DNA from: a virus
DNA length: 36,310 nt
Virus record (IMG/VR): IMGVR_UViG_3300042273_000209
Reading direction: 5' to 3' (one strand)
Shown here: one piece after another, positions 1 to 36,310 of the stretch
Position numbering within the stretch: position 1 is the stretch's first letter
How the letters are laid out: every line of letters begins with the position of its first letter
Position numbers and translations under genes: made by a program
The notes under the pieces: model-generated
What the model was told of the DNA's origin: nothing
Database searches by the model: none
The model's input: the letters and a program-made list of their open reading frames with translations, nothing else

Positions 1-90
1 CTGACGCCTTCGAAGGGACCGTCGTCGCCGGAGACGACCTGAAAGTTTCGGCGAGCGGTCGGCTGACCAACGGCATCGCGGCCGGAGAGC
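1..90. repeat. Terminal direct repeat, identical to 36221-36310 (circular permutation or assembly overlap)
   Basis: Bases 1-90 read identically to the last 90 bases of the window. Confidence 0.9.
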
Positions 91-152
91 ACGTCGTCGC
101 CCAGGCCATTTCCGTACAGAGCGGCGTCCTCAAATTCCGCCTGCTTGTCTAA
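3..152 (+). CDS. C-terminal part of a junction-spanning gene that starts at 36010; hypothetical beta-rich protein
   Basis: Open frame continues from 36010 through the repeat into 3-152 with stop TAA at 150-152. Confidence 0.4.
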   Translation, partial: DAFEGTVVAGDDLKVSASGRLTNGIAAGEHVVAQAISVQSGVLKFRLLV

Positions 153-197
153 CCCAAGTAGCCAACGCACATGGGAGCCAATCAGGGAGGCGAGCGA

Positions 198-512
198 ATG
201 AACCAGGCCCGAAAAGACGACCACGGCAAGCTTCGGTTTGACCTGATCCCGCCGGGGCCGCTGAAGGAAGTGGCCGCCATATACACCGTCGGGGCCGAGA
301 AATATGGCGACCGCAACTGGGAGCAGGGGTTGGCCTGGGGGCGCGTTTTTGCCGCCATCCAGCGCCACCTCTGGGCCTGGTGGGGCGGGGAGGAGCTAGA
401 CCCCGAGGACGGCCTGAGCCATTTGGCCCATGCGGCCTGGGGATGTTTCACGCTGATGGAGTACGCGCAGACCCACCCGGAGATGGACGAGAGGAAGGAG
501 GCGACAGAATGA
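198..512 (+). CDS. MazG-like dATP/dGTP diphosphohydrolase-domain protein (putative)
   Basis: Motif KDDHGKLRFDLIPP...GAEKYGDRNW...RHLWAW recalled from phage NTP pyrophosphohydrolase-like proteins; GGGAGG RBS before ATG 198. Confidence 0.5.
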   Translation: MNQARKDDHGKLRFDLIPPGPLKEVAAIYTVGAEKYGDRNWEQGLAWGRVFAAIQRHLWAWWGGEELDPEDGLSHLAHAAWGCFTLMEYAQTHPEMDERKEATE

Positions 513-757
513 GCATATCGCTCCGAATTCTCTCGCCGCCTGATCGACCTGGTGGTGGAGCGGGCGATGGAGATAGTGGGGGCCTCCTGATGGATTTTCC
601 GCTGACCTGCCCCAGGTGTGGATCACGCGAGATCTGCACGGCGGGGAGGGGAGAGCATCAGACGGAATATGGCCTGCACTGCTCCTCCTGTGGCCACGAG
701 GGGTGGGGGAAAACGATAAGTGAAGCGATAGATCAATGGGAGGCGGTGGAGGAATGA
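509..757 (+). CDS. Lar-family-like restriction alleviation zinc-ribbon protein (putative)
   Basis: CPRCGS...CSSCGHEG...EAIDQWEA pattern; ATGA overlap with upstream stop; alternative start at 590. Confidence 0.5.
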   Translation: MSISLRILSPPDRPGGGAGDGDSGGLLMDFPLTCPRCGSREICTAGRGEHQTEYGLHCSSCGHEGWGKTISEAIDQWEAVEE

Positions 758-1020
758 ATCACACGCCGGGACCGTGGTCTGTAGAGGCAATTTACGCATT
801 GCTGCGATTCGGCAGAAAAAGCGGTGGATCGTGGGACGACATAGGCGAAGAACATGAATTTTTCCCTGACGAAGACGACGCCAATCTCATCGCCGCCGCT
901 CCGGAGATGCTGGAGGCGCTTGAAGCAATGGTGGAGATGGTAGAGATGAACGGGTTGGGCAAACGGTATGCGCTTGACCTTGCCGCGTCCGCCATCACGA
1001 AAGCGAGGGGAGAGGAATGA
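754..1020 (+). CDS. Hypothetical small phage protein (AAAPEMLEALE motif)
   Basis: GGAGG RBS; ATG overlaps upstream stop; motif common in small phage early proteins. Confidence 0.5.
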   Translation: MNHTPGPWSVEAIYALLRFGRKSGGSWDDIGEEHEFFPDEDDANLIAAAPEMLEALEAMVEMVEMNGLGKRYALDLAASAITKARGEE

Positions 1021-1101
1021 GCCACGTGGATGTTGTCGGGCATGTCTACGCCGGGCATGAGGACGAGTTGAATCCCTATCTCGGGCAGGGGGTGGTAGTG
1101 G

Positions 1102-1266
1102 ATGACGTTTGATGAGCTGAAAGCTGTCGTCGTCGAGTGGTACGAGGCTGACGTTGGCAACGCAAAGGCAGACAAGTATTTGCGCCGGATAAACGCACAA
1201 CAGAGACTCGAACTGGCCGCCCGCTGTCTGATTGAAGAGGGCGGGAAGGCGGAGGTGACGGAATGA
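1102..1266 (+). CDS. Hypothetical small protein (54 aa)
   Basis: Hand-found ORF below the ORF-track cutoff; its stop overlaps the ATG of the next small ORF (1263-1397), which in turn overlaps 1394. Confidence 0.3.
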   Translation: MTFDELKAVVVEWYEADVGNAKADKYLRRINAQQRLELAARCLIEEGGKAEVTE

Positions 1267-1393
1267 GCCATACGCAGAAGGCGCTGAAGGCTGGCGACGG
1301 CACGGCGTATAGATGCTACGAGTTTGCGGCAGCCAAGATGGCCTCTCTGGACCTGGCGACGGCTCTGGTGAGTCTACGAAGGGGCGCGAACGA

Positions 1394-1552
1394 ATGACTC
1401 GCCAGCGCTGTCAGATCTATTCCCGCGTCGTCGGATTTCTCACCCCCATCTCGCAGTGGAACAAGGGCAAGCAGGAGGAGTTCAGGGACAGGAAGACGTT
1501 TGATAAGCAGTTGAGGGGCAAACGCATCGGAACGTCACAAACGCATCATTAG
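1394..1552 (+). CDS. Small protein resembling the C-terminal glycyl-radical loop of class III ribonucleotide reductase NrdD
   Basis: SRVVGFLTPISQWNKGKQEEFRDRKTF matches the NrdD C-terminal motif R-V-x-G-Y-L-x-P-x3-W-N-x-GK-Q-x-E; start 1394 preferred over 1313 (better RBS, ATGA coupling). Confidence 0.4.
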   Translation: MTRQRCQIYSRVVGFLTPISQWNKGKQEEFRDRKTFDKQLRGKRIGTSQTHH

Positions 1553-1562
1553 GAGGTTGCCG

Positions 1563-2072
1563 ATGAGCCGCATTGACAAGGTCGTTAGCGTCCTGGAGTT
1601 GCTGTTGAGGAGGCACAAGGAGCCCCTGCTGGTCCTGCTGGGCGAGGTGGATCCGCCGGCGCTTTATCACTGGGCCGAGATCCTTCCCGTCCGCGGAGAG
1701 GATATTGGCCGAGTCGGCCGAGTCGATGGATCGCCTGGTACTCCCGAGCAGGAACGCCTTGTCTCGTCGGTGGACGTCATTGAGAGGGCTATCGACAAGG
1801 CCGGAGGGTGGGCGGGCATTGTCGCGGCAACACGGGAGGTGCGGCAGCGGGAACCGATGGGGTGGAACCTATTCGTCGAGCACGTGCTCTGGGTGGGCGA
1901 GGGCTCGAAGCTCGATCTTGCCGGCGGCCAGCTGGACAAGATCTGCGACAGATACGGGGTTTGCCGGGCGACGGTCTGGAGATGGAGGGCGCAGATCCCC
2001 AGGTTGATCGCTCGACAGGCCTGCCATGGAGGGCAACGGGTCTTCGCCTTCTGGGTCTCCGTGCAACATTAA
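1563..2072 (+). CDS. Hypothetical protein with C-terminal HTH-like segment
   Basis: AGGAGG RBS 6 nt before ATG; C-terminal LDKICDRYGVCRATVWRWR resembles a DNA-binding HTH. Confidence 0.5.
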   Translation: MSRIDKVVSVLELLLRRHKEPLLVLLGEVDPPALYHWAEILPVRGEDIGRVGRVDGSPGTPEQERLVSSVDVIERAIDKAGGWAGIVAATREVRQREPMGWNLFVEHVLWVGEGSKLDLAGGQLDKICDRYGVCRATVWRWRAQIPRLIARQACHGGQRVFAFWVSVQH

Positions 2073-2251
2073 AGTATCATCAAAGTATAGGCTAAACGTG
2101 CTATTGAATATCGGGAATGGGCTGTATGCTTATAGTGTGGCGCAAGTTGGGGGACTGAGTATCGGGCCTCCGCCGCCGACGAGGGACAGATGCCCCTCGA
2201 AAGAGCAGCCTCGGCCACACCTGGCCGGGGCTTTATTTGTGAGGTGAGCCC

Positions 2252-2557
2252 ATGCCAAGGAAGCCAGGGGAGCAGTATGCGACCAAACGGCGCAAGGACA
2301 GAGAGCGACGGTACAACGCCTCCCGTCCTGCACGGCATGGATTCTATGCTTCTCCAGAGTGGAGACGAGTGAGGGATTGGTACCGAACCAGACATCCGCT
2401 CTGTGAGGAGTGCCAGAGACAGGGACGCGTGGCGGCTGCTGAGTTGGTCCACCATAAAGTGGAGATATCAGAGGGTGGCGAGCCGCTGGACGTGGAGAAT
2501 CTAGAAAGCCTTTGCAGGAGCTGTCATAGCAAGGTGCATGGGTTCAAGCAAGGGTAG
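2252..2557 (+). CDS. HNH endonuclease
   Basis: CEECQRQGR...AELVHHKVEI...LESLCRSCHSKVH signature; typical partner of terminase. Confidence 0.8.
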   Translation: MPRKPGEQYATKRRKDRERRYNASRPARHGFYASPEWRRVRDWYRTRHPLCEECQRQGRVAAAELVHHKVEISEGGEPLDVENLESLCRSCHSKVHGFKQG

Positions 2558-2642
2558 GGGGGGGAGTTAGAGTCTACAGCCCTACTTTATTTTTTACGCC
2601 GGGGAGTCGCACGCGAGATTTCGCAAGTTAGGACATGGGGGG

Positions 2643-3134
2643 GTGGCTAAGATCAAAGTGACAAAAAAGCGCGTTGAGGAATTGACTCCATACTCCAGAA
2701 ATTCAAGGACGCACAGCGACGCGCAGGTCGCGCAGATAGCAGCATCTATACGCGAGTTTGGTTTTATAAATCCCGTCTTGGTTGACGCGGAAAACAACAT
2801 CATCGCCGGCCATGGGCGCGTGCTGGCAGCCCGAAAACTCGGTCTTGAGGAAGTGCCGTGTGTACTCCACGATCATCTGACGGAGACGCAGCGCAAGGCG
2901 TATATCCTTGCAGACAACAAACTTGCGCTCAATGCAGGATGGGATGAAGACATGCTCCGCTTGGAATTGCGCGAGCTTGGTGACATGGGTTTTGATTTGG
3001 AGTTGACGGGGTTTGATGAGGTAGAAGTTGAGGCATTAAACCATAAGGTGAATATAGATGATTTTTTTTCAGACAGAGAAGGAGAAGTGCCAAAGGAACC
3101 TAAGTTATGCCCTCATTGTGGTGGTGTTTTATGA
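2643..3134 (+). CDS. ParB-like nuclease-domain protein (possible DpdB-like partner of DpdA)
   Basis: ParB N-terminal motif INPVLVD...IIAGHGRVLAARKLGLEEVPCV; GTG start; stop overlaps start of next gene. Confidence 0.6.
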   Translation: MAKIKVTKKRVEELTPYSRNSRTHSDAQVAQIAASIREFGFINPVLVDAENNIIAGHGRVLAARKLGLEEVPCVLHDHLTETQRKAYILADNKLALNAGWDEDMLRLELRELGDMGFDLELTGFDEVEVEALNHKVNIDDFFSDREGEVPKEPKLCPHCGGVL

Positions 3135-3865
3135 GGATTCACCTTGCGGGGATAGTTAGAGCTAGTTGTTGCATTGAAGAAGCAAGGAAGGCTCTTTTTG
3201 TTCTCGAATCGTTCCAGACTATAAATAGGTGGGTTGTAGAATCAATCCCGTATTGGAAGTCTTTTATCCTTGACAGTGGCGCTTTTACATATATGTCAAA
3301 CACTTCAAAAGGTGGAAGTGTAAATTGGGAAGACTATGTGAGCAGATATGCTGATTTTATCAAAAACCACAAAATCAAACATTACATAGAGCTTGACATT
3401 GATTCAATCGTCGGACTTAAGGAGGTTGAGAGATTACGCAATATCCTTGAAAACAAGGTAGGGTATCCATCAATACCAGTATGGCATAAAAGCAGGGGGA
3501 AAGATGAGTTTATACGCATGTGCCGTGATTACAAATATGTAGCGATTGGTGGAATCGTAACGAAGGAGTTCACACGAAAGGATCATAAATACTTCCCATG
3601 GTTCATAGACAAAGCGCATGAAATGGGAGCGGAGATACACGGGCTGGGATACACTTCAAGCAACTTGAGGAAATACCAATTCGATTCCGTTGATTCCACA
3701 AGCTGGCTTAGTGGCGGAAAATATGGCAGTTTATGCGTCTTGAAAAACAAAAAAATTAAATATGTTACCGTGAAGGGGAAAAAAATTTCACGGGATCAGG
3801 ATGCAAATGTTCATAACTTAAGAACTTGGATTATGTACCAAAAACTATTATACGATGGGAAATAA
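3131..3865 (+). CDS. dpdA: DpdA-like tRNA-guanine-transglycosylase-family protein (putative 7-deazaguanine DNA transglycosylase)
   Basis: ILDSGAFTYM resembles the TGT catalytic DSGGFQ motif; AT-rich cassette next to YhhQ-like gene. Confidence 0.5.
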   Translation: MRIHLAGIVRASCCIEEARKALFVLESFQTINRWVVESIPYWKSFILDSGAFTYMSNTSKGGSVNWEDYVSRYADFIKNHKIKHYIELDIDSIVGLKEVERLRNILENKVGYPSIPVWHKSRGKDEFIRMCRDYKYVAIGGIVTKEFTRKDHKYFPWFIDKAHEMGAEIHGLGYTSSNLRKYQFDSVDSTSWLSGGKYGSLCVLKNKKIKYVTVKGKKISRDQDANVHNLRTWIMYQKLLYDGK

Positions 3866-3877
3866 TCAGGAGGGTTT

Positions 3878-4486
3878 ATGGAAAAAAACAATAGAAACCT
3901 AATCACGATCAATGCTGTTTTTGTAGTCAGTCTTATCATGGCTAATGTCGTGGCGTCGAAAATCGTTGACGTTTTTGGATTTGTAGTTCCCGCTGCCGTT
4001 GTTGCTTACGGGATCACCTTCCTTTGCACGGATGTTATTGGTGAGATTTGGGGGAAGGAAGAAGCAAACAAGACCGTCAAATTGGGGTTTGTTATGCAAA
4101 TCCTATCTCTATGCCTTATCATTTTGGCGATAATGCTTCCGCCGGCGGTTTTTGCTGTTGAAGAGGGAAAGTCTTTTAATTCAATACTGGGGCAATCTGG
4201 AAGGGTGGTAGTTGCTAGTCTTATCGCCTACTTGGTAGCTCAATTCAATGATGTTTATGTTTTCCACAAACTGAAAGGCGCTTGCAACGGAAGAGCAAAG
4301 TGGATTCGGAACAATGGAAGCACTATTTTAAGCCAGTTTTTCGACACTGCAATTTTCATTACTGTGGCGTTTTACGGAGTAGTCCCTGACCTTGGATGGA
4401 TGGTTATCAGTCAGTATGTTGTAAAGGTCGTGATAGCGCTCTGTGATACACCTTTATTCTACTTCTTTACACGTAAAAGTGTATGA
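3878..4486 (+). CDS. yhhQ: Queuosine precursor transporter, YhhQ/DUF165 family
   Basis: Multi-TM protein; VVASLIAYLVAQFNDVYVFHKLK and CTDVIGEIWG resemble E. coli YhhQ; AT-rich. Confidence 0.7.
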   Translation: MEKNNRNLITINAVFVVSLIMANVVASKIVDVFGFVVPAAVVAYGITFLCTDVIGEIWGKEEANKTVKLGFVMQILSLCLIILAIMLPPAVFAVEEGKSFNSILGQSGRVVVASLIAYLVAQFNDVYVFHKLKGACNGRAKWIRNNGSTILSQFFDTAIFITVAFYGVVPDLGWMVISQYVVKVVIALCDTPLFYFFTRKSV

Positions 4487-4522
4487 AAAAATACTGGCGC
4501 AATGGGGTAGGAGGCGATTTTT

Positions 4523-5008
4523 GTGGCAGGGCCGCCAAGAAAACCAACGAAGCTAAGGATCCTGGAAGGGAACCCATCAAAGCGTCCCCTTCCAAAAAAT
4601 GAACCGGAGCCAGACCCTACAATGCCACAGTGTCCTGATTGGCTCATGGACGACGCTAAAGATGAGTGGAAGCGCGTTGCTCCGGAGTTGAACCGCATTG
4701 GATTACTGACAATAATTGACCAGACCGCGTTAGCAGGATACTGCCAGTCTTATGCAAGGTGGAAAAAGGCCGAGGAAGAAATCAAACTGCTCAAAAATAC
4801 AATATACCCATTAAAAGACGAAGCGGGAAACATTAAGGGCTTCCAGCAGTATCCACAGTACGGGATAGCAAATCAATGTCTAAAACAAATACGGGCGTTT
4901 TGCTCTGAGTTTGGGTTGACCCCGGCAGCGCGTGCGAAGATGGAATTGCCAACTGAGAGGAACCGTGACGACGACTTCGCCTCCAAACTTCGCTCGAAGA
5001 TAGGCTGA
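4523..5008 (+). CDS. Terminase small subunit, P27 family
   Basis: GTG start after AGGAGG; N-terminal GPPRKPTKLRILEGNPSKRP typical of P27-family small terminase. Confidence 0.8.
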   Translation: MAGPPRKPTKLRILEGNPSKRPLPKNEPEPDPTMPQCPDWLMDDAKDEWKRVAPELNRIGLLTIIDQTALAGYCQSYARWKKAEEEIKLLKNTIYPLKDEAGNIKGFQQYPQYGIANQCLKQIRAFCSEFGLTPAARAKMELPTERNRDDDFASKLRSKIG

Positions 5009-5012
5009 TCCC

Positions 5013-6557
5013 ATGTTTTCACGCAAAAAAGCAGACTGGGCGATTGAATTTATTGCCAGGCTAAAACACACAAAAGGCGAATGGGCCGGCAAGCCCTTCC
5101 TGCTTCAAAAATGGCAGAAGATGTTTTTGAAGGAACTCTTCGGGCGCGTCAAAGATGACGGACTCCGGCAATATCAGACCGCATATCTGGAGATCCCGCG
5201 CAAAAACGGGAAGTCTGAACTTGCCGCCGCCATCGCTCTTTTTCTCCTCTTCGGAGACGGGGAGCCGGGAGCGGAAATATACAGCGCCGCGTCGGACAGG
5301 GAGCAGGCATCCCTCGTATTCAACGCGGCTGCGTATATGGTCCGCAATGACCCGGTGCTCTCCGGCATGTGCAAAATCATCGACTCTCAGAAGCGGATCG
5401 TGTTCTACGAGACGGCGAGTTTTTACCGGGCCATCAGCGCGGAGGCATACTCGAAGCACGGATTCAACGCGCACGCCGTCATTTACGACGAAATTCACAG
5501 CGCACCGAACCGTGACCTCTGGGACGTGCTTTCCACGTCCATGGGAGCGAGGACACAACCGCTCATGCTCGGGATTACGACGGCAGGCTACGACCGGAAC
5601 TCCATCTGCTGGGAACTTCACGACTACGGGCAAAAAATCATTGACGGCGTGGTTGAAGATCCAACATTTTTCCCGCTCATATTCGCCGCCGACGAGGGAG
5701 ACGAATGGACGGACGAAAAAACGTGGAGGAAGGCGAACCCGAACCTAGGGGTATCAATCAAGCTCGACTTCCTGCGTCGGGAGTGCAAACGCGCCCAGGA
5801 GATCCCCGCCTACCAGAACACGTTCCGGCGGCTGTACCTCAACCAGTGGACGACTCAGGAAACGCGTTGGCTCGATATGTCGAAATGGCGCGAGTGCGGA
5901 GAGGACTTCGACCTCTCGAAGCTCGCAGACCTCCAATGCTGGGCTGGCGTGGACTTGAGCACCACGACCGACATATCCTCTTGCGCCTTGGTATTCGAGC
6001 CGGACGAGGAAGACAGGGTCCACGTCCTCTCGTTTAATTGGGTACCCGGCGACAACATCGCGGCAAGGGTTCGCCGTGACCGCGTGCCATACGACGCATG
6101 GGCGCGAGACGGGCATATCGTGGCGACGGACGGCAACGTCATAGACCATGACTACATCAGAAATTCTATCGCCATCGACCTTAAAGCTATGTTCCCGCGC
6201 TTGGAGGTCGTTGGATACGACCCATGGAACGCCACAAAATGGGCCATCGACCTCGAAGGCGACGGCGTGCCGGTGGTGCAGATCCGGCAGGGGTACAAGA
6301 CCATGAGCCCCGCATGCAAGGAATTAGAACGGCTTGTGCTCGGGGGTTATTTGCGCCACAACAATAACCCTGTTTTGACCTGGGCAATGGACAACGTTAT
6401 GGTCACGCAAGACCCGGCGGGGAATATTAAACCCGCAAAGGACAAGGCGACTGAGAGGATAGACCCGGCAGTTGCTCTAATAACCGCCATCGCCACCATG
6501 CTGGAGTTCCGCGACGAGCCGTCAATCTATGAATCGAGGGGAATACTAACTCTCTGA
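5013..6557 (+). CDS. Terminase large subunit
   Basis: 514 aa; conserved terminase_1 blocks (EIPRKNGKSELAAA, VIYDEIH, nuclease C-terminus). Confidence 0.9.
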   Translation: MFSRKKADWAIEFIARLKHTKGEWAGKPFLLQKWQKMFLKELFGRVKDDGLRQYQTAYLEIPRKNGKSELAAAIALFLLFGDGEPGAEIYSAASDREQASLVFNAAAYMVRNDPVLSGMCKIIDSQKRIVFYETASFYRAISAEAYSKHGFNAHAVIYDEIHSAPNRDLWDVLSTSMGARTQPLMLGITTAGYDRNSICWELHDYGQKIIDGVVEDPTFFPLIFAADEGDEWTDEKTWRKANPNLGVSIKLDFLRRECKRAQEIPAYQNTFRRLYLNQWTTQETRWLDMSKWRECGEDFDLSKLADLQCWAGVDLSTTTDISSCALVFEPDEEDRVHVLSFNWVPGDNIAARVRRDRVPYDAWARDGHIVATDGNVIDHDYIRNSIAIDLKAMFPRLEVVGYDPWNATKWAIDLEGDGVPVVQIRQGYKTMSPACKELERLVLGGYLRHNNNPVLTWAMDNVMVTQDPAGNIKPAKDKATERIDPAVALITAIATMLEFRDEPSIYESRGILTL

Positions 6558-6574
6558 CACTTAACCCACAAGTT

Positions 6575-6608
6575 AAGCCGCTTTCCTTCGGGGGGCGGCT
6601 TTTTTATT
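6575..6608 (+). terminator. Rho-independent terminator after large terminase
   Basis: GC stem aagccgc...gcggctt followed by a T-run. Confidence 0.6.
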
Positions 6609-7914
6609 GCCAAAAAAGGAGGTGAAAACCCTGAAAAAGAGCGTTTTCGCGCAAATAAAAGACATTTTTCGGCGGGGATTGTACCCCGGAGGACACCCGT
6701 CGGAAGCCGAGATCGTTCGCATACTCACGGGGGCAAGCCTGACGGGACACACCGTGGACGAAGAAAAAGCCATGAGGTTCTCGGCGGTTTACTCCTGCGT
6801 GCGCGTTCTCTCGGAGTCAGTGGCGCAGTTGCCGCTCAAAATCTACCGGCGCAAGGGGGACGGGAGGCAGGAGGCTGCCGACCATTATCTTTATCCACTC
6901 CTGCACGGTGCCCCGAACCCTCGGCAGACGGCGTTCTCGTTCTGGGAGGCCGTCACCGCGAGCCTCGCTCTCTGGGGCAACGCCTACGCCCTCATCGACC
7001 TTGACAACGCCGGCAGGGTGGCAGCGCTCTGGTTCCTCGATCCGTCCACGGTCACACCCAGGAAAGTTCTGACCACTGGCGAGCTTGTTTATGACGTGGC
7101 GATGAAGGACGGCACCAGCCGGACGTTCCTGTGGGGAGAACTGTTCCACATCCCGGGGCTGGGCTTCGACGGCCTTCGGGGTCATTCCGTGGTGAGGGTG
7201 GCGGCGGAGGCTATCGGGCAGGGGATAGCGGCCAGCGAGTACGCTGGGAGATTTTTCGACAATGACGCGACACCGAGGGGTGTACTGGAAACGGACGCTT
7301 TTTTCAAAGACCCGTCTGTCGTCGAACGCCTCAGGAGGTCATGGAACGATCTCTACCAGGGGACAAACAACGCCCACCGGGTGGCCATCCTTGAAAACGG
7401 TCTGAAATTCAAACCGCTGACCATCAACCCCGAGGACGCGCAACTGCTCGAAACGCGCAAGTTCAACAGGTCTGAAATCGCCGGGATCTTCCGTGTGCCC
7501 CTGCACATGATCGGCGACCTGGACAAGGCGACGTTCAGCAACATCGAACACCAGAGTATCGACTTCGTGAAATTCAGTCTCTCGCCATGGCTCAAAAGGA
7601 TTGAACAGGCTATATCCCTGCAACTCTTCTCTCCGGGGGAGCGTAAGCGGTATTTTGCCGAGTTCAAGCCGGAAGGGATGCTCAAAGGGGACGTCAAGAG
7701 CAGGTATGAGGCATACGAGGTGGCTATCCGCAGCGGTTGGATGAGCATCAACGAGGTCCGTGGACTGGAGAATTTGAACCCCGTAGACGGTGGAGACGAG
7801 CACTATCTCCAGATGCAGATGATACCCATCTCGCAGGCGGGAAAGGAGGCAGAGGATGGACAGGGAAATTCGAGCGATCCCGGCGGAGTTCCGGGTGAAG
7901 GAATCGGAGAATGA
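6607..7914 (+). CDS. Portal protein, HK97 family
   Basis: FSAVYSCVRVLSESVAQLPLKIYRR and downstream portal blocks; start uncertain (TTG 6607, CTG 6631 after AAGGAGGTG RBS, or ATG 6772). Confidence 0.8.
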   Translation: MPKKEVKTLKKSVFAQIKDIFRRGLYPGGHPSEAEIVRILTGASLTGHTVDEEKAMRFSAVYSCVRVLSESVAQLPLKIYRRKGDGRQEAADHYLYPLLHGAPNPRQTAFSFWEAVTASLALWGNAYALIDLDNAGRVAALWFLDPSTVTPRKVLTTGELVYDVAMKDGTSRTFLWGELFHIPGLGFDGLRGHSVVRVAAEAIGQGIAASEYAGRFFDNDATPRGVLETDAFFKDPSVVERLRRSWNDLYQGTNNAHRVAILENGLKFKPLTINPEDAQLLETRKFNRSEIAGIFRVPLHMIGDLDKATFSNIEHQSIDFVKFSLSPWLKRIEQAISLQLFSPGERKRYFAEFKPEGMLKGDVKSRYEAYEVAIRSGWMSINEVRGLENLNPVDGGDEHYLQMQMIPISQAGKEAEDGQGNSSDPGGVPGEGIGE

Positions 7915-8434
7915 GCCGCTGAAGATCATCGGCTACGCGGCGCGGTTCAACGAGCTCTCGGAAGAAATGTGGGGCATGCGGGAAAAAATCGCCCCAGGCG
8001 CATTCACGGAAGCCATCGGAAAAAGCGACGTGAGAGCCTTGTGGAACCATGACCCGAACTACGTTTTAGGACGCACCAAAAACGGCACCCTGCAGATCCG
8101 CGAGGACGAGCAGGGTCTTTTTTATGAGGTCACGCCTCCGGATGCGCAGTGGGCGCGGGACCTGGTGGAGAGCATAAAGCGGGGGGACGTGGACCAGTCC
8201 AGCTTCGCCTTCACGGTGGACGTGGAGCAATGGGACGAATCGGGAAGCCCAGTGGTCCGCACCATCGTAAAAGTGCGCGAGTTGTTTGACGTTTCGCCGG
8301 TCACCTATCCGGCCTATCCCACGGCCACCAGCGGCGTGCGGTCCCTGCAGGACGTGGCGAAGGAGCACAAGGCGGCACCGGCACCAAAAGCCCCGGAACA
8401 TCTCCGGGACAAACTTAAATTTCTGGAGGTATGA
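7856..8434 (+). CDS. Prohead protease, HK97 family
   Basis: LKIIGYAARFNELSEEM...IAPGAF; overlaps portal 3' end. Confidence 0.85.
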   Translation: MDREIRAIPAEFRVKESENEPLKIIGYAARFNELSEEMWGMREKIAPGAFTEAIGKSDVRALWNHDPNYVLGRTKNGTLQIREDEQGLFYEVTPPDAQWARDLVESIKRGDVDQSSFAFTVDVEQWDESGSPVVRTIVKVRELFDVSPVTYPAYPTATSGVRSLQDVAKEHKAAPAPKAPEHLRDKLKFLEV

Positions 8435-8435
8435 A

Positions 8436-9623
8436 ATGAATATCAGGGAAATGATGGAACAGCGCGCAACCCTTGTTGCAGAGGCCCGGAAGCTGCTTGA
8501 CGTTGCCGAGGGCGAGAAGCGGGAACTGAACGCTGAAGAGCGGACGCAGTACGACAAGATTTTTGAAGAGGCTCGCACCCTGGGTGACAAGATTCAGCGC
8601 GAGCAGGAGCTTCGCGAAGAGGAAAGGCGGCTCGCCGAGGCCGGCCGGCTGGAACCCGAGGGGAAAAAGGAAAATCCCGAAGAGCGCAAGCTTAAAGCGT
8701 TCCGCAATTTCCTTGTCACGGGCAACGCCGCGGAATATCGCGCACTGGCTAACGACACCGACGAGACGGGTGGATTCCTTCACGCTGCGGAGCAGTTTAT
8801 CACTCGGCTCATCAAGGGACTGGATGACAGGGTATTTGTCCGGCAGTACGCCACCGTCCTGCCCGTGACCAGCTCCGATACTCTCGGTGTTCCCGTCCTG
8901 ACCGCAGACCCGGGAGACCCCACGTGGACAACGGAAATCGCCGCTCCCTCCGAGGACAGCACCATGGCCTTCGGACGGCGCAGCCTGCAGCCCGAACAGC
9001 TCTCCAAGCTGATCAAAATTTCCATGAAGCTCCTTCGGACCTCGGCCCTGCCCATCGAGAATCTCGTGGCGGACAGGCTCGCGTACAAGTTCGCCGTGGC
9101 GCAGGAAAACGCGTTCCTCAACGGCGACGGCGACGGGCAGCCTCTCGGCATTTTCACCGCAAGCGACGACGGAATCCCGACTACTCGCGACGTGAGCACC
9201 GGCAACAGCGATACGGCGTTGACAGCGGACGGGTTGATCAACGCGAAATTCGCGCTCAAGGCTCAGTATCGCGGCTCCTGCCGTTGGATCTTCCATCGAG
9301 ACGCGGTGAAGATGATCTCCACGCTCAAGGACGGGGAAGGTCAGTACCTTTGGAGACCGGGGATGCTCATGAACGAGCCGGACATGCTTCTTGGGCATCC
9401 CGTTGACGAGAGCGAGTATGTGCCCAACACCTTTACCACCGGCCTGTACGTCGGCGCGCTCTGCAACTGGAGTAACTACTGGATTGCCGAGCTCCAGGGC
9501 GTGGAGCTCCAGAGGCTCGTAGAACTCTACGCGGGAACCTCGCAGATCGGATTCATCGGCCGGATGTATGCCGACGGCGCTCCCGTCCTTGCGGAATCCT
9601 TTGTCCGCGTCAAGCTCGGATAG
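8436..9623 (+). CDS. Major capsid protein, HK97 fold, with N-terminal coiled-coil delta domain
   Basis: GGAGGT RBS; ATG next to protease stop; 395 aa. Confidence 0.9.
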   Translation: MNIREMMEQRATLVAEARKLLDVAEGEKRELNAEERTQYDKIFEEARTLGDKIQREQELREEERRLAEAGRLEPEGKKENPEERKLKAFRNFLVTGNAAEYRALANDTDETGGFLHAAEQFITRLIKGLDDRVFVRQYATVLPVTSSDTLGVPVLTADPGDPTWTTEIAAPSEDSTMAFGRRSLQPEQLSKLIKISMKLLRTSALPIENLVADRLAYKFAVAQENAFLNGDGDGQPLGIFTASDDGIPTTRDVSTGNSDTALTADGLINAKFALKAQYRGSCRWIFHRDAVKMISTLKDGEGQYLWRPGMLMNEPDMLLGHPVDESEYVPNTFTTGLYVGALCNWSNYWIAELQGVELQRLVELYAGTSQIGFIGRMYADGAPVLAESFVRVKLG

Positions 9624-9654
9624 TGGGTGAAGGCGTGAATCTCGCTGAAAATAG

Positions 9655-9684
9655 AAAGAGGGGCTTTAAGCCCCTCTTTTTTTA
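9655..9684 (+). terminator. Rho-independent terminator after capsid gene
   Basis: gaggggc-loop-gcccctc followed by 7 T. Confidence 0.7.
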
Positions 9685-9707
9685 CATTCTGACAAGGAGA
9701 TGAAGGC

Positions 9708-9911
9708 ATGAGCGAATACAACGCGAAGGTATACATGAAGCAGGGCGGCGACGAGCTGGCGGTGGCCGCCGGCGGCAAAATCACGGCCGCCGGAACCCAG
9801 GCGAGCCACATTGCGGATCTTACAGGCGCAGCGGATGGAGCCGCAATCGCCACGGCGGTGAACGCCATTCTCGCAGCTCTTGAGGGTGTCGGTATCCTCG
9901 CCTCCGAGTAG
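9708..9911 (+). CDS. Hypothetical small head-module protein
   Basis: AAGGAGA RBS; 67 aa Ala/Gly-rich. Confidence 0.45.
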   Translation: MSEYNAKVYMKQGGDELAVAAGGKITAAGTQASHIADLTGAADGAAIATAVNAILAALEGVGILASE

Positions 9912-9934
9912 GGGGTGGCGCTGTGAGGGTGAAA

Positions 9935-10159
9935 ATGCTGACACGCGCCGCCGGGCCTGACTGGAAAGCGAGTGCGGGCGATGAACTTGACCTGCCTCTT
10001 AACGTGGCCGCGGGGCTGGTGTCCGGAGGGTACGCCGTGGCTCTCGAAAAGACGAAACCTGCACCGCCGCCTGTGGTGGCTCCGGTGGTGGAAACGGCTG
10101 CAGTGGAACCTCCTGCGGAGAGAGCCGTCAAGGCAAAAGCAAAGCCCCGGAAAAAGTAG
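9935..10159 (+). CDS. Hypothetical protein (Pro/Ala-rich C-terminus)
   Basis: ATG 9935 preferred over GTG 9923. Confidence 0.4.
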   Translation: MLTRAAGPDWKASAGDELDLPLNVAAGLVSGGYAVALEKTKPAPPPVVAPVVETAAVEPPAERAVKAKAKPRKK

Positions 10160-10171
10160 GAGGTGAAACCG

Positions 10172-10801
10172 ATGGAGCTAAAAGTAGTTACCCCTCCGGC
10201 GGCTGAACCTCTCTCGACTGCGGAGGCGAAGCTCCATCTCCGCGTAGACCACACATCAGACGATACCCTCATCTCCGCCCTGATCGTTGCGGCCCGGGAG
10301 CACGTTGAAAACTACCTCGTCGGGAGCCTCGTCGAGCAGACCCGGGCCGTCTACCTCTCCGCATGGCCATACGCCCCCTTCCGTCTCCCCTGCGGCCCGG
10401 TGCAGTCAATCGACTCTGTGAAATACACGGACAGCGACGGTGCGGAGCACACCGTGAGTACTGACCTCTATTACCTCTCGCCCGGCGGGGAACTCTGCCT
10501 AGAGCCGTTTGAATCCTGGCCGACAGCACGGCTTCGGGGGCCGGGTGCCATAGAGATAGTCTATACCACCGGGTATGAGCCTGTGGTCACGGTCATTCCC
10601 GGCGAGGAGGAGGGCGACCCGGACACGGAGGAAACGGACTACGGCGCGAACATCCCGCAGGCGATAAAACAGGCCATGCTCCTGCTGATCGGCGAATGGT
10701 ACGAGCAGCGGGAAGCCGCCGCCGACACGAAATACAACATCCAAACCATCCCGTGGGGGGTTAAACAACTGCTCGCCCCATATCGTGAGGCGACGGTATG
10801 A
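10172..10801 (+). CDS. Head-tail connector protein (gp6-like)
   Basis: LSTAEAKLHLRVDHTSDDTLISALIVAAREHVENY motif; GGAGGTG RBS. Confidence 0.7.
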   Translation: MELKVVTPPAAEPLSTAEAKLHLRVDHTSDDTLISALIVAAREHVENYLVGSLVEQTRAVYLSAWPYAPFRLPCGPVQSIDSVKYTDSDGAEHTVSTDLYYLSPGGELCLEPFESWPTARLRGPGAIEIVYTTGYEPVVTVIPGEEEGDPDTEETDYGANIPQAIKQAMLLLIGEWYEQREAAADTKYNIQTIPWGVKQLLAPYREATV

Positions 10802-11127
10802 GCCGGATAGGTGAACTCTGCGAACGTATCGACATCAAGCGGGAGAAGCGCACAGCGGACGGAATGGGCGGCTGGACGGTCTCTGATCAGATGGTCGCCA
10901 CCGTCTGGGCGGGGGTACGGGTGCCAGCCTCAAAGGACGGGATGATTGCCGGGGCGGACGCGGAGATCCGGACGCATGTGGTAAGGGTGCGGCAGAGCGC
11001 AGACACTCTCACCGTGCAGATCAACGACACTATCACCTGGCGGGGGTACTCTCTTACCGTTCGTGCGTGCCGTCCGTTGGAGCGGGAGTGGATCGATTTT
11101 GATTGCAAGCTGGAGGTGCCGGAATGA
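10798..11127 (+). CDS. Head closure / head-tail adaptor protein
   Basis: Size, synteny, ATGA coupling. Confidence 0.6.
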   Translation: MSRIGELCERIDIKREKRTADGMGGWTVSDQMVATVWAGVRVPASKDGMIAGADAEIRTHVVRVRQSADTLTVQINDTITWRGYSLTVRACRPLEREWIDFDCKLEVPE

Positions 11128-11513
11128 TTACTGTCCGGGTAGAAGGCATGGAGGAAATTCTTCGGGATCTCCGGAAAGCCCAGGCTGACGTACAAGGGGA
11201 AGCCAGGGCGGTGCTGAAGGAGCAGGCGAAAGTTATTCGAGACGATGCCCGTAGCCGATGCCCTGAGGATACGGGCACGTTGAAAAGATCGGTGCGGTCG
11301 TCAGTGTCCAGGGAAAAACTTGATGCCTCTGTCTCTGCCGGCGGGAAAGTTCGCGGAAAAGACGCTTACTATGCGCAGTTCGTGGAGTTTGGGACAAAAC
11401 ACTCCCCGGCGCAACCCTTCCTGTATCCCGCAGGCCGGGCGCATGAGAAGGAGACGGAAGAAAAGCTCGTCGAGGTCTTGACTGACGCTGTGAGGAAGGG
11501 GGCGGGAGGATGA
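11124..11513 (+). CDS. HK97 gp10-family tail component
   Basis: TGTLKRS...AYYAQFVEFGT motif; GGAGGTG RBS; ATGA coupling. Confidence 0.7.
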   Translation: MITVRVEGMEEILRDLRKAQADVQGEARAVLKEQAKVIRDDARSRCPEDTGTLKRSVRSSVSREKLDASVSAGGKVRGKDAYYAQFVEFGTKHSPAQPFLYPAGRAHEKETEEKLVEVLTDAVRKGAGG

Positions 11514-11863
11514 GCCATGTTTCGGTAACACAAGCCATTTATACCGTCCTTACCGCCTCGGCTCCCCTCATGGCGAAAATCACAGGTGTCTATGACGTGG
11601 TCCCGGAGGGTACGGACGGGCCGTACATCGCCCTCGGATATCAGCAGTCCCTCCGCGGCAGGATCATCGACGAGACGGAACGCACCTGGTACTACGACCT
11701 GGACATCTGGAGCAGCTACCAGGGCAGGAAAGAGGTGCTGGAAATCGCCGACCTTGTGCGGGCGGCACTCCCTCCCGAGTGGTTCTATGAGGAGCTGACG
11801 GTGCTGAAAGATCCCTCGGGCTGGTACCATGGCGTTTTGGCGATCAAGGGATATGACAGATAG
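11510..11863 (+). CDS. Tail completion protein (DUF3168-like)
   Basis: Synteny and size. Confidence 0.55.
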   Translation: MSHVSVTQAIYTVLTASAPLMAKITGVYDVVPEGTDGPYIALGYQQSLRGRIIDETERTWYYDLDIWSSYQGRKEVLEIADLVRAALPPEWFYEELTVLKDPSGWYHGVLAIKGYDR

Positions 11864-11874
11864 GAGATGATTCT

Positions 11875-12291
11875 ATGGGCGCAACGGCATCTAAAGTAAG
11901 CGTTCTGAAATTGACGGTGGGAGCAACCCCCACGGCTCTCGGGGAGGTCAGAAGTTTTAGCATTGAGACCGCCCTCGGGACGATTGACGTAAGCACACTT
12001 TCGACGGACTGGAAAAAATACCTTGTCGGACAGGCGGGATGGAGCGGAAGCCTTGAATGCTTCTACGATCCCACGGACGCGGCACAGGCAGATCTCGTGA
12101 GCAAGGCGCGGGCGGGCACGATCTGCACCCTCACCGTGCAGCCCCTCGGGGCGGGTGCAGGGAAAACCCAGCTTTCCGGCACGTGCTACGTGACCAGCAT
12201 GTCAATCACCGGAGCGACGGAAGACGCGGTAGGAGTCTCTTTCAGCTTCCAGGGAACCGGAGAGCTTGCTCTTGCCTCCGATGCCTCGTAG
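11875..12291 (+). CDS. Major tail (tube) protein, copy 1
   Basis: AGGAGA RBS; position before chaperone and tape measure; shares GEVRSFS.ET.LGTIDVSTLSTDWKKYLVGQAGWS with next gene. Confidence 0.7.
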   Translation: MGATASKVSVLKLTVGATPTALGEVRSFSIETALGTIDVSTLSTDWKKYLVGQAGWSGSLECFYDPTDAAQADLVSKARAGTICTLTVQPLGAGAGKTQLSGTCYVTSMSITGATEDAVGVSFSFQGTGELALASDAS

Positions 12292-12302
12292 GGGGTGGCT
12301 GA

Positions 12303-12977
12303 ATGGGAGCTTTAGCGGCAAAGAAAGCAATCATCAAGTTCGACATTTTGGGGACGAAAACGAGCATCGGAGAGGTCCGTTCCTTCTCGGTGGAGACATC
12401 GCTCGGGACAATCGATGTTTCTACCCTTTCAACCGACTGGAAGAAATACCTCGTCGGCCAGGCGGGATGGTCCGCAAGCATGGATCTCTTTTATGACCCG
12501 ACAGACCCCGGACAGGAAGAACTCGCAACCCGCGCTCTTGCAGGTACGCCTTGTGAATTCACGTTTCTACCCTTCGGAGAGGACGAGGTGTATGTGCTCG
12601 ATCTCGGAGGTGCGACCGGAGGCACGTTTACACTCGGAGACGGCGCCACCATCGTTACCTCCTCGCTGGTTCACGACGCAACGCTGACGGAGATTCAGAC
12701 CGCACTGCGCACGGCCTATGACGAGCCGGGCATTTTCCTCGCAGAGGGGACGGGCACCATTATTATCTCCTTCCCCACGGGTGTGGCTGCTGGACTGGCC
12801 ATTCAATCCTCTCTCACGGGCGGGGAGGCGGCGACTTGCGTGTTGCAGGACGAGCCCGCCGTTTACGTTGGAACCGGCTCTATCACCTCGTGGAGCCCTT
12901 CGGGAGCCACCGAGGATGCCGTTGGGGTGTCAATTTCCGTCCAGGGAGACGGGGAACTGGAGTTGAACCCGGTATGA
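12303..12977 (+). CDS. Major tail protein paralog, copy 2, with about 85-aa internal insertion
   Basis: Near-identical N-terminal 50 aa and shared C-terminal end with copy 1; extra central Gly/Thr-rich segment. Confidence 0.65.
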   Translation: MGALAAKKAIIKFDILGTKTSIGEVRSFSVETSLGTIDVSTLSTDWKKYLVGQAGWSASMDLFYDPTDPGQEELATRALAGTPCEFTFLPFGEDEVYVLDLGGATGGTFTLGDGATIVTSSLVHDATLTEIQTALRTAYDEPGIFLAEGTGTIIISFPTGVAAGLAIQSSLTGGEAATCVLQDEPAVYVGTGSITSWSPSGATEDAVGVSISVQGDGELELNPV

Positions 12978-13294
12978 AGCTGAAAAAACTACAATATGGA
13001 ATCAACGCTATCCGGGCATTGGTGAAGGAAACCGGAAAAACGCCGCCTGAAATCTTGGAGTCCGGCTTCGATCCCCGAGATATCGAGTTCGGGGTGGCGC
13101 TCATTTGGGCGGGGCTCCTCTGGCAGGACAAAAGCCTGACCCTTGAACAGGTGGGAGACCTTCTCGATGAGGCTGAGGATGGGGCGTATTTTGAACTCGT
13201 CACCCTGGCTGTGAATGGCTTGGTCGCCTCCTTCCAGCGGAGCTTTGGAATCCAGGAGGAAGCCGGAGAGCCGGAAGAGCCGGAAAAAAACTGA
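12974..13294 (+). CDS. Tail assembly chaperone (G-like)
   Basis: Between major tail and tape measure; ends ...EPEKN at slippery A AAA AAC. Confidence 0.65.
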   Translation: MKLKKLQYGINAIRALVKETGKTPPEILESGFDPRDIEFGVALIWAGLLWQDKSLTLEQVGDLLDEAEDGAYFELVTLAVNGLVASFQRSFGIQEEAGEPEEPEKN

Positions 13295-13620
13295 CCGCAG
13301 GGGACTGGGAGCAAGCCGCTGCTGATCTGTTGCTGACGGCTCTTGGTCCCCTGCGTCTCTCCTATGATGACGTGTGGACCCTCACGTGGGGTGAAGTGGA
13401 AGACCTTGTCTATGCCTGGCGGTACTCGGAATTTTTGGAGACGCAAAAACGAGCGCAGCACGCCGCATGGCTCATGAACGCCACCGGGAATCTGAAAAGG
13501 CCCGTGAGGGTTGAGGACCTGTCCGGGTTCTGGGTAGATGGCGAAGTGCTGAGCAAAAACGAATACCACGAATTCCAGAAGCGGCGAATCCAGGCCAGGA
13601 AGGAGCGCAGGAATGGCTAA
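13285..13620 (+). CDS. -1 frame extension of tail assembly chaperone (GT-like frameshift product)
   Basis: Slippery heptamer A_AAA_AAC at 13285-13291; -1 frame open to TAA at 13618-13620, overlapping tape-measure start. Confidence 0.5.
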   Translation, partial: KKLTAGDWEQAAADLLLTALGPLRLSYDDVWTLTWGEVEDLVYAWRYSEFLETQKRAQHAAWLMNATGNLKRPVRVEDLSGFWVDGEVLSKNEYHEFQKRRIQARKERRNG

Positions 13621-15973
13621 AAAGAAAATCACATATGCGTTCGGCGCGGACCTCTCCGGCCTTGAGCGTGGATGGAAGCGCATCGATAGACAGATGCGCA
13701 CAATGTCCGCAAAAATGGAGCGCACCGGGCGAGCCATGACCACGGCGTTCACCGTTCCCTTGGCTGCCATCGGGACCATGGCGACGAAAGCCGCCCTTGA
13801 CGTGGACAAGGCGCTCCAGAACATCGCCCGGGGAACCGGTGCCACCGGGAAGGCCCTTGGGGATCTCCAGAAAGAATGGCGGTCTCTCGCGGGGACCGTG
13901 ACCCAGAACTTTGAGACCTCCGCCCAGGTGCTGGCCGATTACAACACCCGGCTTGGATTGACAGGGAAAGCACTTTCGGGGCTTTCGAAACAGGCCCTCG
14001 ATGCGGGGCGAATGATGGGAGAGGACGTCACCCAGGTGGTGGCGGAATCCTCCAAGGCTATGCAGGACTGGGGCGTGAAGGCTGGCGAAATGGCCGCCTT
14101 CATGGACAAGATTTTTATCGCCTCTCAAAGTACCGGAATCGGCATGGCGAAACTCTCCTCCCAGATGTACAAATACGGTTCAGCATTAAGGCAGATGGGC
14201 TTTGATGCTAATGACACTGTGGCGATGCTGGCACAGTTCGAAAAACAGGGCGTCAACACCGAGCTTGTGCTTGGGTCTCTGCGGATTGCCCTGGGACAGC
14301 TCGCAAAGGCTGGGATTACCGACGCAGGGGAAGCCTTCCGGCAACTTGCGGAGGACATAAAGAGAACAGAGTCTCCGGCCGAGGCCGTGGGGAAAGCGAT
14401 AAAACTCTTCGGTGCTCGTGCCGGGGCTGACATGGCCGCCGCCATACGGGAAGGCCGCTTTGAGGTTGGAGAATTGGCGGCTGCCCTTGAAACGGCCCAG
14501 GGAGCCATAGAGCGTAACAGTGACGCTACAAAAACCTTCGGGGATCAATGGGCGGAGACGAAAAATCAAGTGTCCCTCTCCATAGAGCCTATCGGTCGGG
14601 AAATACTGAAGCTCGCAAACAGCGTTTTGCCCTCCCTCCAAGCGAAAGCCGAAAGCCTCGGAGTGGCAATCGGGAACATGAGCGACGAGAGCAAAAAGAA
14701 AATGATTGCTCTCGCCGGCGTCCTTGCTGCTGGGGGGCCGCTGGCGATGGCCATGTCCGCCACCCTTACCGCTGTGCGCACGCTCGGAACAGCCATGCTA
14801 GCGTTTGCCACCGGCCCGGCGGCCCCCCTCGTAGCGACAGCCGCCGCAGTCTGGGCAATCGTTGAAGCCTTCAAAGCACTCAACGACATGATGAGCAAAA
14901 CATCGGAGATACAAAAAAGAGCAACAGGCATGACTCCCGAACAGGTGATGAACCGGCAGAGATACCGTGAAATGGCCGGGGAAATATACCGGGAGCGGCA
15001 CGGAAAGTACCCGGTCACCGCTCCTGATTTTAAAGAGCTGGATTCCATCGTTGACGAACTGCTTGCGGAAGCCCGCAAGCGGATGCAGCAGCAGATCGAC
15101 ATGAAGGGATATGCCCAACGCACGGAAGTGTTGCCCTCTCCCGGGGTTCCCGGTGGAACCATAGACACCGCGACACCGGCGACACCGGCGCCGTTCCAAG
15201 GGCTTCCGGAGGCTGAGGCGGCGATCCAGAAGCTCACCGCCGCCGGGCGCGAATCGGTGACGGTGTATTCCCAACTTGCGCAGAAGCTTGCATCTGCTCT
15301 GAACATCTCGGAGGCGGAGGCCGAGAAGCGCCTTGAATCGGCGCGAGAGATCGGTGTTCTGACATCCGCCGAGATAACGCGCATGGAAAAGCGGAATGAG
15401 TTGCTCGAAGAGGCGCGGATGATCGCGGAGCAGGTGAACGCGACAAAAGAAAAAATAAAGGACACAACTTCCGACCTTGCGGACATGACGAAGCTCTGGG
15501 TAAACGACCTTGCCCGGGGACTGGCGGACGCAATCGTGAACGCCAAAGACCTGGGCGACGTGCTCCAAAGCATTGCGAAACAGATCGCCTCTTCAGCCCT
15601 TCAAAAGCTCATCGGTGGATGGATCGGCGGTTTATTCGCAGACGGGGCGGCCTTCCAAGACGGGCGCGTCATTCCGTTTGCCAAGGGCGGAATCGTTACC
15701 AAACCGACGATCTTTCCCATGGCTCGCGGCATGGGCTTGATGGGCGAAGCGGGGCCGGAGGCGGTCATGCCGCTTAAGCGAGGCGCTGACGGATCCCTTG
15801 GCGTGCAGTCCGAAGGCGGCGGAGGTACGCACATCACCATGAACATCAACGCCGTCGACAGCCGTTCCTTCGTGGAGATGATGCGGTCTAACCGGGCATC
15901 GGTTGAAAGTATCGTCGTTGAAAACATCATGAAAAACGGTGCGCTTCGCTCCGCGATAAGGGGGCTGGCGTAA
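13613..15973 (+). CDS. Tail tape measure protein
   Basis: 786 aa, Ala-rich helical, TM-like central segment, position. Confidence 0.85.
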   Translation: MAKKKITYAFGADLSGLERGWKRIDRQMRTMSAKMERTGRAMTTAFTVPLAAIGTMATKAALDVDKALQNIARGTGATGKALGDLQKEWRSLAGTVTQNFETSAQVLADYNTRLGLTGKALSGLSKQALDAGRMMGEDVTQVVAESSKAMQDWGVKAGEMAAFMDKIFIASQSTGIGMAKLSSQMYKYGSALRQMGFDANDTVAMLAQFEKQGVNTELVLGSLRIALGQLAKAGITDAGEAFRQLAEDIKRTESPAEAVGKAIKLFGARAGADMAAAIREGRFEVGELAAALETAQGAIERNSDATKTFGDQWAETKNQVSLSIEPIGREILKLANSVLPSLQAKAESLGVAIGNMSDESKKKMIALAGVLAAGGPLAMAMSATLTAVRTLGTAMLAFATGPAAPLVATAAAVWAIVEAFKALNDMMSKTSEIQKRATGMTPEQVMNRQRYREMAGEIYRERHGKYPVTAPDFKELDSIVDELLAEARKRMQQQIDMKGYAQRTEVLPSPGVPGGTIDTATPATPAPFQGLPEAEAAIQKLTAAGRESVTVYSQLAQKLASALNISEAEAEKRLESAREIGVLTSAEITRMEKRNELLEEARMIAEQVNATKEKIKDTTSDLADMTKLWVNDLARGLADAIVNAKDLGDVLQSIAKQIASSALQKLIGGWIGGLFADGAAFQDGRVIPFAKGGIVTKPTIFPMARGMGLMGEAGPEAVMPLKRGADGSLGVQSEGGGGTHITMNINAVDSRSFVEMMRSNRASVESIVVENIMKNGALRSAIRGLA

Positions 15974-16302
15974 TGGCAACCTTTACGGCTACGCCGCTTT
16001 ACTCCTATCAACGCGGCATCAATCACAACGTACTGATAACGGAGTTCGAGAGCGGCAAGGAACAGCGTAAGTACCTGGGCGTGCGTGCCCGGACGTGGAC
16101 GGTCGGTTTCCGGGATACACCGGCGACAATCAAGGCGATAGAGGATTTCTACAACGACCGCAAGGGCAGCTTCGAGGCGTTCACATGGACACCTCCGGGA
16201 GGAAGCGCTATCTCAGTCCGGTTCGAGGAAGGTAGTCTGACGGTGAACTACTACGGCACGCACTACGCCGAATGCGAGGTAACTATGAGGGAAATCTTAT
16301 GA
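15973..16302 (+). CDS. Minor tail protein (lambda M-like)
   Basis: 109 aa directly after tape measure. Confidence 0.55.
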   Translation: MATFTATPLYSYQRGINHNVLITEFESGKEQRKYLGVRARTWTVGFRDTPATIKAIEDFYNDRKGSFEAFTWTPPGGSAISVRFEEGSLTVNYYGTHYAECEVTMREIL

Positions 16303-16841
16303 GCAGGGCAGGCGCGAACTATATAGGGGAGGCTTCCAGTTCGGAAGTCTCCCCGATTCTTTTGGTGCGGGCGCTGGATATCCCGGCGGTCAACAATCCA
16401 TCCGTCAAGGTCAGTCTTTACCTCACTGGCAATCAATCGGACATCACTTTTTTCAACGAGAACGACGAGGTCCAGCTGTACACGGCGTGCGCCCTTTCTT
16501 ACGACCAGGTGGCGGCCTCTACGGACAACGAGATAGGCACGGTCAACGTGCGGCTGGACAACGTATCAGGGACGTTTACCTCTCTGGCGAAGGATTACCT
16601 TCTCCGTGGCGCTCGCGTTCATCTCTTGGAGACGTTCGCGGACACGCTCGGCTCACCCGACGGGGCGCGGTGGATCTTTCAAGGGCACATCGAGCGGGCG
16701 ACCATTTCAATCAGCGCGGTAGAGGTCATGGTGAAGGCCGACTTCTCGCTTTCAACGCGGGTTCCGCGCAGGCTCTACTGGGTGAAAGACTTCCCGCATC
16801 TCCCGTCCGCAAAAGACCCGCGCACGCTGGCGCTGAAATGA
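16299..16841 (+). CDS. Minor tail protein (lambda L-like)
   Basis: Synteny; ATGA coupling. Confidence 0.5.
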   Translation: MSRAGANYIGEASSSEVSPILLVRALDIPAVNNPSVKVSLYLTGNQSDITFFNENDEVQLYTACALSYDQVAASTDNEIGTVNVRLDNVSGTFTSLAKDYLLRGARVHLLETFADTLGSPDGARWIFQGHIERATISISAVEVMVKADFSLSTRVPRRLYWVKDFPHLPSAKDPRTLALK

Positions 16842-17215
16842 TCGGGATACCGTGGAAGGCAAAAGGGCGGGACCGAAGCGGCATCGACTGCGTAGGCCTC
16901 GCCCTTCTCGCGCAAAAGGAGCTGTACGGGCGGGAGTATGAATTCCCGTTCGACTACGACCCGGAGACGGGCGACGAGCGCGTTTTGCTCGACTGGCTGG
17001 ATGGCATCGCCGATGAAGCGGCCGTACCGCAGAATGGAGACCTCGTGATTTATCGCCTTGCCGGGACAGAGAAGCACCACATCGGCACGGTCGTTGACGA
17101 GGCGCTGCTCCACATCTATCCGGGCAAAAGTTCAAGAAAGGTTCGATTGCCGATGAAACGCATTTGCAAAATCTACCGGGCGAGGGAGGTGGGATCATGC
17201 CGGGAGCCGCGATAG
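16838..17215 (+). CDS. NlpC/P60 (C40 peptidase)-like tail protein (lambda K-like)
   Basis: GIDCVGL Cys motif and HHIGTVV His motif. Confidence 0.6.
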   Translation: MIGIPWKAKGRDRSGIDCVGLALLAQKELYGREYEFPFDYDPETGDERVLLDWLDGIADEAAVPQNGDLVIYRLAGTEKHHIGTVVDEALLHIYPGKSSRKVRLPMKRICKIYRAREVGSCREPR

Positions 17216-20200
17216 GGGCACTGCTTGGAGCGGCTTTTTCGTCAACGATAATCGGGTGGGGGCTGGCGGCAACATGGCTCGGAGCGATGATGATAGGAGC
17301 TTCCATCGGGAGTCTGTTTGACGCACAGGAAATTGACCTCGGAAATTCCACACCGAACTACGCCTTCGGACAGCTTTCCAATACGAAGAGTCAGCTTCTC
17401 CCGGTCCCGATCGTGTACGGGCGTTGTCGCATGGGCGGGAACGTGTTCATGCAAACGTTTTATGACGACTCCATGCAGAAGATGGACATGTTTGTCGGCG
17501 TCTCGGAGGGTCCGATTCAGTCGATAAAATCCGTGTACGCGAATGATGTTGTGCTCATTGATGAGAACGGCGACGAGGTTCACGAGCTTGTCGAAAGCTC
17601 GCTTAATCTCCATCTTGGAGCGCCGGACCAGGTAGCCGACAGCCGCGACCCCGGCGGGAACGCCTATCCGAACACGGCATATGTCGCCCTTACCCTCAAG
17701 GCGCAAGACAGACTAACGGGCAACCCGGTCATATCCTCCATCGTGGAGGGACGAAAAGTTTGGACGCCTGCGGGGACAGTATTTTCTCGTAATCCTGCGT
17801 GGATCGTGTACGACTTCCTGACGAATACCCGCTACGGCGTTGGCATTCCAACAGACCTGATAGACCTCGACAGCTTCACGGCGGCGGCTACGTATTGCGA
17901 CGCGCCGATTGACGGTGGGCCGCGATTCACGCTGGACTACATCATCGACACTCAGCGCCCTGCCGTGGACCATTTGCAGGCTATGTTGGGCTGCTTCCGA
18001 GGGTACTTTCTCGCCCGTGACAAGATCGAATTGCACGTCGAGCAGGCCGGGAGTGTGTACAAGGCCCTGACTCCGGACAACTTTGTCAAGAACTCTTTCA
18101 TGTGGTGGCAGAAGAGCGGTGACGACAGCCCGAACAGGATCGTCATCGAGTGGGTCGACCCGAACAACCACTACGAGCAGAGTTCCGCGCCGTTCGAGAT
18201 CCAAGAGGACATTGCCGCTCGCGGGGTGTACGAGAAATCCATCTCCCTGCTCGGAGTCACGCGCCCGGAGCAGGTGGGGCGGCTTGGAAATTACCTGCTT
18301 GAAACGGCGAAGCGGGTACAGAACTTCTGCGCGTTCCAAGTTTCGCTGAAGGATGCGGATATCGAGGCCGGGGAGATCGTCAGCATCACCTACCCCGACT
18401 TCACCGGGTGGAGCGCAAAGCCCTTTAGAGTGCTGGCCGTGCAGGACGAAGGACAGACTGGGAACGTCACCATCACCTGCGCGGAATACGATGCGGCGGT
18501 GTACTCCGACGATGGGCTGAACGTCGATAGCCCGATCCAGGACAGTCCGCCGGTCACGTATGACGACGTGTACGCGCTGGTGTTGGAGGACGTAGGGCAT
18601 CAAGAGGGCGATGGTACATGGGTTCCGATCATCAGAGCGACATGGCAAAATCCATCCGACTACACGCCGACGGCGATTAATGTACGGTGGCGATATGTTG
18701 CGGACGAAGGAGAGCCGGAAGAGGAATGGACGCTTCACGTCAACAGTACGCGCCTGATAACGCAGACCAACATTCCAAGCCTTAAAACCGGGCGCGAAGT
18801 CGAAGTCTGGGTGAATTGCGTTCGACCGGACACCGGGACGGAAACGACCGGAAAAACGGCGTCGATCATCGTAGGGAAAGACGTGGAAGCCCCCGACGCA
18901 CCGACTGGACTAACGGCTACGGGATGGTTCGGTTCGATCATCCTTGAATGGATAAATCCGACCGCGCCCGACTTGTCTCATATCGAAATCTGGGAAAACG
19001 CGGTCGACGACCGGGACACCGCAGTAAAAATTGCCGAGACAAAAGGGACGTCATACCAGCGGTATGTGGGTTCGTTCATCACCCGCTACTATTGGGTGAG
19101 GGCGGTGGATTTATCAGGCAATATCGGGCCATGGAACGCCCTGGCGGGCACGGCGGGCAACTCCGACCAGGAGAACCATCAGGTTTTCGTGGATCTGTTG
19201 CTTGAGGAAAACCCGTATCTGAACAAGGCCATCGACGATCTGAACACGCGGATCGATCCGATAGAAGTAGATATCGGAGATATTACCGGCAGGCTGGAGA
19301 CCGTCGAAGTTGATCTTCCCGGAGCGGTACAGCGGCTCGCGGAGAGAATGAAGGAAATCGACGCGGACGTTATGGATCAACTTCGCTCCGTCTCCGCGTC
19401 TGCGGTCGATGCGTTGCTGAACATCGCTGAGATCGGGCAGCGAATCACGGACGCCGGGATTGTGGTGGACCCGGACAGCGGCGAGGTCAGAATCTGGGCC
19501 GTCGATCAGCTACGAACGGAGCACGGAGTTAGGCTGTCGAATGCGGAACAGCTTATCAGCGCCCAAGCCGGCATAATCTCGCAAAAGGTCGGGATTGCGG
19601 ACGTAGACGCAAGGATTGCCGAAGCGGTATTCGGAGACGTCGGCGAGTTGTTGGTATCAGGGCTTGAGGCACACATCACGAGCGTCGAGCAGGAGCTTAA
19701 CGCCGCGAAAGCGGAATTGACGCAGAAGGCTAACAGCATAGAAGTAGATGAGATAGGCGGACGTGTAGGTACTGCGGAAACGGAAATCTCAGGGCTTAAG
19801 GCGTCCGTTGCGTTGAAGGCGAATCAGGAAGAGGTGGACGAACTCACTTCCAGAGTGACAACCGCTGAATCTACGGTTGACGCCCTAAACGGAACCATCG
19901 GCTCGGAAATAGTCGCCATCGGTCAGGAAGGGCGTGACCTGGCGAATCTCACCGCCGAGGGTTTGGTAGAAGCCATCCTCAACGATGCGGACAACCACGA
20001 TAGGTCCAAGGTAAGCCTCGCTATGGCAAAAGAGGAGTTGTACGCCAATATAGAGGATGGGCTAGAAGCCGAGGCAGGCCAGAGGGCGGAACTTGCCGCT
20101 GTGGTTGACGACAACAAGGCACTGATACTCGAAGAGAAGGCGGTTAGAGCCACGCAGGACGAAGCAATAGCGTCCTCTGTGGAGTTATTGACCGCCAGGG

Positions 20201-21360
20201 TAGGAGATGCAGAAACATCCGTCCAGACCGAAGCCGAAGCGAGGTCTACGGAAACAGCGTCCCAGGGTGCTTATACCTTTAACATGATCTCCAAGCTTAC
20301 GGGGGAAACAGCGGAGGCCGTCGTCGAGGACATTCTGAATCAAGCTGAGGGTAGAGACGTCGCCAAGGAACAATATGCCATTATCCGTGAAGAGTACGAT
20401 ACTAAGATAGAAGAAGGCATATCGTCCGAGGCTAGCAAACGAGAGCTGTTGGCCGTGAAGTTAGATGAAACAGAAGCCGCTATACAGGAAGAGGCATATA
20501 CCCGCGCCACGCAGTACGAAGCAACTTCCGCCCGGATTGCGACCGTGACGGCAACGGTCGAGAATAATCTGGCCGCGATCCAAAACGAGGTTACGGCACG
20601 GGCGGATGCAGACTCAGCTCTAGCCTCTAATGTATCAACATTGTCAACCACGGTCGGAAGTAATACCTCTGCAATACAGACAATTGACAGTTCAGTTGAC
20701 GGAATTAAATCAAAACACGCCGTAAAGATAGACACAAACGGGTACGTTACAGGCTATGAACTTATTGGCACTGGCGCATCAAGCTCCATGGTATTCCATG
20801 TTGATAATTTTCTAGTCGGCAAGCCAGGGACAACAAACAAGTATCCATTTGTCATTGGTACGGTTGACGGTGTATCACGGGTTTCCATGAACAATGCATT
20901 CATCCAAGATGCGGCGATCAGCTCAGCGAAGATTAAGGACGCCAACGTTGGGACGTTAAAAATCGAGGGGAACGCTGTTTCTGTCCTGGCGGTGGCATCT
21001 GGAGACTCAAAGATAGACCTAGGGGTCATGGGTAGTGATACGTATCACCAGGTGCTCTCTCTCACTGTATCAACCCTGGCGGGCTATCCAATGATGATTA
21101 ACTTTACAGCTTCTACCGAGGTAGTCGAGTCTACAATGGCTCTCCGTCTGACACGTAACGGATCTGTTTTATCTGGGCAGGATGAGATTTGGATCACCCA
21201 ATTTGGATACTCTGGGGCGAGGTTTGCGACTGCCTACACGTTCGTAGACAAATATCCCCCCGGAGGGAACAATACCTATGCTATCTACCTCAAAAAGGTT
21301 GGAGGATTGGCGGTTAGAGTCTTTAATCGAGCACTTACAGCATTGCACGTCAAGAGGTGA
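17197..21360 (+). CDS. Host specificity / central tail fibre protein (lambda J-like)
   Basis: About 1387 aa; NPAWIVYDFLTNTRYGVGI motif; GAGGGAGG RBS before ATG 17197. Confidence 0.8.
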   Translation: MPGAAIGALLGAAFSSTIIGWGLAATWLGAMMIGASIGSLFDAQEIDLGNSTPNYAFGQLSNTKSQLLPVPIVYGRCRMGGNVFMQTFYDDSMQKMDMFVGVSEGPIQSIKSVYANDVVLIDENGDEVHELVESSLNLHLGAPDQVADSRDPGGNAYPNTAYVALTLKAQDRLTGNPVISSIVEGRKVWTPAGTVFSRNPAWIVYDFLTNTRYGVGIPTDLIDLDSFTAAATYCDAPIDGGPRFTLDYIIDTQRPAVDHLQAMLGCFRGYFLARDKIELHVEQAGSVYKALTPDNFVKNSFMWWQKSGDDSPNRIVIEWVDPNNHYEQSSAPFEIQEDIAARGVYEKSISLLGVTRPEQVGRLGNYLLETAKRVQNFCAFQVSLKDADIEAGEIVSITYPDFTGWSAKPFRVLAVQDEGQTGNVTITCAEYDAAVYSDDGLNVDSPIQDSPPVTYDDVYALVLEDVGHQEGDGTWVPIIRATWQNPSDYTPTAINVRWRYVADEGEPEEEWTLHVNSTRLITQTNIPSLKTGREVEVWVNCVRPDTGTETTGKTASIIVGKDVEAPDAPTGLTATGWFGSIILEWINPTAPDLSHIEIWENAVDDRDTAVKIAETKGTSYQRYVGSFITRYYWVRAVDLSGNIGPWNALAGTAGNSDQENHQVFVDLLLEENPYLNKAIDDLNTRIDPIEVDIGDITGRLETVEVDLPGAVQRLAERMKEIDADVMDQLRSVSASAVDALLNIAEIGQRITDAGIVVDPDSGEVRIWAVDQLRTEHGVRLSNAEQLISAQAGIISQKVGIADVDARIAEAVFGDVGELLVSGLEAHITSVEQELNAAKAELTQKANSIEVDEIGGRVGTAETEISGLKASVALKANQEEVDELTSRVTTAESTVDALNGTIGSEIVAIGQEGRDLANLTAEGLVEAILNDADNHDRSKVSLAMAKEELYANIEDGLEAEAGQRAELAAVVDDNKALILEEKAVRATQDEAIASSVELLTARVGDAETSVQTEAEARSTETASQGAYTFNMISKLTGETAEAVVEDILNQAEGRDVAKEQYAIIREEYDTKIEEGISSEASKRELLAVKLDETEAAIQEEAYTRATQYEATSARIATVTATVENNLAAIQNEVTARADADSALASNVSTLSTTVGSNTSAIQTIDSSVDGIKSKHAVKIDTNGYVTGYELIGTGASSSMVFHVDNFLVGKPGTTNKYPFVIGTVDGVSRVSMNNAFIQDAAISSAKIKDANVGTLKIEGNAVSVLAVASGDSKIDLGVMGSDTYHQVLSLTVSTLAGYPMMINFTASTEVVESTMALRLTRNGSVLSGQDEIWITQFGYSGARFATAYTFVDKYPPGGNNTYAIYLKKVGGLAVRVFNRALTALHVKR

Positions 21361-21364
21361 TGAA

Positions 21365-21688
21365 ATGAAAGAATGGACAGAGTTTGATCCGGACGGGCGA
21401 TACTTTCAAAACTGTAGCTCGACCGATAAGGTTAACCCCTCGACGCAATATTACGTCTTAGGGGAGTACGACGACACCTATTATTATGCTGACGGCAAAG
21501 CCATATCTAGGCCGCAGCTCCCTATAACCGTCGCAGGCTCAGTTATTTCAGGCATACCGCAAGGCGCAACGGTCACACTCGGTGAGCAGTCTTTCATTAT
21601 TGATGATGGTGAAGCTGACATCGAGGGATACACAGGGGTAGTTAAAATCACATGCTGGCCCTACCGCGATGCAGAGGTGGAGATATGA
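21365..21688 (+). CDS. Hypothetical tail-associated protein
   Basis: GAGGTG RBS; follows J-like gene. Confidence 0.5.
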   Translation: MKEWTEFDPDGRYFQNCSSTDKVNPSTQYYVLGEYDDTYYYADGKAISRPQLPITVAGSVISGIPQGATVTLGEQSFIIDDGEADIEGYTGVVKITCWPYRDAEVEI

Positions 21689-21882
21689 AAATAAAATACA
21701 AGCCAACCTCTGCGGAGGTGCGGAAAAAGCGGAAAGCGGAATATTTATCAAAGTATCCGATTGAGATCCAACTTGAGGCAATTACGGAAGCGGCGATGGG
21801 GCGCACGACAAAATTAGATGAATTGGTCAAGGGGCTCTCTGACATCAGGGAGTCCCTGCCATTCTCAGAGGAGGTTGAATAA
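21685..21882 (+). CDS. Hypothetical small protein
   Basis: ATGA coupling; GAGGTGGAG RBS. Confidence 0.45.
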   Translation: MKIKYKPTSAEVRKKRKAEYLSKYPIEIQLEAITEAAMGRTTKLDELVKGLSDIRESLPFSEEVE

Positions 21883-23195
21883 TGAGCTGGTATAGAACAG
21901 GAACCGTAGCCGTAACGAACGGTTCCAAGACCGTCACTGGGGTCGGAACGCTCTGGACAACCGCTGTCAATGCGGGGGATGCATTCGCCCTTGTGGACGC
22001 AAATCTGAACCCTACGGGCGCATGGTACGAGGTGGAGTCCGTCACGAACAATACGACTCTGGTGCTGAAACAGTCCTATACGGGGAGCACCGGGAGTAAT
22101 AAGCAATACTGCGTGTTCAATCTTGTGGGCAACATGACCACACCGAGCTTCGCCCAGCGGTTGGCGCAGTTTTTCGACAGTTTCCAAGGGTTGCTCGACC
22201 AGCCGACCACCACGCCCACGGCATCCAGCATCCCGATCGCCGACGGCAGCGGCAAATTGGCCGCTGGATGGCTCCCGGCAGCCACGACATCGGCCTCCGG
22301 CGTGGTCGAGCTGGCGACCGCAGCCGAGGCGCAGGCTGGGACCGACTCCGTGCGGGCGGTGACTTCTTCGGGGCTGCGTGCGGCGCTGCTGGCAGCCGCC
22401 CTTAACTATGGGTTTCACCCATCGCTAACTAATGCAGCACCGGCTGATCTCAATACGTTGCTGACCCCTGGTATATATACCGGGCCTGGCGTATCAGGCA
22501 CATCCAGCTGGCCGGGCGTCAACACCAAGTATGGCTACGTAATCGTGCTTCAGCGGTCGAGCATGCAAGTAATGCAGATGGTGCTGTACCCGTCGTCGAC
22601 GGGGGTAGAATTTTACATCCGTGCATACACTGACGGCACCTGGACAGCATGGAATGTCTTTGCGCCACCGACTCTCGCCGCCACCTCCACCGACGATGCC
22701 ACATCGGCAACTGCGGCTCCGCTGAAGAGTGCGGGGGGGCTGGCGGTGGCTAAGGATGCTTGGGTGGGGGGCGATACCCGACTTACTGCGGGAGGAATCC
22801 ATGGTGGAGGTGTCCTTAATAAGACATTTTGGCATGACTTGCCAGATGCGGGGACGTACAAAATAAAAATTGCCTCTCAAGCGTATATAATTGGGGCATT
22901 GGATATCTCTGTATTTGGAACATACGGAACAACTAACAGAGAAGGGTATGCCAGCTACAAGGTCCTATTTAATAGGACTGTTGACTCCATAACTATAATC
23001 CCCGTGCAGGCACCAAAGGATACTGGGGGATCTTTTACAACAGGATATTCTTTTAATGTAGCTAAACCAGATACCGACACATTAGAAATAGCAATTACAA
23101 AAGGATCTGGTGCCATTTATTACGTGGGTATTCAGGGAGTTTTTACACACCCCCACTTCGCAAAAACTGTAACAACCGAGTTTATCCCAGCATAA
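21882..23195 (+). CDS. Tail fibre protein with low-GC C-terminal domain
   Basis: ATTSASGVVELATAAEAQAGTDSVRAVTSSGLRAAL fibre motif; composition shift near 22800. Confidence 0.7.
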   Translation: MSWYRTGTVAVTNGSKTVTGVGTLWTTAVNAGDAFALVDANLNPTGAWYEVESVTNNTTLVLKQSYTGSTGSNKQYCVFNLVGNMTTPSFAQRLAQFFDSFQGLLDQPTTTPTASSIPIADGSGKLAAGWLPAATTSASGVVELATAAEAQAGTDSVRAVTSSGLRAALLAAALNYGFHPSLTNAAPADLNTLLTPGIYTGPGVSGTSSWPGVNTKYGYVIVLQRSSMQVMQMVLYPSSTGVEFYIRAYTDGTWTAWNVFAPPTLAATSTDDATSATAAPLKSAGGLAVAKDAWVGGDTRLTAGGIHGGGVLNKTFWHDLPDAGTYKIKIASQAYIIGALDISVFGTYGTTNREGYASYKVLFNRTVDSITIIPVQAPKDTGGSFTTGYSFNVAKPDTDTLEIAITKGSGAIYYVGIQGVFTHPHFAKTVTTEFIPA

Positions 23196-23210
23196 AAGGA
23201 GAATGCATAC

Positions 23211-23420
23211 ATGTTAAATAAACTTGACTCGCTCCACCAGGACGTATCCCAGGCAATCATCCAGCTCCGAGAGTTGGAGCGGTACAAGGATGACTTTACA
23301 GTCGCTAAAAAGGCCGAACTACAGGCCACGATCAACCGCCTCCTCGGCGACGCACAGCGGAAGATGGACACCGTAGAGGACCACAGGGCAGATGGTACAT
23401 GGGAATCCTCTGGGGAATAG
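23211..23420 (+). CDS. Hypothetical protein (coiled-coil-like)
   Basis: AAGGAGA RBS. Confidence 0.4.
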   Translation: MLNKLDSLHQDVSQAIIQLRELERYKDDFTVAKKAELQATINRLLGDAQRKMDTVEDHRADGTWESSGE

Positions 23421-23713
23421 TCCCTCTCCTCGTCCATGAAGGCGCCCATTACCTGGCGGCCTTCCTGGTGGGGAGCCGCCTTCGTTTTCGCTTTTCGTGG
23501 GGGCGGTTGGGACCGGTCAAGGTACCCAGGTGGACATGGACGTGGCCGGACACGACGCCCCAAAAAATACGTTTCATCTGTCAGGCCGGGTTCCTTCTGG
23601 AGCTCGGCCTGATCCCGTTTGCTCCCTGGCAGTATCAGGCGGTGGCCATTATCCATTTTGCCGCTTATCCCTGGTATGCCGGGGATCACAGCGATTTCAG
23701 GGGGATGATCTGA
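23399..23713 (+). CDS. Small membrane protein with HExxH motif (HEGAH) in first hydrophobic helix
   Basis: ILWGIVPLLVHEGAHYLAAFLVG; immediately upstream of endolysin. Confidence 0.4.
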   Translation: MGILWGIVPLLVHEGAHYLAAFLVGSRLRFRFSWGRLGPVKVPRWTWTWPDTTPQKIRFICQAGFLLELGLIPFAPWQYQAVAIIHFAAYPWYAGDHSDFRGMI

Positions 23714-24261
23714 TGGCGCGATTTGACGATTGTCTACAGGTGGTGCTGGGCTTCGAGGGCGGGTACAGCCACCACGAGGCCGACCGGGGAGGCCGCACGA
23801 ACTGGGGCATCACGGAGGCGACGCTAAAAGAGGCCCGCAAGCGCGGCATCGTGGGTCACTCCGACATTGCGCGACTCAAAACCCACGAGGCCGCAGCCAT
23901 CTATGAGGCGCTCTACTGGGTGCCGTCTCGGGCCGACGACATGCCGCAGCCGCTCGACCTCGTCGTCTTCGACTGCGCCGTTAACCACGGCGTCGGGGGG
24001 GCCGGTCGCCTCCTGCAGGAGGCGGTCAACGCCGTGATGGACGCCGATCTTGTGGTGGATGGAATCGTCGGACCGGCGACACAGCGAGAGTTAATGAAAG
24101 CCCTGGCTGCCAATCGCCCCGAGGCGCTGGCCCTGGCTATGCTGGCCATGAGGGCCCGCTATTTCGTCCGTATCGTCGAGGGCAACCCCAGTCAGCGGGC
24201 GTTTTTCTGGGGCTGGGTGCGTCAGAGAGTGGCCAACCTTATCGACAAGCTCAGGAGGTGA
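23713..24261 (+). CDS. Endolysin, glycoside hydrolase family 108-like with peptidoglycan-binding C-terminus
   Basis: VLGFEGGYSHHEADRGGRTNWGIT motif. Confidence 0.8.
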   Translation: MARFDDCLQVVLGFEGGYSHHEADRGGRTNWGITEATLKEARKRGIVGHSDIARLKTHEAAAIYEALYWVPSRADDMPQPLDLVVFDCAVNHGVGGAGRLLQEAVNAVMDADLVVDGIVGPATQRELMKALAANRPEALALAMLAMRARYFVRIVEGNPSQRAFFWGWVRQRVANLIDKLRR

Positions 24262-24267
24262 GGCCCT

Positions 24268-24585
24268 GTGAGCGAGGATAGAGTGTATGGACTCCAGCAG
24301 GACATTGAGGAGATAAAGGACAGTTTAAAGGAACTGGCCAAGGCATACACGGAACTGGCCCTCCACAACCAGCGTCTCGTGACGTTGGAACAAGGGCTCC
24401 AGGGTATCACCAAGGACGTCCGGCGCATACAGGAGACATGCCTCGTGCGGGGCGCAAAGTTAGACCGACTGGGCGAGGCCCCCCAGGACTGGTGGGAGCG
24501 GAACTTCTCGTCCGCCGGGGTTAAATTACTCTGGCTCGTCGTCGGCGGCATCGTGGGGACGATCATCGCGAGGTATGCGAGATGA
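24268..24585 (+). CDS. Lysis-cassette protein, coiled coil plus C-terminal TM helix
   Basis: GTG start after GGAGGTGAGG; C-terminal VKLLWLVVGGIVGTIIA. Confidence 0.45.
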   Translation: MSEDRVYGLQQDIEEIKDSLKELAKAYTELALHNQRLVTLEQGLQGITKDVRRIQETCLVRGAKLDRLGEAPQDWWERNFSSAGVKLLWLVVGGIVGTIIARYAR

Positions 24586-24809
24586 AGAATATCGCACAAT
24601 GGCCGTTGCGAAAACCGTTAGCGCTGTTCGCCGCCGCACTCGTGGGCGGCGTCGTCGTCTGGAGCCTGGTCTGTCAACGCGATATCCCGCCCAACGTCAA
24701 GGATCTGACTCAGTGGTTCGCGGGTATCGTCCTGGCGGCCTATTTCGCGTCGAGCACGACGGAGGCGGTGAAGGGGGTCGAGAAGCGATGTCCGAGCGAC
24801 GGTGGCTAG
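24582..24809 (+). CDS. Holin-like protein (two TM segments)
   Basis: ATGA coupling; two hydrophobic helices in 75 aa. Confidence 0.5.
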   Translation: MKNIAQWPLRKPLALFAAALVGGVVVWSLVCQRDIPPNVKDLTQWFAGIVLAAYFASSTTEAVKGVEKRCPSDGG

Positions 24810-25060
24810 GCTGGCTGGCGGCTCTGGCGACAGCTCTGGCCTGGCTCGCTCGGGAGCTGCTTGTGGGCAAGACGCAGGAGCCCAAGCCCGTCGAGAGGAC
24901 AAAGGAGAAGGAGCGAGAGATTGTGGACGAAAGGGGGCGACACGATGAGGAGATCAGGAACGCAGAGGACGAGGCTCGTCGCCTGGTCGATGCTGCTGGC
25001 CTCGACGATCTTGTGGCTCGTGCCAATGAGCGTCTGCGCCGAAGTGAGGGTGACAGCTGA
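24788..25060 (+). CDS. i-spanin-like protein (N-terminal TM, charged coiled coil)
   Basis: MSERRWLGWLAALATALAWLA then KE/R-rich helix. Confidence 0.4.
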   Translation: MSERRWLGWLAALATALAWLARELLVGKTQEPKPVERTKEKEREIVDERGRHDEEIRNAEDEARRLVDAAGLDDLVARANERLRRSEGDS

Positions 25061-25322
25061 CGGCGAGGTCGTGATGACGGCTGAGGATTTCCGGGCGATC
25101 ATGGCTGACCTGGAGGCAGCAGAGGCGACGCGAGACGCCCTTGATGCCGCTCTCGCCACGGAGAGGGCGCGGGTGGACGACTACATGCTGGAGGTAGAGT
25201 CGCTGAGGTCCATCCTTGAGATCGAGAGGGACTCGTTCCGATCGGCGAGGCTTTCGGCAACAAAAGACAAATTCATCTGGGGATTCGTGGGGGCCCTCCT
25301 CGGGGCCGCCGCGAATAACTAG
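24945..25322 (+). CDS. o-spanin or u-spanin-like protein overlapping previous gene in another frame
   Basis: N-terminal signal-like segment ending LVPMSVC, coiled coil, C-terminal hydrophobic tail. Confidence 0.35.
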   Translation: MRRSGTQRTRLVAWSMLLASTILWLVPMSVCAEVRVTADGEVVMTAEDFRAIMADLEAAEATRDALDAALATERARVDDYMLEVESLRSILEIERDSFRSARLSATKDKFIWGFVGALLGAAANN

Positions 25323-25339
25323 GGAGAGGAGGTGGAGCA

Positions 25340-25459
25340 ATGAATAGTTTCGTAGCGCTGATTCTGGCCATGGCCTGTTTTGCCGGATTCATCCTGGCGC
25401 TTGACGCGCGCAAACGGAAGGCCCTCCAGAAGCAGATTGATGAGCTAAAGAAAAGATGA
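25340..25459 (+). CDS. Small TM peptide (39 aa)
   Basis: Strong GGAGAGGAGGTGGAG RBS; one TM helix; followed by terminator. Confidence 0.3.
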   Translation: MNSFVALILAMACFAGFILALDARKRKALQKQIDELKKR

Positions 25460-25463
25460 TGGC

Positions 25464-25496
25464 AAGAGTCCCCCTTTAGGGGGCTCTTTTTTTTTG
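25464..25496 (+). terminator. Rho-independent terminator ending the plus-strand late/lysis unit
   Basis: GC hairpin followed by 9 T. Confidence 0.7.
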
Positions 25497-25509
25497 CCTC
25501 CCTTCCACA

Positions 25510-25540
25510 ATAAAAAAGAGGGGCCTTTCGGCCCCTCTCT
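25510..25540 (-). terminator. Rho-independent terminator ending the minus-strand block
   Basis: Minus strand reads gaggggcc-gaaa-ggcccctc then TTTTTT. Confidence 0.7.
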
Positions 25541-25677
25541 CTCGCGGTGAAAAACTTACACTCGTCCATGTGTCTTCCTCCTCCCTCTCTACCAGCATCT
25601 CCACCCTGGGGTGTGATGTTGCCGGGCTTGTAGGCGCACCGGCGGCCTATGTCCCCTTTGGGGCTCGCTTTCTGCCC

Positions 25678-25974
25678 CTACAAATGCGTATACAGCCCTG
25701 TTTCGGCTGCGAAGACTGCCTGGAGCTGGTCGAAGTAAATGCCTTCGACCGTCTCCTCCGTTTCGACGTCTCCCCACTTCCCCAGCTTGCAAAACCGGAG
25801 GTCGTAGACGTCGGCTGGGGTCAATGTGACCTCCAGGTAGTTATACCTTGCGGATCCCCTGAATTTAAATCGCAGGGAATCCCTTGTAGCCACAAGGTGT
25901 TTTGCACCAGTCATGGCGACAAACATGTTGCCGCCGAGCTGGTCCAGTATCGTCGTTGCTACGGTGGTGTCCAT
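25678..25974 (-). CDS. Hypothetical protein (minus-strand block gene a)
   Basis: GGGGGAGG RBS upstream; balanced composition unlike antisense frames. Confidence 0.6.
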   Translation of the reverse strand: MDTTVATTILDQLGGNMFVAMTGAKHLVATRDSLRFKFRGSARYNYLEVTLTPADVYDLRFCKLGKWGDVETEETVEGIYFDQLQAVFAAETGLYTHL

Positions 25975-26006
25975 TTTCGTCCTCCCCCTTGTTTTTTTAC
26001 CTGACG

Positions 26007-26059
26007 GGCCTCATCAGTGGCGGCGTCACCGCCAGACGCCCGCGAAGGGCGTTTCGGCC
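26007..26059 (-). ncRNA. Type II hammerhead ribozyme motif, copy 1
   Basis: Minus strand: ggcc-GAAA-stem III (cgccc/gggcg)-UC cleavage site-stem I (uggcgg/ccgcca)-CUGAUGA-ggcc; all core nucleotides present. Confidence 0.55.
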
Positions 26060-26089
26060 TAGGCTTCCTCCTCGTCGGGGATATAGTCG

Positions 26090-26127
26090 ACCTTTCGGTG
26101 AAGATGCCAGGGGCCCTTCGGCCCCTG
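26090..26127 (-). repeat. Intercistronic repeat element A (hairpin plus aucuucaccgaaaggu box)
   Basis: Same 16-nt box and flanking GC hairpin recur at 26466-26505. Confidence 0.5.
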
Positions 26128-26144
26128 CCCCCTGGCATTAAGTT

Positions 26145-26435
26145 CTACAGCTCGATGACGTCCGGTGCGTCGCGCAGGATTTTCATGTACCGCAGATGCT
26201 GGTACATGTACTGCGGACCCTGGTTGATCTCGACGACCTCGACCTGGCCGCCGAGGGGTGTGGTGTGCAGAGTGACAACCTCTTCGATGCCCTCGCTGAC
26301 CTCCTCGCGGCTTGCCTCGGCCTCCTCGGTGCCCTCGGGCAGGGCGATGGCGATCCCGTCCTCGTCGCTGCCGGGGTACGTCTCCCAGAACTCCATGTGG
26401 CCCGGAATACGGGAACTCTCGATCCAAAATCCCAT
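26145..26435 (-). CDS. Hypothetical acidic protein (gene b)
   Basis: AAGGAGGG RBS upstream. Confidence 0.6.
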   Translation of the reverse strand: MGFWIESSRIPGHMEFWETYPGSDEDGIAIALPEGTEEAEASREEVSEGIEEVVTLHTTPLGGQVEVVEINQGPQYMYQHLRYMKILRDAPDVIEL

Positions 26436-26465
26436 GGCGATCCCTCCTTTTAGGGGCTATATGCA

Positions 26466-26505
26466 ACCTTTCGGTGAAGATAGTAGGGGCCCGAAGGGCT
26501 CCCGC
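26466..26505 (-). repeat. Intercistronic repeat element B (copy of box plus hairpin)
   Basis: Box identical to copy A; hairpin loop inverted with stem preserved. Confidence 0.5.
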
Positions 26506-26506
26506 G

Positions 26507-27064
26507 CTACGCGTCATCTCCCTTTTTCGCGATCGCCTCACGGGCGTTGTGGATGCCCGTGAGGACGCACGTGTACTCTTCTTTCAGGGCGGCGAGCGCC
26601 ACCCGTTTCCAGGCGGCGAGGGCCTCCTCTGGCGTCGGCGCGCGCCCAATCTCGCACCGACTCTTCATCCAGGAGGTCAGCCGATCGAACTGGCTTAGGC
26701 CCTCGACGCTGAACTCACAAACGTCACGGTATCTGTCGCTGAAACCGTGACGCAGCGTCACCAACCCCTGATGCCTCCCCTGGGCGGGGGAGATATACAG
26801 GTCCTCGACGCCGATGCCGTTGAACACGTCGAGGAAGAATTGCAAGGTGGACTCGATCTCAGACGCGGCGGCGAGTGCCGCCTCCGGGTGGGCGGCTGCC
26901 ATGGCCCGTGTGACCTCGGGGCCATATCCGCGATGCCCCGCCTCCCGGAACACGGCGTACCACCCCGCCGTGCCGTGGGGCGGCGTCGTCGTATCGTGCT
27001 GCTCCACCCCTCCGGAGAAAAAATCATCTCCGTGGGGCATGGGCCCCTCAGTGAACCACGACAT
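26507..27064 (-). CDS. Hypothetical protein (gene c)
   Basis: GAAGGAGGA RBS; protein-like composition. Confidence 0.6.
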   Translation of the reverse strand: MSWFTEGPMPHGDDFFSGGVEQHDTTTPPHGTAGWYAVFREAGHRGYGPEVTRAMAAAHPEAALAAASEIESTLQFFLDVFNGIGVEDLYISPAQGRHQGLVTLRHGFSDRYRDVCEFSVEGLSQFDRLTSWMKSRCEIGRAPTPEEALAAWKRVALAALKEEYTCVLTGIHNAREAIAKKGDDA

Positions 27065-27113
27065 CTTTTTCCTCCTTCCCCCGCCCGTGCGGGAATCAAC
27101 GGGGCCTGTGCCC

Positions 27114-27167
27114 CGGCCTCATCAGTGGCGGCTCTACCGCCAGACGCCCCTTGCGGGGCGTTTCGGC
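27114..27167 (-). ncRNA. Type II hammerhead ribozyme motif, copy 2
   Basis: Same architecture as copy 1; stem III closed by GCAA tetraloop, stem I loop differs; CUGAUGAG and GAAA cores intact. Confidence 0.55.
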
Positions 27168-27551
27168 CTAGGCGTCGTCGACGTCGTCGACGTCCTGCAG
27201 GGCCTCGAGGTGCTCCGCGATGAACTCGCGGAGTAGACGCCGTTTTTCCCTCATCGAGTCGGCCAGCTCGTAGTCTGCCGACTCGCTGACGGGGAGGGGG
27301 TACTCGCTGTACCCCATCCCCTTGCAGATGGCCCGCTCGACCATCTGCAGGAGCTTAAGGTCATACTGCCCCACGGGTTCGCCGTCGTACATCGCGAACC
27401 CGTGGACTAGTGCGTCTTGGACGCTGCGCCCCCACTGGCCAATCGTGCCAGCAGAGGCAAAAAACCCCACGTGGACACTGCTACCGCGCCGGGTGACGCG
27501 GTAGAGATCCCCGCGCCGGATCGGGTCGTGGTGCAATGAGAACCTTTTCAT
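27168..27551 (-). CDS. Hypothetical protein (gene d)
   Basis: GAAGGAGGA RBS before internal ATG; 5' UTR paralogous to that of gene c. Confidence 0.55.
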   Translation of the reverse strand: MKRFSLHHDPIRRGDLYRVTRRGSSVHVGFFASAGTIGQWGRSVQDALVHGFAMYDGEPVGQYDLKLLQMVERAICKGMGYSEYPLPVSESADYELADSMREKRRLLREFIAEHLEALQDVDDVDDA

Positions 27552-27622
27552 TCTGTCCTCCTTCCCCCGCCCCGTGGCGGGAGCACTGTCCCCCCTTGCG
27601 CCCTGTGGCGCAGGAGGGAGGG

Positions 27623-27652
27623 AGAAAAAAGGGGAGCCGAAGCCCCCCCTTT
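27623..27652 (-). terminator. Rho-independent terminator or attenuator after gene e
   Basis: Minus strand: 7-bp GC stem with UUCG tetraloop followed by UUUUUU. Confidence 0.6.
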
Positions 27653-27669
27653 GTCGGCGAGGCCTAGCT

Positions 27670-28116
27670 TCAGGCCTCGCCGTTGGCCCGTGCCGCCATC
27701 CGGCGAGCACGGGCAAGAGAGCCCGCCGGAAGCTCCGGGGCGTAAAAGCCCCGGTGGCGGAAGATTGCTGTCTTCCGCACGGATCCGTCCGGGAGCGTCT
27801 CTTCGACGGACTCCCGTACGGAGAAGGCGTACACGGGCGCGATGCCCGCGTTCGCTAGCTCGCGTTCGAGTGGGGCCATCAGCCACATGGCCCCTCCGAT
27901 CATGGCGAGGACCTCGTCGCCTTCGCCGACGTTCCCCGCCGCCCGCCGGGCGATTTCGGCAATCGCCCGGGCGCGAGCCTCGGGCTCCCCGTCGCGGGGG
28001 AGCTCCGTGAAGGTGAGGAGCTCCTTGAGCTCCTCGTGGTCGGCCCCGGTGAGGTCGACCACCCCGGCCTCGACCTGCTCGGTCGAGGCTTGGTGCTGCG
28101 TGAGATTCAGGATCAT
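27670..28116 (-). CDS. Hypothetical protein (gene e)
   Basis: AAGGAGGG RBS before ATG at 28116; longer upstream extension rejected. Confidence 0.55.
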   Translation of the reverse strand: MILNLTQHQASTEQVEAGVVDLTGADHEELKELLTFTELPRDGEPEARARAIAEIARRAAGNVGEGDEVLAMIGGAMWLMAPLERELANAGIAPVYAFSVRESVEETLPDGSVRKTAIFRHRGFYAPELPAGSLARARRMAARANGEA

Positions 28117-28270
28117 CCTGAATCCCTCCTTTCTGCCCCATCTGGGGGCGATGAGATCGGGCCGAGGCCCGTCGTTTCCTTTGTTCCCCCCGCTTGGCCG
28201 CCCGGAAAGGGCGTTGCCCGCCGACCGCAGCGTGGAGGCGCGGGGGTTGGTCGGCATCTACGGCCAGGAG

Positions 28271-28612
28271 CTAAACCTGGTCGTAGAGTTGTACCTCGCC
28301 GCGTCGGCGAGGCAGGAGGCGGTATTCCGTCACCGCCTCCGCCGAAGGAGCCACGTAGATCGTGGCCCCCACGGCCTTCTTCGCCGATTTCCCCCGCGCA
28401 AGGGGCGCGTAGGGTTCGGCGTCGTGGGCCCGGACGACGTAGATGCTGCCGCCCGGGCCCGCGTACTGCACGGCCTGGTCCCAGGACGTGGTGAAAAACG
28501 CCACGTCCCGGAACCCCCGCCTCTCCTCTTCCCCCGCACGGATGTTTCCCGTGCGGGACGAGGGGAGAATTTCCCTCAGGCCCCGGATGGGGCTCCCATG
28601 TAGAAGTTCCAT
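28271..28612 (-). CDS. PARP-like (H-Y-E type) mini ADP-ribosyltransferase candidate (gene f)
   Basis: LLHGS; F-x10-Y segment FFTTSWDQAVQY; later TEYRLL, read as the H-G-S / Y-x10-Y / catalytic Glu signatures of PARP and diphtheria-toxin-like ARTs. Confidence 0.4.
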   Translation of the reverse strand: MELLHGSPIRGLREILPSSRTGNIRAGEEERRGFRDVAFFTTSWDQAVQYAGPGGSIYVVRAHDAEPYAPLARGKSAKKAVGATIYVAPSAEAVTEYRLLPRRRGEVQLYDQV

Positions 28613-28651
28613 CCGGGGCCCCCTTTCCGGGGCCTCGCGGCCCGTTTCGAC

Positions 28652-29095
28652 CTAGTTCCCCTCCGCCCGCATGAGGCGGAGGGAGAGGGGCAAATCCCAC
28701 GCCGACAGAGTCTCCGCCCTGTCGGCGTCGTCCATCCCGAGGTCCAGACGTCCGTAGGCGTCGTACCTCGGGGCCGGGGCCTTGTCGGCCCCCTCCTCGT
28801 CGGCGCGCTCCTCGGTGATCTCGATTACGATCACCGGGATCGCTTCCAGGCCCGCCAGTCTCGCCGCGGCAATGCGGTGAGACCCGGTGTGGGCCTGGAG
28901 GCCCATGGGTGACTGGGAGGCCAAGATCGGCCGCCCCTGCCACCCATGGGCCTCCATGGATGCCGTCAGGGACGCCAGTTTTTCAGCGTCCCTGACCTCG
29001 TGCGGAGGCTCGACCTCGTTGGGGTCGGCCTCCGCCTCTGCTTCCGTTAGGGTGACCGTCCATAGGTCACCCCACTCGTCCTGGATCTGGGGCAT
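28652..29095 (-). CDS. ParB-like N-terminal-domain protein (gene g)
   Basis: GRPILASQSPMGLQAHTGSHRIAAARLAGLEAIPVIVIE; AAGGAGGTG RBS before ATG 29095 (alternative ATG 29194). Confidence 0.6.
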   Translation of the reverse strand: MPQIQDEWGDLWTVTLTEAEAEADPNEVEPPHEVRDAEKLASLTASMEAHGWQGRPILASQSPMGLQAHTGSHRIAAARLAGLEAIPVIVIEITEERADEEGADKAPAPRYDAYGRLDLGMDDADRAETLSAWDLPLSLRLMRAEGN

Positions 29096-29323
29096 GACGG
29101 TCACCTCCTTCCTTTTTTTTTTGCCCTGGCAGTGGCTGGTGTCGTCGACCTCGCCCGGCTCGCGCTGCCCCTGGGGGGGCTTCGCGGCGGTCATGGCGCG
29201 GGTGGCTGACGACGCTGCCCGATGCCAGTCGATGGGTGCCAGGGGATACTTTCCCGCCCGGCTTTCTGTCGGCCGCCCATCGCGGCCTTCCCGTTGTCAA
29301 GGTCCCTGTCGCTTGGTGATTAC

Positions 29324-29352
29324 ATTATATATGCCGTTGGGCAGTTGTGCAA
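29324..29352 (-). promoter_or_regulatory. Sigma70-like promoter for the minus-strand block (TTGCAC-17-TATAAT)
   Basis: Near-consensus -35 and -10 with 17-nt spacer on the minus strand. Confidence 0.55.
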
Positions 29353-29382
29353 TAGGCCTATAGGACCATCTTGCACAACTGC
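29341..29382. promoter_or_regulatory. Candidate operator: 12-bp perfect inverted repeat GCAGTTGTGCAA-N18-TTGCACAACTGC
   Basis: Perfect 12-bp arms; left arm overlaps the minus-strand -35. Confidence 0.55.
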
Positions 29383-29402
29383 ATCTGGTACTTTTCGCCT
29401 AC

Positions 29403-29431
29403 TTGCGTTATAGTGATATCTGTGGTATTGT
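29403..29431 (+). promoter_or_regulatory. Sigma70-like promoter for the RHH gene (TTGCGT-17-TATTGT)
   Basis: Hexamers about 40 nt upstream of ATG 29469. Confidence 0.4.
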
Positions 29432-29468
29432 GGGTGGCAGATATTATCGAGGAGGGGGGTGTACCAAA

Positions 29469-29660
29469 ATGTCCAACAACATCCGCAACATCCGCAACAT
29501 CCGCATCGCCACTCCGGCCACGCCGGAGATGGCACGTCAATTTCGTATCGCCTGCGCCGTCGCTGGGCGCAGGCAATCGGAGGTGTTGAGGGAGTTGATC
29601 CAACGATGGGTCAGCTCCCAATCGACGGCCCGCTCAGGCGGGAATGCTGCCAACGGTTGA
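29469..29660 (+). CDS. Ribbon-helix-helix (CopG/Arc-like) DNA-binding protein
   Basis: GAGGAGG RBS; RHH-like segment; contains 3 x 9-nt repeat encoding IRNIRNIRI. Confidence 0.55.
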   Translation: MSNNIRNIRNIRIATPATPEMARQFRIACAVAGRRQSEVLRELIQRWVSSQSTARSGGNAANG

Positions 29661-29844
29661 GAGACATTTTGACCGAGGCCCTCGCCTGATTCGAATCACG
29701 CACCTTGAAAATCCAACGCCGGAGCCGCCCAGGCGACGAACAGGGGGCGGCACGCACCGGAGCCGTAGGGATGAGCCGATGGCCATGACGCCCGAGGATC
29801 GGCGACGAGGGTGCGGAGGAGAGGGAAGGAGGAACCGATCACGG

Positions 29845-30126
29845 ATGAGCCGCGAGCGGGACGAGATGCGGCAAGCCGTTACGGAGATGACCCTGGTTAG
29901 GCTCCCCGCAATCGGGTATGTACGGCTCCCGCAAATCTTGGCCGTCATCCCGATCGGGCCCACCACGTGGTGGGAGTGGATCAAGGCCGGCATTGCGCCT
30001 TCCCCCATCAAATGGGGGAGCAACGTTTCGGTGTGGGCGGCAGAAGAAATCCTGTCGCTCATAGCCAGGTTGCGCTCCGGGCTCCCCCCAGGGGGAGAGG
30101 CACGAGAAAGGGAGGCGACGAAATGA
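29845..30126 (+). CDS. AlpA-like HTH regulator / excisionase-like protein
   Basis: LPQILAVIPIGPTTWWEWIKAGIAPSPIKWGSNVSVWAAEEI resembles AlpA family; AAGGAGGA RBS. Confidence 0.5.
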   Translation: MSRERDEMRQAVTEMTLVRLPAIGYVRLPQILAVIPIGPTTWWEWIKAGIAPSPIKWGSNVSVWAAEEILSLIARLRSGLPPGGEAREREATK

Positions 30127-30389
30127 TCGAACGCCTAGTCCAGACCGGCGCCATCCGCGGCCCGTACCGGCGGCCATCGTGGATGTCAAGGCTCTGGCGC
30201 TCATTCGCCGGGCTTTTCGAGCCGGTGCCGGAGTCCAGACCCGTCGTCGCGGTGATTCTCCGCGACCCCTTGACGGAGATCGAGGATGTCCTGGGGTTCA
30301 ATAACGCCGAAGCCGCCTATGACTGGCTGGAGGGGCATATCGAGCGTTGGGCAGGGGGCTACATCGCCCTGTGGGAGCCGCGCCGATGA
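30123..30389 (+). CDS. Hypothetical protein
   Basis: ATGA coupling. Confidence 0.45.
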   Translation: MIERLVQTGAIRGPYRRPSWMSRLWRSFAGLFEPVPESRPVVAVILRDPLTEIEDVLGFNNAEAAYDWLEGHIERWAGGYIALWEPRR

Positions 30390-30532
30390 ACGTCGAGAAA
30401 CGTTACCGCCGTTTGCTCCGCACCGCCCGCCGGCTTAGGCGGCGGGGCCTGGCCTGGCACGATGCCAGGGTGCGGGCGGTGGAGGTTGGGGCGCGACGGC
30501 TGCGCGAGAAGAAGAGGAGGTGCTGGGCATGA
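30386..30532 (+). CDS. Hypothetical small basic protein
   Basis: ATGA coupling. Confidence 0.35.
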   Translation: MNVEKRYRRLLRTARRLRRRGLAWHDARVRAVEVGARRLREKKRRCWA

Positions 30533-30651
30533 CTCGAGTCGTCGGCTTGCTGCTGGCAGCCACCGGCGCCGCCGGGCTCTGGTGGGTCGTGATGGAGCAG
30601 GGGCGAATCATCAGGCGCAACCGCCTCGTTGATCGGGCAAGGCGAATGTGA
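30529..30651 (+). CDS. Hypothetical small TM peptide (40 aa)
   Basis: Overlapping start/stop; one hydrophobic helix. Confidence 0.3.
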   Translation: MTRVVGLLLAATGAAGLWWVVMEQGRIIRRNRLVDRARRM

Positions 30652-30653
30652 CG

Positions 30654-30684
30654 GCACAAAAAAGGCCCGTCACGAGGACGGGCG
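30654..30684 (-). terminator. Minus-strand rho-independent terminator-like hairpin
   Basis: Minus strand: gcccguc-cucgu-gacgggc followed by UUUUUU. Confidence 0.45.
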
Positions 30685-30751
30685 AAGGCCAAACTAATGC
30701 GGGAGCGGCAACTCCCGCCTCAATTGTAGCACGAAGGAGGCGTAATAAGTA

Positions 30752-31042
30752 GTGATTCGATGCAAGCTGAAAATCCCTGACGGGATTCTGGAGTCACGGC
30801 GACAGGCAGCGGAAGAGGTGAGCGAGTTCTTGCGCACCGCGCAGGCCGGGGCCCGCGCGTTCATCGAGCACGAGGACTTTCAGGCCCGCTTCTGCGCATA
30901 CTGCGCGGCCCAGGGCGACGAGGACGAGTGTCCCACGGGGCTGACGATCGGCCACGCGGAGTGTTGGCGGGTCACGGAGTTCCGCGACCTCTGCCGGGAG
31001 CTGGCCGATCTTGAGCGGGAATACACGGGGAGGCGAGCGTAG
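30752..31042 (+). CDS. Hypothetical Cys-containing protein
   Basis: GTG start 11 nt after AGGAGG. Confidence 0.45.
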   Translation: MIRCKLKIPDGILESRRQAAEEVSEFLRTAQAGARAFIEHEDFQARFCAYCAAQGDEDECPTGLTIGHAECWRVTEFRDLCRELADLEREYTGRRA

Positions 31043-31056
31043 TGGAGGCCAGGGAG

Positions 31057-31869
31057 ATGGCCGCGGATGCGAAATTGTCCTGCCTTATTTCGGGACTTGA
31101 AAACGAGGTTTATCACGCCTCTCCCGGCCTTTCAAAATCTGACCTAGACAGGATCGCCAAGAGCCCTGCGCACTATGTGGCCGCAAAAAAAGAGGCCGTC
31201 TCCCCCACGCCGGCCATGAGGTTCGGCACGGCGGTTCACGCGGCCGTCCTGGAGCCGGAGCTGTTCAGGGAAACCTACGCGATGGCTCCAGGGGTAGATC
31301 GCAGAACCAAAGCCGGCAAGGAGGCCTGGGAGGAGTTCCAGGCCTCCGGCAGGCAGCCTCTTACCTCCGACGAGTGGGCGGCCATCGCGGGCATGAGGGA
31401 TTCCGTCATGGCCCTCCCGGCGGTCAAGCGGATCCTCGCCGGCGGCGAGGCTGAAATGAGTCTCTTCCACTACCTGGACGAACTGGGGGTCAGGGCAAAA
31501 ATCCGGCCTGACTGGGCAAACTCCGATATCGCCACGCTCTTCGACCTAAAGACCACTAGGGACGCTTCTCCTGACCAGTTCGCGAAATCCTGTGCAACCT
31601 TCCGGTATCACGTCCAGGCGGCATTCTATTCGGACGTGTGGAGGATGCGTACCGGCCAGCCAGTCAGGGCCTTCGTGTTCTGCGCGGTGGAGAAAGAGCC
31701 ACCCTACGCGGCGGCTCTCTACGTCCTGGACGACGAGGCCATTCAGGCAGGGAGGGCGCTCTACCGCTACGATCTCGAAACCTATGCTACCTGTCGGGAA
31801 GCCGACGAATGGCCTGCCTATTCGACCGACGTTGAGACCCTGAGCCTTCCGGCCTGGGCGCTGAGATAA
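31057..31869 (+). CDS. PD-(D/E)XK-family exonuclease (recombination module)
   Basis: Synteny with RecT; FDLKTT and QAAFYSDV motifs; GGAGG RBS before ATG 31057. Confidence 0.55.
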   Translation: MAADAKLSCLISGLENEVYHASPGLSKSDLDRIAKSPAHYVAAKKEAVSPTPAMRFGTAVHAAVLEPELFRETYAMAPGVDRRTKAGKEAWEEFQASGRQPLTSDEWAAIAGMRDSVMALPAVKRILAGGEAEMSLFHYLDELGVRAKIRPDWANSDIATLFDLKTTRDASPDQFAKSCATFRYHVQAAFYSDVWRMRTGQPVRAFVFCAVEKEPPYAAALYVLDDEAIQAGRALYRYDLETYATCREADEWPAYSTDVETLSLPAWALR

Positions 31870-31881
31870 GGAGGATTCGAC

Positions 31882-32796
31882 ATGGCACAGGACAGAGCAA
31901 TCGCGCTCAAGAAGAACATGGAAAATCTCAAGGGGATGCTCCAGAAGGCCCTGCCAAGGCTCCAGGAAGTGGCGGCCTCAAGCATCGACCCTAAGCGCAT
32001 GATCCGATTGGTCGCTGCGGCGGCAAACCGAAATCCGAAGCTCCTGGAATGCACGCCACTTTCGGTGGTGTCGAGCCTGATGACCTCGGCTCAACTGGGG
32101 CTTGAGCCGGTCGGGCCTTTGGGGCAGGCCTACCTGGTCCCCTACTGGAACTCGCAAGCGAGGGTCAATGAGGCTCAGCTCCAGATCGGGTATCGGGGAC
32201 TGATCGAGCTGGCCCGCCGGTCAGGGGCTATTTCCTCTCTGGAGGCTCATGTTGTCTATGAGAGGGATGCCTTCGAGCTTGTCTATGGCTTGGCATCGGA
32301 CATCGTGCACAAGCCCTGTTTGGACGGAGATCCCGGCCAGCTGCGGGCTGTTTACGCTGTGGCTCGCTTCAAGGACGGTTCGGTGCAGTTCGAGGTCATG
32401 ACGCGGGCTCAGGTGGAAACGATCAAGGCCCGTTCTCAGAACGGGAAAAACAGCAAGGGCCCCTGGGCAACTGATTATGACGAGATGGCCAGGAAGACCG
32501 TGGTGAAACGGCTCTGCAAGTATCTCCCGCTGTCCGTGGAGATGGCCGATGCCATTCAGATAGACAATGCAACCGAGGAGGGGCGGATCCCGGATAGCTT
32601 CCTCGAGGCCGAGATCTCGGAGATTGGCGAAACGCCCCCTAACGACGCCTCGTTCCTGAACGAGCCGGAGGGCTCGAAGGAACGGTGGGGGAAAGACGAG
32701 ACGGCAAGGCCTGCGGGGGAGGAACAGGAGCAGCTTTCCGACTTCGCCTTCCTGCCCGAGGCCGAGGCCGAGCGCGAGCCCGGCGAAGAAGGCTAG
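31882..32796 (+). CDS. recT: RecT-family single-strand annealing recombinase
   Basis: GLEPVGPLGQAYLVPY and PWATDYDEMARKTVVKRLCKYLPLS motifs. Confidence 0.85.
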   Translation: MAQDRAIALKKNMENLKGMLQKALPRLQEVAASSIDPKRMIRLVAAAANRNPKLLECTPLSVVSSLMTSAQLGLEPVGPLGQAYLVPYWNSQARVNEAQLQIGYRGLIELARRSGAISSLEAHVVYERDAFELVYGLASDIVHKPCLDGDPGQLRAVYAVARFKDGSVQFEVMTRAQVETIKARSQNGKNSKGPWATDYDEMARKTVVKRLCKYLPLSVEMADAIQIDNATEEGRIPDSFLEAEISEIGETPPNDASFLNEPEGSKERWGKDETARPAGEEQEQLSDFAFLPEAEAEREPGEEG

Positions 32797-32841
32797 CCGG
32801 AAGTCCCTTTTATCTGATACGCGCACAGGAGGGAGAAGGCC

Positions 32842-33285
32842 TTGATCAATCTTAACCAAGTGGTTATAGAGGGCAACCTCGCCCGAGATCCGGAGATTCG
32901 CACGTTCCAGAATGGCGGATCAGTGGCGAACTTCACCGTAGCCTGCAACGACGATTACAAGCCCAGAGACGCTCAGGAGTGGGTGAAACGCTGTTACTTC
33001 ATCTCCGTCTCGGCAGGCGGATATGCGGCAACGTCGGCAGAACGCCTAGCCAAGGGCGACAGGGTGATTGTCCAGGGCAAGATCACGACACGCACTTACG
33101 AGAAGGACGGGCGCACCGTCTACGTAACGGAGGTGAAGGCCGACAGGGTAATGAACCGCACGCCGAAAGACCGGCAGTTCGGGTCCGCAGAGCACTCCCC
33201 AATTGAAGCTGGCGGCTACCAGGAGCCACAACCCCAGCAGTGGGGACCGTTCCCGGACGGAGACGAGGCTGATATACCGTTTTAG
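32842..33285 (+). CDS. ssb: Single-stranded DNA-binding protein
   Basis: OB-fold N-terminus (VVIEGNLARDPEIR) and acidic C-terminal DIPF tail; TTG start. Confidence 0.85.
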   Translation: MINLNQVVIEGNLARDPEIRTFQNGGSVANFTVACNDDYKPRDAQEWVKRCYFISVSAGGYAATSAERLAKGDRVIVQGKITTRTYEKDGRTVYVTEVKADRVMNRTPKDRQFGSAEHSPIEAGGYQEPQPQQWGPFPDGDEADIPF

Positions 33286-33360
33286 CGAGAGGGGGAGGGC
33301 TCGAATGACGAAACGACTCGGGGGAGTGGCCCTCCCCCGTCTTCCCGGGGAGGCAGCGTT

Positions 33361-34410
33361 ATGACCGGTGACTATCGCATTAAAATAGGCTTCTTCCGGC
33401 ATCACAAGACCAAGCGCCTCAAAAAGAAAGGCGGAGCTGATGCCGTCGTTGCCCTGCTTCAGCTTTGGGAATGGGCAGCGGAGCAAAGGCCCGACGGAGA
33501 CCTGCGCGGCCTGTCCGCTGAGGACATCGACATCGTCGTCGATTGGGACTCAAACATGCCGTTGGCCACACTCCTCTCCGAGGCGGGATTCCTGGATGGT
33601 GACGAGGGAGAGTATCGGTTGCACGACTGGGCCGACCACAATCCCTGGGTAGCCGAATCGGCGCGGAGGAGCGACGCCGCCAGGCTGTCGCGGCTGGCCC
33701 GCGAGAACCCCGAGGCGGCCTCGGCCCTGCGAGACGAGGGGCGTATTGGCATCACCGAAGAAGAGTATCGCGCGCTAAAGCTCGGCACGAATAACGAGCG
33801 TGACACAAACATGAAACAACCGAACAACGACCGTAGTACGACCGTAGTACGACCGTCAACGCTTCGTTCTACTCCTGCTCCTGCTCCTGCTCCTGCTCTT
33901 GATCCTGCTCTTGATCCTGCTCTTGATCCTGAACCAAAAGACAAGGGTCAAAAGCAAAAGACGTCGCCTGGGCTATCGCCGGCGACCCCTTCGGCGGCCC
34001 CACCACCCCTGATCCAGCCGGAGGATATCCCCTACCAGGCCATCGTGGATGTCTATCACGAGGTGCTGCCGGAGCTCCCCAGGGTCCGCATACTAACCGA
34101 TGCACGCCGAAAGGCGATTCGCAGCCGGCTGAGATCAGATGCCGACCGGCGCGATCTGGAGTGGTGGAGGCGCTATTTCCTGGCAGTTCGACCGTGCCGC
34201 TTTCTCTTCGGCGCGAATAACCGCAACTGGACGGCCTCGTTCGATTTCCTGCTAAGCCAGAAGGGCATGGCCGGAGTCCTCGAAGGCAAGTACGCGGACA
34301 GAAAAGGCGCGACCGCGACGCCGTCCGGTTCCATCGCTGCCTACGTTGACGCGATGTTCCCGGACGAACCGGATGTGCTCGATGCGGAGGTGATTGGCGG
34401 TGACGGATAG
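33361..34410 (+). CDS. Putative replication initiation / organizer protein with internal tandem-repeat linker
   Basis: Position in replication module; conserved C-terminal segment WTASFDFLLSQKGMAGVLEGKY. Confidence 0.45.
   Translation: MTGDYRIKIGFFRHHKTKRLKKKGGADAVVALLQLWEWAAEQRPDGDLRGLSAEDIDIVVDWDSNMPLATLLSEAGFLDGDEGEYRLHDWADHNPWVAESARRSDAARLSRLARENPEAASALRDEGRIGITEEEYRALKLGTNNERDTNMKQPNNDRSTTVVRPSTLRSTPAPAPAPALDPALDPALDPEPKDKGQKQKTSPGLSPATPSAAPPPLIQPEDIPYQAIVDVYHEVLPELPRVRILTDARRKAIRSRLRSDADRRDLEWWRRYFLAVRPCRFLFGANNRNWTASFDFLLSQKGMAGVLEGKYADRKGATATPSGSIAAYVDAMFPDEPDVLDAEVIGGDG
33830..33930 (+). repeat. Cluster of short tandem repeats (candidate origin iterons)
   Basis: ccgtagtacga x2.5, cctgct x4, cttgatcctgct x3 in direct succession. 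Confidence 0.6.
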
Positions 34411-35065
34411 CGACAAAAAACGATTCGCCGGGCTATGGGTGTCGTATCACGAACTGGCCAGCGGGAAGCGGCCATCGATTGAATCAGTCGGCCTGGCCTA
34501 CAAGCTCCTACGCCCTTACCCGATAGACCTGATCGAGCAGGCGCTTGAGGTGCACGGTAGAACAAGCCCCTACGCCCCAAAGCCGGCGGACGTCGCGAAG
34601 ATCCTGATGGGATCGGCAGAGGACCGCGCCAGACGCGCCTGGCTGGACGCGAAGGAGGCCATGGCTCGGTGGGGCTCCCACGAATCGGTTTCGCTCCGGG
34701 ATCCGTGGGCGCATTACGCGATCTCGGCCATCGGCGGCTGGCCCGCCTTCGGCGAGATCTCCGAAGATGAGGCCCCTTTCCGCGAGAAGGATTTTTGTCG
34801 GCACTACGCCGATGCCGAGCGTATGGGGCTCTCCTGGGGGGCTCCGGGCGTGCCGGATCACCTGGCCGGGCGGCATGAGATCGCCAACAGGATGAGCGGC
34901 TGCGCCTTCGAGCTGGAGATCCGCGATTCGAGCACACCTCTGCGGATCGTGCCTCGGGACGAGGGGGACAGTCCCGCTCTTCGGAGCGGAGAGATCTCCG
35001 AGGAGGAGCGGCAGCGGAATCTGGCCGGCGTGCGGCAGCTCGTCGCTGGAGTCCTCGGGCAATGA
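34394..35065 (+). CDS. Hypothetical replication-module protein (possible helicase-loader analogue)
   Basis: Follows replication protein, precedes RusA; TTG/GTG start. Confidence 0.4.
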   Translation: MAVTDSDKKRFAGLWVSYHELASGKRPSIESVGLAYKLLRPYPIDLIEQALEVHGRTSPYAPKPADVAKILMGSAEDRARRAWLDAKEAMARWGSHESVSLRDPWAHYAISAIGGWPAFGEISEDEAPFREKDFCRHYADAERMGLSWGAPGVPDHLAGRHEIANRMSGCAFELEIRDSSTPLRIVPRDEGDSPALRSGEISEEERQRNLAGVRQLVAGVLGQ

Positions 35066-35463
35066 GGGGTGTCCGAAGGGCGATCAAGGCAGAGATCCCG
35101 GGACTCCCGGTAAGCCTCTGGAAGGCCTACCGAAACCGAAAAGGGGGAGGGAAATGCCTCTCTGCGGAGGCGCGAGCCTGGTGCGACGAAGCAGCGCTAC
35201 ACCTAGCCCGGCACCGTCCGAAGCGGCCGATAAGCGGCCGCGTGAGGCTTGAGATTACCCTGACCTCGCCGGGCGCGCGGCGGTGGGACGTCGAAAACCG
35301 CGTGAAGGTGCTGTCCGACCTGCTCACGCGGATGGACTTCTGGAGAGACGACAGCCAGGTCTGGGAGCTTGTCGTCACGCGGAAAGAGGGGCGGCCGGCG
35401 CGAACGGAGATCACGATAGCTCCTTTTCGAGGCATCGCCCCTGGACAGGAGGGCGCCAAATGA
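35062..35463 (+). CDS. rusA: RusA-family Holliday junction resolvase
   Basis: RWDVENRVKVLSDLLTRMDFWRDDSQVWELV typical of RusA. Confidence 0.75.
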   Translation: MRGVRRAIKAEIPGLPVSLWKAYRNRKGGGKCLSAEARAWCDEAALHLARHRPKRPISGRVRLEITLTSPGARRWDVENRVKVLSDLLTRMDFWRDDSQVWELVVTRKEGRPARTEITIAPFRGIAPGQEGAK

Positions 35464-35642
35464 AACTAGCCGAACGACCGGAATCGGAGCTGCTTGCCAA
35501 ACGGAAAGAGCTTGAACATGAGGCCGAGCGATCCCCGCTCAAGGCCGTGAAAACCCGGAACAAACGCTGGATCGCGCAGATTGACGCCGAGCTGGCGCGG
35601 CGCGCCGAAGAATTGGAGCGAGCGCAGGGGAGGGTGCTCTGA
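35460..35642 (+). CDS. Hypothetical coiled-coil protein (60 aa)
   Basis: ATGA coupling. Confidence 0.4.
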   Translation: MKLAERPESELLAKRKELEHEAERSPLKAVKTRNKRWIAQIDAELARRAEELERAQGRVL

Positions 35643-35917
35643 TGGCCGTTCCGGCGATGGAGCAGTCGATACTGTCCAGGGATGCCCAGCTGGCCCGGTG
35701 GCAGAGGCTGACTCCCAGCGAGAGAGACACGGGAATGCTCCTGGTCGGCGGCCTTTCTCCCCTGGAGATTGCGGCAAGGACGGGAGTGTCGAAGGCCCTG
35801 GCGCAGCATCGGGTTCGGCAGGCGAGGTGGGCGATGGGGCTGAGGGGGGCGACGATGGAGAGGACGCGGGACGAGCTCCGGGCGTTCCTGGCAGAGGCGG
35901 AGGAGTGGATAGAGTGA
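35642..35917 (+). CDS. Small HTH regulator (sigma region 4 / LuxR-like), candidate late-gene activator
   Basis: LTPSERDTGMLLVGGLSPLEIAARTGVSKALAQHRV; sits just upstream of the packaging/structural genes on the circle. Confidence 0.5.
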   Translation: MAVPAMEQSILSRDAQLARWQRLTPSERDTGMLLVGGLSPLEIAARTGVSKALAQHRVRQARWAMGLRGATMERTRDELRAFLAEAEEWIE

Positions 35918-36009
35918 GACGAATGGAGATCTCTGACCAGGCCCGAATTAACCGTGTCGGCGAGGACTCTCCCGAACACTCGCAAATCAACGCATAAGGA
36001 GGGAACACC

Positions 36010-36310
36010 ATGTCATTCATCAATCCGTGTCACCGCAGACTCGCCTATGGCGACGGTCACATCCAGGGCGACGGCCAGCTCGGCCAGGTGGTCCGCGTGG
36101 TCGGCGACGACCTGTTCGCCGTCAACACCGATCCCACCAAGCGCTCCTTCGGCATCCTGATCAAGGACTACAAGAACGGAGAGATGCCCGGCATCTACTG
36201 CGACGGCGGCGTTTACGAGACTGACGCCTTCGAAGGGACCGTCGTCGCCGGAGACGACCTGAAAGTTTCGGCGAGCGGTCGGCTGACCAACGGCATCGCG
36301 GCCGGAGAGC
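36010..36310 (+). CDS. N-terminal part of junction-spanning gene (continues at 3-152); hypothetical beta-rich protein
   Basis: AAGGAGGG RBS 6 nt before ATG; frame stays open into the terminal repeat. Confidence 0.4.
   Translation, partial: MSFINPCHRRLAYGDGHIQGDGQLGQVVRVVGDDLFAVNTDPTKRSFGILIKDYKNGEMPGIYCDGGVYETDAFEGTVVAGDDLKVSASGRLTNGIAAGE
36221..36310. repeat. Terminal direct repeat, copy of 1-90
   Basis: Identical to bases 1-90. Confidence 0.9.

Follow-up and report, generated by a model that had tools for sequence, protein, structure and literature searches.

In a stretch of viral DNA of 36,310 nucleotides (IMG/VR record IMGVR_UViG_3300042273_000209; hereafter the window), we find a gene for a stand-alone glycyl-radical tail of the anaerobic (class III) ribonucleotide reductase (RNR) NrdD. 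The encoded peptide is almost certainly a homologue of the small subunit of a naturally split NrdD, a protein family that we define in the present analysis. Because the NrdD loop is a separate gene in the presumed host lineage, the phage gene can be seen as an extra copy of an exchangeable radical subunit of the host. We consider it probable that the peptide is activated by the NrdG of the host and used together with the large subunit of the host, which would sustain dNTP synthesis.

A tail gene in the early operon of a phage

The window is essentially a complete genome of an HK97-type temperate siphovirus. It encodes TerS (4523-5008), TerL (5013-6557), a portal (6607-7914), a capsid (8286-9623), phage tail genes (13613-21360), a GH108 endolysin (23497-24261) and a PDDEXK exonuclease with RecT (31042-32796). 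In a tightly packed early operon (171-2072), the last position but one is taken by the gene studied here (1394..1552, + strand; Pfam NRDD), which would encode the small chain of a class III RNR that is split. The operon includes a gene for a MazZ-like protein with a dATP/dGTP diphosphohydrolase N-domain (171..512, + strand; PF18909, E=2.1e-36). Directly downstream of the tail gene lies a gene for a 169-aa HTH protein (1563..2072, + strand; weak HTH_23 match), which is probably a late-gene regulator. The operon is followed by a terminator-like hairpin (2207..2232, + strand) that has an 11-bp stem with eight GC pairs and a T-rich tail and is a consensus match only. Between the hairpin and TerS, the window encodes an HNH endonuclease (2252-2557), a ParB-like protein (2643-3134), a DpdA-like transglycosylase (3131-3865) and a Vut_1 transporter (3878-4486). 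The MazZ-like diphosphohydrolase and the DpdA-like/Vut_1 module would fit a role of the tail gene in nucleotide supply. A search with Rfam returned nothing within positions 1-5000, and a promoter scan gave results at background level.

The tail gene has 52 codons, and its product is a peptide of 52 aa (MTRQRCQIYSRVVGFLTPISQWNKGKQEEFRDRKTFDKQLRGKRIGTSQTHH). Its ATG shares the nucleotides ATGA with the TGA of an upstream ORF of 44 aa (1263..1397, + strand), for which no family match was found; this overlap suggests translational coupling. Furthermore, a Shine-Dalgarno-like GAAGGGG can be read from the sequence 9 nt 5' of the ATG (1378..1384, + strand), and the start codon is conserved among homologues. 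A 79-aa in-frame ORF that starts at 1313 was considered as the real gene and rejected, since it overlaps the ORF at 1263-1397 and the closest homologues begin at the methionine equivalent to position 1394.

An earlier note on this DNA had described the product as a stand-alone 52-aa peptide that resembles the glycyl-radical tail of NrdD, and profile searches confirmed this description. Residues 4-36 match profile positions 531-562 of 562 in the Pfam family PF13597 (NRDD; E=6.3e-9, 35.5 bits), and the peptide exceeds the curated cut-off of 26.2 bits over these last 32 positions only. Similarly, residues 3-35 match positions 548-580 of 581 in the NCBIfam profile TIGR02487 (NrdD; E=2.3e-8), where the score of 33 bits misses the full-length cut-off of 326. 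Although a stretch of 36 kb contains hundreds of short ORFs, the Pfam match is far beyond what chance would produce. In a single-sequence search of the PDB, the NrdD of Thermotoga maritima (4COI/4U3E) was the sole match (E=0.12). Here, residues 6-37 of the window peptide align with residues 613-645 of the T. maritima protein, and Gly14 lies opposite Gly621. Gly621 is the glycyl-radical site of the T. maritima enzyme and belongs to a C-terminal loop that directly follows the zinc-ribbon domain and reaches into the barrel (PMC4493059). By this alignment, the predicted radical glycine of the window peptide is Gly14, which is located within SRVVGF and is encoded by a GGA codon (1433..1435, + strand). 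The conserved core, as defined by alignment, extends from Y9 to R33 (YSRVVGFLTPISQWNKGKQEEFRDR; 1418..1492, + strand). A conserved cysteine, Cys6 (codon at 1409..1411, + strand), is found eight residues N-terminal of the glycine. For the peptide alone with the family alignment, AlphaFold2 gave a pLDDT of 58.8 and a pTM of 0.17, values too low to be informative.

A tblastn search of the window, for which four NrdD barrels and one NrdG served as queries, detected neither a barrel nor NrdG, and the barrel was also absent from the Pfam scans of 30 window ORFs. The zinc ribbon is likewise missing from the peptide, which has a single cysteine (C6); the C..H..CxxC motif is found on the large subunit of the host. 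The absence of both the ribbon and the catalytic barrel had been noticed before from the sequence, and it is because of this absence that we refer to the peptide as an NrdD tail and not as an NrdD enzyme. An alignment with GrcA had also been suggested as a check; we found no membership in that family, as a Pfam scan to E=10 returned NRDD as the sole family and no Gly_radical (PF01228). PHROGs contains no family of lone tails, and the peptide has weak matches to the C-terminal ends of full-length NrdD families there (best E=0.0056). Some ORFs of this kind are already labelled 'anaerobic ribonucleoside-triphosphate reductase' in databases. Automated annotation has thus caught the similarity to NrdD, with the interpretation apparently missing so far.

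Split NrdD in the host lineage

We scanned one genome per GTDB species for the tail and classified the best 80 loci by two criteria, the length of stop-to-stop ORFs and tblastn matches to NrdD barrels and NrdG. In Aminobacterium colombiense, for instance, the operon consists of nrdD (678 aa, ATP-cone and NRDD), nrdG (229 aa, radical SAM) and a tail of 51 aa. This NrdD stops just past the zinc-ribbon motif and has no glycine loop (C-terminus ...FSVCPIHGYIPGAHEYCPYCDAEKGYMEEVKSL, directly followed by the stop). Among the best 80 loci, the order nrdD(large)-nrdG-tail was observed in 22 loci from Synergistota and Halanaerobiales. The order nrdD(large)-tail-nrdG was observed, among the same 80, in Woesearchaeota, Saccharibacteria/Dojkabacteria, Armatimonadia, Iainarchaeum and one locus from Halanaerobiales; a Desulfuromonadaceae locus (L179) has this order too. 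The large subunits of the split operons all end shortly after ...CPxHGY..CPxC and lack the glycine loop; full-length NrdD relatives run on with ...CPKCGxxCEVYSRVVGYLRPVxQWNKGKQEEF. Furthermore, almost all of the 120 closest relatives of the Aminiphilus large subunit have a length of 670-690 aa, and these include proteins from cultured Aminobacterium, Halothermothrix orenii, Orenia, Jonquetella, Dethiosulfovibrio, Iocasia and Halanaerobium. In the Synergistota tested (Aminirod, Aminiphilus, Aminobacterium and others), the loop invariably had a gene of its own, of 50 aa, within the nrdD-nrdG operon.

Judging from these sequences, we conclude that NrdD is naturally split in Synergistota, Halanaerobiales, Desulfuromonadaceae and several candidate phyla. 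The split layout comprises a subunit of ~670 aa that ends just past the zinc ribbon and a glycyl loop that is encoded as a gene of 45-60 aa in the nrdD-nrdG operon. It is the genomic context of these operons by which we identify the tail family as the radical-bearing small subunit of a split class III RNR. Hosts could have a second, full-length NrdD besides the split enzyme that escaped detection. Some loci have other layouts. One candidate for a split nrdD (L026) turned out to be full length. In a Patescibacteria locus (L047), an NrdD with its own loop is accompanied by a second ORF of 92 aa that has a zinc ribbon and a loop, and one cluster representative (P0143) is a fusion of the tail with a dCMP deaminase. 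Lone chromosomal tails that are far from nrdD were found in three cases (L172-174). The 561-aa neighbour of one of these (L172) was considered as a divergent barrel and dismissed, as it looks like a secreted protein and has no RNR features.

The nearest relatives of the window peptide suggest that the phage host belongs to the Synergistota, family Aminiphilaceae or near. The nearest named relative is found in Aminirod propionatiphilus (CP074691) and shares 98% identity with the window peptide over the conserved part. This copy (L005) is part of a podovirus-like prophage, where it is flanked by a dGTP_diPhyd_N gene on one side and by a DUF722/terminase block on the other. Whether the host encodes nrdDG had been posed as a question before, and in this related genome the genes are indeed present as a chromosomal split operon (L178), 600 kb from the prophage tail. 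The operon encodes an nrdD-L of 678 aa (C-terminus ...CPYCDAERGYVEEEKIS), an nrdG of 230 aa and a tail of 52 aa (MEKDKRTRCEIYSRVVGFLTPVSQWNKGKKEEFRDRRTFDRVLEKKAQVAVH). The cores of the prophage tail and the chromosomal tail are 78% identical in DNA and 88% identical in protein (pS 0.71, pN 0.086). As the synonymous sites are near saturation, the two tails do not stem from a recent duplication; by their divergence, we take them to be old copies that are maintained independently. Four MAGs of Synergistaceae/Aminiphilus similarly contain one operon copy and one or two lone copies each. The core of the window peptide is 84-88% identical to the operon-encoded tails of Synergistota. Furthermore, the peptide scores 89.0 bits on a profile built from operon-only split tails, compared to 77.4 bits on a profile of full-length NrdD C-termini (+11.6).

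Conservation, selection and recurrence in phages

A word-indexed search yielded 58 homologues, all of them with a length of 39-85 aa. When 1.84 billion representatives, each standing for a cluster at 50% identity, were searched with a profile, 4806 of them matched at E<=1e-3, with 2176 reaching E<=1e-10. Among the 4806 matches, the top 150 are all 48-192 aa long, and 148 of these 150 have at most 106 aa. Fourteen positions are invariant in 29 of 29 aligned stand-alone tails (S10, R11, V12, V13, G14, F15, P18, W22, N23, G25, K26, E28, E29 and R33), and Gly14 is kept in all 69 motif-bearing viral stand-alone copies. The core pattern of the family is [CT]-E/Q-x-[YF]-S-R-V-V-G-[FY]-x-x-P-x-x-x-W-N-x-G-K-x-E-E in a protein of 40-60 aa, and the window peptide has this pattern. 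The residue after the glycine differs between stand-alone and longer proteins: GF is found in 32 of 41 genomic stand-alone tails, whereas GY is found in 31 of 39 long ORFs.

To estimate selection, we compared the window gene to other phage-borne copies over the 32-codon core with NG86, leaving out saturated pairs (pS >0.75). The comparison with the Aminirod prophage copy (L005) gave 5.5 synonymous and 1.5 non-synonymous differences (dN/dS 0.056), and that with L166 gave 8 and 2 (dN/dS 0.046). More distant copies gave similar ratios, with 12 synonymous and 5 non-synonymous differences for L089 (dN/dS 0.053) and 13 and 4 for L008 (dN/dS 0.033). This shows that the tail gene is under purifying selection, with dN/dS of 0.03-0.06.

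The cysteine at position -8 relative to the glycine is present in 39 of 41 genomic and in 66 of 69 viral stand-alone tails. T. maritima NrdD has a valine at -8, and its zinc motif CxxxHx6CxxC is found wholly within the part that is equivalent to the large subunit. We considered Cys6 as the fourth zinc ligand in Synergistota; this is unsupported, since the T. maritima motif maps entirely to the large subunit. In Desulfuromonadaceae, the large subunit ends with ...DCPHM... and lacks the last cysteine of CPxC, and the tail, which starts with MEQKCKHKTEVY, supplies a cysteine in its place. This arrangement suggests that in Desulfuromonadaceae the large subunit and the tail have a metal site in common, and a fourth zinc ligand on the tail is plausible there. 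Cys6 may thus be a metal ligand.

Lone tails occur in at least five unrelated phage or prophage backbones, including the HK97-like backbone of the window and the podovirus-like Aminirod prophage (L005). A third backbone (L166) is lambda-like with CI/Cro, DnaB, GpA terminase and ClpP, and a fourth (L169/170) is a P22-like prophage in which the tail gene is located between terS and terL with overlapping stops. The fifth backbone is represented by Mu-like prophages of Desulfuromonadales (L171, L180), and the copies therein bear the KCxxxTEVYSRVVGFFRP signature of the chromosomal tail of Desulfuromonadaceae. Because of this shared signature, the combination of a split-NrdD host and a phage with a matching lone tail is found in two phyla. 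The neighbourhood recurs in part as well. Homologues of the 169-aa HTH protein adjoin the tail gene in L010, L036 and L087-L089; a 166-aa gene is at the equivalent position in L166, and the counterpart in L005 and L169 has a DUF722/Sigma70_r4 match. A MazZ-like gene accompanies the lone tail in L005, L027/L169, L097, L099 and L102.

IMG/VR yielded 407 stretches with a gene for a relative of the tail. Among the best 80 of these loci, 78 are motif-bearing; 69 of these are stand-alone, and a large subunit is found in the flanks of 2 of the 69. No nrdG was found beside the lone viral tails among these motif-bearing loci. INPHARED yielded two matches, a 144-aa ORF with zinc ribbon and loop in the archaeal virus ANMV-1 and one full-length NrdD; we thus found no precedent for the 50-aa form of the tail among the cultured phages in INPHARED.

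Proposed function and comparison with known systems

We propose the following mechanism. The NrdD of the host would consist of two chains, a large one (~678 aa) with ATP-cone, barrel and zinc ribbon and a tail (~50 aa) that carries the SRVVGF loop and is encoded after nrdG. The phage peptide would be expressed from the early operon, alongside the dGTP/dATP diphosphohydrolase-like protein. The host NrdG, using SAM, would convert Gly14 of the phage peptide to a glycyl radical, and the loop of the peptide would then enter the barrel of the large chain of the host, where it would replace or supplement the host tail. The benefit might be a larger share of radical-loaded reductase at a time when phage DNA synthesis raises the demand for dNTPs. 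Alternatively, the reductase might be re-armed after oxygen or radical quenching has destroyed the host tails. The split enzyme would be a spare-part design by construction, because oxygen damage would be limited to a 50-aa piece and the large subunit could be re-armed. We regard it as an evenly balanced question whether class III RNR in several bacterial and archaeal phyla relies on a detachable ~50-aa peptide as a consumable radical cofactor, and whether temperate phages of such hosts took up this peptide alone in order to re-arm the host reductase. An extension of this consumable-cofactor reading would be that NrdG has the free peptide as its true substrate.

The earlier note had proposed a phage-supplied spare part for the host NrdD. 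The part of this proposal that stands is the autonomous radical carrier; the peptide is not a patch for a full-length NrdD, because the enzyme is split in the host lineage. Rescue of an oxygen-cleaved full-length NrdD, as in the classical GrcA-type repair, would have a precedent in GrcA/YfiD for pyruvate formate-lyase (PMC13450708). It would also agree with the stand-alone tail beside a full-length NrdD in Patescibacteria (L047) and with the many viral tails of the canonical GY-LRP type, for which the split and full-length profiles give equally good scores. We nevertheless consider this repair quite unlikely, as the NrdD of the relevant hosts has no glycyl loop, so that there is nothing on the large chain to cleave or replace, and as the window peptide favours the split-tail profile. 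The peptide could instead act as a decoy or in a dominant-negative manner, by titrating NrdG or by blocking the large subunit, and thus throttle dNTP synthesis in the host, for example for growth control of the lysogen, superinfection exclusion or the redirection of nucleotides. A small mimic of the substrate loop is a plausible design for an inhibitor, the catalytic partner is not encoded by the phage, and the tail genes are carried by temperate phages that have modules for a repressor and an integrase; furthermore, phage and host copies differ at a few flanking positions and in a C-terminal extension. However, all residues that are invariant in operon tails are also invariant in the phage copies, including the radical glycine, which a mere occupancy blocker would not need, and the core is 84-88% identical to the host tails. 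A reduced dNTP supply would also be contrary to the needs of a replicating dsDNA phage, and the MazZ-like and DpdA-like neighbours indicate nucleotide provisioning. We thus consider a decoy unlikely.

Two further readings depart from NrdD or from function altogether. The conserved cysteine at -8, the fusion of a tail to a dCMP deaminase (P0143) and the lone chromosomal copies distant from nrdD (L172-174) might point to a partner other than NrdD, which the peptide would serve as radical carrier or adaptor, or to a role that is independent of the radical, such as metal binding or regulation. Yet the window contains no other barrel-type partner and the sequence is nearly identical to that of the tails from nrdDG operons, which makes such a role very improbable. 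The gene is very short, its partner genes are absent and the E-value of the single-sequence PDB match is weak (0.12), as might be expected for a remnant of a captured nrdD 3' end or for an untranslated chance ORF. A decayed remnant had been mentioned in the earlier note as a possibility, and the data speak against it: dN/dS is 0.03-0.06 with up to 13 synonymous compared to 4 non-synonymous changes, and lone copies of the gene are carried by five phage backbones. In addition, the gene has a conserved start, a Shine-Dalgarno-like site and the coupling to the upstream ORF, and the Aminirod copies have kept 88% protein identity in spite of saturated synonymous sites. A remnant or chance ORF is therefore hardly credible. 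The preferred reading remains that of a functional radical subunit that is used with the split NrdD of the host.

Oxygen destroys glycyl-radical enzymes irreversibly at the radical glycine. To our knowledge, the only remedy for this damage is GrcA/YfiD, which acts on pyruvate formate-lyase. The phage tail looks like the first case of a detachable radical "spare part" for an enzyme other than pyruvate formate-lyase. A review from June 2026 states that spare-part proteins are known for formate lyases only and that for other glycyl-radical enzymes this is 'yet to be determined' (PMC13450708); the question of spare parts beyond pyruvate formate-lyase is now directly testable with three small recombinant proteins. 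In the full-text literature, with incomplete coverage and thus the possibility of an earlier mention, we came across neither a split class III RNR nor a lone NrdD tail in viruses or cells. The papers on RNR evolution (including PMC9669993) mention split class II enzymes as the sole kind, and a survey of phage RNRs (PMC3653736) mentions splits by introns, inteins and homing endonuclease genes (HEGs) as the sole kinds. The 4806 representatives suggest a large and unrecognised family of autonomous NrdD radical tails, from which phages have repeatedly captured the tail alone. The split enzyme is present in cultured organisms, namely Aminobacterium colombiense, Halothermothrix orenii, Orenia, Jonquetella and Iocasia. 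If the consumable-cofactor reading is true, the tail is the smallest known viral auxiliary metabolic gene that acts by protein-radical donation. If our functional interpretation is true, a 159-bp gene substitutes for a 2.7-kb nrdDG cassette, which would be an extreme economy of auxiliary genes. A free 50-aa substrate could also ease structural work on how NrdG gains access to the glycine, which the intact enzyme keeps buried; if the free peptide is the substrate of NrdG, the split NrdD would be uniquely tractable for studies of the activase.

Compared to known systems, the tail is similar to GrcA/YfiD, whose mechanism for pyruvate formate-lyase has been described (PMC13450708). Each is a small stand-alone protein that comprises just the radical loop of a large barrel enzyme, and each would be activated by the activase of that enzyme and provide the radical in trans. 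A phage-encoded example exists for GrcA/YfiD as well: the protein Y06I of phage T4 is reportedly a homologue, as Wagner et al. are said to have described in 2001. However, GrcA belongs to the Gly_radical family, has 127 aa and is a partner of pyruvate formate-lyase, whereas the window tail belongs to NRDD, has 52 aa and would be a partner of RNR. GrcA replaces the cleaved domain of a full-length enzyme; the NrdD of the host lineage has no glycyl domain of its own, and the NrdD tail would therefore be an obligate subunit and not an emergency patch.

The canonical NrdD loop (T4 Gly580, Escherichia coli Gly681, T. maritima Gly621) has the same motif, R-V-x-G-[YF]...W-N-x-G-K, with aligned glycines and a position directly after the zinc ribbon. 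The window tail differs in that it is a separate gene, located apart from any RNR gene, and has a phenylalanine instead of the usual tyrosine after the glycine. The small subunit of a split NrdD is encoded beside a truncated nrdD and nrdG; the window has neither of these, and in Aminirod the operon is found elsewhere in the genome. A split RNR is also known from Pseudomonas aeruginosa, where the class II enzyme is divided into NrdJa and NrdJb (PMC9669993; see also PMC4520616). As in the split NrdD, the chain is divided there into a barrel polypeptide and a C-terminal polypeptide, but the enzyme is of class II and uses adenosylcobalamin. We know of no phage that carries a lone NrdJb.

Lastly, RNR genes in pieces are found in phage genomes where introns, inteins or homing endonucleases have broken them, as in the nrdD intron of T4, nrdA-a/nrdA-b of Aeh1 and nrdD-a/b of Lactococcus phage 949 (PMC3653736). 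These phages hold all pieces of the enzyme and the breaks are due to mobile elements, whereas the window phage has no more than the final ~35 conserved residues, and the split is one that host operons conserve. Phages also carry nrdD and nrdG as auxiliary genes (PHROG 487 / 4218), and it is solely to the C-terminal ends of these families that the window peptide has PHROG matches. Their presumed role in dNTP supply under anoxia would be shared by the window tail; in contrast to these genes, it comes without the barrel and without the activase.

Genes surrounding the tail in phage genomes

In the window, the gene for the lone NrdD tail (a stand-alone glycyl-radical loop) shares its early operon with a gene encoding a MazZ-like dATP/dGTP diphosphohydrolase N-domain (171-512). 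We observed that the same N-domain family also occurs near lone tails in L005 (the Aminirod propionatiphilus prophage) and in the loci L027/L169, L097, L099 and L102. The MazZ-like gene and the lone tail, both nucleotide-pool genes, are a recurrent pairing. When comparing the position of the tail gene between phages, we find that it lies between terS and terL, with a 4-nt overlap on each side, in a P22-like Synergistaceae prophage (L169/L170, 8423-10553). This late-operon position, compared to the early-operon position in the window, suggests a moron-like mobility of the tail gene.

Furthermore, the window encodes a DpdA-like homologue of queuine tRNA-ribosyltransferase (3131-3865), which matches phrog_887 with E=8e-49, followed by a transporter of the Vut_1/YhhQ type (3878-4486). 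Both genes are located in a region (3107-4486) that has a GC content of 0.40-0.46, whereas the surroundings have a GC content of 0.55-0.62. The occurrence of these two genes within a low-GC island suggests that the region is a horizontally acquired 7-deazaguanine DNA-modification module.

A further block (25000-30100) comprises ORFs on the minus strand with a high GC content (0.62-0.68), and is presumably a lysogeny or accessory region. Pfam gave no match for these minus-strand ORFs except for one protein at 28652-29194, which is the second ParB_N protein of the window. No integrase was found among the window ORFs that were scanned.

Unusual architectures of tails and large subunits

Among the representatives from the profile searches is the metagenomic protein P0143 (192 aa), in which a dCMP/cytidine deaminase domain (PF00383, E=1.9e-18) is fused behind an N-terminal NrdD tail (residues 4-39). 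This fusion links the tail to another enzyme of dNTP metabolism, with a gene-calling artefact being possible. P0059 (66 aa) is a single short ORF that contains two tandem copies of the conserved core EVYSRVVGYLSPVSHWNEGKKEEW. Several large subunits of the split type (P0282, P0295, P0300, P0305 and P0317; 854-1028 aa) contain intein or LAGLIDADG domains (PF14890, PF14528), thus mobile elements also target the split-NrdD clade.

Tails in cellular loci and a possible longer class of tail

The loci L172-L174 contain a lone chromosomal tail, which in L172 is encoded at 6001-6141 (46 aa) and adjoins rpmE and prfA. Neither nrdD nor nrdG is present within 6 kb of this tail. Its upstream neighbour (561 aa) was considered as an RNR and rejected; it is a secreted-looking protein.

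In a Desulfuromonadaceae operon (L179, 3981-6851), nrdD-L (666 aa) is followed first by the tail gene (47 aa) and then by nrdG. The large subunit, whose C-terminus reads ...DCPHMASTDDAGKAA, lacks the final Cys of CPxC; the N-terminus of the tail reads MEQKCKHKTEVY. Judging from these termini, the metal site may be shared by both polypeptides.

The archaeal virus ANMV-1 (L175, KP703175) encodes a 144-aa ORF (4686-5120), annotated as 'anaerobic ribonucleoside triphosphate reductase', that has two CxxC pairs and the glycine loop without the barrel. Comparable ORFs that combine ribbon and loop (77-140 aa) are present in the viral loci L133, L151, L156, L161, L163 and L165. Together, these ORFs appear to represent a second class of autonomous tails, which are longer.

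Lastly, a Patescibacteria MAG (L047, JAKLIO010000014.1, 3892-6438) encodes a full-length NrdD that has a glycine loop of its own, followed after 18 nt by a 92-aa ORF and then by nrdG. The 92-aa ORF (Pfam NRDD, E=2.5e-13) comprises a CxxC..CxxC ribbon together with another glycine loop. By analogy to GrcA, the spare part for pyruvate formate-lyase, this layout is as would be expected for a true spare part for RNR.

Follow-up and report, generated by a model that had tools for sequence, protein, structure and literature searches.

A candidate DpdA-type DNA modification module with a precursor transporter and no synthesis genes in the variable terminase-proximal slot of a phage genome

Does the short AT-rich gene group between the HNH endonuclease gene and the terminase genes of this phage encode a DNA modification module, and where would its precursor come from? 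The window analysed here is the whole stretch of 36,310 nucleotides of IMG/VR record IMGVR_UViG_3300042273_000209, a circular genome. The initial annotation read the group as a ParB-like protein, a DpdA-like transglycosylase and a YhhQ-type transporter. All three open reading frames are present as described, and the stop codon of the ParB-like gene overlaps the start of the next one in an ATGA, TTTTATGAGG (Table 1). The dpdA start was set at 3131 from homologue alignments and public gene calls; the list of open reading frames also gives 3107. Our analysis established gene identities, family relationships, conserved synteny, the missing synthesis genes and a chimeric junction. We consider it probable that the group is a 7-deazaguanine (DpdA-type) DNA hypermodification module in a variable ‘ParB-terminase’ slot at the left genome end.

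Table 1. Features of the locus and its flanks, in positions of the window.
Feature	Position	Strand	Evidence and remarks
HNH endonuclease	2252..2557	+	Pfam HNH 7e-12; phrog_144 5e-24; last gene before the probable genome end
Probable left physical end (cos side), then G-run ribosome-binding site	2606..2642	+	Contig starts
Small ParB_N protein, 163 aa	2643..3134	+	Pfam ParB_N 2e-8
Putative DpdA-type DNA-guanine transglycosylase, 244 aa, minimal TIM barrel	3131..3865	+	Homology to phage DpdA
Putative YhhQ/COG1738 queuosine-precursor transporter, 202 aa	3878..4486	+	Vut_1, TIGR00697; own AGGAGG ribosome-binding site
Low-GC replaced segment (parB tail, dpdA and yhhQ)	about 3014..4500	+	GC and sibling comparison
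TerS, small terminase, P27 family	4523..5008	+	Pfam Terminase_4 1e-25; resident gene
TerL, large terminase	5013..6557	+	TerL_ATPase and TerL_nuclease; resident gene

The DSGAF catalytic-like motif that had been noted in the TGT-like protein occurs as LDSGAF (residues 47-52), without variation across the enzyme family. Residues D48, D91, H119 and D188 are invariant in the family and also in the DpdAs of CAjan and of actinophages, Vibrio phages and Salmonella phages, and are predicted to be catalytic or base-binding. By motif, not residue by residue, we propose that they correspond to Asp95, Asp130, His181 and Asp256 of bacterial DpdA (PMC10164549). A predicted (beta/alpha)8 TGT-type barrel, together with the catalytic Asp/Asp and base-reading Asp/His residues, points to membership of the TGT/DpdA superfamily. 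Searches with tblastn matched CAjan, 9g-like, Pseudomonas ‘DpdA’ and mycobacteriophage ‘DpdA-like’ genes, and all named matches belonged to phages of the 9g/CAjan, Rosebush or 7-11 type. The DpdA of CAjan (306 residues, against 244 here) was found with an E-value of 1e-4 and 24% identity over 76% of the query, and profile comparison (hhalign) with CAjan gp35 gave 99.2% probability (E 2.9e-19); LDSGAF, IGG, HxxG and DSxSW are common to both enzymes. Enzymes of the 9g/CAjan type have been named DpdA1 (PMC10516641), and deletion of the CAjan gp35 gene abolished dPreQ0 (PMC6884629, PMC7544227).

The initial reading hinged on the enzyme grouping with DpdA rather than with tRNA-modifying TGT. Identity as a tRNA Tgt was rejected, since hhalign against E. 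coli Tgt gave only 0.8% probability, Pfam TGT (PF01702) did not match the enzyme even at E<=10, the CxCxxC zinc site is absent (there are four Cys only, C13, C14, C131 and C203) and the protein stops at residue 244 without the C-terminal RNA-binding extension. No conserved Cys cluster occurs in the family alignment either. These comparisons support a phage DpdA-type enzyme rather than a tRNA TGT. The PADLOC DpdA model did not match at E<=1, and it recognised CAjan DpdA itself only weakly (1.3e-3); Pfam and NCBIfam gave no match, nor did PDB sequences when searched with the single sequence and two profiles. The links to DpdA thus come only from PHROGs, tblastn, profile-profile and structural comparisons. 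A large enzyme family, with more than 3,000 clusters at 90% identity, escapes the Pfam, NCBIfam and PADLOC models. Long open reading frames in five related loci (L011, L014, L018, L039 and L075) were considered as ParB-DpdA fusions and discarded, since they contain no ParB_N domain; they are over-extended frames overlapping a separate parB, or N-terminal repeat extensions.

The third gene product scored above the curated cut-offs of both Pfam Vut_1 (4e-52; 176.9 bits against 27.2) and the TIGR00697 equivalog (171.5 bits against 50.95), which bears out its annotation as a YhhQ-type transporter. It stayed below the cut-off of the E. coli YhhQ equivalog NF008406 (62.4 bits against 252). By these family models it is a predicted YhhQ-family queuosine-precursor (preQ0/preQ1-type) transporter; the substrate can differ among members of the family. 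In CAjan, deletion of yhhQ left the modification unaffected (PMC7544227). As the initial annotation had supposed, the transporter stands in place of synthesis genes: none of FolE, QueD, QueE and QueC is encoded anywhere in the circular genome, which implies precursor salvage or supply by the host.

To see how common this layout is, we compared 80 related loci, representing 33 clusters of DpdA sequences at 70% identity. A ParB-like gene lies directly upstream of dpdA in 70 of the 71 loci with enough flank, usually overlapping it or within a few bases. Pathway genes were counted in the 72 related IMG/VR loci whose downstream flank is 3 kb or longer. All 72 contain YhhQ and/or Que/FolE genes, so that DpdA is linked to 7-deazaguanine synthesis or salvage throughout, and in the window it is YhhQ that adjoins dpdA. 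FolE/QueD/QueE/QueC genes occurred in 30, YhhQ only in 19, both in 14, and YhhQ with a QueC-like gene in five. A salvage-only architecture is therefore common, and its recurrence in 19 of the 72 loci argues for selection on salvage.

The identity of the ParB-like protein departs from the initial annotation, which had suggested a DpdB partner. The protein reaches 34.6 bits against Pfam ParB_N (cut-off 26.3), matches phrog_620 (4e-59) and phrog_498 (ParB-methyltransferase, 3e-56), and is matched by the N-terminal region of PADLOC MTase_II (1.4e-43). It combines a GHGRVLA (GxxRxxA) motif with an acidic linker and, at the C-terminus, a CPHC knuckle. GHGRVLA is invariant in the close homologues and present in at least 90% of the DpdA-linked ParBs, and the GxxR arginine is missing from some of them (L002, Rosebush and Hilltopfarm). 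An AF2 model (pLDDT 78) had its best Foldseek matches in Noc, ParB-CTP, PadC and KorB, including CTP- or CDP-bound ParB. The top 50 matches were ParB, Noc, PadC, KorB, Srx and related ParB/Srx-fold entries, with no DndB or SspE among them. No DndB- or DpdB-named family was matched in Pfam, NCBIfam and PADLOC, libraries that may hold no such model, and the DGQQR motif is absent, with AGHGRVLAA instead. The architecture of a full partition protein was not found either, as the protein has only 163 residues, no ParA gene adjoins, and scores are far under the NCBIfam cut-offs (parB_part 33 against 58; Noc 36 against 315). We assign it, by motif and predicted fold, as one of the small ParB_N proteins that belong to phage ‘ParB-terminase’ modification loci and not as a DpdB homologue.

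How the module came to lie in this slot can be read from composition and from sibling phages. The initial annotation had delimited an AT-rich stretch at about 3130-4490. Its low GC content holds, since GC is 0.406 at 3131-4486 against 0.594 in the rest of the genome; over all 1356-nt windows of the genome the mean is 0.585 (SD 0.053) and the minimum, 0.404, starts at 3001, which places the cassette at the genome's GC extreme, about 3.4 SD under the mean. Its borders had to be moved. The fall in GC already starts within parB, with GC3 of 0.605 at 2643-2900 and 0.397 at 2901-3134, and TerS lies between these two values (0.50). Nucleotide homology to siblings L094, L096 and L138 ends exactly at 3013 and is back at 4476-4521, therefore the foreign segment is about 3014-4500. 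A compositionally foreign cassette thus occupies the slot between HNH endonuclease and terminase, as first proposed, and siblings with 93-97% identical TerL are without it; their slots contain a ParB-methylase (N6/N4) fusion, ParB with a C5 methylase, or nothing. A transposon-like insertion was dismissed because no direct or inverted repeats were found at the cassette flanks. A scan for promoters and terminators gave counts not above the shuffled expectation and nothing between the genes.

The junction makes parB chimeric. Its product shares 93.5% identity, over residues 1-123, with the N-terminal end of the ParB-methylase fusion of sibling L094, and the last 40 residues (124-163) match DpdA-linked ParBs only, so that parB is only partly in the insert: nt 2643-3013 belong to the resident genome and nt 3014-3134 came with the cassette. 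A recombination event where the ParB_N domain ends would have replaced a methyltransferase-type effector by dpdA and yhhQ. The sibling comparison may thus have caught a switch of modification type, from methylase to DpdA, at single-junction resolution, and the swap supports the small ParB_N protein as a constant partner of exchangeable DNA-modifying effectors.

The locus also appears to mark a genome end. Five independent contigs that match the window identically or nearly so (L003 and L087-L090) all begin exactly at 2606, and contigs of the related phages L097, L098, L105 and L106 open with the same GTC.CGCGCGAGAT-type sequence, after which comes TerS or ParB. Position 2606 is probably the left cos end of the mature genome, as inferred from these starts, and the module genes are the first genes past it. 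The genome is probably that of a cos-type, HK97-like siphovirus. Megablast of positions 1-9000 of the window against 50,697 phage records gave no match, and there is therefore no close cultured relative among them; a tentative hint to the host comes from metagenome bins placed in Synergistales or Synergistaceae.

Characterised systems share parts of this arrangement. Like the window, CAjan has a homologous transglycosylase and a yhhQ gene in its cluster; dPreQ0 makes up 32% of its G, and modification of this type is post-replicative and protects against restriction (PMC6884629). Unlike the window, CAjan encodes the full FolE/QueD/QueE/QueC set, has no adjacent ParB and carries the cluster in its replication region. 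Rosebush and Hilltopfarm (Mycobacterium) and Sonali (Arthrobacter) have, as here, a ParB-like gene followed by dpdA, which in the first two sits just upstream of the terminase. The 4-nt overlap of the two genes recurs in Rosebush and Sonali, and Hilltopfarm has a small open reading frame between them. In Rosebush 28% of G is dPreQ0 (PMC6884629); its gene 1 resembles the ParB profile weakly (hhalign E 4e-4, 35% probability) without a Pfam ParB_N match, and ORF1 of the related phage CRB2 was earlier suggested as a dpdB-like ParB (PMC6392294). The three phages differ from the window in having preQ0 synthesis genes and no YhhQ, in DpdAs with 28-33% identity over partial length, and in ParBs with neither the GxxR arginine nor the CPxC tail.

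Among annotated relatives, those closest to the enzyme are found in Fusobacterium phage phiFN37 (OR492271; 38% identity) and human-gut phage contig MT835752 (46.5%). PhiFN37 has the same salvage layout in the order ParB-TGT-hypothetical-YhhQ, with an extra open reading frame before YhhQ, and its ParB ends in CPHCGGIL compared with CPHCGGVL here; its module lies away from the terminase, unlike that of the window. In MT835752 the order is ParB-DpdA-QueC-QueD-QueE-FolE-TerS-TerL, with synthesis genes where the window has YhhQ. Bacterial Dpd (DpdA/DpdB/DpdC of Salmonella Montevideo) differs in that its PADLOC DpdA model leaves the window enzyme unmatched, its partner is the DndB-like DGQQR ATPase DpdB instead of a 163-residue ParB_N/GxxRxxA protein, and the window has neither DpdC nor restriction genes. 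We read the locus as counter-defence by the phage and not as a restriction-modification system of a host.

Phages with DpdA only (group 3 of Hutinet 2019, with Salmonella 7-11 and Mycobacterium Orion; Pantoea MED16) share with the window the lack of preQ0 synthesis genes and rely on host or exogenous precursor. In those tested, Orion was unmodified and 7-11 and MED16 had 0.02% and 0.13% of G modified. They lack an adjacent ParB and YhhQ, whereas the window adds a dedicated importer; some phages do encode YhhQ (Hutinet 2019). Finally, a passage in PMC4738411 that cites Iyer, Zhang and Aravind refers to ‘ParB-terminase large subunit’ DNA-modification loci, whose predicted DNA modification is linked there to packaging. 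These share with the window a ParB-domain gene and a DNA-modifying enzyme directly ahead of the terminase, but their effector is a methylase or Mom and not a base-exchange enzyme with a transporter. ParBc-linked methylases and CmoX have been described (PMC12783734), and what the ParB domain does in such loci is still stated as unknown in the literature. The order ParB-Mom-terminase was found in other phages, where close homologues of the window ParB precede Mom.

From these comparisons we infer the substrate, the role of ParB, the occurrence and level of modification, and protection. The module genes would be expressed together with the late packaging operon. YhhQ in the host membrane would import a free 7-deazaguanine base, most likely preQ0 or preQ1, and host-made preQ0 could be an alternative or added source. 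DpdA, in which D188 would be the nucleophile and D48 the acid/base, would then swap guanine for 7-deazaguanine in double-stranded phage DNA after replication. The ParB_N protein, translationally coupled to DpdA, would bind DNA, probably in a nucleotide-dependent manner like ParB, Noc and KorB, and would target DpdA to DNA or make it processive, a role analogous but not homologous to that of DpdB with bacterial DpdA. Most likely, guanines in the phage DNA would be partly replaced by scavenged 7-deazaguanine, and the modified DNA would withstand host restriction.

Counting against such a module are the absent or trace modification in the tested DpdA-only phages, the unaffected modification after loss of yhhQ in CAjan and the GxxR arginine missing from some DpdA-linked ParBs; moreover, validated DpdAs such as that of CAjan work without a neighbouring ParB. 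In another reading, DpdA and YhhQ form the modification module and DpdA acts alone, as in CAjan, with ParB not a cofactor and either having a packaging-proximal role of its own, for instance marking DNA for the terminase, or being left over from a ParB-methylase. The DpdAs of CAjan, BCD7, SE131 and Vibrio D272 lack an adjacent ParB, the first 123 ParB residues were inherited from the ParB-methylase lineage, and the same kind of small ParB_N precedes Mom and C5 and N6/N4 DNA methylases in other phages and is therefore not DpdA-specific. Still, we find this unlikely given the ParB gene upstream of dpdA, mostly overlapping or a few bases away, in all but one of 71 loci, a cassette that carried its own ParB tail resembling those of other DpdA-linked ParBs, and the strict need of bacterial DpdA for a ParB-superfamily ATPase (PMC10164549). 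A further explanation is that the cassette is a recent passenger that gives no or trace modification in this host and is near-neutral since precursor is limiting. The cassette GC, not adjusted to that of the genome (0.41 against 0.59), indicates recent acquisition, most close siblings lack the cassette, and modification in the tested DpdA-only phages is none or trace. Set against this are intact open reading frames with all family-invariant residues kept, identical copies in five other contigs from at least four samples plus one 95% identical variant, and the YhhQ-only layout in other loci, which make a mere passenger quite improbable.

Very improbable is an auxiliary metabolic module that acts on RNA or the queuosine pool, in which import of Q precursor and tRNA modification would tune translation and leave the DNA unmodified. 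The profile of the enzyme fits DNA-acting DpdA and not tRNA Tgt, its 244 residues include neither zinc site nor RNA-binding extension, it is coupled to a DNA-binding ParB, the same slot in siblings holds DNA methylases, and no tRNA genes were found in the circular genome. The DpdA-type DNA modification module remains our preferred reading.

More broadly, the small ParB_N protein with its CPxC knuckle might be a universal nucleotide-dependent DNA-loading adaptor, into which DpdA, Mom and N6/N4 and C5 methylases plug via a short exchangeable tail, coupling modification to packaging at the genome end. We regard this as doubtful. If true, recombination at the domain boundary (nt 3013) would allow a one-step switch of modification chemistry, here to a purely salvage-fed 7-deazaguanine genome whose high modification level would depend on environmental preQ0/preQ1. 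The locus is a further instance of an anti-restriction strategy that is already known rather than a new strategy, and a clear complete-genome case of a salvage-only module, with DpdA and YhhQ and no synthesis genes. In practice, the DNA of such phages may withstand restriction enzymes, and its nanopore signal may be altered at modified G positions.

Positions 1-90 recur exactly at 36221-36310, and this 90-nt terminal overlap shows that the assembly is circularly closed and spans one complete genome, ~36.2 kb in length. It belongs to an HK97-like siphovirus that encodes RecE/RecT, SSB, an O-like replication initiator, RusA and an endolysin; the genome contains no tRNA genes and the ORFs scanned included no integrase. 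Between HNH endonuclease and TerS the ORFs agree with the initial annotation, and the ATGA overlap between the parB stop and the next gene was read directly in the sequence. The AT-rich stretch described there was also recovered: GC is 0.406 at 3131-4486 versus 0.594 in the remaining window. Over all 1356-nt windows (mean 0.585, SD 0.053) the minimum of 0.404 starts at 3001, so the genome reaches its compositional extreme here. TerL relatives (L126, L127 and L129) come from metagenome bins labelled Synergistales (93% identity, L126), Synergistaceae (52% identity) and Spirochaetota (97% identity, 1.5-kb contig), a weak hint at a Synergistota host. A nucleotide-pool enzyme, MazZ-like, lies ~2 kb upstream of the predicted guanine-modification module. 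A second ParB_N protein sits on the opposite strand among unannotated genes and may be a plasmid-prophage or regulatory ParB.

Table. Features of the window and gene contents of related phage loci
Feature	Location	Strand	Remarks
HNH endonuclease	2252-2557	+	ORF listing
ParB-like protein, 163 aa	2643-3134	+	ORF listing
TGT-like protein (DpdA-type), 244 aa	3131-3865	+	Start backed by homologue alignments and public gene calls
YhhQ protein, 202 aa	3878-4486	+	ORF listing
Small terminase TerS	4523-5008	+	ORF listing
Large terminase TerL	5013-6557	+	ORF listing
MazZ-like protein, 113 aa	171-512	+	Pfam PF18909 (dATP/dGTP diphosphohydrolase N-terminal), E 2e-36
Second ParB_N-domain protein, 180 aa	28652-29194	-	Pfam 2.9e-6; weak PHROG 'ParB-like partition' matches
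HNH-TerS slot, siblings L094 and L096			ParB_N::N6/N4 DNA methylase fusion
HNH-TerS slot, sibling L138			ParB and C5 DNA methylase
HNH-TerS slot, sibling L092	553-1641		Cys-rich HNH protein, 362 aa, many CxxC repeats, C-terminal HNH-like motif
HNH-TerS slot, siblings L093, L099 and L126			Nothing; L126 from Synergistales metagenome bin
ParB_N and Mom-family (PF25680) pairs	L134 3001-4204; L135 2198-3354; L136 83-1239		Just upstream of terminase or portal
DpdA homologues with N-terminal repeats	L039 5422-6705; L011 539-1876; L075 5800-6765		Also proteins P0020, P0033, P0102
Human-gut phage contig MT835752			ParB, DpdA, QueC, QueD, QueE, FolE, TerS, TerL
Fusobacterium phage phiFN37			ParB, TGT, hypothetical, YhhQ
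Arthrobacter phage Sonali			ParB, DpdA, QueC, QueD, QueE, FolE
Mycobacteriophage Hilltopfarm			ParB-like, small ORF, DpdA-like, then preQ0 genes and terminase
Mycobacteriophage Rosebush			Gene 1, DpdA (4-nt overlap), then preQ0 genes and terminase

The 244-aa enzyme matched nothing in Pfam, NCBIfam or PADLOC and no PDB sequence, profile searches included. It was assigned to phrog_887 (E 8e-49), and its family comprises 3,379 clusters at E<=1e-3, almost wholly unnamed; none of the 120 listed clusters carried a Pfam domain, and identity to the window enzyme was typically ~50% among the matches listed. With tblastn, the enzyme reaches CAjan gp35, 9g-like phages, Pseudomonas Queuovirinae 'DpdA' and mycobacteriophage 'DpdA-like' genes, all either annotated as phage DpdA or shown to be. 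Deletion of dpdA in CAjan abolishes dPreQ0 and restriction resistance (PMC6884629; PMC7544227). Profile comparison gave the family a probability of 99.2% with CAjan gp35 (E 2.9e-19) versus 0.8% with E. coli Tgt. The residues D48 (LDSGAF), D91, H119 and D188 (DSTSW) are invariant across the window family and the DpdAs of actinophages, CAjan, Vibrio and Salmonella phages. From motif positions we propose that they are the counterparts of four residues described for bacterial DpdA (PMC10164549), namely an Asp acting as acid/base, an Asp and a His that read the base, and a nucleophilic Asp. Family, tblastn links, profile comparison and invariant residues together identify the protein as a DpdA-type enzyme. 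The initial annotation had named grouping with tRNA-modifying TGT as the alternative; given the very low match to Tgt and the absence of both the zinc-site cysteines and the C-terminal extension, the protein groups with DpdA instead. In many DpdA homologues the N-terminus is extended by the first strand segment (M-x-[IVL]-[FYH]-L-[AS]-G...), present in two to five tandem copies that each begin with Met; duplications, alternative starts or wrongly called ORFs may lie behind these extensions.

The transporter assignment held as well, as the protein scores above the curated thresholds of both Pfam Vut_1 and TIGR00697 (equivalog 'queuosine precursor transporter'), while falling below that of the E. 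coli YhhQ-specific model. HMMs built from related loci detected no FolE, QueD, QueE or QueC in the whole circular genome. The phage must therefore obtain its 7-deazaguanine base from the host or from an external source, and the phage-encoded importer argues for the latter. In CAjan, deletion of yhhQ left modification unaffected (PMC7544227). Conservation was assessed in 80 IMG/VR loci with relatives of the enzyme, whose DpdA sequences form 52 clusters at 95% identity and 33 at 70%. Of the 71 loci with 600 nt or more of flank, 70 have a ParB-like gene directly upstream of dpdA. Downstream sequence of 3 kb or more was available for 72 loci, of which 30 had the full preQ0 synthesis set, 19 only YhhQ as in the window, 14 YhhQ with the full set, five YhhQ with a QueC-like gene, three a QueC-like gene only and one three synthesis genes. 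Named phages show the same arrangements (Table). In Rosebush dPreQ0 replaces 28% of G (PMC6884629), and its gene 1 is weakly ParB-like (hhalign E 4e-4).

The initial annotation had likened the ParB-like protein to DpdB, and a ParB-like ORF adjoining DpdA in phage CRB2 was already suggested as a DpdB equivalent (PMC6392294). For the window protein this identity is excluded: no DndB- or DpdB-named family appeared in the Pfam, NCBIfam or PADLOC results, and DGQQR is absent. It consists of a ParB_N domain with GxxRxxA (GHGRVLA), a helical segment, an acidic low-confidence linker and a C-terminal CPHC knuckle (CPHCGGVL versus CPHCGGIL in phiFN37). In structure searches its predicted model matches the CTP-binding Noc, ParB, PadC and KorB. 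The best library matches are the N-terminal parts of ParB-methyltransferase fusions, with phrog_498 at 3e-56 and PADLOC MTase_II at 1.4e-43 (model positions 9-152 of 436). Small homologues with 58-61% full-length identity, CPxC tail included, lie directly upstream of Mom and terminase in other phages, the arrangement termed the 'ParB-terminase large subunit locus' by Iyer, Zhang and Aravind. They predicted a packaging-linked modification of phage DNA by this locus (as cited in PMC4738411); the role of the ParB domain in such loci was still called unknown in a 2025 paper (PMC12783734). The window protein is a ParB-terminase-locus protein, a putative adaptor, rather than DpdB. In L134, L135 and L136 the ParB_N gene overlaps the Mom-family gene start, and the same adaptor, CPxC knuckle included, is there paired with a chemically unrelated DNA modification.

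The contents of the HNH-TerS slot differ among phages with TerL 93-97% identical to that of the window (Table). Nucleotide homology to the three methylase-bearing siblings covers the 5' 370 nt of parB, breaks off at 3013 in each of them and picks up again at 4476-4521. The L094 fusion protein shares 93.5% identity with ParB residues 1-123, residues 124-163 match DpdA-linked ParBs only, and GC3 drops there as well, from 0.605 to 0.397. The swap junction lies inside parB, which belongs to the low-GC cassette only in part. The homology break, chimeric ParB and GC3 drop show that the event was a replacement, in which recombination at the boundary of the ParB_N domain put a ParB tail, dpdA and yhhQ in place of a methylase-type effector. 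The donor is of low GC and outside the sampled phages, as the best DpdA relatives are only ~50% identical; no transposon-like repeats were found at the cassette. The 5' two-thirds of terS are also mosaic: when 4523-4970 was compared with L092, L093, L099 and L126, homology to some siblings did not start before 4890-4970, and at 4700-4900 GC falls to 0.41-0.43. It seems that TerS has had its DNA-recognition part exchanged as well.

Five independent contigs (L003, L087-L090) begin exactly at 2606 with one mismatch in total to the window, and related-phage contigs (L097, L098, L105, L106) open with the same GTC.CGCGCGAGAT-type sequence; after it come a G-run and the first gene, either TerS or ParB. 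Judging from these contig starts, 2606 is probably where the mature genome has its left cohesive end. The slot would then lie between cos and terS, with the genes of the module the first to follow cos, as in Rosebush and Hilltopfarm.

We consider it fairly probable that the module works as a whole in the following way. YhhQ would import preQ0, preQ1 or a related base, which DpdA would exchange for guanine in replicated phage DNA by TGT double-displacement chemistry. The translationally coupled ParB_N protein would target DpdA to DNA or render it processive, and the modified DNA would resist restriction. What the sequence data show are the identities of the genes, their synteny, the lack of synthesis genes and the recombination junction; what we infer is the substrate, the ParB role, and whether and how strongly the DNA is modified. 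However, DpdA-only phages tested to date were unmodified or modified at trace level (PMC6884629), validated DpdAs occur without any ParB partner, and the GxxR arginine is missing from some DpdA-linked ParBs.

The DpdA-type system and the suggestion of a DpdB equivalent in CRB2 were known already, as was the presence of YhhQ in some DpdA phages and of DpdA alone in others (Hutinet et al., 2019). The functional call made initially was right in its main points, and needed correction on the nature of the ParB-like protein and on the position of the swap junction. The significance of the locus lies in its salvage-only architecture, with DpdA and YhhQ but without synthesis genes, in a poorly annotated enzyme family, and in the clean view it gives of an effector swap from methylase to DpdA.

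Follow-up and report, generated by a model that had tools for sequence, protein, structure and literature searches.

The viral DNA that we analysed (36,310 nucleotides, referred to as the window throughout) carries two adjacent genes that, judged by their sequences, encode paralogous siphophage tail tube proteins: a short and plain one (copy A) and a longer one (copy B), which holds inside its tube fold a module of the type known from the tube and capsid proteins of mycobacteriophage Bxb1. The pair probably gives a partly decorated tail, which would represent an unusual route to a known end.

Two tube genes in a conserved tail operon

The pair belongs to the late operon of an HK97-type siphophage (Table 1), in which it is flanked by the tail terminator on its 5' side and by the G/GT chaperones and the tape measure protein on its 3' side; further genes of the window encode a lambda gpM-like protein and a 1398-aa J-like tip protein. 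This order is conserved in related loci, where the orthologues of the tail terminator match PF11367 Tail_completion_gp17 and where an orthologue of the G-like chaperone follows the tube gene or genes in every locus compared. From their position between terminator and G/GT it follows that A and B together stand at a place that is usually taken by a single major tail protein gene. The stop codon of B overlaps the start codon of the next gene (ATGA at 12974-12977), and the T-like frame, which would be entered by a -1 shift at a slippery heptamer at the end of the G-like gene, is open from this heptamer to position 13620; its position and motif suggest that the heptamer serves a frameshift of the G/GT type.

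Table 1. Coordinates of the A/B pair and of neighbouring late genes and sites in the window.
Feature	Position	Strand	Remarks
Large terminase	5013-6557	+	late operon, HK97-type siphophage
Portal	6607-7914	+	late operon
Protease	7856-8434	+	late operon
Major capsid protein	8286-9623	+	late operon
Adaptor	10163-10801	+	late operon
Head closure	10798-11127	+	late operon
Neck protein	11103-11513	+	late operon
Tail terminator, directly 5' of the A/B pair	11510-11863	+	PHROG 176, E 8e-11
SD-like AGGAG, 8 nt 5' of the start of A	11862-11866	+	anti-SD duplex -7.3 kcal/mol
Copy A, short tail tube protein without decoration domain, 138 aa	11875-12291	+	
SD-like GGGGGTG for B, in the 11-nt gap, overlapping the A stop TAG	12291-12297	+	duplex -10.6 kcal/mol
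Copy B, whole ORF, 224 aa	12303-12977	+	
Copy B core, N-terminal part, residues 1-92	12303-12578	+	63% identity with A1-92
Copy B insert, residues 93-189, predicted alpha/beta, Bxb1 CTE-like	12579-12869	+	
Copy B core, C-terminal strands, residues 190-224 and stop codon	12870-12977	+	22/32 identity with A102-133
Tail assembly chaperone, G-like	12974-13294	+	PHROG 2115 tail protein, E 6e-9
Putative slippery heptamer A_AAA_AAC, -1 shift into T-like frame	13285-13291	+	sequence, -1 frame translation
Tape measure protein, 786 aa	13613-15973	+	PF10145 PhageMin_Tail, E 1e-12

The two adjacent plus-strand open reading frames are located where the sequence-only reading had placed them. They are separated by a gap of 11 nt that is out of frame, and since the gap is out of frame here and varies between 3 and 16 nt among relatives, read-through or fusion of A and B was rejected as an explanation for the arrangement. 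No promoter-like or terminator-like site was found between A and B: as B has its own Shine-Dalgarno site and there is no terminator between the genes, B should be co-expressed with A. We examined Shine-Dalgarno strength as a proxy for the A:B ratio and base no statement on stoichiometry on it: across the family it is A that has the stronger site (median -11.8 vs -8.2 kcal/mol; stronger in 24 of 33 loci), and in the window this order is reversed (Table 1).

Copy A exceeded the curated cut-offs of both PF06199 Phage_tail_2 (29.6 bits, cut-off 23.8) and NCBIfam NF047353 tube_lmo2291 (28.6, cut-off 27) and matched PHROG 1407, a major tail protein family, with an E-value of 1.7e-19. In case of copy B, the scores were 21.1 for PF06199 (cut-off 23.8; the N-terminal part matches with E 3.5e-4) and 26.9 for NF047353, just under the cut-off of 27, with an E-value of 3e-10 for PHROG 1407; that B stays just under the Pfam and NCBIfam cut-offs is due to the insert, which splits the profile match. 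[quoted passage not shown] By sequence, A and B are thus paralogous siphophage tail tube proteins.

The paralogy of the two copies is far above chance, with BLASTP returning 58/92 identities over residues 1-92 (E 6e-42) and, as a separate match at the shared C-terminal end, 22/32 identities (69%) between A102-133 and B190-221 (E 2e-09). The sequence-only reading had described the first 50 residues as near-identical, which is correct for residues 23-60 (34/38) and too strong for the N-terminus as a whole (34/50), with just 8/22 identities over residues 1-22; the segment 61-92 shows 16/32. The same reading had noted an extra segment of about 85 aa in copy B, rich in Gly and Thr: its size holds well, with a net gain of 86 aa that results from 97 aa of B (B93-189) standing in place of 9 aa of A (A93-101), whilst the enrichment is only mild (G+T 28% in the insert vs 22% in the B core). 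At the DNA level the copies have diverged with many synonymous differences, as had been proposed (166/276 identical positions over codons 1-92), and the duplication indeed appears to be old: dS between A and B within a genome (Nei-Gojobori) is above 1.2 or saturated in each genome examined, the copies form sister clades, and A itself falls to 57% identity across the family. We also considered recent gene conversion as the source of the near-identical stretch 23-60 and rejected it, because 18 of the 34 codons for identical residues in this stretch differ between A and B and dS is saturated; conversion of short tracts now and then within residues 23-60 is possible.

The module inserted in copy B

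A first structure prediction of B, based on 36 close homologues, gave a mean pLDDT of 53 and was unusable. A second prediction used a broader alignment of 76 rows and resulted in a model with a weak core (pLDDT 45-66) and a confident insert (pLDDT of about 90 for residues 100-180). In this model the insert comes after a helix (residues 69-79) and one strand and is followed by two long beta strands (188-202 and 207-215), and the near-identical stretch 23-60 is modelled largely as a long loop of low confidence (residues 34-53). Copy B retains the full tube core, including this long loop, which is disordered in the model; contacts between successive rings are made by the same loop in tubes of solved structure (JBD30, PMC11445458).

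The insert itself is a folded domain and no low-complexity filler: its predicted fold is alpha/beta, with strands arranged round one helix at 128-139, and comparison of the predicted structure with the Bxb1 CTE revealed the same fold. The fold is not immunoglobulin-like. A profile of 36 B homologues searched against PDB sequences matched two Bxb1 proteins, namely gp19 at residues 197-267 with an E-value of 4e-7 and the major capsid protein at residues 309-380 with an E-value of 2.7e-4. By sequence and by predicted fold, the insert of B is therefore a Bxb1-type CTE module. It is followed by 35 residues of the tube core, and with this internal placement it is not an "extension" in the sense of Bxb1. 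Searching all six frames of the window with an HMM of the module yielded a single copy, that in B; the module is absent from the capsid protein of the same phage.

Pfam and NCBIfam have no model for the insert and PHROGs does not name it either; the C-terminal part of PHROG 10909, which matched weakly, was the sole hint from these family searches. When the insert was used as query in an exhaustive phmmer search, no more than 31 representative clusters came up at E-values up to 0.001. Their architectures vary widely and comprise another B-type tube protein, a head-tail adaptor, Phage-tail_3 proteins, a LamG protein, a prophage tail endopeptidase, a flagellar hook protein, a 1447-aa flagellin and proteins built of module copies in tandem. 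Carriers of the module in Bxb1 are the tube protein gp19 (PDB 9d93), the capsid protein (9d9w/9d9x) and the tail-tip cage protein gp23, and according to a later preprint the distal tail protein has three more CTE-like domains (PMC13252515). The capsid and tube extensions of Bxb1 are 47% identical to each other, are strongly immunogenic and can both be deleted without loss of viability; deletion or replacement of an extension abolishes antibody recognition of the protein, and preliminary structures place the capsid extension on the outside (PMC8704799). Surface exposure and dispensability of the module are known for Bxb1 only (PMC8704799).

Several observations point to outward display of the module in copy B as well. 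A folded domain of 97 residues is too big for the lumen or for the ring interfaces of a tube; the insertion point, after the peripheral helix 69-79 and one strand, lies near the decoration site of JBD30 gp44 (PMC11445458); in Bxb1, the capsid copy is external in preliminary structures and both extensions are immunodominant (PMC8704799); and in its other carriers the module is located at exposed sites of polymers. The suggestion of the sequence-only reading that the extra segment is probably a surface domain thus gains support from the predicted fold and from the analogy with Bxb1. By analogy with the Ig-like and FN3 domains of the lambda, T5 and SPP1 tubes (PMC5717097, PMC6316719), the most likely role of the module would be a weak, multivalent and dispensable binding to polymers of the host surface.

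Relatives and evolution of the pair

Homologues of B were found in 319 clusters and those of A in 234, the sources being Synergistota MAGs and anaerobic metagenomes, together with one Aminobacterium prophage on a 942-kb contig; the window belongs to a phage of Synergistota bacteria. A tblastn search of B against 50,697 cultured phage records found no cultured relative and gave one weak match, to a Sinorhizobium phage tube protein with 22% query coverage. A scan of genome contigs added no more than 4 loci, of which three lie on MAG contigs of very short length.

We classified 93 related loci (L001-L093) together with the window. The pair is present in 53 loci (window included): 48 of these, again with the window, show complete A and B genes followed by the chaperone gene, and in the remaining 5 B is cut by the contig end. 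A further 33 loci have one short tube gene and then directly the chaperone, and 7 were unclassifiable. Copy B measures 221-230 aa and was never found disrupted; against the possibility raised by the sequence-only reading that copy 2 might be broken in relatives, it is intact in the window and in each of the 47 related loci that could accommodate it. Wherever the relevant part of B lies on the contig, the HMM of the module gave exactly one match per pair locus, and it gave none in the single-gene loci. The flanking genes of the single-gene relatives (terminator, chaperones, lambda-like tip genes) are the same as those of the pair loci. These relatives indicate that an A-type protein is sufficient for a tube and that B is unnecessary for tube formation as such. 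One single-gene locus is a Dethiosulfovibrio prophage (L006), whose tube protein is 64% identical to A and 57% identical to the B core. One further relative (L076) has a single tube protein of 221 aa, which is extended at its C-terminus by about 85 aa and lacks the Bxb1-type module, and hence at least two ways of adding a domain have been used in the family.

In a neighbour-joining tree of 98 distinct sequences, built from 136 shared core columns, all A proteins fall in one clade and all B proteins in its sister clade, with the single-gene proteins outside (bootstrap values: A 86%, B 94%, A plus B 72%). This topology is consistent with one duplication and no later loss of either copy in any lineage. 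Values of dN/dS among orthologues (Nei-Gojobori) are 0.12 for A, 0.09 for the B core and 0.19 for the insert: as estimated from the sequences, all three are under purifying selection.

The A and B trees are discordant in places. One locus (L018) has an A protein that is 95% identical to that of the window and a B core that is only 70% identical, with the break at the gene junction; another (L019) matches the window DNA at 80-95% identity except for positions 12655-12835, inside the insert, where identity is 58-68%. Breaks at the junction of A and B and inside the insert indicate that the copies reassort, and that the centre of the module is subject to exchange or to independent evolution; judged from these sequences, the module seems to be a separately exchanged, variable surface part. 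Identity between A and B is slightly higher within a genome than between genomes (60.1% vs 58.0%, in a permutation test that ignores phylogeny). The excess falls mainly in two regions: residues 23-60, where it shows for residues and codons alike, and the C-terminal strands, where it shows for residues only. This hints at shared interfaces, at occasional conversion of short tracts, or at both; codon usage specific to each genome may also play a part.

Composition of the tail tube

On balance, we favour the reading that A and B are wall subunits of one non-contractile tube, with the module on the outside and decoration at the B positions. Copy A would then be the ancestral plain subunit and B an old paralogue that kept the tube-forming core and gained the 97-residue module in a core loop; the two would co-assemble in the same tube wall, and the module would project from the outer face of the tube, so that decoration would occur wherever B sits; the arrangement of A and B may be random, alternate within rings or change from ring to ring. 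A point against a mixed tube is that full decoration is tolerated in Bxb1 and lambda, and yet A is always retained. Possibly, insertion of the module inside the sandwich blocks B-B contacts and thereby forces mixed rings. Such forced mixing would fit two observations, although they do not prove it: duplication and module are strictly linked, and A is retained universally. A stricter version of this, with obligate mixed rings, for example alternating A3B3 rings of pseudo-threefold symmetry with one decoration per two tube cores, appears rather unlikely to us. It would nonetheless explain why A was never lost in the 53 pair loci, why neither a module-free paralogue nor a module on a single tube gene is seen, and why segments of A and B that resemble interfaces change in step within genomes.

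The main rival to the mixed decorated tube, and ranked below it, holds that B is a subunit for a fixed position, forming one or a few special rings, either the first, which sits on the tail tip complex, or the last, under the terminator, with A making up the rest, as is the case for tube-initiator paralogues in contractile systems. Tube paralogues of fixed position do exist among the structural neighbours (Pvc5 vs Pvc1 and the tube initiator proteins of myophages), and a specialised role would be in line with the greater distance of the B core than of A from the single tube protein of the Dethiosulfovibrio prophage and with the strong differences between the copies at residues 1-22 and 61-92. 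However, in Bxb1 the module is displayed on high-copy tube and capsid subunits, the Shine-Dalgarno site of B is good, the lineages of A and B recombine freely, and the single-gene relatives, whose terminator, chaperones and lambda-like tip genes are the same, manage without a special ring; we therefore consider a position-specific B unlikely.

That A and B are used as unmixed alternatives, giving plain or decorated virions, or that B is made and left unassembled, is in our view very unlikely. It is true that nothing in the sequence forces co-assembly and that the SPP1 tube can form with gp17.1 alone (PMC6316719), but the two genes lie 11 nt apart in one operon with no signal between them, so that both should be made in the same cell at once; the segments relevant for assembly are nearly identical in A and B; and A is kept in all pair loci, though it would be free to go if tubes of B were self-sufficient. 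As for B being a decaying or neutral duplicate with an accidental insertion, its scores just under the curated Pfam and NCBIfam cut-offs could be taken in this sense. The reading is effectively refuted by the intact state of B wherever there is room for it and by the low dN/dS of core and insert, and it also fits poorly with an insert predicted with confidence to fold into a known domain.

Comparison with known systems shows that each ingredient of the pair has a precedent, and we regard it as a variant of a known theme and as no new kind of system. In Bxb1, the module is C-terminal on the only tube protein, such that every subunit is decorated, and the capsid protein carries it too; the window phage has it inside the tube fold of a second paralogue, keeps a plain subunit and has one copy of the module. 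The hosts differ as well, being Actinomycetota for Bxb1 and Synergistota here. A precedent for a mixed tube is SPP1, a Bacillus phage whose tubes contain gp17.1 and gp17.1* in a ratio of about 3:1 (PMC6316719): plain and decorated tube proteins are encoded together in both cases. In SPP1, both forms come from one gene through a +1 frameshift, so that the cores are identical and the ratio is set by the frequency of the shift, whereas here there are two genes, each with its own start and Shine-Dalgarno site, the cores are 63% identical and the ratio would follow expression; the decoration in our case is also internal and of another fold.

Several major tail protein paralogues per tail module have been described for the actinobacteriophage clusters EL, AM, AU, AW, BI, CC and DJ (PMC11080557, PMC10652937), and we found no published virion or structural analysis of these paralogues. 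As an example, gp17, gp19 and gp20 of Microbacterium phage DizzyRudy share a core of about 215 aa with 41-51% identity and differ in their C-termini, that of gp17 being 40% identical to the C-terminus of the capsid protein. The arrangement resembles ours in having separate paralogous tube genes with a common core and different added domains. BLASTP comparison of A, the B core and the insert with DizzyRudy gp14-gp21 returned nothing under an E-value of 0.07, and hence the likeness is one of organisation and not of descent; moreover, the actinophage paralogues have C-terminal extensions on a larger core, as opposed to an internal insertion in a TP901-1-type core of 138 aa.

Internal decoration as such is known from gp44 of the Pseudomonas phage JBD30, in which the decoration domain (residues 88-175) is inserted in the beta-sandwich of the tube protein just after the peripheral alpha-helix and projects from the disc (PMC11445458); JBD30 has a single tube gene, however, and its inserted domain is immunoglobulin-like and not of the Bxb1 type. 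T5 pb6, whose pseudo-hexameric tube has rings of three units, combines two fused tube domains and one Ig decoration domain per unit (PMC5717097), a domain inventory equal to that of A plus B, which here are separate genes divided by a TAG stop and the 11-nt out-of-frame gap. Rings of mixed tube paralogues are possible in principle, as indicated by the solved heterohexamer of Hcp2 and Hcp3 from Bacteroides fragilis (9vnd), which are paralogues of a T6SS tube and occur among the structural neighbours. On phages with two tube proteins, our literature search found only SPP1, eCIS systems and remarks in genome announcements. As far as we have found, what is new is the combination: a TP901-1-type tube gene that was duplicated once, with an internal Bxb1-type module in one copy, and a pair that has become fixed across a clade of Synergistota phages.

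These findings also alter the picture of the module, which is restricted neither to actinophages nor to C-termini: it appears as a mobile, unnamed domain that has been inserted at exposed positions of capsids, tubes, adaptors and tail tips, as well as of flagellar hook proteins and flagellins, and copy B would mark a place in a small tube protein where internal display is tolerated. For the tail itself, setting of the decoration density has so far been known by one route, the frameshift of SPP1; gene duplication would provide a second, stable across the Synergistota phage clade of anaerobic digester-type metagenomes. Should its rings be obligately mixed in an ordered manner, the tube would be the first natural two-gene heteromeric tail tube of a siphophage, and the pair would also bear on the origin of the fused T5-type tube, since an A3B3 tube would be the unfused counterpart, and a plausible evolutionary intermediate, of the duplicated and fused tube of T5 pb6.

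Putative signals in the late operon

Between the major capsid gene, whose stop lies at 9623, and the genes that follow it, we observed a hairpin about 30 nt downstream of the stop that is succeeded by a T run (see table); from its sequence, this arrangement looks like a putative intrinsic terminator within the late operon, which would perhaps raise capsid mRNA relative to the downstream genes. The stop codon of B (the paralogue adjacent to the plain tube gene A) shares bases with the start of the chaperone gene; the overlap suggests translational coupling of B and the chaperone gene. The spacing between tube gene and chaperone is 12–29 nt in single-gene relatives, which have one short tube gene followed directly by the chaperone. 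The gene 3' of B ends in a slippery heptamer, from which the -1 frame is open through 13620; the two together resemble the G/GT frameshift typical of tail-chaperone genes.

Positions of sequence features in the window and in related loci
Feature	Locus	Position (nt)	Strand	Description
Hairpin	window	9655-9686	+	GC-rich, GAGGGGC/GCCCCTC, then seven-T run
Low-identity tract	window	12655-12835		about 180 nt inside the insert of B
Overlapping stop/start	window	12974-12977		ATGA
Slippery heptamer	window	13285-13291		A_AAA_AAC, just 5' of the TGA stop (region 12974-13620)
Single tube gene	L076	3977-4642		protein of 221 aa
HicA/HicB pair	L006	496-1216		toxin-antitoxin
Major tail protein genes	DizzyRudy (L094, MK814756)	5783-9803		gp17, 286 aa; gp19, 586 aa; gp20, 255 aa

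Hosts of related loci

Close copies of A (77–96% identity) were found on three MAG contigs of 1.7–2.7 kb (L010, L011 and L012), labelled Thermotogae, Latescibacterota and Porticoccaceae. Since longer contigs indicate Synergistota as the host group, the three short ones were probably misbinned, and a wide host range is the less likely explanation. In the single-gene prophage of Dethiosulfovibrio (L006), the capsid and adaptor genes are separated by a HicA/HicB pair encoded on the other strand.

Probable tube decoration and the inserted module

One related locus (L076) encodes a single tube protein with a core 56% identical to A. Its C-terminus is extended by about 85 aa, and this extension gave no match to the Bxb1-type module inserted in B: this is an alternative route of tube decoration inside the same family. 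Microbacterium phage DizzyRudy has three genes annotated as major tail proteins, paralogous across some 215 N-terminal residues; over its last 80 aa, gp17 shares 40% identity with the C-terminal end of gp14, a capsid-protease fusion in that phage, and this common C-terminus resembles the situation in Bxb1, where an extension is common to gp14 and gp19.

The module itself also varies: DNA identity between the window and a closely related locus (L019) is 80–95% over A and B outside one tract of the insert, within which it falls to 58–68%, suggesting that the middle of the module has been replaced or has recombined locally. When the insert sequence was used as query, the module was also found in a flagellar hook protein (with Flg_bb_rod and FlgE D1 domains) and as three matching stretches in a 1447-aa flagellin (proteins P0141, P0143 and P0136), with tandem repeats in P0140 and P0146. 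The Bxb1-type module seems to represent a mobile domain, as yet without a name, on the surface of filaments of both bacteria and phages.

Follow-up and report, generated by a model that had tools for sequence, protein, structure and literature searches.

The AT-rich 3′ end of a side tail fibre gene (approximately nt 22776–23195) in the window, i.e. the whole 36,310-nt stretch of viral DNA that was analysed, is probably an exchangeable cassette for the distal tip of a side fibre of the PyoF13 type, swapped in by homologous recombination from a gene pool of lower GC3; the probability of this reading is put at about 75%. Cassette exchange is seen in a compositional break within the gene, in junctions that are shared among relatives, in the multiple tip types found behind them and in the occurrence of the tip family on unrelated shafts. 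These observations are the basis on which we infer recombination as the mechanism, and when, in which direction and from what kind of donor the tip moved. Horizontal exchange of the distal domain had been proposed in an original prediction made from the sequence, and it is largely supported by nine tips behind one linker, by discordant relatives and by the foreign GC3 of the tip.

The side fibre gene and its genomic setting

The window is a segment of a tailed-phage genome. Its left part carries the genes for the terminase (small and large), the portal and the major head protein, the tail module upstream of the side fibre comprises a tape measure gene (nt 13613–15973), minor tail proteins and a J-like protein (nt 17164–21360), and the right part carries RecE-like, RecT-like and replication genes, with a replication initiation gene (nt 33361–34410) after the side-by-side RecE-like and RecT-like genes. 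The ORF referred to in the original prediction encodes 437 aa, and its identification there as a tail fibre gene is confirmed by matches to PHROG tail-fibre families over aa 1–270 and by the similarity of aa 1–83 to an F2-pyocin side fibre. It is preceded by the J-like central fibre gene and then two small ORFs, and is followed by a 69-aa ORF, a 104-aa ORF and lysis genes, including a GH108 endolysin (nt 23497–24261). The same order of central and side fibre genes is found in the related loci L004, L009, L030, L031 and L032. The features discussed below are as follows.

17164..21360, + strand: J-like central tail fibre, 1398 aa (Pfam Phage-tail_3, Phage_Tail_Tip)
21882..23195, + strand: side tail fibre gene, 437 aa (ORF; PHROG tail-fibre families on aa 1–270)
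21882..22130, + strand: N-terminal anchor, OB-like beta domain, aa 1–83 (phmmer against PDB 25ve; pLDDT 85–92)
22419..22661, + strand: middle knob-like domain, aa 180–260 (folded beta domain, pLDDT 74–89)
22671..22775, + strand: conserved GC-rich linker, aa 264–298, TLAATSTDDATSATAAPLKSAGGLAVAKDAWVGGD, the 5′ junction of the proposed tip cassette
22776..23195, + strand: low-GC tip cassette, aa 299–437 plus stop (folded beta-sandwich aa ~317–437, nt 22830–23192)
23211..23420, + strand: conserved 69-aa ORF, the 3′ flank of the cassette (kept in relatives)
31042..32796, + strand: RecE-like exonuclease and RecT annealing protein (PHROG 412, PHROG 148)

The N-terminal domain is homologous to that of PyoF13, the side fibre of an F2 pyocin (PDB 25ve/25vj; PMC13455828). 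In phmmer searches of the PDB, aa 1–83 matched residues 1–77 of chain 25ve_A (E = 3.3e-9), and a second, weak stretch aligned query residues 166–287, which include the knob, with 25ve_A 127–252 (domain i-Evalue 1.4); the knob domain itself falls, weakly, against PyoF13 residues 127–225. The two systems are further alike in having the side fibre gene downstream of a J-like central fibre gene within a lambda-like tail module, and in small genes that accompany the fibre gene on its downstream side; the middle domain is a putative counterpart of the pyocin knob. They differ at the distal end, as PyoF13 (363 aa) terminates in a knob-type receptor-binding domain that resembles R-pyocin fibres (PMC13455828), whereas the fibre in the window adds a linker and a beta-sandwich tip after the knob. 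The phage is lambda-like, with a siphovirus-type tail module and a non-contractile tail, and the fibre is a PyoF13-type side tail fibre. Pyocin side fibres form trimers, three of which are attached to the helical shaft of the J-like central fibre through the N-terminal OB domain and a stem helix (PMC13455828). By analogy, the side fibre of the window would be expected to form trimers too and probably attaches to the J-like protein.

A full-length monomer model of the fibre was poor overall (pLDDT 62.8) and serves for domain boundaries only: a beta domain at aa 1–80, a helix at aa 87–105, an extended region, the knob at aa 180–260, an unmodelled stretch at aa 262–315 and a beta domain at aa 317–437. 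The linker was of low confidence when modelled as a monomer. Taken with the comparison to relatives, the fibre consists of four pieces: a conserved anchor (aa 1 to ~130), a variable shaft/knob (aa ~130–263), a conserved linker (aa 264–298) and a variable tip (aa 299–437). Many relatives are 78–93% identical over the anchor; the knob is found in only some of them, and the parts that precede the linker are 169, 195, 216 or 260 aa long.

The two small ORFs that follow the fibre gene have a putative role that is either fibre-associated or lysis-associated. The 69-aa product has no family match and no transmembrane segment recognisable by eye. The 104-aa product (nt 23399–23713) is hydrophobic, carries a HEGAH motif and also has no family match; its ORF overlaps that of the 69-aa protein. 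No hits came from Rfam and tRNA scans of the entire window, and a promoter/terminator scan around the fibre gene gave counts near the shuffle expectation.

Base composition along the fibre gene

In 300-nt sliding windows, GC falls from 0.58–0.66 at nt 22200–22800 to 0.41 at nt 22800–23250 and returns to 0.60 beyond. A maximum-likelihood two-segment split of the ORF placed the change-point at nt 22816 (codon 311), with GC 0.606 upstream and 0.403 downstream, and the log-likelihood gain of 21.7 was reached by none of 2000 codon shuffles of the ORF (mean 2.6, maximum 10.1). The gene is therefore not uniform in composition, and the AT-richness that the original prediction had ascribed to roughly the last 130 codons holds up quantitatively. 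The AT-rich domain was taken there to start at nt 22800, no more than about 25 nt from either the change-point or the end of homology to relatives at nt ~22776, which is itself 40 nt upstream of the change-point. The dip is rare within the 36-kb stretch (overall GC 0.586): only 1.8% of all 381-nt windows are equally AT-rich, and GC of 0.45 or less is confined to two regions, nt 2861–4632 and nt 22741–23352. The tip cassette has a GC of 0.40–0.43 and a GC3 of 0.34, while the next gene (nt 23211..23420) is back to a GC3 of 0.67.

The enrichment in Lys, Ile and Tyr that had been noted for the C-terminus is likewise present when aa 299–437 are compared with aa 1–298: Ile 10.1% against 1.7%, Lys 5.8% against 2.3% and Tyr 5.8% against 3.7%. 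A rival reading needs no exchange at all: the domain would have been inherited vertically, with its composition set by amino-acid constraint or by selected rare codons, which might, for instance, delay translation as the beta-sandwich folds. The encoded amino acids do reduce expected GC, to 0.53 in the tip compared with 0.60 in the N-terminus. To obtain these expectations, synonymous codons were redrawn from the codon table of the phage's own structural genes. With the amino acids fixed in this way, aa 311–437 still have an observed GC of 0.409 against 0.530 ± 0.014 expected (z = -8.6) and a GC3 of 0.346 against 0.679 ± 0.042 (z = -7.9); for the remaining three parts of the fibre gene the deviation is no more than about 2 sd. 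Since the redraw leaves so large a deviation, only part of the dip is due to amino acids; they account for roughly a third of it and synonymous codon choice for the rest. A GC3 that is 7.9 sd too low makes vertical inheritance under such constraints very improbable, and the relatives described below weigh against it as well.

A reduction in GC also precedes the fibre gene. From nt 20584 to 21880, GC is 0.45–0.49 and GC3 0.38–0.53, compared with a GC3 of 0.57–0.85 upstream; the region spans the last ~260 codons of the central fibre gene, with its Phage_Tail_Tip match, and the two small ORFs. The entire host-recognition region, and not the side-fibre tip alone, is therefore a patchwork.

The only other strongly AT-rich island of the window (nt 2861–4632, GC 0.39–0.44) includes a gene for a DpdA-like/queuine tRNA-ribosyltransferase-like protein (nt 3107–3865, PHROG 887) and one for a Vut_1 (YhhQ-type) transporter (nt 3878–4486). 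It is flanked by a ParB_N nuclease-like ORF (nt 2643–3134) upstream and the small terminase gene downstream, and looks like an imported 7-deazaguanine-related accessory module.

Cassette junctions and discordant relatives

Relatives with 57–93% identity in the N-terminal parts were found to have different C-termini. Among the 120 homologues listed, the shared part ends recurrently at a few positions, namely aa ~130 (85–91% identity), 165–187 (70–83%), 257 and 291–320 (49–63%), and a single protein, P0033, aligns from end to end (42% identity).

The linker motif, TSTDDATSATAAPLKSAGGLAVAK..VGG (aa 267–297), recurs in 24 fibres. When compared with seven loci, the linker shows 79–91% amino acid identity in six and 70% in the other (L004), and its core is 72–92% identical at the nucleotide level, with similarity collapsing right after VGG(D) at nt ~22776. 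Downstream, a 69–75-aa ORF trails the fibre gene by 0–16 nt in all seven relatives examined, whatever their tip type; homologues of 70–75 aa in L003, L004, L030, L031, L032 and L033 share 47–81% amino acid identity with that of the window, and DNA homology restarts at the ribosome-binding site and start codon of this small ORF. Because the linker and the downstream ORF are both conserved, the low-GC stretch is a cassette between two conserved flanks.

The 24 linker-bearing fibres fall into nine unrelated tip clusters (BLASTP). Every cluster with more than one member includes several pre-linker lengths, so shuffling has occurred on both sides of the linker. Anchors can be 78–93% identical where tips are only 15–21% identical. 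The closest anchor relative, L033, is 93% identical over aa 1–125, lacks the knob and carries a different tip (15% identity). In L032 the anchor (78%), linker (91%) and small ORF (77%) are all similar, yet the tip is different (18%). A domain boundary common to all relatives had been regarded in the original prediction as a sign against exchange; the boundary is indeed shared, yet the sequence past it differs, which supports exchange.

These relatives also bear on vertical inheritance. In its favour, P0033 (locus L002) shares the four-part architecture, the tip family and even the C-terminal TEFIPA of the fibre in the window, with identities of 45% in the anchor, 88% in the linker, 34% in the tip and 81% in the small ORF. 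Against it, the closest anchor relatives have eight other tip types behind the same linker, and the tip family is also found on unrelated shafts. A neighbour-joining tree of tip domains was poorly resolved and paired the tip of the window with that of P0033 on long branches, so the older history of this tip may include vertical descent inside the linker-bearing lineage. That it is nearer to tips on foreign shafts than to that of P0033, as percent identities might suggest, has no firm support from the tree.

As to how cassettes are exchanged, the most likely mechanism would be homologous recombination between co-infecting or resident phages, which would replace the tip by one crossover in the conserved linker of ~100 nt and another in the conserved small gene just downstream, leaving the rest of the fibre undisturbed. 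The tip now in the window would have come from a gene pool with much lower GC3, its codon usage not yet adjusted. Recombinases of the RecE/RecT kind tolerate short, diverged homology, and the phage encodes such a pair (PHROG 412 exonuclease VIII, E = 2e-98; PHROG 148 RecT-like, E = 8e-84), which may take part in tip exchange. Two other routes to fibre variation are unlikely here. For a diversity-generating retroelement target, a blastn-short search of nt 22701–23210 against the whole window gave only chance matches of 11–12 nt, and for an invertible or shufflon-type segment (as in Mu G or P1 C), the linker and tip were found to be single-copy on both strands of the window.

The linker has a GC of 0.55–0.69 in every locus, against 0.40–0.59 in the backbones around it and 0.43–0.52 in the tips. 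A tentative and rather doubtful extension of the cassette reading is that the GC-rich linker and the downstream gene form a dedicated 'socket', conserved in DNA across phages of 0.40–0.59 GC, in which selection or GC-biased gene conversion would maintain the junction and permit plug-and-play of at least nine tips, the tip of the window belonging to an undescribed receptor-binding family. The socket may cross virion types, given that the related 44.8-kb contig L030 carries SU10-type head genes. Because L030 also has the conserved fibre anchor, the fibre module accompanies another head type.

The L030 contig has two further features. A homologue of the 69-aa ORF is present in this locus as well, and its SU10-type major capsid gene (nt 1640–3396 of the contig) is called in two pieces, of 44 and 255 aa. 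Between them lies an ORF that faintly matches LAGLIDADG, pointing to an intron or the insertion of a homing endonuclease.

The phage itself was found again in the IMG/VR contig 3300042272_000129, in which the fibre is 100% identical, and the tip in a JGI contig of sample 3300042274 was 100% identical over the 138 aa compared. Scans of IMG/VR returned the same phage and two N-terminal relatives. A DNA search of nt 17000–25400 against 50,697 GenBank phage records gave no match, and tblastn of the fibre returned only distant N-terminal matches, mostly to Pseudomonas phages. Relatives of the fibre are present in a Synergistales MAG and in a Dethiosulfovibrio genome of 2.9 Mb, where a prophage shows an identical order of genes. 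Because of these, the phage probably infects a member of the Synergistota.

One further relative, L018 (SAAL01000173.1), is a 3.8-kb contig binned as a Bacteroidia MAG. Its locus has a GC of 0.44 and includes the fibre anchor at 88% identity, where GC is 0.63–0.66; either the contig is misbinned or this is another instance of the module moving between GC backgrounds.

The tip domain: origin, fold and function

Tip composition is decoupled from that of the backbone, and in both directions. The tip lies below backbone GC in the window, L033, L006 and L009, and above it in L008, which has a 40%-GC backbone. Four loci with this tip family on a different shaft likewise have a tip richer in AT than the remainder of the gene (GC3 is, for instance, 0.20 against 0.53 in L009, and 0.37 against 0.56 in L006), and one genome that carries the family, L011, has a GC of 34%. 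A low-GC tip is not universal, as L014 has a different C-terminal domain with a backbone-like GC3 of ~0.8. The decoupling is most simply explained by tips moving among phages of different GC.

The tip might be swappable and yet have become AT-rich locally, if fast-evolving tips that rarely recombine drift towards AT under a general AT-biased mutation pressure and the linker is kept GC-rich by frequent recombination, through GC-biased gene conversion, or by selection. Such drift fits the finding that, of 12 loci, 10 have a tip with a lower GC3 than the fibre sequence before it, one an equal and one a higher value, as well as the high GC of the linker even in a 0.40 backbone. It also fits the outcome of the donor searches: protein searches and IMG/VR and metagenome scans yielded no near-identical or DNA-level donor, the closest tip homologue being about 50% identical, and no locus could be confirmed from two metagenome scans run with tip patterns. 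However, the gap in the window (GC3 0.34 against 0.70) is the largest among the 12 loci, uniform drift does not accord with the GC-richer tip of L008 or the C-terminal GC3 of L014, and the second AT-rich island of the window holds accessory genes of a typical imported kind. Local drift is therefore an unlikely source for the whole of the dip, but because 10 of the 12 tips have lower GC3 than the parts upstream, a local process could add to the AT-richness of an imported tip.

The tip has no Pfam, PHROG or PDB sequence match, the Pfam searches covering the whole protein and its last 131 aa at E ≤ 0.1. The family is rare, with 21 matches at E ≤ 1e-3 among 1.84 billion cluster representatives, and was recovered only by an exhaustive phmmer scan; word-indexed protein searches, whether the query was the tip alone or a 16-sequence tip profile, yielded little else than a fragment of the same protein and three distant members. 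The best homologues are 40–52% identical. In family members, which are 152–686 aa long, the domain is C-terminal or nearly so, and many have shafts unrelated to this fibre, such as ERMRIDSSGN-type repeats or, in two, an Mtd_N domain. An alignment of 16 sequences shows a conserved core (AGT.TI, NREGYAAY, TVQ.P, F.F...KP and K.SGA.Y), and AlphaFold modelling from this alignment returned a 10-strand beta-sandwich of ~120 residues (pLDDT 88.4, pTM 0.83). The best matching solved folds were the C-terminal beta-sandwiches of phage tailspikes (6c72, 6e1r), followed by carbohydrate-binding modules and adhesins. The similarity to these Acinetobacter tailspike domains is structural (11–17% identity, TM-scores 0.4–0.44) and does not extend to a relationship at the sequence level, and the tailspikes are beta-helix depolymerases, which the fibre in the window is not.

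The tip is the outermost domain of the fibre and, to judge from this position and its predicted fold, is most likely the part in contact with the cell-surface receptor. Two other roles have to be weighed, in which the C-terminal domain is an assembly aid (a removed chaperone or cap) or a structural end-piece, and the knob at aa 180–260 binds the receptor as in pyocin fibres. The knob is the receptor-binding domain in PyoF13 (PMC13455828), with which the middle domain here aligns weakly, and C-terminal chaperone caps occur in other fibres (PMC10579305). On the other hand, no match to Peptidase_S74, the C-terminal intramolecular chaperone, or to any other Pfam family was found in the protein or its last 131 aa, the compact beta-sandwich resembles distal domains of tailspikes and carbohydrate-binding modules, and a high turnover of tip types is usual for parts that contact receptors. 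In addition, relatives with a 169-aa pre-linker part that lacks the knob still have a tip. An assembly or end-piece role is for these reasons improbable, and receptor contact by the tip remains the preferred reading. If the tip does bind the receptor, tip swaps would change host specificity.

Exchanged C-terminal receptor-binding parts are known from lambda Stf, P2 H, Mu S and T-even gp37/gp38, and the exchange of distal fibre domains is a textbook route of phage host change; the phenomenon itself is therefore not new, and the fibre in the window is a clear but ordinary case of shuffled host-recognition parts. Like the known mosaic fibres, it has a conserved particle-proximal part and a variable distal part, with breakpoints at short conserved sequences and an exchanged piece of atypical base composition. 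It differs from them in its linker motif, its nine tip types and its tip family, none of which are in Pfam or PHROGs, in hosts that are apparently Synergistota, and in having the same downstream gene for every tip rather than a tip-specific chaperone gene adjoining the tip. PMC10684548 deals with the shuffling of protein fragments and domains among phage proteins that interact with the host, and PMC10579305 describes fibre modules common to distant Alteromonas phages.

What is new here is the precise bounding of a cassette by linker, tip and downstream gene, with at least nine interchangeable tips behind one linker, and a rare tip domain family, present in no library, in phages linked to the Synergistota. 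The Synergistota are anaerobes, and to our knowledge almost none of their phages have been studied. The junctions could guide the design of chimeric fibres, and a catalogue of tips could help to link uncultured phages to their hosts.

In loci that combine the tip family with an unrelated shaft, a gene of ~100 aa for a DUF7936 (PF25590) protein comes after the fibre gene each time (L006 nt 2672–3001, L007 nt 1454–1783, L009 nt 5773–6084 and L010 nt 983–1282). This gene is absent from the window, and its product may be a partner or chaperone tied to those shafts and not to the tip.

Follow-up and report, generated by a model that had tools for sequence, protein, structure and literature searches.

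Our analysis of a 36,310-nt stretch of viral DNA (IMG/VR virus record IMGVR_UViG_3300042273_000209, hereafter the window) revealed that its lysis cassette is headed by a small gene whose product belongs to a protein family that, judged by profile comparisons, is homologous to site-2 proteases (S2Ps). This gene (23399..23713, + strand) starts with ATG and encodes 104 aa; we refer to it as the mini gene and to its product as the mini protein. The mini gene is real, being conserved and under purifying selection, and its synteny with lysis genes is conserved as well. Since it usually heads lysis gene clusters and looks S2P-related, our data suggest a proteolytic step, so far undescribed, in the timing of host lysis by some phages. 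We give roughly even chances to the specific reading that the mini protein is a minimal three-helix metalloprotease of the S2P clan, expressed together with the lysis genes, and that it cleaves a lysis or host protein spanning the membrane. What is new is the three-helix architecture of ~100 aa and its setting in a phage lysis cassette; the fold class was already known.

The mini gene and its lysis cassette

An earlier note, made from the sequence of the window, described a membrane protein of only 104 aa beside the endolysin, and we found the open reading frame (ORF) as described. Among 5.8 billion proteins, a word-indexed search returned 38 close homologs that share 52-81% identity with the mini protein and are all 76-122 aa long; the record of one of them names an uncultured Dethiosulfovibrio (Synergistota) as its source. 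Using a profile built from these 38 homologs, HMMER detected 161 clusters at E<=1e-3 (90 at E<=1e-10) among 1.84 billion cluster representatives, and nearly all of the 161 clusters fall between 54 and 150 aa. Pairwise comparisons of the mini gene with eight homologous loci gave dN/dS values of 0.15-0.28, which denote purifying selection. Its GC and GC3 are intermediate between the values of its neighbors and are not anomalous. ORFs in other frames also lie across the mini gene (23436-23612, 23497 onward, and 23132-23689 on the - strand); they are by-products of high GC.

The mini gene stands at the end of a siphovirus-like structural module, and the lysis cassette begins with it. Upstream of it are the genes for a tail-tip protein of 1398 aa (17164-21360) and a tail fiber of 437 aa (21882-23195; phrog_2712), and its start overlaps an upstream ORF by 22 nt. 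At the other end, its TGA (23711-23713) shares the A with the endolysin ATG at 23713, giving a 1-nt overlap, and the GGGGGA ribosome-binding site of the endolysin sits within the 3' end of the mini gene. Overlaps of the mini gene with both neighbors recur in L001, L003, L004, and L005. The endolysin itself (23713..24261, +) combines GH108 (PF05838, E = 2.8e-27) with PG_binding_3 (PF09374, E = 2.7e-14) and also matches the PHROG endolysin family phrog_315 (E = 2.5e-41), so the neighbor named in the earlier note was correctly recognized.

Further lysis genes follow the endolysin. The next one (24268..24585, +) encodes an XhlA-like protein of 105 aa with a coiled coil and a C-terminal transmembrane (TM) segment followed by positive charges (phrog_1193, E = 3e-5). 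It is a candidate lysis accessory or substrate, and homologs of it occur in 5 other loci carrying the mini gene. A 75-aa holin-like protein with two TM segments (24582..24809, +) matches the holin family phrog_2359 weakly (E = 3e-3) and has homologs in L027, L038, and L039. The following two genes, which overlap each other, were assigned from sequence features only: an i-spanin-like protein with an N-terminal TM segment and a charged coiled coil (24788..25060, +), and a spanin-like protein in which a signal sequence and a coiled coil are combined with a hydrophobic segment at the C-terminus (24945..25322, +). By BLAST, the spanin-like protein belongs to a cluster found in 7 loci, and a neighbor family related to the i-spanin-like protein (e.g., L009 4795-5238) is present in 4 loci, with the ORF of the window itself unmatched. 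After a 39-aa TM peptide (25340-25459), a strong intrinsic-terminator-like hairpin with a T-run (25464..25488, +; 10-bp stem with 6 GC pairs) closes the late/lysis operon. The endolysin, XhlA-like, holin-like, and spanin-like genes directly downstream thus confirm that the mini gene is placed in a lysis cassette, as had been proposed. No promoter-like or strong terminator-like sites were found flanking the mini gene, and given this, its in-between GC, and its overlaps with both neighbors, we regard it as a late-operon gene. The idea of an autonomous "moron" was not supported, as the flanks of the gene match neither promoters nor terminators and its GC is unremarkable.

Conserved motifs and predicted fold

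To describe the family more broadly, we used an alignment of 109 diverse sequences with a mean column identity of 22%. Four features stand out along the mini protein. Helix 1 carries HEGAH (residues 13-17; 23435..23449, +), a motif of the HExGH type that alignments and an hhalign comparison with RseP predict to be zinc binding and catalytic. It is followed by a beta-hairpin (residues 30-47; 23486..23539, +) that includes P43-R44-x-x-W47 and for which AF2 places strands at 30-37 and 40-47; we propose that this hairpin corresponds to the beta-loop that re-enters the membrane in S2Ps. Helix 2 contains GFLLE (residues 64-68; 23588..23602, +), the counterpart of the S2P GPxxN motif. Finally, the end of helix 3 holds a family-specific third motif, HFAAYPWYAGDHSD (residues 86-99; 23654..23695, +), which can be written as H86-x-x-x-Y-P-x-Y-A-G-x-x-x-D99-F.

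Conservation of HExxH among homologs, on which the earlier note had made its interpretation depend, is nearly complete. The residues H13, E14, H17, F30, W47, Y79, and H86, as well as Y90, P91, Y93, A94, G95, and D99, are invariant in the 38 close homologs. Ten positions are retained in at least 90% of the 109 diverse members, namely H13 (107/109), E14 (104/109), H17 (108/109), R44 (100/109), G64 and F65 (109/109 each), E68 (106/109), H86 (104/109), Y90 (108/109), and D99 (107/109), with W47 (96/109), Y93 (97/109), and P91 (66/109) being somewhat more variable. The presence of HExGH and D99 in 95-99% of the family, despite the low mean column identity, is a pattern like that of an active site. 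D99 is the leading candidate for the third zinc ligand, with H86 as the alternative. In six of the 109 relatives (P0087, P0093, P0102, P0106, P0146, and P0149), the catalytic Glu or a His is missing, and these few members may act non-catalytically.

AF2 modeling of the mini protein with the 109-sequence alignment gave a pLDDT of 96.4 and a pTM of 0.87, and with only the 38 sequences the pLDDT was 81.9 and the topology unchanged. The model consists of a helix at residues 4-23, the hairpin at 30-47, helices at 54-70 and 77-97, and a short helix at 99-103. HEGAH accordingly lies within the first hydrophobic helix, where it had been placed previously, and a check of TM topology agreed with a membrane protein of three helices: there are three moderately hydrophobic stretches (Kyte-Doolittle maximum of 1.65 over 15 residues), and AF2 gives three main helices. 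The hairpin loop contains six K+R residues, which argues that it is cytoplasmic, and K+R are absent from both the N-terminus and the loop at 71-76. This distribution fits a predicted N-out, C-in topology, the same as that of RseP TM1-TM3, in which the active site would be oriented toward the cytoplasm. The last seven residues, SDFRGMI, include one K/R and one D/E, so the mini protein is without a charged C-terminal tail. The predicted core was judged structurally similar to solved S2Ps; Foldseek searches against the PDB and against the BFVD viral models returned no significant match.

Relationship to site-2 proteases

In a comparison of the family profile with PDB sequences, the matches were to Aquifex RseP (9.2e-6), MjS2P (2.9e-4), E. 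coli RseP (3.7e-4), and SpoIVFB (0.028). Further analysis using hhalign, with the E. coli RseP sequence taken from NC_000913.3, aligned the family with RseP at a probability of 92-93% (E = 2.6e-7). This alignment pairs HEGAH with the HEFGH of RseP (H22-E23-F-G-H26), RFRFSWG with RFSIGFG, such that both hairpin strands are aligned, and QKIRFICQAGFLLEL with QRAAIIAAGPVANF. GFLLE (GFxxE) aligns with GPVAN of the RseP segment AAGPVANF, the polar residue being Glu rather than Asn. An hhalign comparison of the family with RseP TM3-TM4 gave no alignment, and helix 3 has no sequence likeness to NxxPxxxLDG that could be aligned.

The Pfam models for S2Ps were reached by many relatives, always below the cutoffs. 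Among the 109 relatives, 60 touched Peptidase_M50 (best E = 1.7e-7), 28 touched DUF3267, and 18 touched M50B. The best relative scored 26.3 against a cutoff of 27.2, and the mini protein itself has no match to PF02163 (Pfam M50). It reached 13.6 bits for PF13398 (M50B; cutoff of 26) and 13.5 bits for PF11667 (DUF3267; cutoff of 27.1), and each of the 28/109 relatives that match PF11667 at E<=0.01 also remains below the cutoff. Three close homologs carry a precomputed PF11667 match. Matches to TIGR00054 were at ~20 bits against a threshold of 147. The likeness to S2P-type proteases claimed in the earlier note therefore holds at the level of the RseP alignment and the profile matches, and it does not extend to membership in Pfam M50 or DUF3267 by their thresholds. 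Taken as a whole, the earlier interpretation of the mini gene is partly supported. In a side search, a homolog search with an MjS2P fragment, intended for an S2P profile, yielded three fragments only.

The family thus shares several features with the S2Ps of MEROPS clan MM (RseP, SpoIVFB, and MjS2P): the first core helix carries HExGH and is followed straight away by a beta-hairpin, the second helix has G-x-x-x-polar (GFxxE in the mini protein, GPxxN in S2Ps), and helix 3 has, toward its cytoplasmic end, a conserved Asp that may be equivalent to the S2P Asp. The spacing from H13 to D99 is 86 residues in the mini protein, close to the ~90-94 in S2Ps; it is 94 in both MjS2P (H54-D148) and SpoIVFB (H43-D137). 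There are also differences. S2Ps have at least ~200 aa and at least four TM helices, whereas the mini protein has 104 aa and three helices and is without the PDZ domains, CBS domains, or gating helices usual in S2Ps. Its third motif is HxxxYPxYAGxxxDF instead of NxxPxxxLDG. Moreover, S2Ps are cellular signaling proteases, whereas the mini gene is phage-encoded and located in lysis cassettes.

The DUF3267 proteases, which include TmcP, are another close comparison. TmcP is the leader peptidase of the TMcin RiPP and cleaves a TM, pore-forming peptide precursor; catalytic-site mutants identified it genetically as a leader peptidase of the S2P clan, and it requires a two-helix escort (PMC13252029). 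Like TmcP, the mini protein is small, of the S2P clan by its profile matches, and without the two gate helices, and it has HExxH together with D99 and P91 as candidate counterparts of the distal Asp and Pro of TmcP. In TmcP, the H68-to-D158 spacing is 90 residues (PMC13252029). The single TM helix of a pore-forming peptide that serves as the TmcP substrate is also conceptually near a holin-type substrate. In contrast to the four helices found in 88% of the DUF3267 family (PMC13252029), the mini protein has three in its model, which makes it smaller still than the four-helix members. The two also differ in genomic setting, as the mini gene is part of a phage late operon and its neighborhood is without a RiPP precursor, a transporter, or a TmcE-like escort.

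We also searched for any existing description of the family. Neither the mini protein nor any of its 109 relatives matched PHROGs, and NCBIfam returned only far-sub-threshold RseP and YydH/LiaK matches for the family. There was no match for the mini protein in PADLOC or among the holin families of Pfam and PHROGs. When the mini protein and three divergent relatives served as tblastn queries against 50,697 phage records, the only match was a weak one, to LR756508, an unannotated uncultured phage. Since the family has no Pfam, PHROGs, or NCBIfam name and is absent from the searched phage records, it is annotated everywhere as hypothetical. A full-text literature search found no description of an S2P/M50-type gene in a phage lysis cassette or prophage.

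Genomic context in other viral loci

With the aim of placing the mini gene in a broader context, we examined its neighborhoods elsewhere. In general assemblies we found 8 contexts, each of them a late region of a phage or prophage, and scans of IMG/VR added ~35 more distinct viral loci. Context counts rest on the 37 loci with enough downstream sequence, in which the neighboring gene was checked by Pfam. In 18 of these 37 evaluable loci, the gene immediately downstream (+1) encodes a muralytic enzyme, and this enzyme comes from five unrelated families: GH108 (the window, L009, L016, L030, L033, and L037), Peptidase_M15 (L002, L004, L005, L010, L034, L049, and L051), Amidase_3 (L001 and L039), SLT (L027 and L043), and Glucosaminidase (L038). 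Including the loci in which GH108, Peptidase_M15, or SLT is at +2 or +3 (L014, L015, L017, L026, and L031), a muralytic enzyme lies within three genes downstream in 23/37 evaluable loci, although these loci are not phylogenetically independent. The pairing of the mini gene with a muralytic gene occurs behind both Phage-tail_3-type (siphovirus-type) and P2-type (GpU/X/D) tail modules. Since the mini gene is retained as one endolysin family replaces another, it would appear to act at the membrane step and not at the cell wall.

The genes upstream of the mini gene are almost always of the tail-fiber type (collagen, CBM_5_12, Gly_rich_2, DUF6273, DUF4376, and DGR components). In roughly a third of the loci, the neighbors are tail-sheath, fiber-like, or terminase genes instead of an endolysin. 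More specifically, the mini gene is directly upstream of the tail sheath gene in L011 and L012, between fiber-like genes in L017, L031, and L032, and upstream of the large terminase gene in L028, L029, L036, and L041, which are four jumbo-size contigs of 168-357 kb.

All-against-all BLAST and jackhmmer comparisons of the neighboring genes revealed no universal partner or substrate gene. Counted by loci, a LydA-type holin cluster accompanies the mini gene in 9, the spanin-like protein in 7, the XhlA-like protein in 6, and the 75-aa holin-like protein in 4. Recognized holins (GTA_holin_3TM and Phage_holin_3_3) have genes of their own in cassettes that contain the mini gene, located downstream of the endolysin gene, and the mini protein is therefore not the sole holin candidate.

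Proposed role in lysis and alternative readings

The mechanism we propose is as follows. The mini gene would share its transcript with the late genes, and its translation would be coupled to that of the endolysin. Its product would span the membrane with three helices, N-terminus outside and C-terminus inside, with a cytoplasmic re-entrant beta-hairpin, and its predicted active site would consist of H13-E14-x-x-H17 in helix 1 together with D99 or H86 from the end of helix 3. The TM helices that S2Ps cleave have a type II orientation, and the cut falls close to the cytoplasmic face. In the same manner, the mini protein may cleave some other small membrane protein of the late phase within its TM segment, such that cleavage would set the timing or occurrence of the membrane lesion. 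The substrate might be of the holin or antiholin type, it might be a spanin or the tail-anchored XhlA-like protein, or it might come from the host membrane; within the cassette, candidate helices would be supplied by the holin-like, XhlA-like, and spanin-like proteins. We infer zinc binding, proteolysis, the substrate, and the effect on lysis timing together with its direction (trigger or brake).

A proteolytic step in lysis is made plausible by two systems, the action of TmcP on a pore-forming TM peptide and that of the host S2P MucP on the lysis protein of phage PP7, which MucP destabilizes via its TM helix (bioRxiv 10.1101/2024.12.09.627492). The parallel with our proposal is that a protease of the S2P type alters lysis by acting on a phage lysis protein at its TM helix. 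MucP, however, is a host-encoded, full-size resistance factor, whereas the mini gene is the phage's own. A broader statement, that some phages (here those of Synergistota and of unidentified hosts known from metagenomic viral contigs only) control lysis with a minimal intramembrane protease of their own that cleaves a holin, an antiholin, or another lysis effector in its TM helix, is one that we put forward tentatively, as a possibility that we think will probably not hold in full.

To our knowledge, canonical phage lysis comprises holin, antiholin, endolysin, and spanin, and includes no phage-encoded protease step. If functional, an S2P-like gene heading lysis cassettes would represent a new regulatory layer, and if our proposal is true, a proteolytic trigger or brake would be added to the holin clock. 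The mini protein would then also be the smallest self-sufficient S2P-type enzyme; we know of no smaller scaffold in the clan than a three-helix S2P core of 104 residues. Such a protein would be an attractive model of helix binding and cleavage by an intramembrane metalloprotease that has neither PDZ filters nor gate helices.

The evidence from gene position can be read in other ways. The mini protein resembles holins and antiholins in being a small membrane protein encoded beside the endolysin, co-transcribed late, and combined with interchangeable endolysin types; the slot directly upstream of the endolysin is the usual place of a holin, and three predicted membrane helices would suit one. 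It could therefore be a non-catalytic holin, antiholin, or holin-docking partner on an S2P-like three-helix scaffold, with its conserved His, Glu, and Asp binding metal or a partner helix in a structural or sensing role. The persistence of the six relatives without the catalytic Glu or a His is in keeping with this, as is the finding that DUF3267-type S2Ps act with small two-TMH partners (PMC13252029). We nevertheless judge such a role improbable, as the mini protein differs from holins and antiholins in bearing a metalloprotease active-site signature, whose near-universal retention in the family is typical of an active site, and in having no charged C-terminal tail. The lack of a holin match in Pfam and PHROGs and the separately encoded holins of the same cassettes also speak against it.

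Another reading retains the protease and moves its targets away from lysis, with proximity to the endolysin being positional and not functional. The mini gene would then belong to a variable region past the tail-fiber genes, and its product might exclude superinfecting phages by cleaving those of their proteins that insert into the membrane, or it might rewire host envelope stress or cell division by cutting an anti-sigma factor or an FtsL-like protein. Known S2P substrates are indeed host regulators, e.g., RseA, RsiW, RsiV, and FtsL, and in P2-like and lambdoid phages, accessory genes are known to concentrate at fiber-to-sheath and fiber-to-lysis junctions. The tail-fiber-type genes upstream, the placements between fiber-like genes and before the sheath, and the four jumbo-size contigs with the mini gene before the large terminase all agree with this view. 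The gene itself does not look like an insertion of that kind, given that it has no flanking promoter- or terminator-like site, has GC and GC3 between those of its neighbors, and overlaps both of them, which implies late co-expression. Moreover, its adjacency to the endolysin was kept through five exchanges of endolysin family, and PADLOC gave no match. On balance, we hold targets outside lysis to be rather unlikely.

Lastly, a size of ~100 aa is that of minimal soluble zincins, and the helices of the mini protein are only moderately hydrophobic by the Kyte-Doolittle measure given above. We considered on these grounds whether it might be a soluble, minigluzincin-like enzyme, or whether the ORF might have arisen by chance, and regard both as extremely improbable. 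The soluble mini-zincin reading was rejected, and so was a chance ORF, the latter in view of the dN/dS values and the conserved relatives.

Components of the lysis cassette around the mini gene

Directly 3' of the endolysin, the window encodes an XhlA-like protein of 105 aa (24268-24585; phrog_1193 'hemolysin', E = 3e-5), with a coiled coil at its N-terminus and a GG-containing transmembrane (TM) segment at its C-terminus. Its homologues adjoin the mini gene (the gene for the 104-aa HEGAH protein) in L003, L014, and L015, three of the other phage or prophage loci that carry relatives of the mini gene, and they lie ~1 kb downstream of it in L030 and L037. We regard the XhlA-like protein as a candidate substrate of the mini protein or a candidate lysis accessory.

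Farther downstream, an i-spanin-like gene (24788-25060), whose product has a TM segment at its N-terminus and a charged coiled coil, overlaps a spanin-like gene (24945-25322) with relatives in seven loci, the product of which combines a signal sequence and a coiled coil with a hydrophobic C-terminal segment. An atypical lipobox (VPMSVC) was found in this pair. Since an i-spanin-like gene and a spanin-like gene occur together, the predicted gene content implies that the host of the window phage is diderm.

At the 3' end of the cassette lies a 39-aa ORF, MNSFVALILAMACFAGFILALDARKRKALQKQIDELKKR (25340-25459), which has a basic tail in addition to its single TM helix. It immediately precedes a terminator-like hairpin (25464-25488), the strongest one in the region, and may represent another small membrane peptide of the lysis cassette. 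At the 5' end, a 69-aa ORF without a TM segment (23211-23420) overlaps the mini-gene start by 22 nt, and no significant Pfam or PHROG family was found for it. The slot upstream of the mini gene is also occupied by small ORFs (54-84 aa) in L003, L017, L054, and L060.

Variation at the mini-gene locus

The lysis cassette of L015 is collinear with that of L014 apart from an inserted 270-aa ORF (L015 4668-5480), which separates the XhlA-like gene from the GH108 endolysin gene, carries an SPPY motif, and looks like a putative DNA methyltransferase. The endolysins themselves also vary, and an N-terminal extension of ~150-180 aa (WVVEQVLWAE..GKTG.EKR...LPW..EW) is conserved among those of L026 (4673-5584), L033 (4322-5356), and L034 (4292-5128), followed by different catalytic domains, namely, Peptidase_M15 in L026 and L034 and GH108 in L033. 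With BLAST and loose single-linkage clustering, L058 and L060 group with these extended endolysins, any kinship with the extension domain being uncertain.

Because components of diversity-generating retroelements (bAvd, reverse transcriptase, and Mtd-type tail-fibre domains) adjoin the mini gene in several loci (L017 1086-2830, L021 1-434, L031 4358-6385, and L038 2788-3948), the mini-gene region is a hot spot for tropism switching too.

A sub-group of four jumbo-size viral contigs of 168-357 kb (L028, L029, L036, and L041) departs from the lysis-cassette pattern. In these contigs, the mini gene is located between a conserved 408-aa protein, for which there was no Pfam match, and a large-terminase-like gene (a weak match, to Terminase_6N near the threshold), and no lysis enzyme was recognised near it.

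Divergent members of the mini-protein family

Among the 109 diverse family members in alignment A2, six (P0087, P0093, P0102, P0106, P0146, and P0149) have lost the predicted catalytic Glu or one of the predicted zinc-binding His residues, with altered motifs such as HILGH, HLFGH, HKMGH, HRTGH, YEGGH, and ISDWCAW. The remaining fold motifs are retained in all six, which may be pseudo-enzymes. In a batch scan, one member of the alignment matched the Pfam family Phage_holin_5_2 (the Hol44 holin family; E = 7.3e-5), a match that could be due either to biased composition or to a genuine connection with holins.

Follow-up and report, generated by a model that had tools for sequence, protein, structure and literature searches.

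Several of the ingredients of the locus described here are known from other phages. In prophages, clustered hammerhead ribozymes flank variable genes, including the anti-restriction gene ardA, and cleave both in vitro and in vivo (Perreault et al. 2011, PMC3088659). Phages also carry csx20, the gene of an enzyme shown to act as a cA4 ring nuclease in type III CRISPR systems (PMC12409355), and phage csx20 operons are anti-CRISPR operons in which a ribbon-helix-helix (RHH) protein, Aca14, represses transcription through promoter inverted repeats (PMC13551039). A further anti-CRISPR, AcrIF11, is an ADP-ribosyltransferase (ART) (PMC12421852). An HDV-like ribozyme of Faecalibacterium prausnitzii is represented by the Rfam model RF02682. 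Synthetic insulators of the RiboJ type place a self-cleaving ribozyme and a hairpin before the ribosomal binding site (RBS), which gives the mRNA a constant 5′ end regardless of the upstream sequence.

Here we analyze a seven-gene minus-strand block in a viral DNA of 36,310 nucleotides (IMG/VR record IMGVR_UViG_3300042273_000209), the whole of which is called the window. On balance, and judging from its sequence, we consider it probable that the block is an early, repressor-controlled, ribozyme-processed accessory operon for counter-defence or host takeover.

Results

Layout and promoter of the block

Gene calling with a codon-usage model, for which five structural genes served as the training set, gave 54 genes in the window. 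Exactly seven of them (g7 to g1, Table 1) run on the minus strand. Their stops fall at the coordinates given in a preliminary description, which had claimed the block to be transcribed opposite to all other genes, and their third-position GC in the codon model is higher than that of the structural genes. Endolysin- and holin-like genes precede the block on one side, and on the other lie a small divergent gene, a Xis-like HTH gene, and RecE/RecT-like and replication genes, which agrees with the location proposed earlier, between a lysis cassette and regulatory and recombination genes. One short motif hints at Synergistaceae as the host.

Table 1. Coordinates of genes, RNA elements and signals in and around the block.
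Feature	Position	Strand	Details
Candidate operator	29341-29382		12-bp inverted repeat, arms GCAGTTGTGCAA (29382-29371) and TTGCACAACTGC (29352-29341)
Divergent 63-aa gene	29469-29660	plus	candidate small regulator of block promoter
Block promoter	29324-29352	minus	−35 TTGCAC 29352-29347, 17-nt spacer, −10 TATAAT 29329-29324
5′ leader before g7	29096-29317	minus	~220 nt
g7	29095-28652	minus	RBS-supported start, RBS AAGGAAGGAGG
Truncated hammerhead relic	28630-28652	minus	overlaps g7 stop codon, between g7 and g6
g6	28612-28271	minus	RBS-supported start
HDV-like ribozyme candidate	28185-28255	minus	RF02682, 37.3 bits
g5	28116-27670	minus	RBS-supported start
g5-g4 spacer	27552-27669	minus	terminator-like hairpin, C/U-rich tract, hairpin-RBS unit
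Internal terminator, predicted	27649-27632 plus U run	minus	terminator scan
g4	27551-27168	minus	RBS-supported start
Type II hammerhead 1	27108-27168	minus	RF02276, 34 bits, E 3e-4
Hammerhead 1 leader hairpins and RBS	27065-27107	minus	GGGGCACAGGCCCC, then CCCGCACGGGCGGG-GGAAGGAGGA
g3	27064-26507	minus	RBS-supported start
GC hairpin and box B (26492-26443)	26436-26506	minus	runs into g2 RBS
g2	26435-26145	minus	RBS-supported start
GC hairpin and box A (26116-26067)	26060-26144	minus	joined directly to hammerhead 2
Type II hammerhead 2	26001-26059	minus	RF02276, 29 bits, E 7e-3
g1	25974-25678	minus	RBS-supported start
Convergent terminators	25464-25540	both	sequence reading and scan; closing the block (minus): hairpin AGGGGCCGAAAGGCCCCU plus U6, about 25536-25511; closing the lysis genes (plus): 25464-25488 (scan)

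The block promoter is the only site in the 36-kb window that matches the sigma-70 consensus at 10 of 12 positions; another 14 sites reach 9 of 12, as many as shuffled sequences give. The label near-consensus given to this promoter fits the −10 hexamer and not the −35. The −35 hexamer sits within the right arm of the candidate operator, whose arms are exact reverse complements separated by 18 nt (sequence check), so that the inverted repeat reported over the promoter is real. The window holds no further exact copies of the arms, and the two matches that allow two mismatches are within chance. The 5′ leader has no match in Rfam.

The product of the divergent gene has sub-threshold matches only, to phrog_29293 (E 0.0035), ParG (E 0.13), 56B_RHH (E 0.29) and a ParG chain (E 0.94). 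This product, which may be a ribbon-helix-helix protein, is the candidate for a small regulator acting on the block promoter. A promoter with an inverted repeat and an adjoining small candidate regulator gene recall the phage csx20 operons; there, however, Aca14 is co-transcribed with csx20, whereas the candidate regulator of the block is divergent, is only putatively an RHH protein, and has no sequence similarity to Aca14, including the Aca14-type RHH protein of phage Pm86.

Candidate self-cleaving ribozymes and their leaders

Only three ribozyme candidates were found in the 36-kb window, all of them intergenic and on the coding strand of the block. The two type II hammerheads score below the RF02276 gathering score of 37 bits. 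Hammerhead 1 begins within the g4 stop codon and has the core CUGAUGA/GAAA, the triplet GUC and stems II/III/I of 4/7/7 bp, with cleavage predicted at 27143/27142; hammerhead 2 also has a complete core and the triplet GUC, with stems of 4/6/7 bp, predicted cleavage at 26035/26034, and a tail (CGUCAG) complementary to its core. Together with those of related phages they make eight hammerheads, very alike within the phage group. Each has a complete core, a valid triplet and its stems, and among the copies stem III covaries by double compensatory substitutions. This covariation and the complete structures uphold the two hammerheads reported earlier in spite of their sub-gathering scores. The same subfamily is present in eight further, unrelated phage contigs, where the hammerheads begin at or just past the stop codons of small genes, mostly of unknown function. 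In another phage, one hammerhead-flanked gene belongs to the TreK family, which is part of an early host-takeover region of Staphylococcus phages.

The third candidate, missed by the preliminary description, is HDV-like. Its best-scoring model is RF02682, aligned from end to end (positions 1-74) with E 2e-4 in a 5-kb search and 1.5e-3 in the whole window. All five helices can form (P1 7/7, P2 7/7, P3 2/3, P1.1 2/2, P4 5/5), and C28197 is the candidate catalytic base. The element thus appears to share P1, P1.1, P2, P3, P4, the J4/2 cytosine and a bacterial or phage context with the F. prausnitzii ribozyme, from which it differs by one P3 mismatch and by a score below the gathering score of 44 bits; no diverged homologue was available for a covariation comparison. 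Cleavage is predicted at 28256/28255, 15 nt past the g6 stop, and the g5 mRNA would therefore keep the element at its 5′ end.

Also missed was a truncated relic at the g7-g6 junction, which keeps the 5′ strand of stem II, GAAAC and the stem III hairpin, lacks stem I and CUGAUGA, and matches the 5′ part of the intact hammerhead in a relative, L010, at 96% identity. A second relic lies upstream of the g5 homologue in L010, in the slot that the HDV-like ribozyme occupies in the window. Cleavage thus seems to be dispensable at some junctions.

The same promoter region (96% conserved) lies at the start of L010, followed by a shorter and different leader and a different set and order of genes, whose junctions hold hammerheads or relics; g7 is wholly missing. 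A unit of hammerhead, hairpin and hairpin/RBS is 88.7% identical over 106 nt between the two genomes, and it stands upstream of g3 in the window and of a different, 72-aa gene in L010. Comparison with related phages, which the preliminary description had proposed, thus finds the block accessory and mosaic. The swappable ribozyme-leader units are new; the single ingredients of the block are of known kinds. The ribozymes, previously treated as decoration, are with their attached leaders the organizing feature of the block.

Like the arrays of Perreault et al., the block has several type II hammerheads between small genes in one transcription unit, gene identities that vary among relatives, and the same proposed role, the conversion of a long transcript into gene-length mRNAs. 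It differs in having a second, HDV-like ribozyme class in the same operon, ribozymes that move with a fixed hairpin/RBS leader, truncated relics at the joints of swapped cassettes, an operator-bearing promoter, and a ring-nuclease homologue and an ART among its genes. The order of ribozyme and then hairpin just upstream of the RBS is that of RiboJ, from which these units differ in being natural and in occurring in several classes and versions; by analogy, they may have an insulating effect.

It could be argued that the ribozymes are functionless passengers, spread by recombination and possibly inactive, in an ordinary polycistronic operon. None of the three reaches its Rfam gathering threshold, the two relics point to decay, and the copies within the group are much alike. 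Yet every intact copy keeps all core nucleotides and a valid triplet, stem III carries compensatory changes, ribozymes of two unrelated classes stand in equivalent places, stop-codon-adjacent placement recurs in the eight unrelated contigs, and comparable prophage arrays do cleave (PMC3088659), and we judge this explanation very unlikely.

The spacers hold further repeated structures. The g5-g4 spacer folds with a minimum free energy of −67.5 kcal/mol (z = −3.0 against shuffles), and its C/U-rich tract is able to pair with the g4 RBS. Its terminator hairpin, claimed earlier, is again predicted, and the claimed repeated hairpin boxes are confirmed by a 17-nt hairpin/RBS unit (27572-27556 in this spacer) that is repeated exactly and by a 50-nt box that occurs twice, boxes A and B being 80% identical. 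The GC hairpin with box A has no match in Rfam and folds no better than shuffles; that with box B is missing in L010, where the g3-g2 gap is ~12 nt. In two Synergistaceae genomes, a gene cassette that was acquired separately has the hairpin-plus-box unit at its 5′ edge.

Such moron-like behaviour, the Xis-like HTH gene nearby, and the position of the block in the lysogeny or moron gene slot of temperate phages would suit lysogeny morons or superinfection exclusion genes, which a prophage would express independently of its lytic functions for the benefit or protection of the lysogen, with boxes as internal promoters and hairpins as terminators of separate cassettes. However, neither an integrase nor a repressor was found among the 54 genes called in the window, a scan detected no sigma-70 promoter within the boxes, a lysogen that made a ring nuclease would lose its own type III defence instead of being protected, and an operator over the promoter is more in keeping with a burst that is then shut off than with constitutive expression from a prophage. 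We find this reading quite unlikely, and the superinfection exclusion proposed before has no specific support.

Proteins encoded by the block

The g5 product (148 aa) aligns end to end with the NCBIfam Csx20 model (E 1e-7), although its 32.4 bits are below the equivalog cut-off of 70, and it matches Csx20 in PADLOC (E 1.2e-7). Every one of its more than 1300 homologues is tagged PF27247 (MJ1673), all 23 invariant positions of the family are kept, and phage copies are known, with homologues of g5 in RM378, Pm86 and JD-Fnp4. By sequence, g5 belongs to the Csx20/MJ1673 family, which makes it a candidate cA4 ring nuclease. The phage csx20 operons, together with the AcrIII-1 strategy, are its closest known system; the block is a much larger operon than those published and is punctuated by ribozymes.

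The g6 product (113 aa), whose start codon lies inside a hairpin (28578-28635), has a minimal ADP-ribosyltransferase fold, and the PARP-like mini-ART proposed earlier thus appears sound at the level of the predicted fold. With ART-PolyVal (PF18760) and small ART effectors such as AcrIF11 and Arr it shares this fold, an N-terminal H-G-S motif, a later conserved Tyr, its small size and carriage on a mobile element. No catalytic Glu is conserved in the g6 family, so g6 may bind NAD without transfer or use a non-protein substrate.

Among solved structures, those nearest to g6 belong to toxins (pertussis S1, TreX, EcPltA and heat-labile enterotoxin), which invites the view that the block is purely a host-takeover or toxin module. 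The substrate of g6 would then be a key protein of the host, for instance RNA polymerase or EF-Tu, as with T4 Alt/ModA/ModB or the Rhs toxin TreTu. Host metabolism would be rerouted by the remaining small proteins, and g5 would act outside CRISPR signalling. The hammerhead-flanked TreK-family gene points the same way, as does the PADLOC search, in which most block proteins have no defence-related match. The end-to-end alignment of g5 with a type III CRISPR-associated ring-nuclease family and the location of published phage csx20 genes in anti-CRISPR operons (PMC13551039) speak against it; takeover and counter-defence may also coexist in one operon. We regard this alternative as rather unlikely.

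The g7 product (147 aa, net charge −17) exceeds the cut-off of Pfam ParB_N (27.7 against 26.3 bits) and matches ParB-like PHROG families and TIGR00180 parB, in line with the ParB-like protein claimed for the block. These matches, and a long inverted repeat with CCCATGGG palindromes inside g7, would be expected of a plasmid-type partition or maintenance module. But g7 is the N-terminal ParB/Srx-fold domain alone, strongly acidic and with no HTH or dimerization domain, a ParA or other NTPase partner is absent, and L010 does without g7, all of which makes partition extremely improbable.

Five proteins had been called unassignable. This no longer holds for g5. The g1 product (98 aa) is a member of phrog_9437 (E 9e-28); its family is widespread in phages and conjugative plasmids, and tblastn matches come from 55 phage records and from 882 plasmid records, of which 740 are conjugative. 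In function, however, g1 stays unassigned together with g2, g3 and g4. In profile searches g4 (127 aa) has no family match except a non-significant RelB-like one at the C-terminus. Only five homologues of g3 (185 aa) were found among 5.8 billion proteins, a search of annotated phages gave none, and g3 is linked to g2 (96 aa, net charge −15) in both L010 and a second relative, L027.

Discussion

An accessory anti-defence or host-takeover module, as first suggested, remains the best-supported reading, given the Csx20 family of g5, the ART fold of g6 and the mosaic makeup among relatives. In the operon that we propose, leftward transcription by host RNA polymerase would begin at the strongest sigma-70 promoter of the genome, probably upon DNA entry, and go on until the divergent gene product binds the inverted repeat over the −35 and shuts the promoter off, as Aca repressors do; early timing and repression we infer from the layout only. 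The three ribozymes would cut the long RNA before g5 (HDV-like), g3 (hammerhead 1) and g1 (hammerhead 2) into four messages, g7-g6, g5-g4, g3-g2 and g1, three of which would start with a 5′-OH, a fixed structured leader and an RBS. A leaky terminator past g5 would keep the promoter-proximal genes most abundant. Of the products, g5 may break down cA4, the type III CRISPR signal, and g6 may ADP-ribosylate a host or defence target, with g7, g4, g3, g2 and g1 as further, unassigned accessory proteins.

To call such a module undescribed was too strong, since clustered prophage hammerheads (PMC3088659), phage csx20 operons (PMC12409355, PMC13551039) and ART anti-CRISPRs (PMC12421852) have been published. 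What is new is the combination of counter-defence candidates, an operon probably cut by ribozymes, and swappable ribozyme-leader units. As a portable unit, ribozyme, hairpin and RBS would make downstream expression independent of the sequence upstream, and related phages could therefore swap cassettes at these points, leaving relics behind.

Gene layout and control region

At about 36 kb and roughly 60% GC, the window represents a complete siphovirus-type genome. Its plus strand carries the terminase, portal, major head protein, tape measure, tail fibre J and endolysin genes and, after them, RecE/RecT-like and replication genes. No known terminase is more than about 50% identical to the one encoded here, and a megablast search of the block against 50,697 phage records returned no near-identical annotated phage. 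A codon-usage model trained on five structural genes gave 54 gene calls, exactly seven of them on the minus strand, and these are the same block genes (g7 to g1) that the preliminary description had read as running opposite to all others. Starts of the block genes were chosen by GGAGG-type ribosome-binding sites. Third-position GC is 0.82-0.89 in six of the seven, against about 0.6-0.75 in the structural genes, so that the block is compositionally distinct.

Coordinates of the block genes, control elements, candidate ribozymes and box copies (hammerhead E-values are those of a 5-kb search)
Feature	Position	Strand	Model and score
g7	29095-28652	-	
g6	28612-28271	-	
g5	28116-27670	-	
g4	27551-27168	-	
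g3	27064-26507	-	
g2	26435-26145	-	
g1	25974-25678	-	
Block promoter, -35 TTGCAC	29352-29347	-	
Block promoter, -10 TATAAT (17-nt spacer from -35)	29329-29324	-	
12-bp inverted-repeat arms, exact reverse complements, 18 bp apart	29382-29371 and 29352-29341		
Regulator candidate, 63 aa, divergent	29469-29660	+	
Type II hammerhead 1	27168-27108	-	RF02276, 34.0 bits (gathering 37), E 3e-4
Type II hammerhead 2	26059-26002	-	RF02276, 29.0 bits (gathering 37), E 7e-3
HDV-like ribozyme candidate	28255-28185	-	RF02682, 37.3 bits (gathering 44)
Box copies, window	26067-26116 and 26443-26492	-	
Box copies, other contigs	L027:83-125; L032:1711-1737; L036:5114-5140		

The block promoter is the only 10-of-12 sigma-70 match in the window; the 14 other sites each match at 9 of 12, a number equal to the yield from shuffled sequence. 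The overlap of this promoter with a 12-bp inverted repeat, described earlier, holds exactly, the -35 hexamer being contained in the right arm. Genome-wide, no further copies of the repeat occur beyond chance.

The 63-aa gene that lies divergently beside the promoter has only sub-threshold RHH matches (ParG, E 0.13; 56B_RHH, E 0.29) and a weak hit to one PHROG family of unassigned function, with nothing significant in a sequence-only PDB search. Published csx20 operons are repressed through promoter repeats (PMC13551039), and the inverted repeat in the operon promoter is common to that Aca14-type, RHH-controlled anti-defence operon and to the block; the regulator candidate, however, has neither Aca14 homology nor an established RHH fold. 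Homology to Aca14 was rejected when BLASTP gave no alignment to the RHH protein encoded just after csx20 by Pasteurella phage Pm86. We infer that the 63-aa protein regulates the block promoter and is of the RHH type, both labels staying putative because its RHH matches are sub-threshold and similarity to Aca14 is absent. Also near the control region, an excisionase/MerR-like HTH protein is encoded at 29845-30126 (+) (phrog_66, 3e-4); no integrase or recognisable repressor was found among the 54 predicted genes.

Elsewhere in the genome, just upstream of the terminase, lies a low-GC island (2643-4486, +; GC 0.40-0.46, third-position GC 0.41-0.51 vs about 0.7 elsewhere). Its genes specify a strong ParB-like nuclease/partition protein (phrog_620, 4e-59), a queuine tRNA-ribosyltransferase-like protein of the DpdA/TGT type (phrog_887, 8e-49) and a phrog_4899 protein; the island resembles a DNA-modification (anti-restriction) module acquired separately, by horizontal transfer.

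Candidate ribozymes

No Rfam match in the window reaches its gathering threshold. With E-value reporting, the 36 kb searched on both strands contain three ribozyme candidates only, two type II hammerheads and one HDV-like element, each short of its gathering score and all situated in intergenic gaps on the coding strand of the block. Both hammerheads have CUGAUGA, GAAA and the A15.1-U16.1 pair, and in both the cleavage triplet (N-U-H) is GUC (27145-27143 and 26037-26035). Cleavage is predicted at 27143|27142 in hammerhead 1 and at 26035|26034 in hammerhead 2. Stems II, III and I measure 4, 6-7 and 7 bp, with I and III closed by loops and II open, as in the type II topology.

Six intact hammerheads from relatives, with CUGAUGA or CUGACGA cores, extend the comparison to eight copies. 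Each of the eight combines CUGA(U/C)GA and GAAA with the A15.1-U16.1 pair, three stems and a triplet that is either GUC or GUA. Stem III carries double compensatory substitutions among them (CGCCCC:GGGGCG, CGGGCC:GGCCCG and CCGCGCC:GGCGCGG), and stem II occurs as GGCC/GGCC, GGUC/GGCC or GUC/GAC. A related hammerhead in L003, an unrelated viral contig with a g5 homologue, scores 46.5 bits and exceeds the gathering threshold. By core, triplet, stems and covariation, hammerheads 1 and 2 thus fit the type II class and are predicted to cleave, in agreement with the interleaved hammerheads of the preliminary description.

The RNA inventory of that description (hammerheads, boxes and terminator) stands, and two elements are added to it. 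The first is the 39-nt gap between g7 and g6, which corresponds to the 5′ half of a hammerhead and matches an intact copy in the relative L010 at 96% identity; a stem II strand, GAAAC and the stem III hairpin are preserved. Since stem I and CUGAUGA are absent, the element is a relic. The second is the HDV-like candidate, which aligns across model positions 1-74 and can form the nested double pseudoknot (P1 7/7, P2 7/7, P3 2/3, P1.1 2/2 and P4 5/5), with GCCAA as J4/2, a candidate catalytic C at ribozyme position 59 (window 28197) and predicted cleavage at 28256|28255. No diverged homologue was found, all other copies being 100% identical and from the same phage, so that covariation could not serve as support here.

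Two observations concern hammerhead ends. The two truncated relics (28630-28652, -, and L010:700-724) retain the 5′ strand of stem II, GAAAC and the stem III hairpin, and both terminate 1-3 nt from the would-be cleavage site; the common truncation point could be coincidence or could reflect recombination near that site. Many members of this hammerhead subfamily (26001-26017, -; L038-L044) have, beyond stem II, a 3′ tail whose sequence complements the catalytic core. The tail covaries with core position 7, pairing as CUGAC...GUCAG in seven copies from five phages and as CUGAUG...CAUCAG in two, and in hammerhead 2 the pair is CUGAUG...CGUCAG. Such pairing may be an off-state, or a post-cleavage lock on the 5′ end of the downstream mRNA.

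Relatives and gene content

Contigs L012-L016 belong to the same phage as the window. Apparent strain variants with a different g3 and g2 (177 and 83 aa) were rejected as a start-call artefact, the contigs being 99.8-100% identical to the window. A close relative is L010, whose promoter is 96% like the block promoter and whose gene set is different: an 86-aa gene, a hammerhead, a 72-aa gene, a hammerhead relic and a g5 homologue are followed by a 158-aa gene, a hammerhead, a 107-aa gene, a g1-like gene, another hammerhead and the homologues of g3 and g2. Absent from L010 are g7, g6 and the HDV-like element; box B is also missing there, leaving a g3-g2 gap of about 12 nt. The unit consisting of a hammerhead, the GGGGCACAGGCCCC hairpin and a hairpin/RBS element stands before g3 in the window; its L010 counterpart, 88.7% identical over 106 nt, heads a different gene. 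The slot directly upstream of g5 holds the intact HDV-like ribozyme in the window and the hammerhead relic in L010. With one promoter heading different gene contents, the comparison with relatives that had been proposed as a check indicates that the block is accessory and mosaic.

The same hammerhead subfamily occurs in eight more viral contigs from unrelated, lower-GC phages, often in two or three copies each. Every one of these hammerheads sits between two small genes and begins at the stop codon of the first or just behind it; the flanking proteins are nearly all unassigned, one being of the TreK family. In L003 (727-4226) the hammerhead sits between genes for a 68-aa and a 1157-aa protein, the latter with a methyltransferase domain and a candidate polyvalent or anti-restriction protein. 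In the relative L027, an IS605 OrfB/TnpB gene with a Cas12f1-like_TNB domain (1253-2443, -) directly follows the g3-g2 homologue pair, which implies that other mobile elements insert into the accessory region.

Leaders, hairpins and repeated boxes

A terminator-like hairpin (27649-27632) with a U run follows g5, corresponding to the internal terminator noted earlier, and the g5-g4 spacer behind it (27552-27631, -) folds to -67.5 kcal/mol (z = -3.0 vs shuffled sequence). A C/U tract in this spacer, CUCCCUCCCUCC, could pair with the Shine-Dalgarno region of g4, an arrangement after an internal terminator that suggests translational masking or a structure-dependent switch. The repeated hairpin boxes reported earlier are of two kinds: a 17-nt hairpin/RBS unit with identical copies ahead of g4 and g3, and a 50-nt box in two copies of 80% identity (box A before hammerhead 2, box B between g3 and g2), each preceded by a GC hairpin.

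Only five copies of the larger box are known, with the consensus AUCUUCAC(C/U)GAAAG-N7-AUA-N-CCCC and a GC hairpin always upstream. In L027 a diverged third copy separates a hammerhead from the g3 leader. Two further copies are in Synergistales/Synergistaceae genome bins, where a type III CRISPR-Cas locus has the box between a RAMP gene and cas10, with a terminator-like hairpin before and GGAGGG-AUG directly after. The hairpin sequences of the two Synergistaceae loci are wholly different, and identity rises to about 95% at the box and remains high across the downstream gene of the nearly identical cassette. Box and downstream gene are more alike than the flanking cas gene, and the jump in identity at the box between the two genomes marks it as the 5′ edge of a separately acquired cassette. 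The box gives a hint of a host among the Synergistaceae that has type III CRISPR, a setting in which g5 would make sense.

That the boxes form a new ribozyme class is rejected for now: boxes A and B match nothing in Rfam at the most permissive filter settings, their folding does not surpass that of shuffled sequence, and in RNAalifold they yield only the upstream hairpin and a CCCC:GGAGG mini-stem, the conserved core being unpaired and free of covariation. A coding function was rejected on differences between copies that show no third-codon-position bias, and on the lack of a ribosome-binding site for the overlapping 59-aa ORF. As sigma-70 promoters the boxes gave zero matches in the promoter scan; they could be promoters of another type. 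Searches with strict patterns gave no genuine match in viral, genome or metagenome collections, and 7 of 9 matches to a degenerate pattern are chance. A promoter, a regulator site and a mobile leader are possible roles.

Two hairpins touch coding sequence. Within the ParB_N coding sequence of g7, 28896-28956 form an inverted repeat with 22-nt arms (91% complementary), a 17-nt loop and the palindrome CCCATGGG in each arm. A repeat this long is unusual inside coding sequence and may serve as a protein-binding site or as an RNA structure. The start codon of g6 falls within a hairpin with 20-nt arms (28578-28635, -), and its Shine-Dalgarno is the weakest of the seven genes. Being downstream of a dead hammerhead relic, g6 may depend on translational coupling to g7.

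Block proteins

The product of g7 (147 aa, strongly acidic) passes the Pfam cut-off for the ParB N-terminal domain (PF02195, 27.7 bits vs 26.3; residues about 26-98), and so deserves the ParB-like label it had been given. By direct reading, GSHRIAAARLAG resembles the GxxRxxA box. A partition module was weighed and rejected: g7 scores 28.5 against TIGR00180 (cut-off 58.45), consists of the N-terminal domain only, and lacks the central HTH and the C-terminal dimerisation domain, and the block has no NTPase gene or ParA partner. Without HTH domain and partner, g7 is not a partition protein.

The fold of g6 is an ART fold, which bears out that part of its earlier designation as a PARP-like mini ADP-ribosyltransferase candidate. 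In the g6 family alignment, H5 within L[YF]HGS and R31 are invariant and Y50 is nearly so; the C-terminal strands, searched for an H-Y-E or R-S-E triad, contain no conserved Glu, and g6 itself has zero Pfam matches. Weak matches to PF18760 (ART-PolyVal) occur in 13 of 38 family members (best E 5.6e-4), and PDB sequence searches with g6 and with the family profile gave nothing significant. A first structure model built from four sequences had a pLDDT of 58 and was discarded.

The other five proteins had been left without assignment, which no longer applies to g5. Residues 4-124 of g5 align to positions 3-121 of the 124 in the NCBIfam Csx20 profile (NF040559; E 1e-7, 32.4 bits, cut-off 70), and the PADLOC Csx20 model gives E 1.2e-7. 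More than 1300 homologues all bear PF27247:MJ1673, the precomputed Pfam tag of the collection, and g5 retains all 23 invariant columns of a 30-sequence family alignment; a sequence-only PDB search gave nothing significant. Csx20 degrades cA4 and is present in four phage genomes (PMC12409355), and type III-A systems are the known association of the small protein MJ_1673 (PMC3973734). On these matches g5 is probably a Csx20/MJ1673-family protein and a candidate cA4 ring nuclease. It sits in a phage operon and not in a type III CRISPR-Cas locus, as expected for a co-opted viral copy since Csx20 is known in phages, and many phage backbones carry a homologue, which often opens an operon or borders a module.

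The protein g1 belongs to phrog_9437; 55 phage and 882 plasmid records carry it, 740 of the latter being conjugative, and no copy is annotated. In its annotated neighbourhoods, one phage and two plasmids, all neighbours are hypothetical. Five homologues of g3 were found in all, g2 has a net charge of -15, and neither g2 nor g4 has a family match.

Discussion

Our best reading is that the block is an early counter-defence/takeover operon with a transcript that would be processed by ribozymes. It draws on the accessory, mosaic nature of the block, the strongest promoter with its operator-like repeat, at least one family of defined counter-defence activity and an ART-fold protein. The host-takeover or anti-defence module of the preliminary description is thus supported in part by the Csx20-family g5, the ART-fold g6 and the mosaic block; its adjective "undescribed" has to be dropped, the arrangement matching published descriptions. 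In prophages, hammerheads flank single genes or short blocks of variable identity, including ardA, and cleave in vitro and in vivo (PMC3088659). The multiple hammerheads beside variable genes in those arrays of Perreault et al. (PMC3088659) are what the block also has.

We further infer that ribozyme and leader could together act as a portable insulator and recombination joint, because a conserved unit precedes different genes, ribozyme classes are interchangeable in one slot, and relics are present. According to reviews, why hammerhead and twister ribozymes share neighbour genes "has not yet been determined" (PMC6765202), and our literature search found no link of natural ribozymes to anti-CRISPR operons. 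As a possible but doubtful generalisation, bacterial and phage ribozyme neighbourhoods might be counter-defence and takeover cassettes, with ribozyme-hairpin-RBS as the portable insulator and repeated ribozymes as recombination joints, the last suggested by relics truncated near the cleavage site. Each cassette would bring or meet a leader cut to an identical 5′ end, and phages could then swap genes freely. A still bolder extension is that cleavage of the early transcript during its synthesis would blunt transcription-coupled type III CRISPR attack, the ring nuclease clearing residual cA4.

The locus is a compact test case for self-cleaving ribozymes beside variable phage genes, with two ribozyme classes, two relics and, in L010, cassettes shuffled at the ribozyme units. 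The Csx20-like g5 offers a family with a biochemically defined counter-defence activity to assay, and the block's five unassigned proteins are reasonable candidates for an anti-defence screen. The block adds a phage-borne Csx20-family member and a rare family of 113-aa minimal ART-fold proteins. If the ribozyme-leader units do insulate, the interchangeable ribozyme class and the variable flanking genes would be explained, and the units would be natural parts for synthetic operons.

Follow-up and report, generated by a model that had tools for sequence, protein, structure and literature searches.

A 53-nt element on the minus strand of an uncultivated tailed phage is, judged from its sequence, very probably a self-cleaving hammerhead RNA situated between two genes. 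Taking all the evidence jointly, we consider it likely that this element (here HH1) is a genuine short-loop type II hammerhead whose cleavage splits the message before the downstream gene, here called gene a. HH1 belongs to a seven-gene minus-strand phage operon that is punctuated by three predicted self-cleaving ribozymes. The window, by which we mean the whole stretch of DNA that was analyzed, is 36,310 nt long. Its large terminase shares only ~50% identity with those of Firmicutes phages, and a megablast search of positions 24000-28000 against GenBank phages returned no match. Inferring the host by genome scan was tried and set aside: the sole match came from a Methylobacter MAG, where an identical stem I is set in unrelated flanks and gives no clue to the host.

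Read on the minus strand from 26059 to 26007, HH1 is GGCC GAAA CGCCC UUCGC GGGCG UC UGGCGG UGACG CCGCCA CUGAUGA GGCC, and its parts and immediate neighbors are as follows:

26007-26059, minus strand, HH1, type II hammerhead of the short-loop subclass (sequence, MFE, Rfam, model R1)
26060, minus strand, A immediately 5' of stem II, near-invariant in the subclass
26059-26056, minus strand, stem II, 3' strand
26055-26053, minus strand, G12 A13 A14
26052, minus strand, A15.1
26051-26037, minus strand, stem III hairpin
26036, minus strand, U16.1
26035, minus strand, C17, with the predicted scissile bond between 26035 and 26034
26034-26018, minus strand, stem I hairpin
26017-26011, minus strand, C3-A9 box
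26010-26007, minus strand, stem II, 5' strand
26001-26006, minus strand, tail CGUCAG directly 3' of stem II, complementary to the box CUGAUG (26017-26012)

When the letters of the minus strand were re-read, the sequence and motif given in the initial annotation, which had called this a canonical type II hammerhead, proved exact. The invariant core that it claimed is in place, with CUGAUGA at 26017-26011 and GAA at 26055-26053, as are the A15.1/U16.1 pair (A 26052, U 26036) and C17 at 26035, and there is no deviation at any invariant core position. Three helices with stem II open, as had also been proposed, can be read directly in the order II(3')-GAAA-III-UH-I-CUGANGA-II(5'), and the type II topology is borne out by a match to the type II descriptor alone and not to the type I or type III descriptors. 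Stem I comprises 6 bp plus a U.G, stem III comprises 5 bp plus an A-U, and stem II is a 4-bp GGCC/GGCC helix in which G10.1 (26010) pairs with C11.1 (26056); loop I has 5 nt, or 3 nt if the U.G closes. The A at 26060 is the middle base of a TAG that overlaps the start of HH1 and ends a spurious frame only.

Folding predictions depend on the context of the RNA. For the isolated 53-nt RNA, the MFE structure is the three-way junction (-26.6 kcal/mol, z = -2.4). In the native 87-nt context, stem II has an equilibrium probability of ~4-5%, and in the MFE structure (-31.0 kcal/mol) the SD region is base-paired to the stem III strand, the active fold being 0.8 kcal/mol less stable. Because the active fold is disfavored in this ensemble, HH1 may cleave slowly or only cotranscriptionally.

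A strict hammerhead descriptor covering all three topologies matched the window twice, both times on the minus strand of the one operon, versus three matches in 300 dinucleotide-preserving shuffles of the whole window; about 0.01 matches per shuffled window are thus expected by chance, even with minimal stems. Covariance models gave a divided answer to the search that the initial annotation had proposed, with the lack of a match above threshold named as grounds for rejection. The Rfam model RF02276 scored HH1 at 29.0 bits, below its gathering score of 37 (E = 5.6e-4 over a 401-nt region; E = 0.051 when the window is searched in full with all 4227 families), and an Rfam scan of the window at gathering thresholds gave no matches. 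RF02276 is tuned to the long-loop, pseudoknotted variety: the Rfam type II consensus has a stem II of 2-3 bp and a ~10-nt loop I engaged with the 3' tail in a pseudoknot of at least 4 bp, and HH1, with its 4-bp stem II and 5-nt loop I, scores below the threshold because it departs from that consensus. Our own covariance model, R1, was built from a seed of 38 phage hammerheads of the short-loop subclass with the window excluded; it scored HH1 at 69.3 bits (E = 5.2e-18), and its best nonhammerhead match in the window reached 13.9 bits. The lack of a match above the Rfam threshold formally counts against HH1 by the standard of the initial annotation, but that standard is too strict, since of the 34 hammerheads that R1 locates in seven multihammerhead phage loci, only 3 reach the Rfam threshold. 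After the E-value scan and the subclass model, we rejected the gathering-scan result as a refutation of HH1.

HH1 falls within the short-loop subclass as defined in this analysis, the traits of which are a 4-bp stem II, a 17-nt stem I hairpin, a loop I starting with U, and an A at position -1. The A is present in 177 of 182 members (A 26060 in the window), the initial U of loop I in 158 of 159 (U 26028 in the window), and C17 in 177 of 182. Most IMG/VR loci that match a core-only pattern have all three helices too (107/120), and 13 of the 16 pairs in the 38-sequence seed show changes on both sides. On IMG/VR phage contigs, a stop codon lies no more than 10 nt upstream of the ribozyme in 132 of 157 members (median gap, 0 nt), and an SD with a start codon lies within 40 nt downstream in 113 of 157 (median distance, 26 nt), versus 20/157 and 6/157, respectively, in antisense controls. 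The subclass is a large, covarying population of phage hammerheads that is sense-oriented at cistron junctions and abundant in tailed-phage genomes.

The operon runs from a promoter at ~29.3 kb through a ParB-like gene, a 113-aa gene, an HDV-like ribozyme, a 149-aa gene, a 128-aa gene, a second hammerhead (HH2), a 185-aa gene, gene b, HH1, and gene a to a terminator at ~25.5 kb. Its features are as follows:

29324-29351, minus strand, candidate sigma-70-like promoter TGCACA-16-TATAAT (consensus match only), upstream of the ParB-like gene, which is first in the operon
28271-28612, minus strand, 113-aa gene
28185-28255, minus strand, probable HDV-like ribozyme, with predicted cleavage 5' of G28255
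27670-28119, minus strand, 149-aa gene
27168-27554, minus strand, 128-aa gene, the stop codon of which overlaps HH2
27115-27168, minus strand, HH2, second type II hammerhead (descriptor, RF02276, R1)
26507-27064, minus strand, 185-aa gene, the cistron downstream of HH2
26145-26435, minus strand, gene b, 96 aa, acidic, the cistron upstream of HH1 (ORF list)
26100-26135, minus strand, G+C-rich hairpin just after gene b, GCCAGGGG..AGGGGCC GAAG GGCCCCU GGC, without a U-tract
26067-26116, minus strand, leader-like module of 50 nt upstream of HH1 (repeat family D1)
25981-25988, minus strand, SD of gene a, GGGGGAGG
25678-25974, minus strand, gene a, 98 aa, phrog_9437 (ORF list; PHROG match, E = 9e-28)
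25510-25536, minus strand, intrinsic terminator AGAGGGGCC GAAA GGCCCCUCU UUUUUU, read from the sequence

The placement of HH1 between genes b and a had been given correctly; gene b ends 85 nt upstream, and gene a starts 32 nt downstream. Two independent contigs, L005 and L007, also carry gene b as a called gene. A Pfam search with the operon's six small proteins yielded no match at E <= 1. The leader-like module is an 80% copy of the 5' leader of gene b (26443-26492), and a repeat (D20, 26109-26126) in the hairpin after gene b matches the hairpin of the operon terminator.

The initial annotation had described one ribozyme, and that account stands for HH1; the operon also holds HH2 and the probable HDV-like ribozyme. 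HH2 reads GGCC GAAA CGCCCC GCAA GGGGCG UC UGGCGG UAGAG CCGCCA CUGAUGA GGCC, and its predicted cleavage site is 27143/27142. It scored 34.0 bits with RF02276, below the gathering score of 37, and 63.2 bits with R1 (E = 3e-16), and in context its MFE structure is the active fold, with a stem II probability of ~0.9-0.95. The two hammerheads are 1.1 kb apart and identical in stems and core, and they differ in loops I and III. Both are preceded by the A of the subclass and followed by an SD and a start codon, the latter 50 nt downstream in the case of HH2. HH2 alone adjoins the stop codon of a real upstream gene, its first base being the last base of the TAG (27170-27168) that ends the 128-aa gene.

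The element at 28185-28255, between the 113-aa and 149-aa genes, is probably an HDV-like self-cleaving ribozyme. It scored 37.3 bits with RF02682, against a gathering score of 44 (E = 7e-6 locally), and RF00094 and RF01787 match it in the same register. All pairs are present in P1 (7/7 bp) and in P2 (7/7 bp, CCCCCGC/GCGGGGG), the latter being unscored by Rfam; P4 has 5 bp, a CC/GG pairing is possible for P1.1, and the C-AAG is present. P3 is weak, with two standard pairs and a C.U. A fourth ribozyme was sought in the 115-nt spacer at 27555-27669 and rejected, as the Rfam matches there were at noise level only. That spacer contains a terminator-like hairpin and two small hairpins.

The full-length orthologous copies of the locus (L001 and L005 to L008) are identical across HH1 and hence provide no locus-specific covariation. 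A partial orthologue, L004, is cut inside the ribozyme; stem I, the box, and the tail are preserved in it, with changes only at the free position N7 (U to C), in loop I, and in one C of the tail. A search with gene a found 110 homologues, and two loci with close ones (L002 and L003) have no ribozyme, the spacer being absent altogether, which indicates that gene a does not require it. A general link between the phrog_9437 family and this hammerhead was considered and rejected, since among 82 loci the partial copy in L004 was the only one to match R1. At another locus (L087), a type III hammerhead and a twister-P5 flank the gene a homologue.

What the analysis shows is that HH1 belongs to the subclass by sequence and structure, that it is placed between cistrons, and that the subclass covaries; that HH1 cleaves in vivo, with effects on message stability and translation, we infer. 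Once HH1 is transcribed, the 2'-OH of C17 would attack its own phosphate, and the RNA would break between 26035 and 26034, releasing gene a as a separate cistron. The upstream product would end with the stem III hairpin and a UC carrying a 2',3'-cyclic phosphate, whereas the first base of the gene a mRNA would be that of the stem I hairpin, bearing a 5'-OH. As the two fragments would be joined by the 4-bp stem II alone, they should separate after cleavage. In the 3' product, the tail CGUCAG could then pair with the CUGAUG box, giving two stacked 5' hairpins 26 nt before the start codon; the predicted structure of this product has two terminal hairpins and leaves the SD free. Acting together with HH2 and the HDV-like ribozyme, HH1 might convert one transcript into several hairpin-capped mRNAs without a 5' phosphate, so that their stabilities and translation would be uncoupled. 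That such elements cut the message just upstream of a gene is the consensus hypothesis (PMC3088659, PMC6765202), and the transcript-processing hypothesis is stated in reviews (PMC6765202; PMC6155905); for no phage hammerhead has cleavage been proven to bring a physiological benefit (PMC6765202).

Two other readings would remove or redirect this role, and we regard both as improbable. HH1 might be a chance look-alike or a decayed relic, for example, a G+C-rich pair of terminator or insulator hairpins. Its subthreshold Rfam score and the in-context ensemble that disfavors the active fold would fit such an origin, as would the report that the minimal hammerhead consensus arises by chance in large databases (PMC3088659). 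However, the shuffles leave little room for coincidence in a sequence of this length, the subclass model reaches E = 5e-18, and HH1 combines an intact core with the peripheral invariants specific to its subclass. Moreover, the second copy keeps core and stems while its loops differ, and HH1 is sense-oriented and followed by an SD and start codon, even if 85 nt separate it from the stop codon of gene b. We therefore consider an accidental or decayed motif very unlikely. Hardly more credible is the idea that HH1 and HH2 act as a pair that yields circular or spliced RNA through a chimeric hammerhead. The two are on the same strand, 1108 nt apart, and since their stem I and stem II strands are identical (GGCC/GGCC in stem II), the 5'-OH and 2',3'-cyclic phosphate ends could meet. 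An RNA of 1108 nt running from 27142 to 26035, with the 185-aa gene and gene b, would then be ligated by the ribozyme or by RtcB, a proposal that we likewise rate as very doubtful. Hammerhead-flanked units do circularize in viroids and retrozymes (PMC7761336), but a search by Perreault et al. for splicing or circularization of RNA from tandem prophage hammerheads was negative (PMC3088659). In addition, in other phage loci (for example, L153 and L102) the stem II strands of neighboring hammerheads would not match in a chimeric ribozyme, a 4-bp stem II is a weak clamp, and duplication explains the identity of the two copies more simply. Processing of the message before gene a by a genuine type II hammerhead thus remains our preferred reading.

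The tail after stem II bears on how that processing might be controlled, since its complementarity to the box could give HH1 an alternative "off" hairpin. The box:tail pairs have an equilibrium probability of ~4% in the 87-nt context, similar to that of stem II, and both the 170-nt intergenic RNA and the 3' cleavage product contain the hairpin in their MFE structures. Across the subclass, TCAG stands just after stem II in 77 of 182 members, compared with 0-7/182 at control offsets and 2/87 in the long-loop class. In the two main registers, N7 and its tail partner form C-G in 33 cases, U-A in 17, and U.G in 3, with 0 mismatches; after clustering at 80% identity, this covariation has a Fisher p of 0.0067 in a sample whose sequences are phylogenetically related and were in part collected with a pattern fixing GGCC. 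Two near-identical ribozymes show a compensatory swap, with CUGACG/CGUCAG in L235 and CUGAUG/CAUCAG in L241, and HH1 of the window has a U.G at the covarying position. Overall, ~40% of the subclass, HH1 included, has a tail that is complementary to the CUGAYG box, and because this pairing covaries, a conserved "off" hairpin is implied. According to the solved hammerhead structures, catalysis needs C3, G5, A6, and G8 to be unpaired, which makes the box:tail helix and activity mutually exclusive. A pseudoknot between loop I and the tail was considered as a separate tertiary contact: the loop I sequence UGACG of HH1 is complementary to the tail CGUCA over 5 nt, but the match is not kept in HH2, L004, or other subclass members, where the tail covaries with the CUGAYG box instead, and we treat this contact as unproven.

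The enrichment of the tail over control offsets, its covariation without mismatches, the compensatory swap, the predicted hairpins, and the incompatibility of helix and catalysis together suggest that HH1 may be regulated or self-limiting, that is, a switch or timer and not a constitutive cutter; we give this a little less than an even chance. With the same reserve, we propose that the helix may be a kinetic timer for the cleaved fraction, may lock the 3' product so that cleavage is irreversible, or may couple cleavage to ribosome loading at the SD, ~20 nt beyond it. Extended to the subclass, a large group of type II hammerheads would carry a conserved "off" helix, with the 5-6 nt after stem II (consensus YRUCAG) paired to the CUGAYG box, and would be conformational switches, a generalization that we advance tentatively and hold to be slightly less probable than its contrary. 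The helix is not required for function, as HH2 and ~58% of the subclass are without such a tail, and it could act solely after cleavage, as a 5'-end structure. The shared ancestry and partly patterned collection of the sampled sequences also weaken the argument, as does the U.G at the window's own covarying position. An "off" helix would refine, and not exclude, cleavage before gene a as the best explanation. No description of the box:tail helix was found in the literature searched, and this side result may be new to science; if confirmed, the helix would be a natural regulatory add-on of interest for ribozyme biology and for designers of ribozyme insulators.

As a result of this analysis, an apparently plain intergenic spacer becomes a defined, predicted RNA-processing site, and with three predicted ribozymes in one operon, the annotation of its transcripts and gene boundaries should change accordingly. 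Because most members of this abundant phage subclass fall short of the curated Rfam threshold, counts of phage ribozymes that rely on it are too low. The regular layout of stop codon, ribozyme, ~26 nt, and start codon offers a concrete, testable model of the role of hammerheads in phages and bacteria, and so does the type II topology, which would leave a hairpin on both new ends.

The arrangement around HH1 is already known from other phages and matches arrangements published in 2011, so the find is solid without being new in kind. Bacteria and prophages commonly carry type II hammerheads, and multiple hammerheads flank genes there (PMC3088659). The bacterial and prophage type II hammerheads (Perreault et al. 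2011, RF02276) share with HH1 an identical core, an open stem II, capped stems I and III, an intergenic position between small phage genes, and the occurrence of more than one ribozyme per operon; the A before stem II is common to the Rfam type II consensus and HH1. Cleavage in vitro was seen for all three tandem sets tested (C. scindens, A. caulinodans, and A. tumefaciens), and for the A. tumefaciens set in E. coli as well (PMC3088659). In these prophage sets, including the A. tumefaciens ardA locus, several ribozymes on one strand are interspersed among the small genes of a polycistronic unit as they are here, and the proposed role, division of a transcript into gene-length mRNAs, is the same (PMC3088659). 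The present operon differs in that one of its three ribozymes is probably HDV-like and not a hammerhead and in that the flanked genes are other, unannotated ones (phrog_9437 and others). Mixed clusters, with ribozymes of different classes close together beside small ORFs, are known from phages (PMC6765202, PMC6155905), and the combination of two hammerheads and an HDV-like ribozyme in the window shows no essential difference from them. The element at 28185-28255 appears to share with the Faecalibacterium prausnitzii HDV-like type (RF02682) the nested double-pseudoknot layout, a 7-bp P1, a 7-bp P2, P4, the GGGCAAC junction, and the C-AAG with the catalytic C; it departs from RF02682 in its subthreshold score (37.3 versus 44 bits) and in its P3 of two standard pairs and a C.U. 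Finally, hammerheads of viroids, satellites, and retrozymes that have inactive folds offer a parallel to the "off" hairpin proposed for HH1: alternative pairing can sequester the core, and activity is conformationally gated. Those hammerheads, however, are of types I or III and belong to replicating or retrotransposing circular RNAs, whereas the alternative helix of HH1 would involve a short tail on the 3' side, within the leader of a phage mRNA.

On the minus strand at 26007-26059, the spacer between gene b (96 aa, upstream) and gene a (98 aa, phrog_9437) contains a hammerhead, HH1, which reads directly from 26059 to 26007 as GGCC-GAAA-CGCCC-UUCGC-GGGCG-UC-UGGCGG-UGACG-CCGCCA-CUGAUGA-GGCC. 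Its hammerhead core is complete by sequence reading:

26017-26011, minus strand: C3 to A9
26055-26053, minus strand: G12 to A14
26052 with 26036, minus strand: A15.1-U16.1 pair
26035, minus strand: C17
26010 with 26056, minus strand: G10.1-C11.1 pair

Stem II is open and stems I and III are capped, which is the type II topology. For the 53-mer alone, the minimum free energy (MFE) structure was exactly the hammerhead junction (−26.6 kcal/mol; z = −2.4 versus shuffles), and a strict descriptor covering all three hammerhead topologies gave two matches in the real window, both within a single minus-strand operon, versus three across 300 shuffled versions of the full window that preserved dinucleotide composition. 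Core, topology, MFE, and descriptor thus confirm the type II motif proposed here by the initial annotation, whose interpretation is also supported, with cleavage upstream of gene a remaining a prediction. We consider it very likely that HH1 is a bona fide hammerhead cutting the polycistronic RNA ahead of gene a.

The covariance-model check had a divided outcome: the Rfam model fell short, and a model of the short-loop phage type II subclass (R1) matched strongly. The Rfam scan at gathering thresholds returned no match anywhere in the window; under E-value reporting, Hammerhead_II (RF02276), whose gathering score is 37, aligned end to end with 26002-26059 at 29.0 bits (E = 5.6e-4 when only the local region was searched and 0.051 when the entire window was searched with all families). 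In the Rfam type II consensus, loop I is about 10 nt long and is pseudoknotted with the 3′ tail, whereas in HH1 loop I measures 5 nt and stem II 4 bp, and the shortfall arises because these features differ from that consensus. To test whether short-loop forms are a real class, IMG/VR was scanned with patterns fixing core nucleotides only. All three helices were present in 107 of the first 120 loci matched, and the pattern scans yielded 269 distinct type II hammerheads (182 short-loop and 87 classical, long-loop forms). R1, seeded with 38 short-loop sequences of equal length, none of them from the window, scored HH1 at 69.3 bits (E ~5e-18), the best non-hammerhead match in the window reaching only 13.9 bits. 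Changes on both sides were seen at 13 of the 16 base pairs in the seed; as the seed was picked by a pairing descriptor, the percentage paired is circular, a limitation that does not extend to the variety of pair types. HH1 also has the A directly 5′ of stem II found in 177/182 subclass members and the U that begins loop I in 158/159. In seven multi-hammerhead phage loci, R1 found 34 hammerheads and the Rfam threshold 3. Therefore, the Rfam failure is a property of the model rather than counterevidence to HH1.

Two further candidates on the same strand surfaced through the descriptor and the E-value scan:

27115-27168, minus strand: type II hammerhead (HH2), found by the descriptor and scoring 34.0 bits with RF02276 and 63.2 bits with R1
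28185-28255, minus strand: HDV-like ribozyme candidate in the next spacer upstream, which separates the 113-aa gene from the 149-aa gene

HH2 (GGCC GAAA CGCCCC GCAA GGGGCG UC UGGCGG UAGAG CCGCCA CUGAUGA GGCC) is identical to HH1 in the core, stem I, and stem II and differs in loops I and III. In its native context the MFE structure is the active fold, with an ensemble-predicted stem II probability of ~0.9 to 0.95. A hammerhead in a Methylobacter sp. MAG (JAQTLI010000126.1, 7031-7098, minus strand; R1, 62.9 bits) has the same stem I and loop as HH2 (UGGCGG UAGAG CCGCCA) in unrelated, A+T-richer surroundings; this points either to movement of the module from genome to genome or to a preference for this particular stem I.

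The element at 28185-28255 is probably an HDV-like ribozyme. RF02682 scored 37.3 bits there, versus a gathering score of 44 (local E = 7e-6), and the HDV and drz-agam-1 models matched in the same register. By sequence reading, P1 has 7/7 bp and P2 has 7/7 bp (CCCCCGC/GCGGGGG), the latter being a pseudoknot left out of the Rfam model's scoring; P4 comprises 5 bp, CC/GG in the GGGCAAC junction is available for P1.1, a C-AAG segment is present, and P3 is weak, with two standard pairs and a C.U only. Among 120 phage contigs matching an HDV pattern that fixes the core only, P1 is perfect in 22, which between them show 7 different P1 sequences, and P2 is 5 to 7 bp long in 20 of these 22.

The window belongs to an uncultivated tailed phage; its large terminase is ~50% identical to those of Firmicutes phages, it encodes a GH108 endolysin, and it had no nucleotide match among GenBank phages. 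The minus-strand block is delimited by two sites:

29324-29351, minus strand: promoter-like site at the start of the block
about 25510-25536, minus strand: intrinsic terminator at its end

In transcription order, the block comprises the ParB_N gene, the 113-aa gene, the HDV-like ribozyme, the 149-aa gene, a terminator-like hairpin, the 128-aa gene, HH2, the 185-aa gene, gene b, a hairpin, HH1, and gene a. Pfam searches at E ≤ 1 gave no match for operon proteins other than the ParB-like one. Ribozymes beside small open reading frames of unknown function have been described (PMC6155905), and this operon fits that description. The internal terminator-like hairpin (27632-27649, minus strand, between the 149-aa and 128-aa genes) consists of GGGGGGC UUCG GCUCCCC with a UUUUUU tract, and two small hairpins lie between it and the following Shine-Dalgarno (SD) sequence; a hairpin of similar kind, CCCGC-ACGG-GCGGG, sits before the SD downstream of HH2. 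At 25464-25536, intrinsic terminators stand back-to-back between the ribozyme operon and the convergent plus-strand lysis genes. Elsewhere, at 9601-9688 (plus strand), subthreshold Rfam matches to sraA, SorX, and Bp1_162 all fall on one strong terminator hairpin downstream of a gene ending at 9623, which is probably just a terminator.

Placement was assessed in the 157 subclass members flanked by 400 nt or more of sequence. In 132 of them, an open frame of 60 or more codons terminates no more than 10 nt before the ribozyme (median gap, 0), the stop codon abutting or overlapping the ribozyme in 77, and in 113 an SD plus a start opening at least 50 codons follows within 40 nt downstream (median distance, 26 nt). 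The same counts taken antisense were 20/157 for the upstream stop and 6/157 for the downstream SD and start. Short-loop hammerheads are therefore sense-strand, intercistronic elements. HH2 obeys this stop-ribozyme-start rule exactly: the last base of the 128-aa gene's stop codon is its first base, and the next start lies 50 nt downstream. For HH1, the start codon is 32 nt downstream, a TAG overlaps the 5′ edge, and the real stop of gene b lies 85 nt upstream. The segment upstream of HH1 at 26067-26116 and the gene b leader at 26443-26492 form a 50-nt direct repeat (80% identity) comprising a hairpin tail, UCUUCACCGAAAGGU, and an SD; in the copy before HH1, the start codon is replaced by TAG plus the ribozyme. 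This leader copy suggests a duplication history behind the spacer.

In hammerhead cleavage, the C17 2′-O attacks its own 3′ phosphate, yielding a 2′,3′-cyclic phosphate and a 5′-OH. With the type II topology, both new ends of the cut HH1 RNA would be capped, the upstream RNA by the stem III hairpin followed by a terminal UC>p and the gene a mRNA by the stem I hairpin, whose first paired base would be its 5′ nucleotide. Only the 4-bp stem II would hold the halves, which should come apart. The 3′ product is predicted to fold into two neighboring hairpins, stem I followed by CUGAUG/CGUCAG, with the SD single-stranded. In bacterial mRNA, 5′-terminal hairpins and an absent 5′ monophosphate slow 5′-end-dependent decay. 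The likely effect would be to uncouple the stability and translation of neighboring cistrons, a hypothesis offered in the literature (PMC3088659; PMC6765202). When HH1 is folded within 87 nt of native sequence, stem II has a probability of only ~5% at equilibrium; a competing fold pairs the SD region with the stem III strand, and the MFE is 0.8 kcal/mol lower than the energy of the active fold. On these predictions, HH1 may depend on cotranscriptional folding or cleave only partially.

The gene a family is not generally tied to the short-loop hammerhead, since among 82 other loci R1 matched only a truncated copy in L004. That locus carries a gene a homolog (88% identical), part of the orthologous hammerhead at 1-39 (plus strand), and an IS605-type TnpA/TnpB pair just downstream (489-2077, minus strand); the contig begins at the hammerhead C17, one base ahead of where the 3′ cleavage product is predicted to start. 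In two other loci (L002 and L003), 89%-identical homologs start 15 nt after their upstream gene. In another phage contig, L087, the homolog (1501-1803) lies between two ribozymes:

592-645, plus strand: type III hammerhead, upstream
2328-2398, plus strand: twister-P5, downstream (50.7 bits versus a gathering score of 37.6)

Arrays of many hammerheads also occur within single phage loci: L140 has 9 by the descriptor, L221 has 6 by R1, and L259 has 10 R1 matches in 2.5 kb (11887-14426, plus strand), three of which recur at intervals of exactly 237 nt and score identically, indicating a tandemly repeated unit.

Loop I of HH1 (UGACG) is complementary to CGUCA in the tail directly 3′ of stem II, resembling the published type II pseudoknot, and this complementarity is not kept in HH2, L004, or other subclass members. 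Instead, the tail (26001-26006) is complementary to the catalytic box, the subclass consensus being YRUCAG versus CUGAYG. TCAG directly follows stem II in 77 of the 182 short-loop members (loci L088 to L307), compared with 0 to 7 of 182 at other offsets and 2 of 87 in the classical class. Over the two main registers, N7, a free position of the core, covaries with its tail partner, the pair being C-G in 33 cases, U-A in 17, and U.G in 3, with no mismatches (Fisher p = 5e-8 for the raw counts and 0.0067 once sequences were clustered at 80% identity), and the near-identical ribozymes L235 and L241 show a compensatory swap at this pairing. Because the hammerhead active site requires unpaired box nucleotides, the box-tail helix would be an "off" state. 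This covariation implies a conserved, putatively inactive alternative hairpin. Whether it makes HH1 and its relatives conformational switches is a tentative proposal to which we give slightly less than even weight; candidate roles are a post-cleavage lock, a 5′-end structure, a kinetic timer, and coupling to ribosome binding. We found no description of such a helix in the open-access literature searched.

Perreault et al. (2011, PMC3088659) reported that bacteria commonly carry type II hammerheads and that, in prophages, genes are flanked by multiple hammerheads. All three tandem arrangements tested, from C. scindens, A. caulinodans, and A. tumefaciens, cleaved in vitro, and those of A. tumefaciens cleaved in E. 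coli as well; circular or spliced products were sought and none was detected (PMC3088659). Mixed ribozyme clusters near phage genes are likewise established (PMC6765202). Given these tandem hammerheads and mixed clusters, the HH1 arrangement belongs to a known kind. To these systems our analysis adds a complete three-ribozyme map of the minus-strand operon, the demonstration that the Rfam threshold undercalls the short-loop subclass, a quantitative placement rule for its members, and the covarying off-helix.
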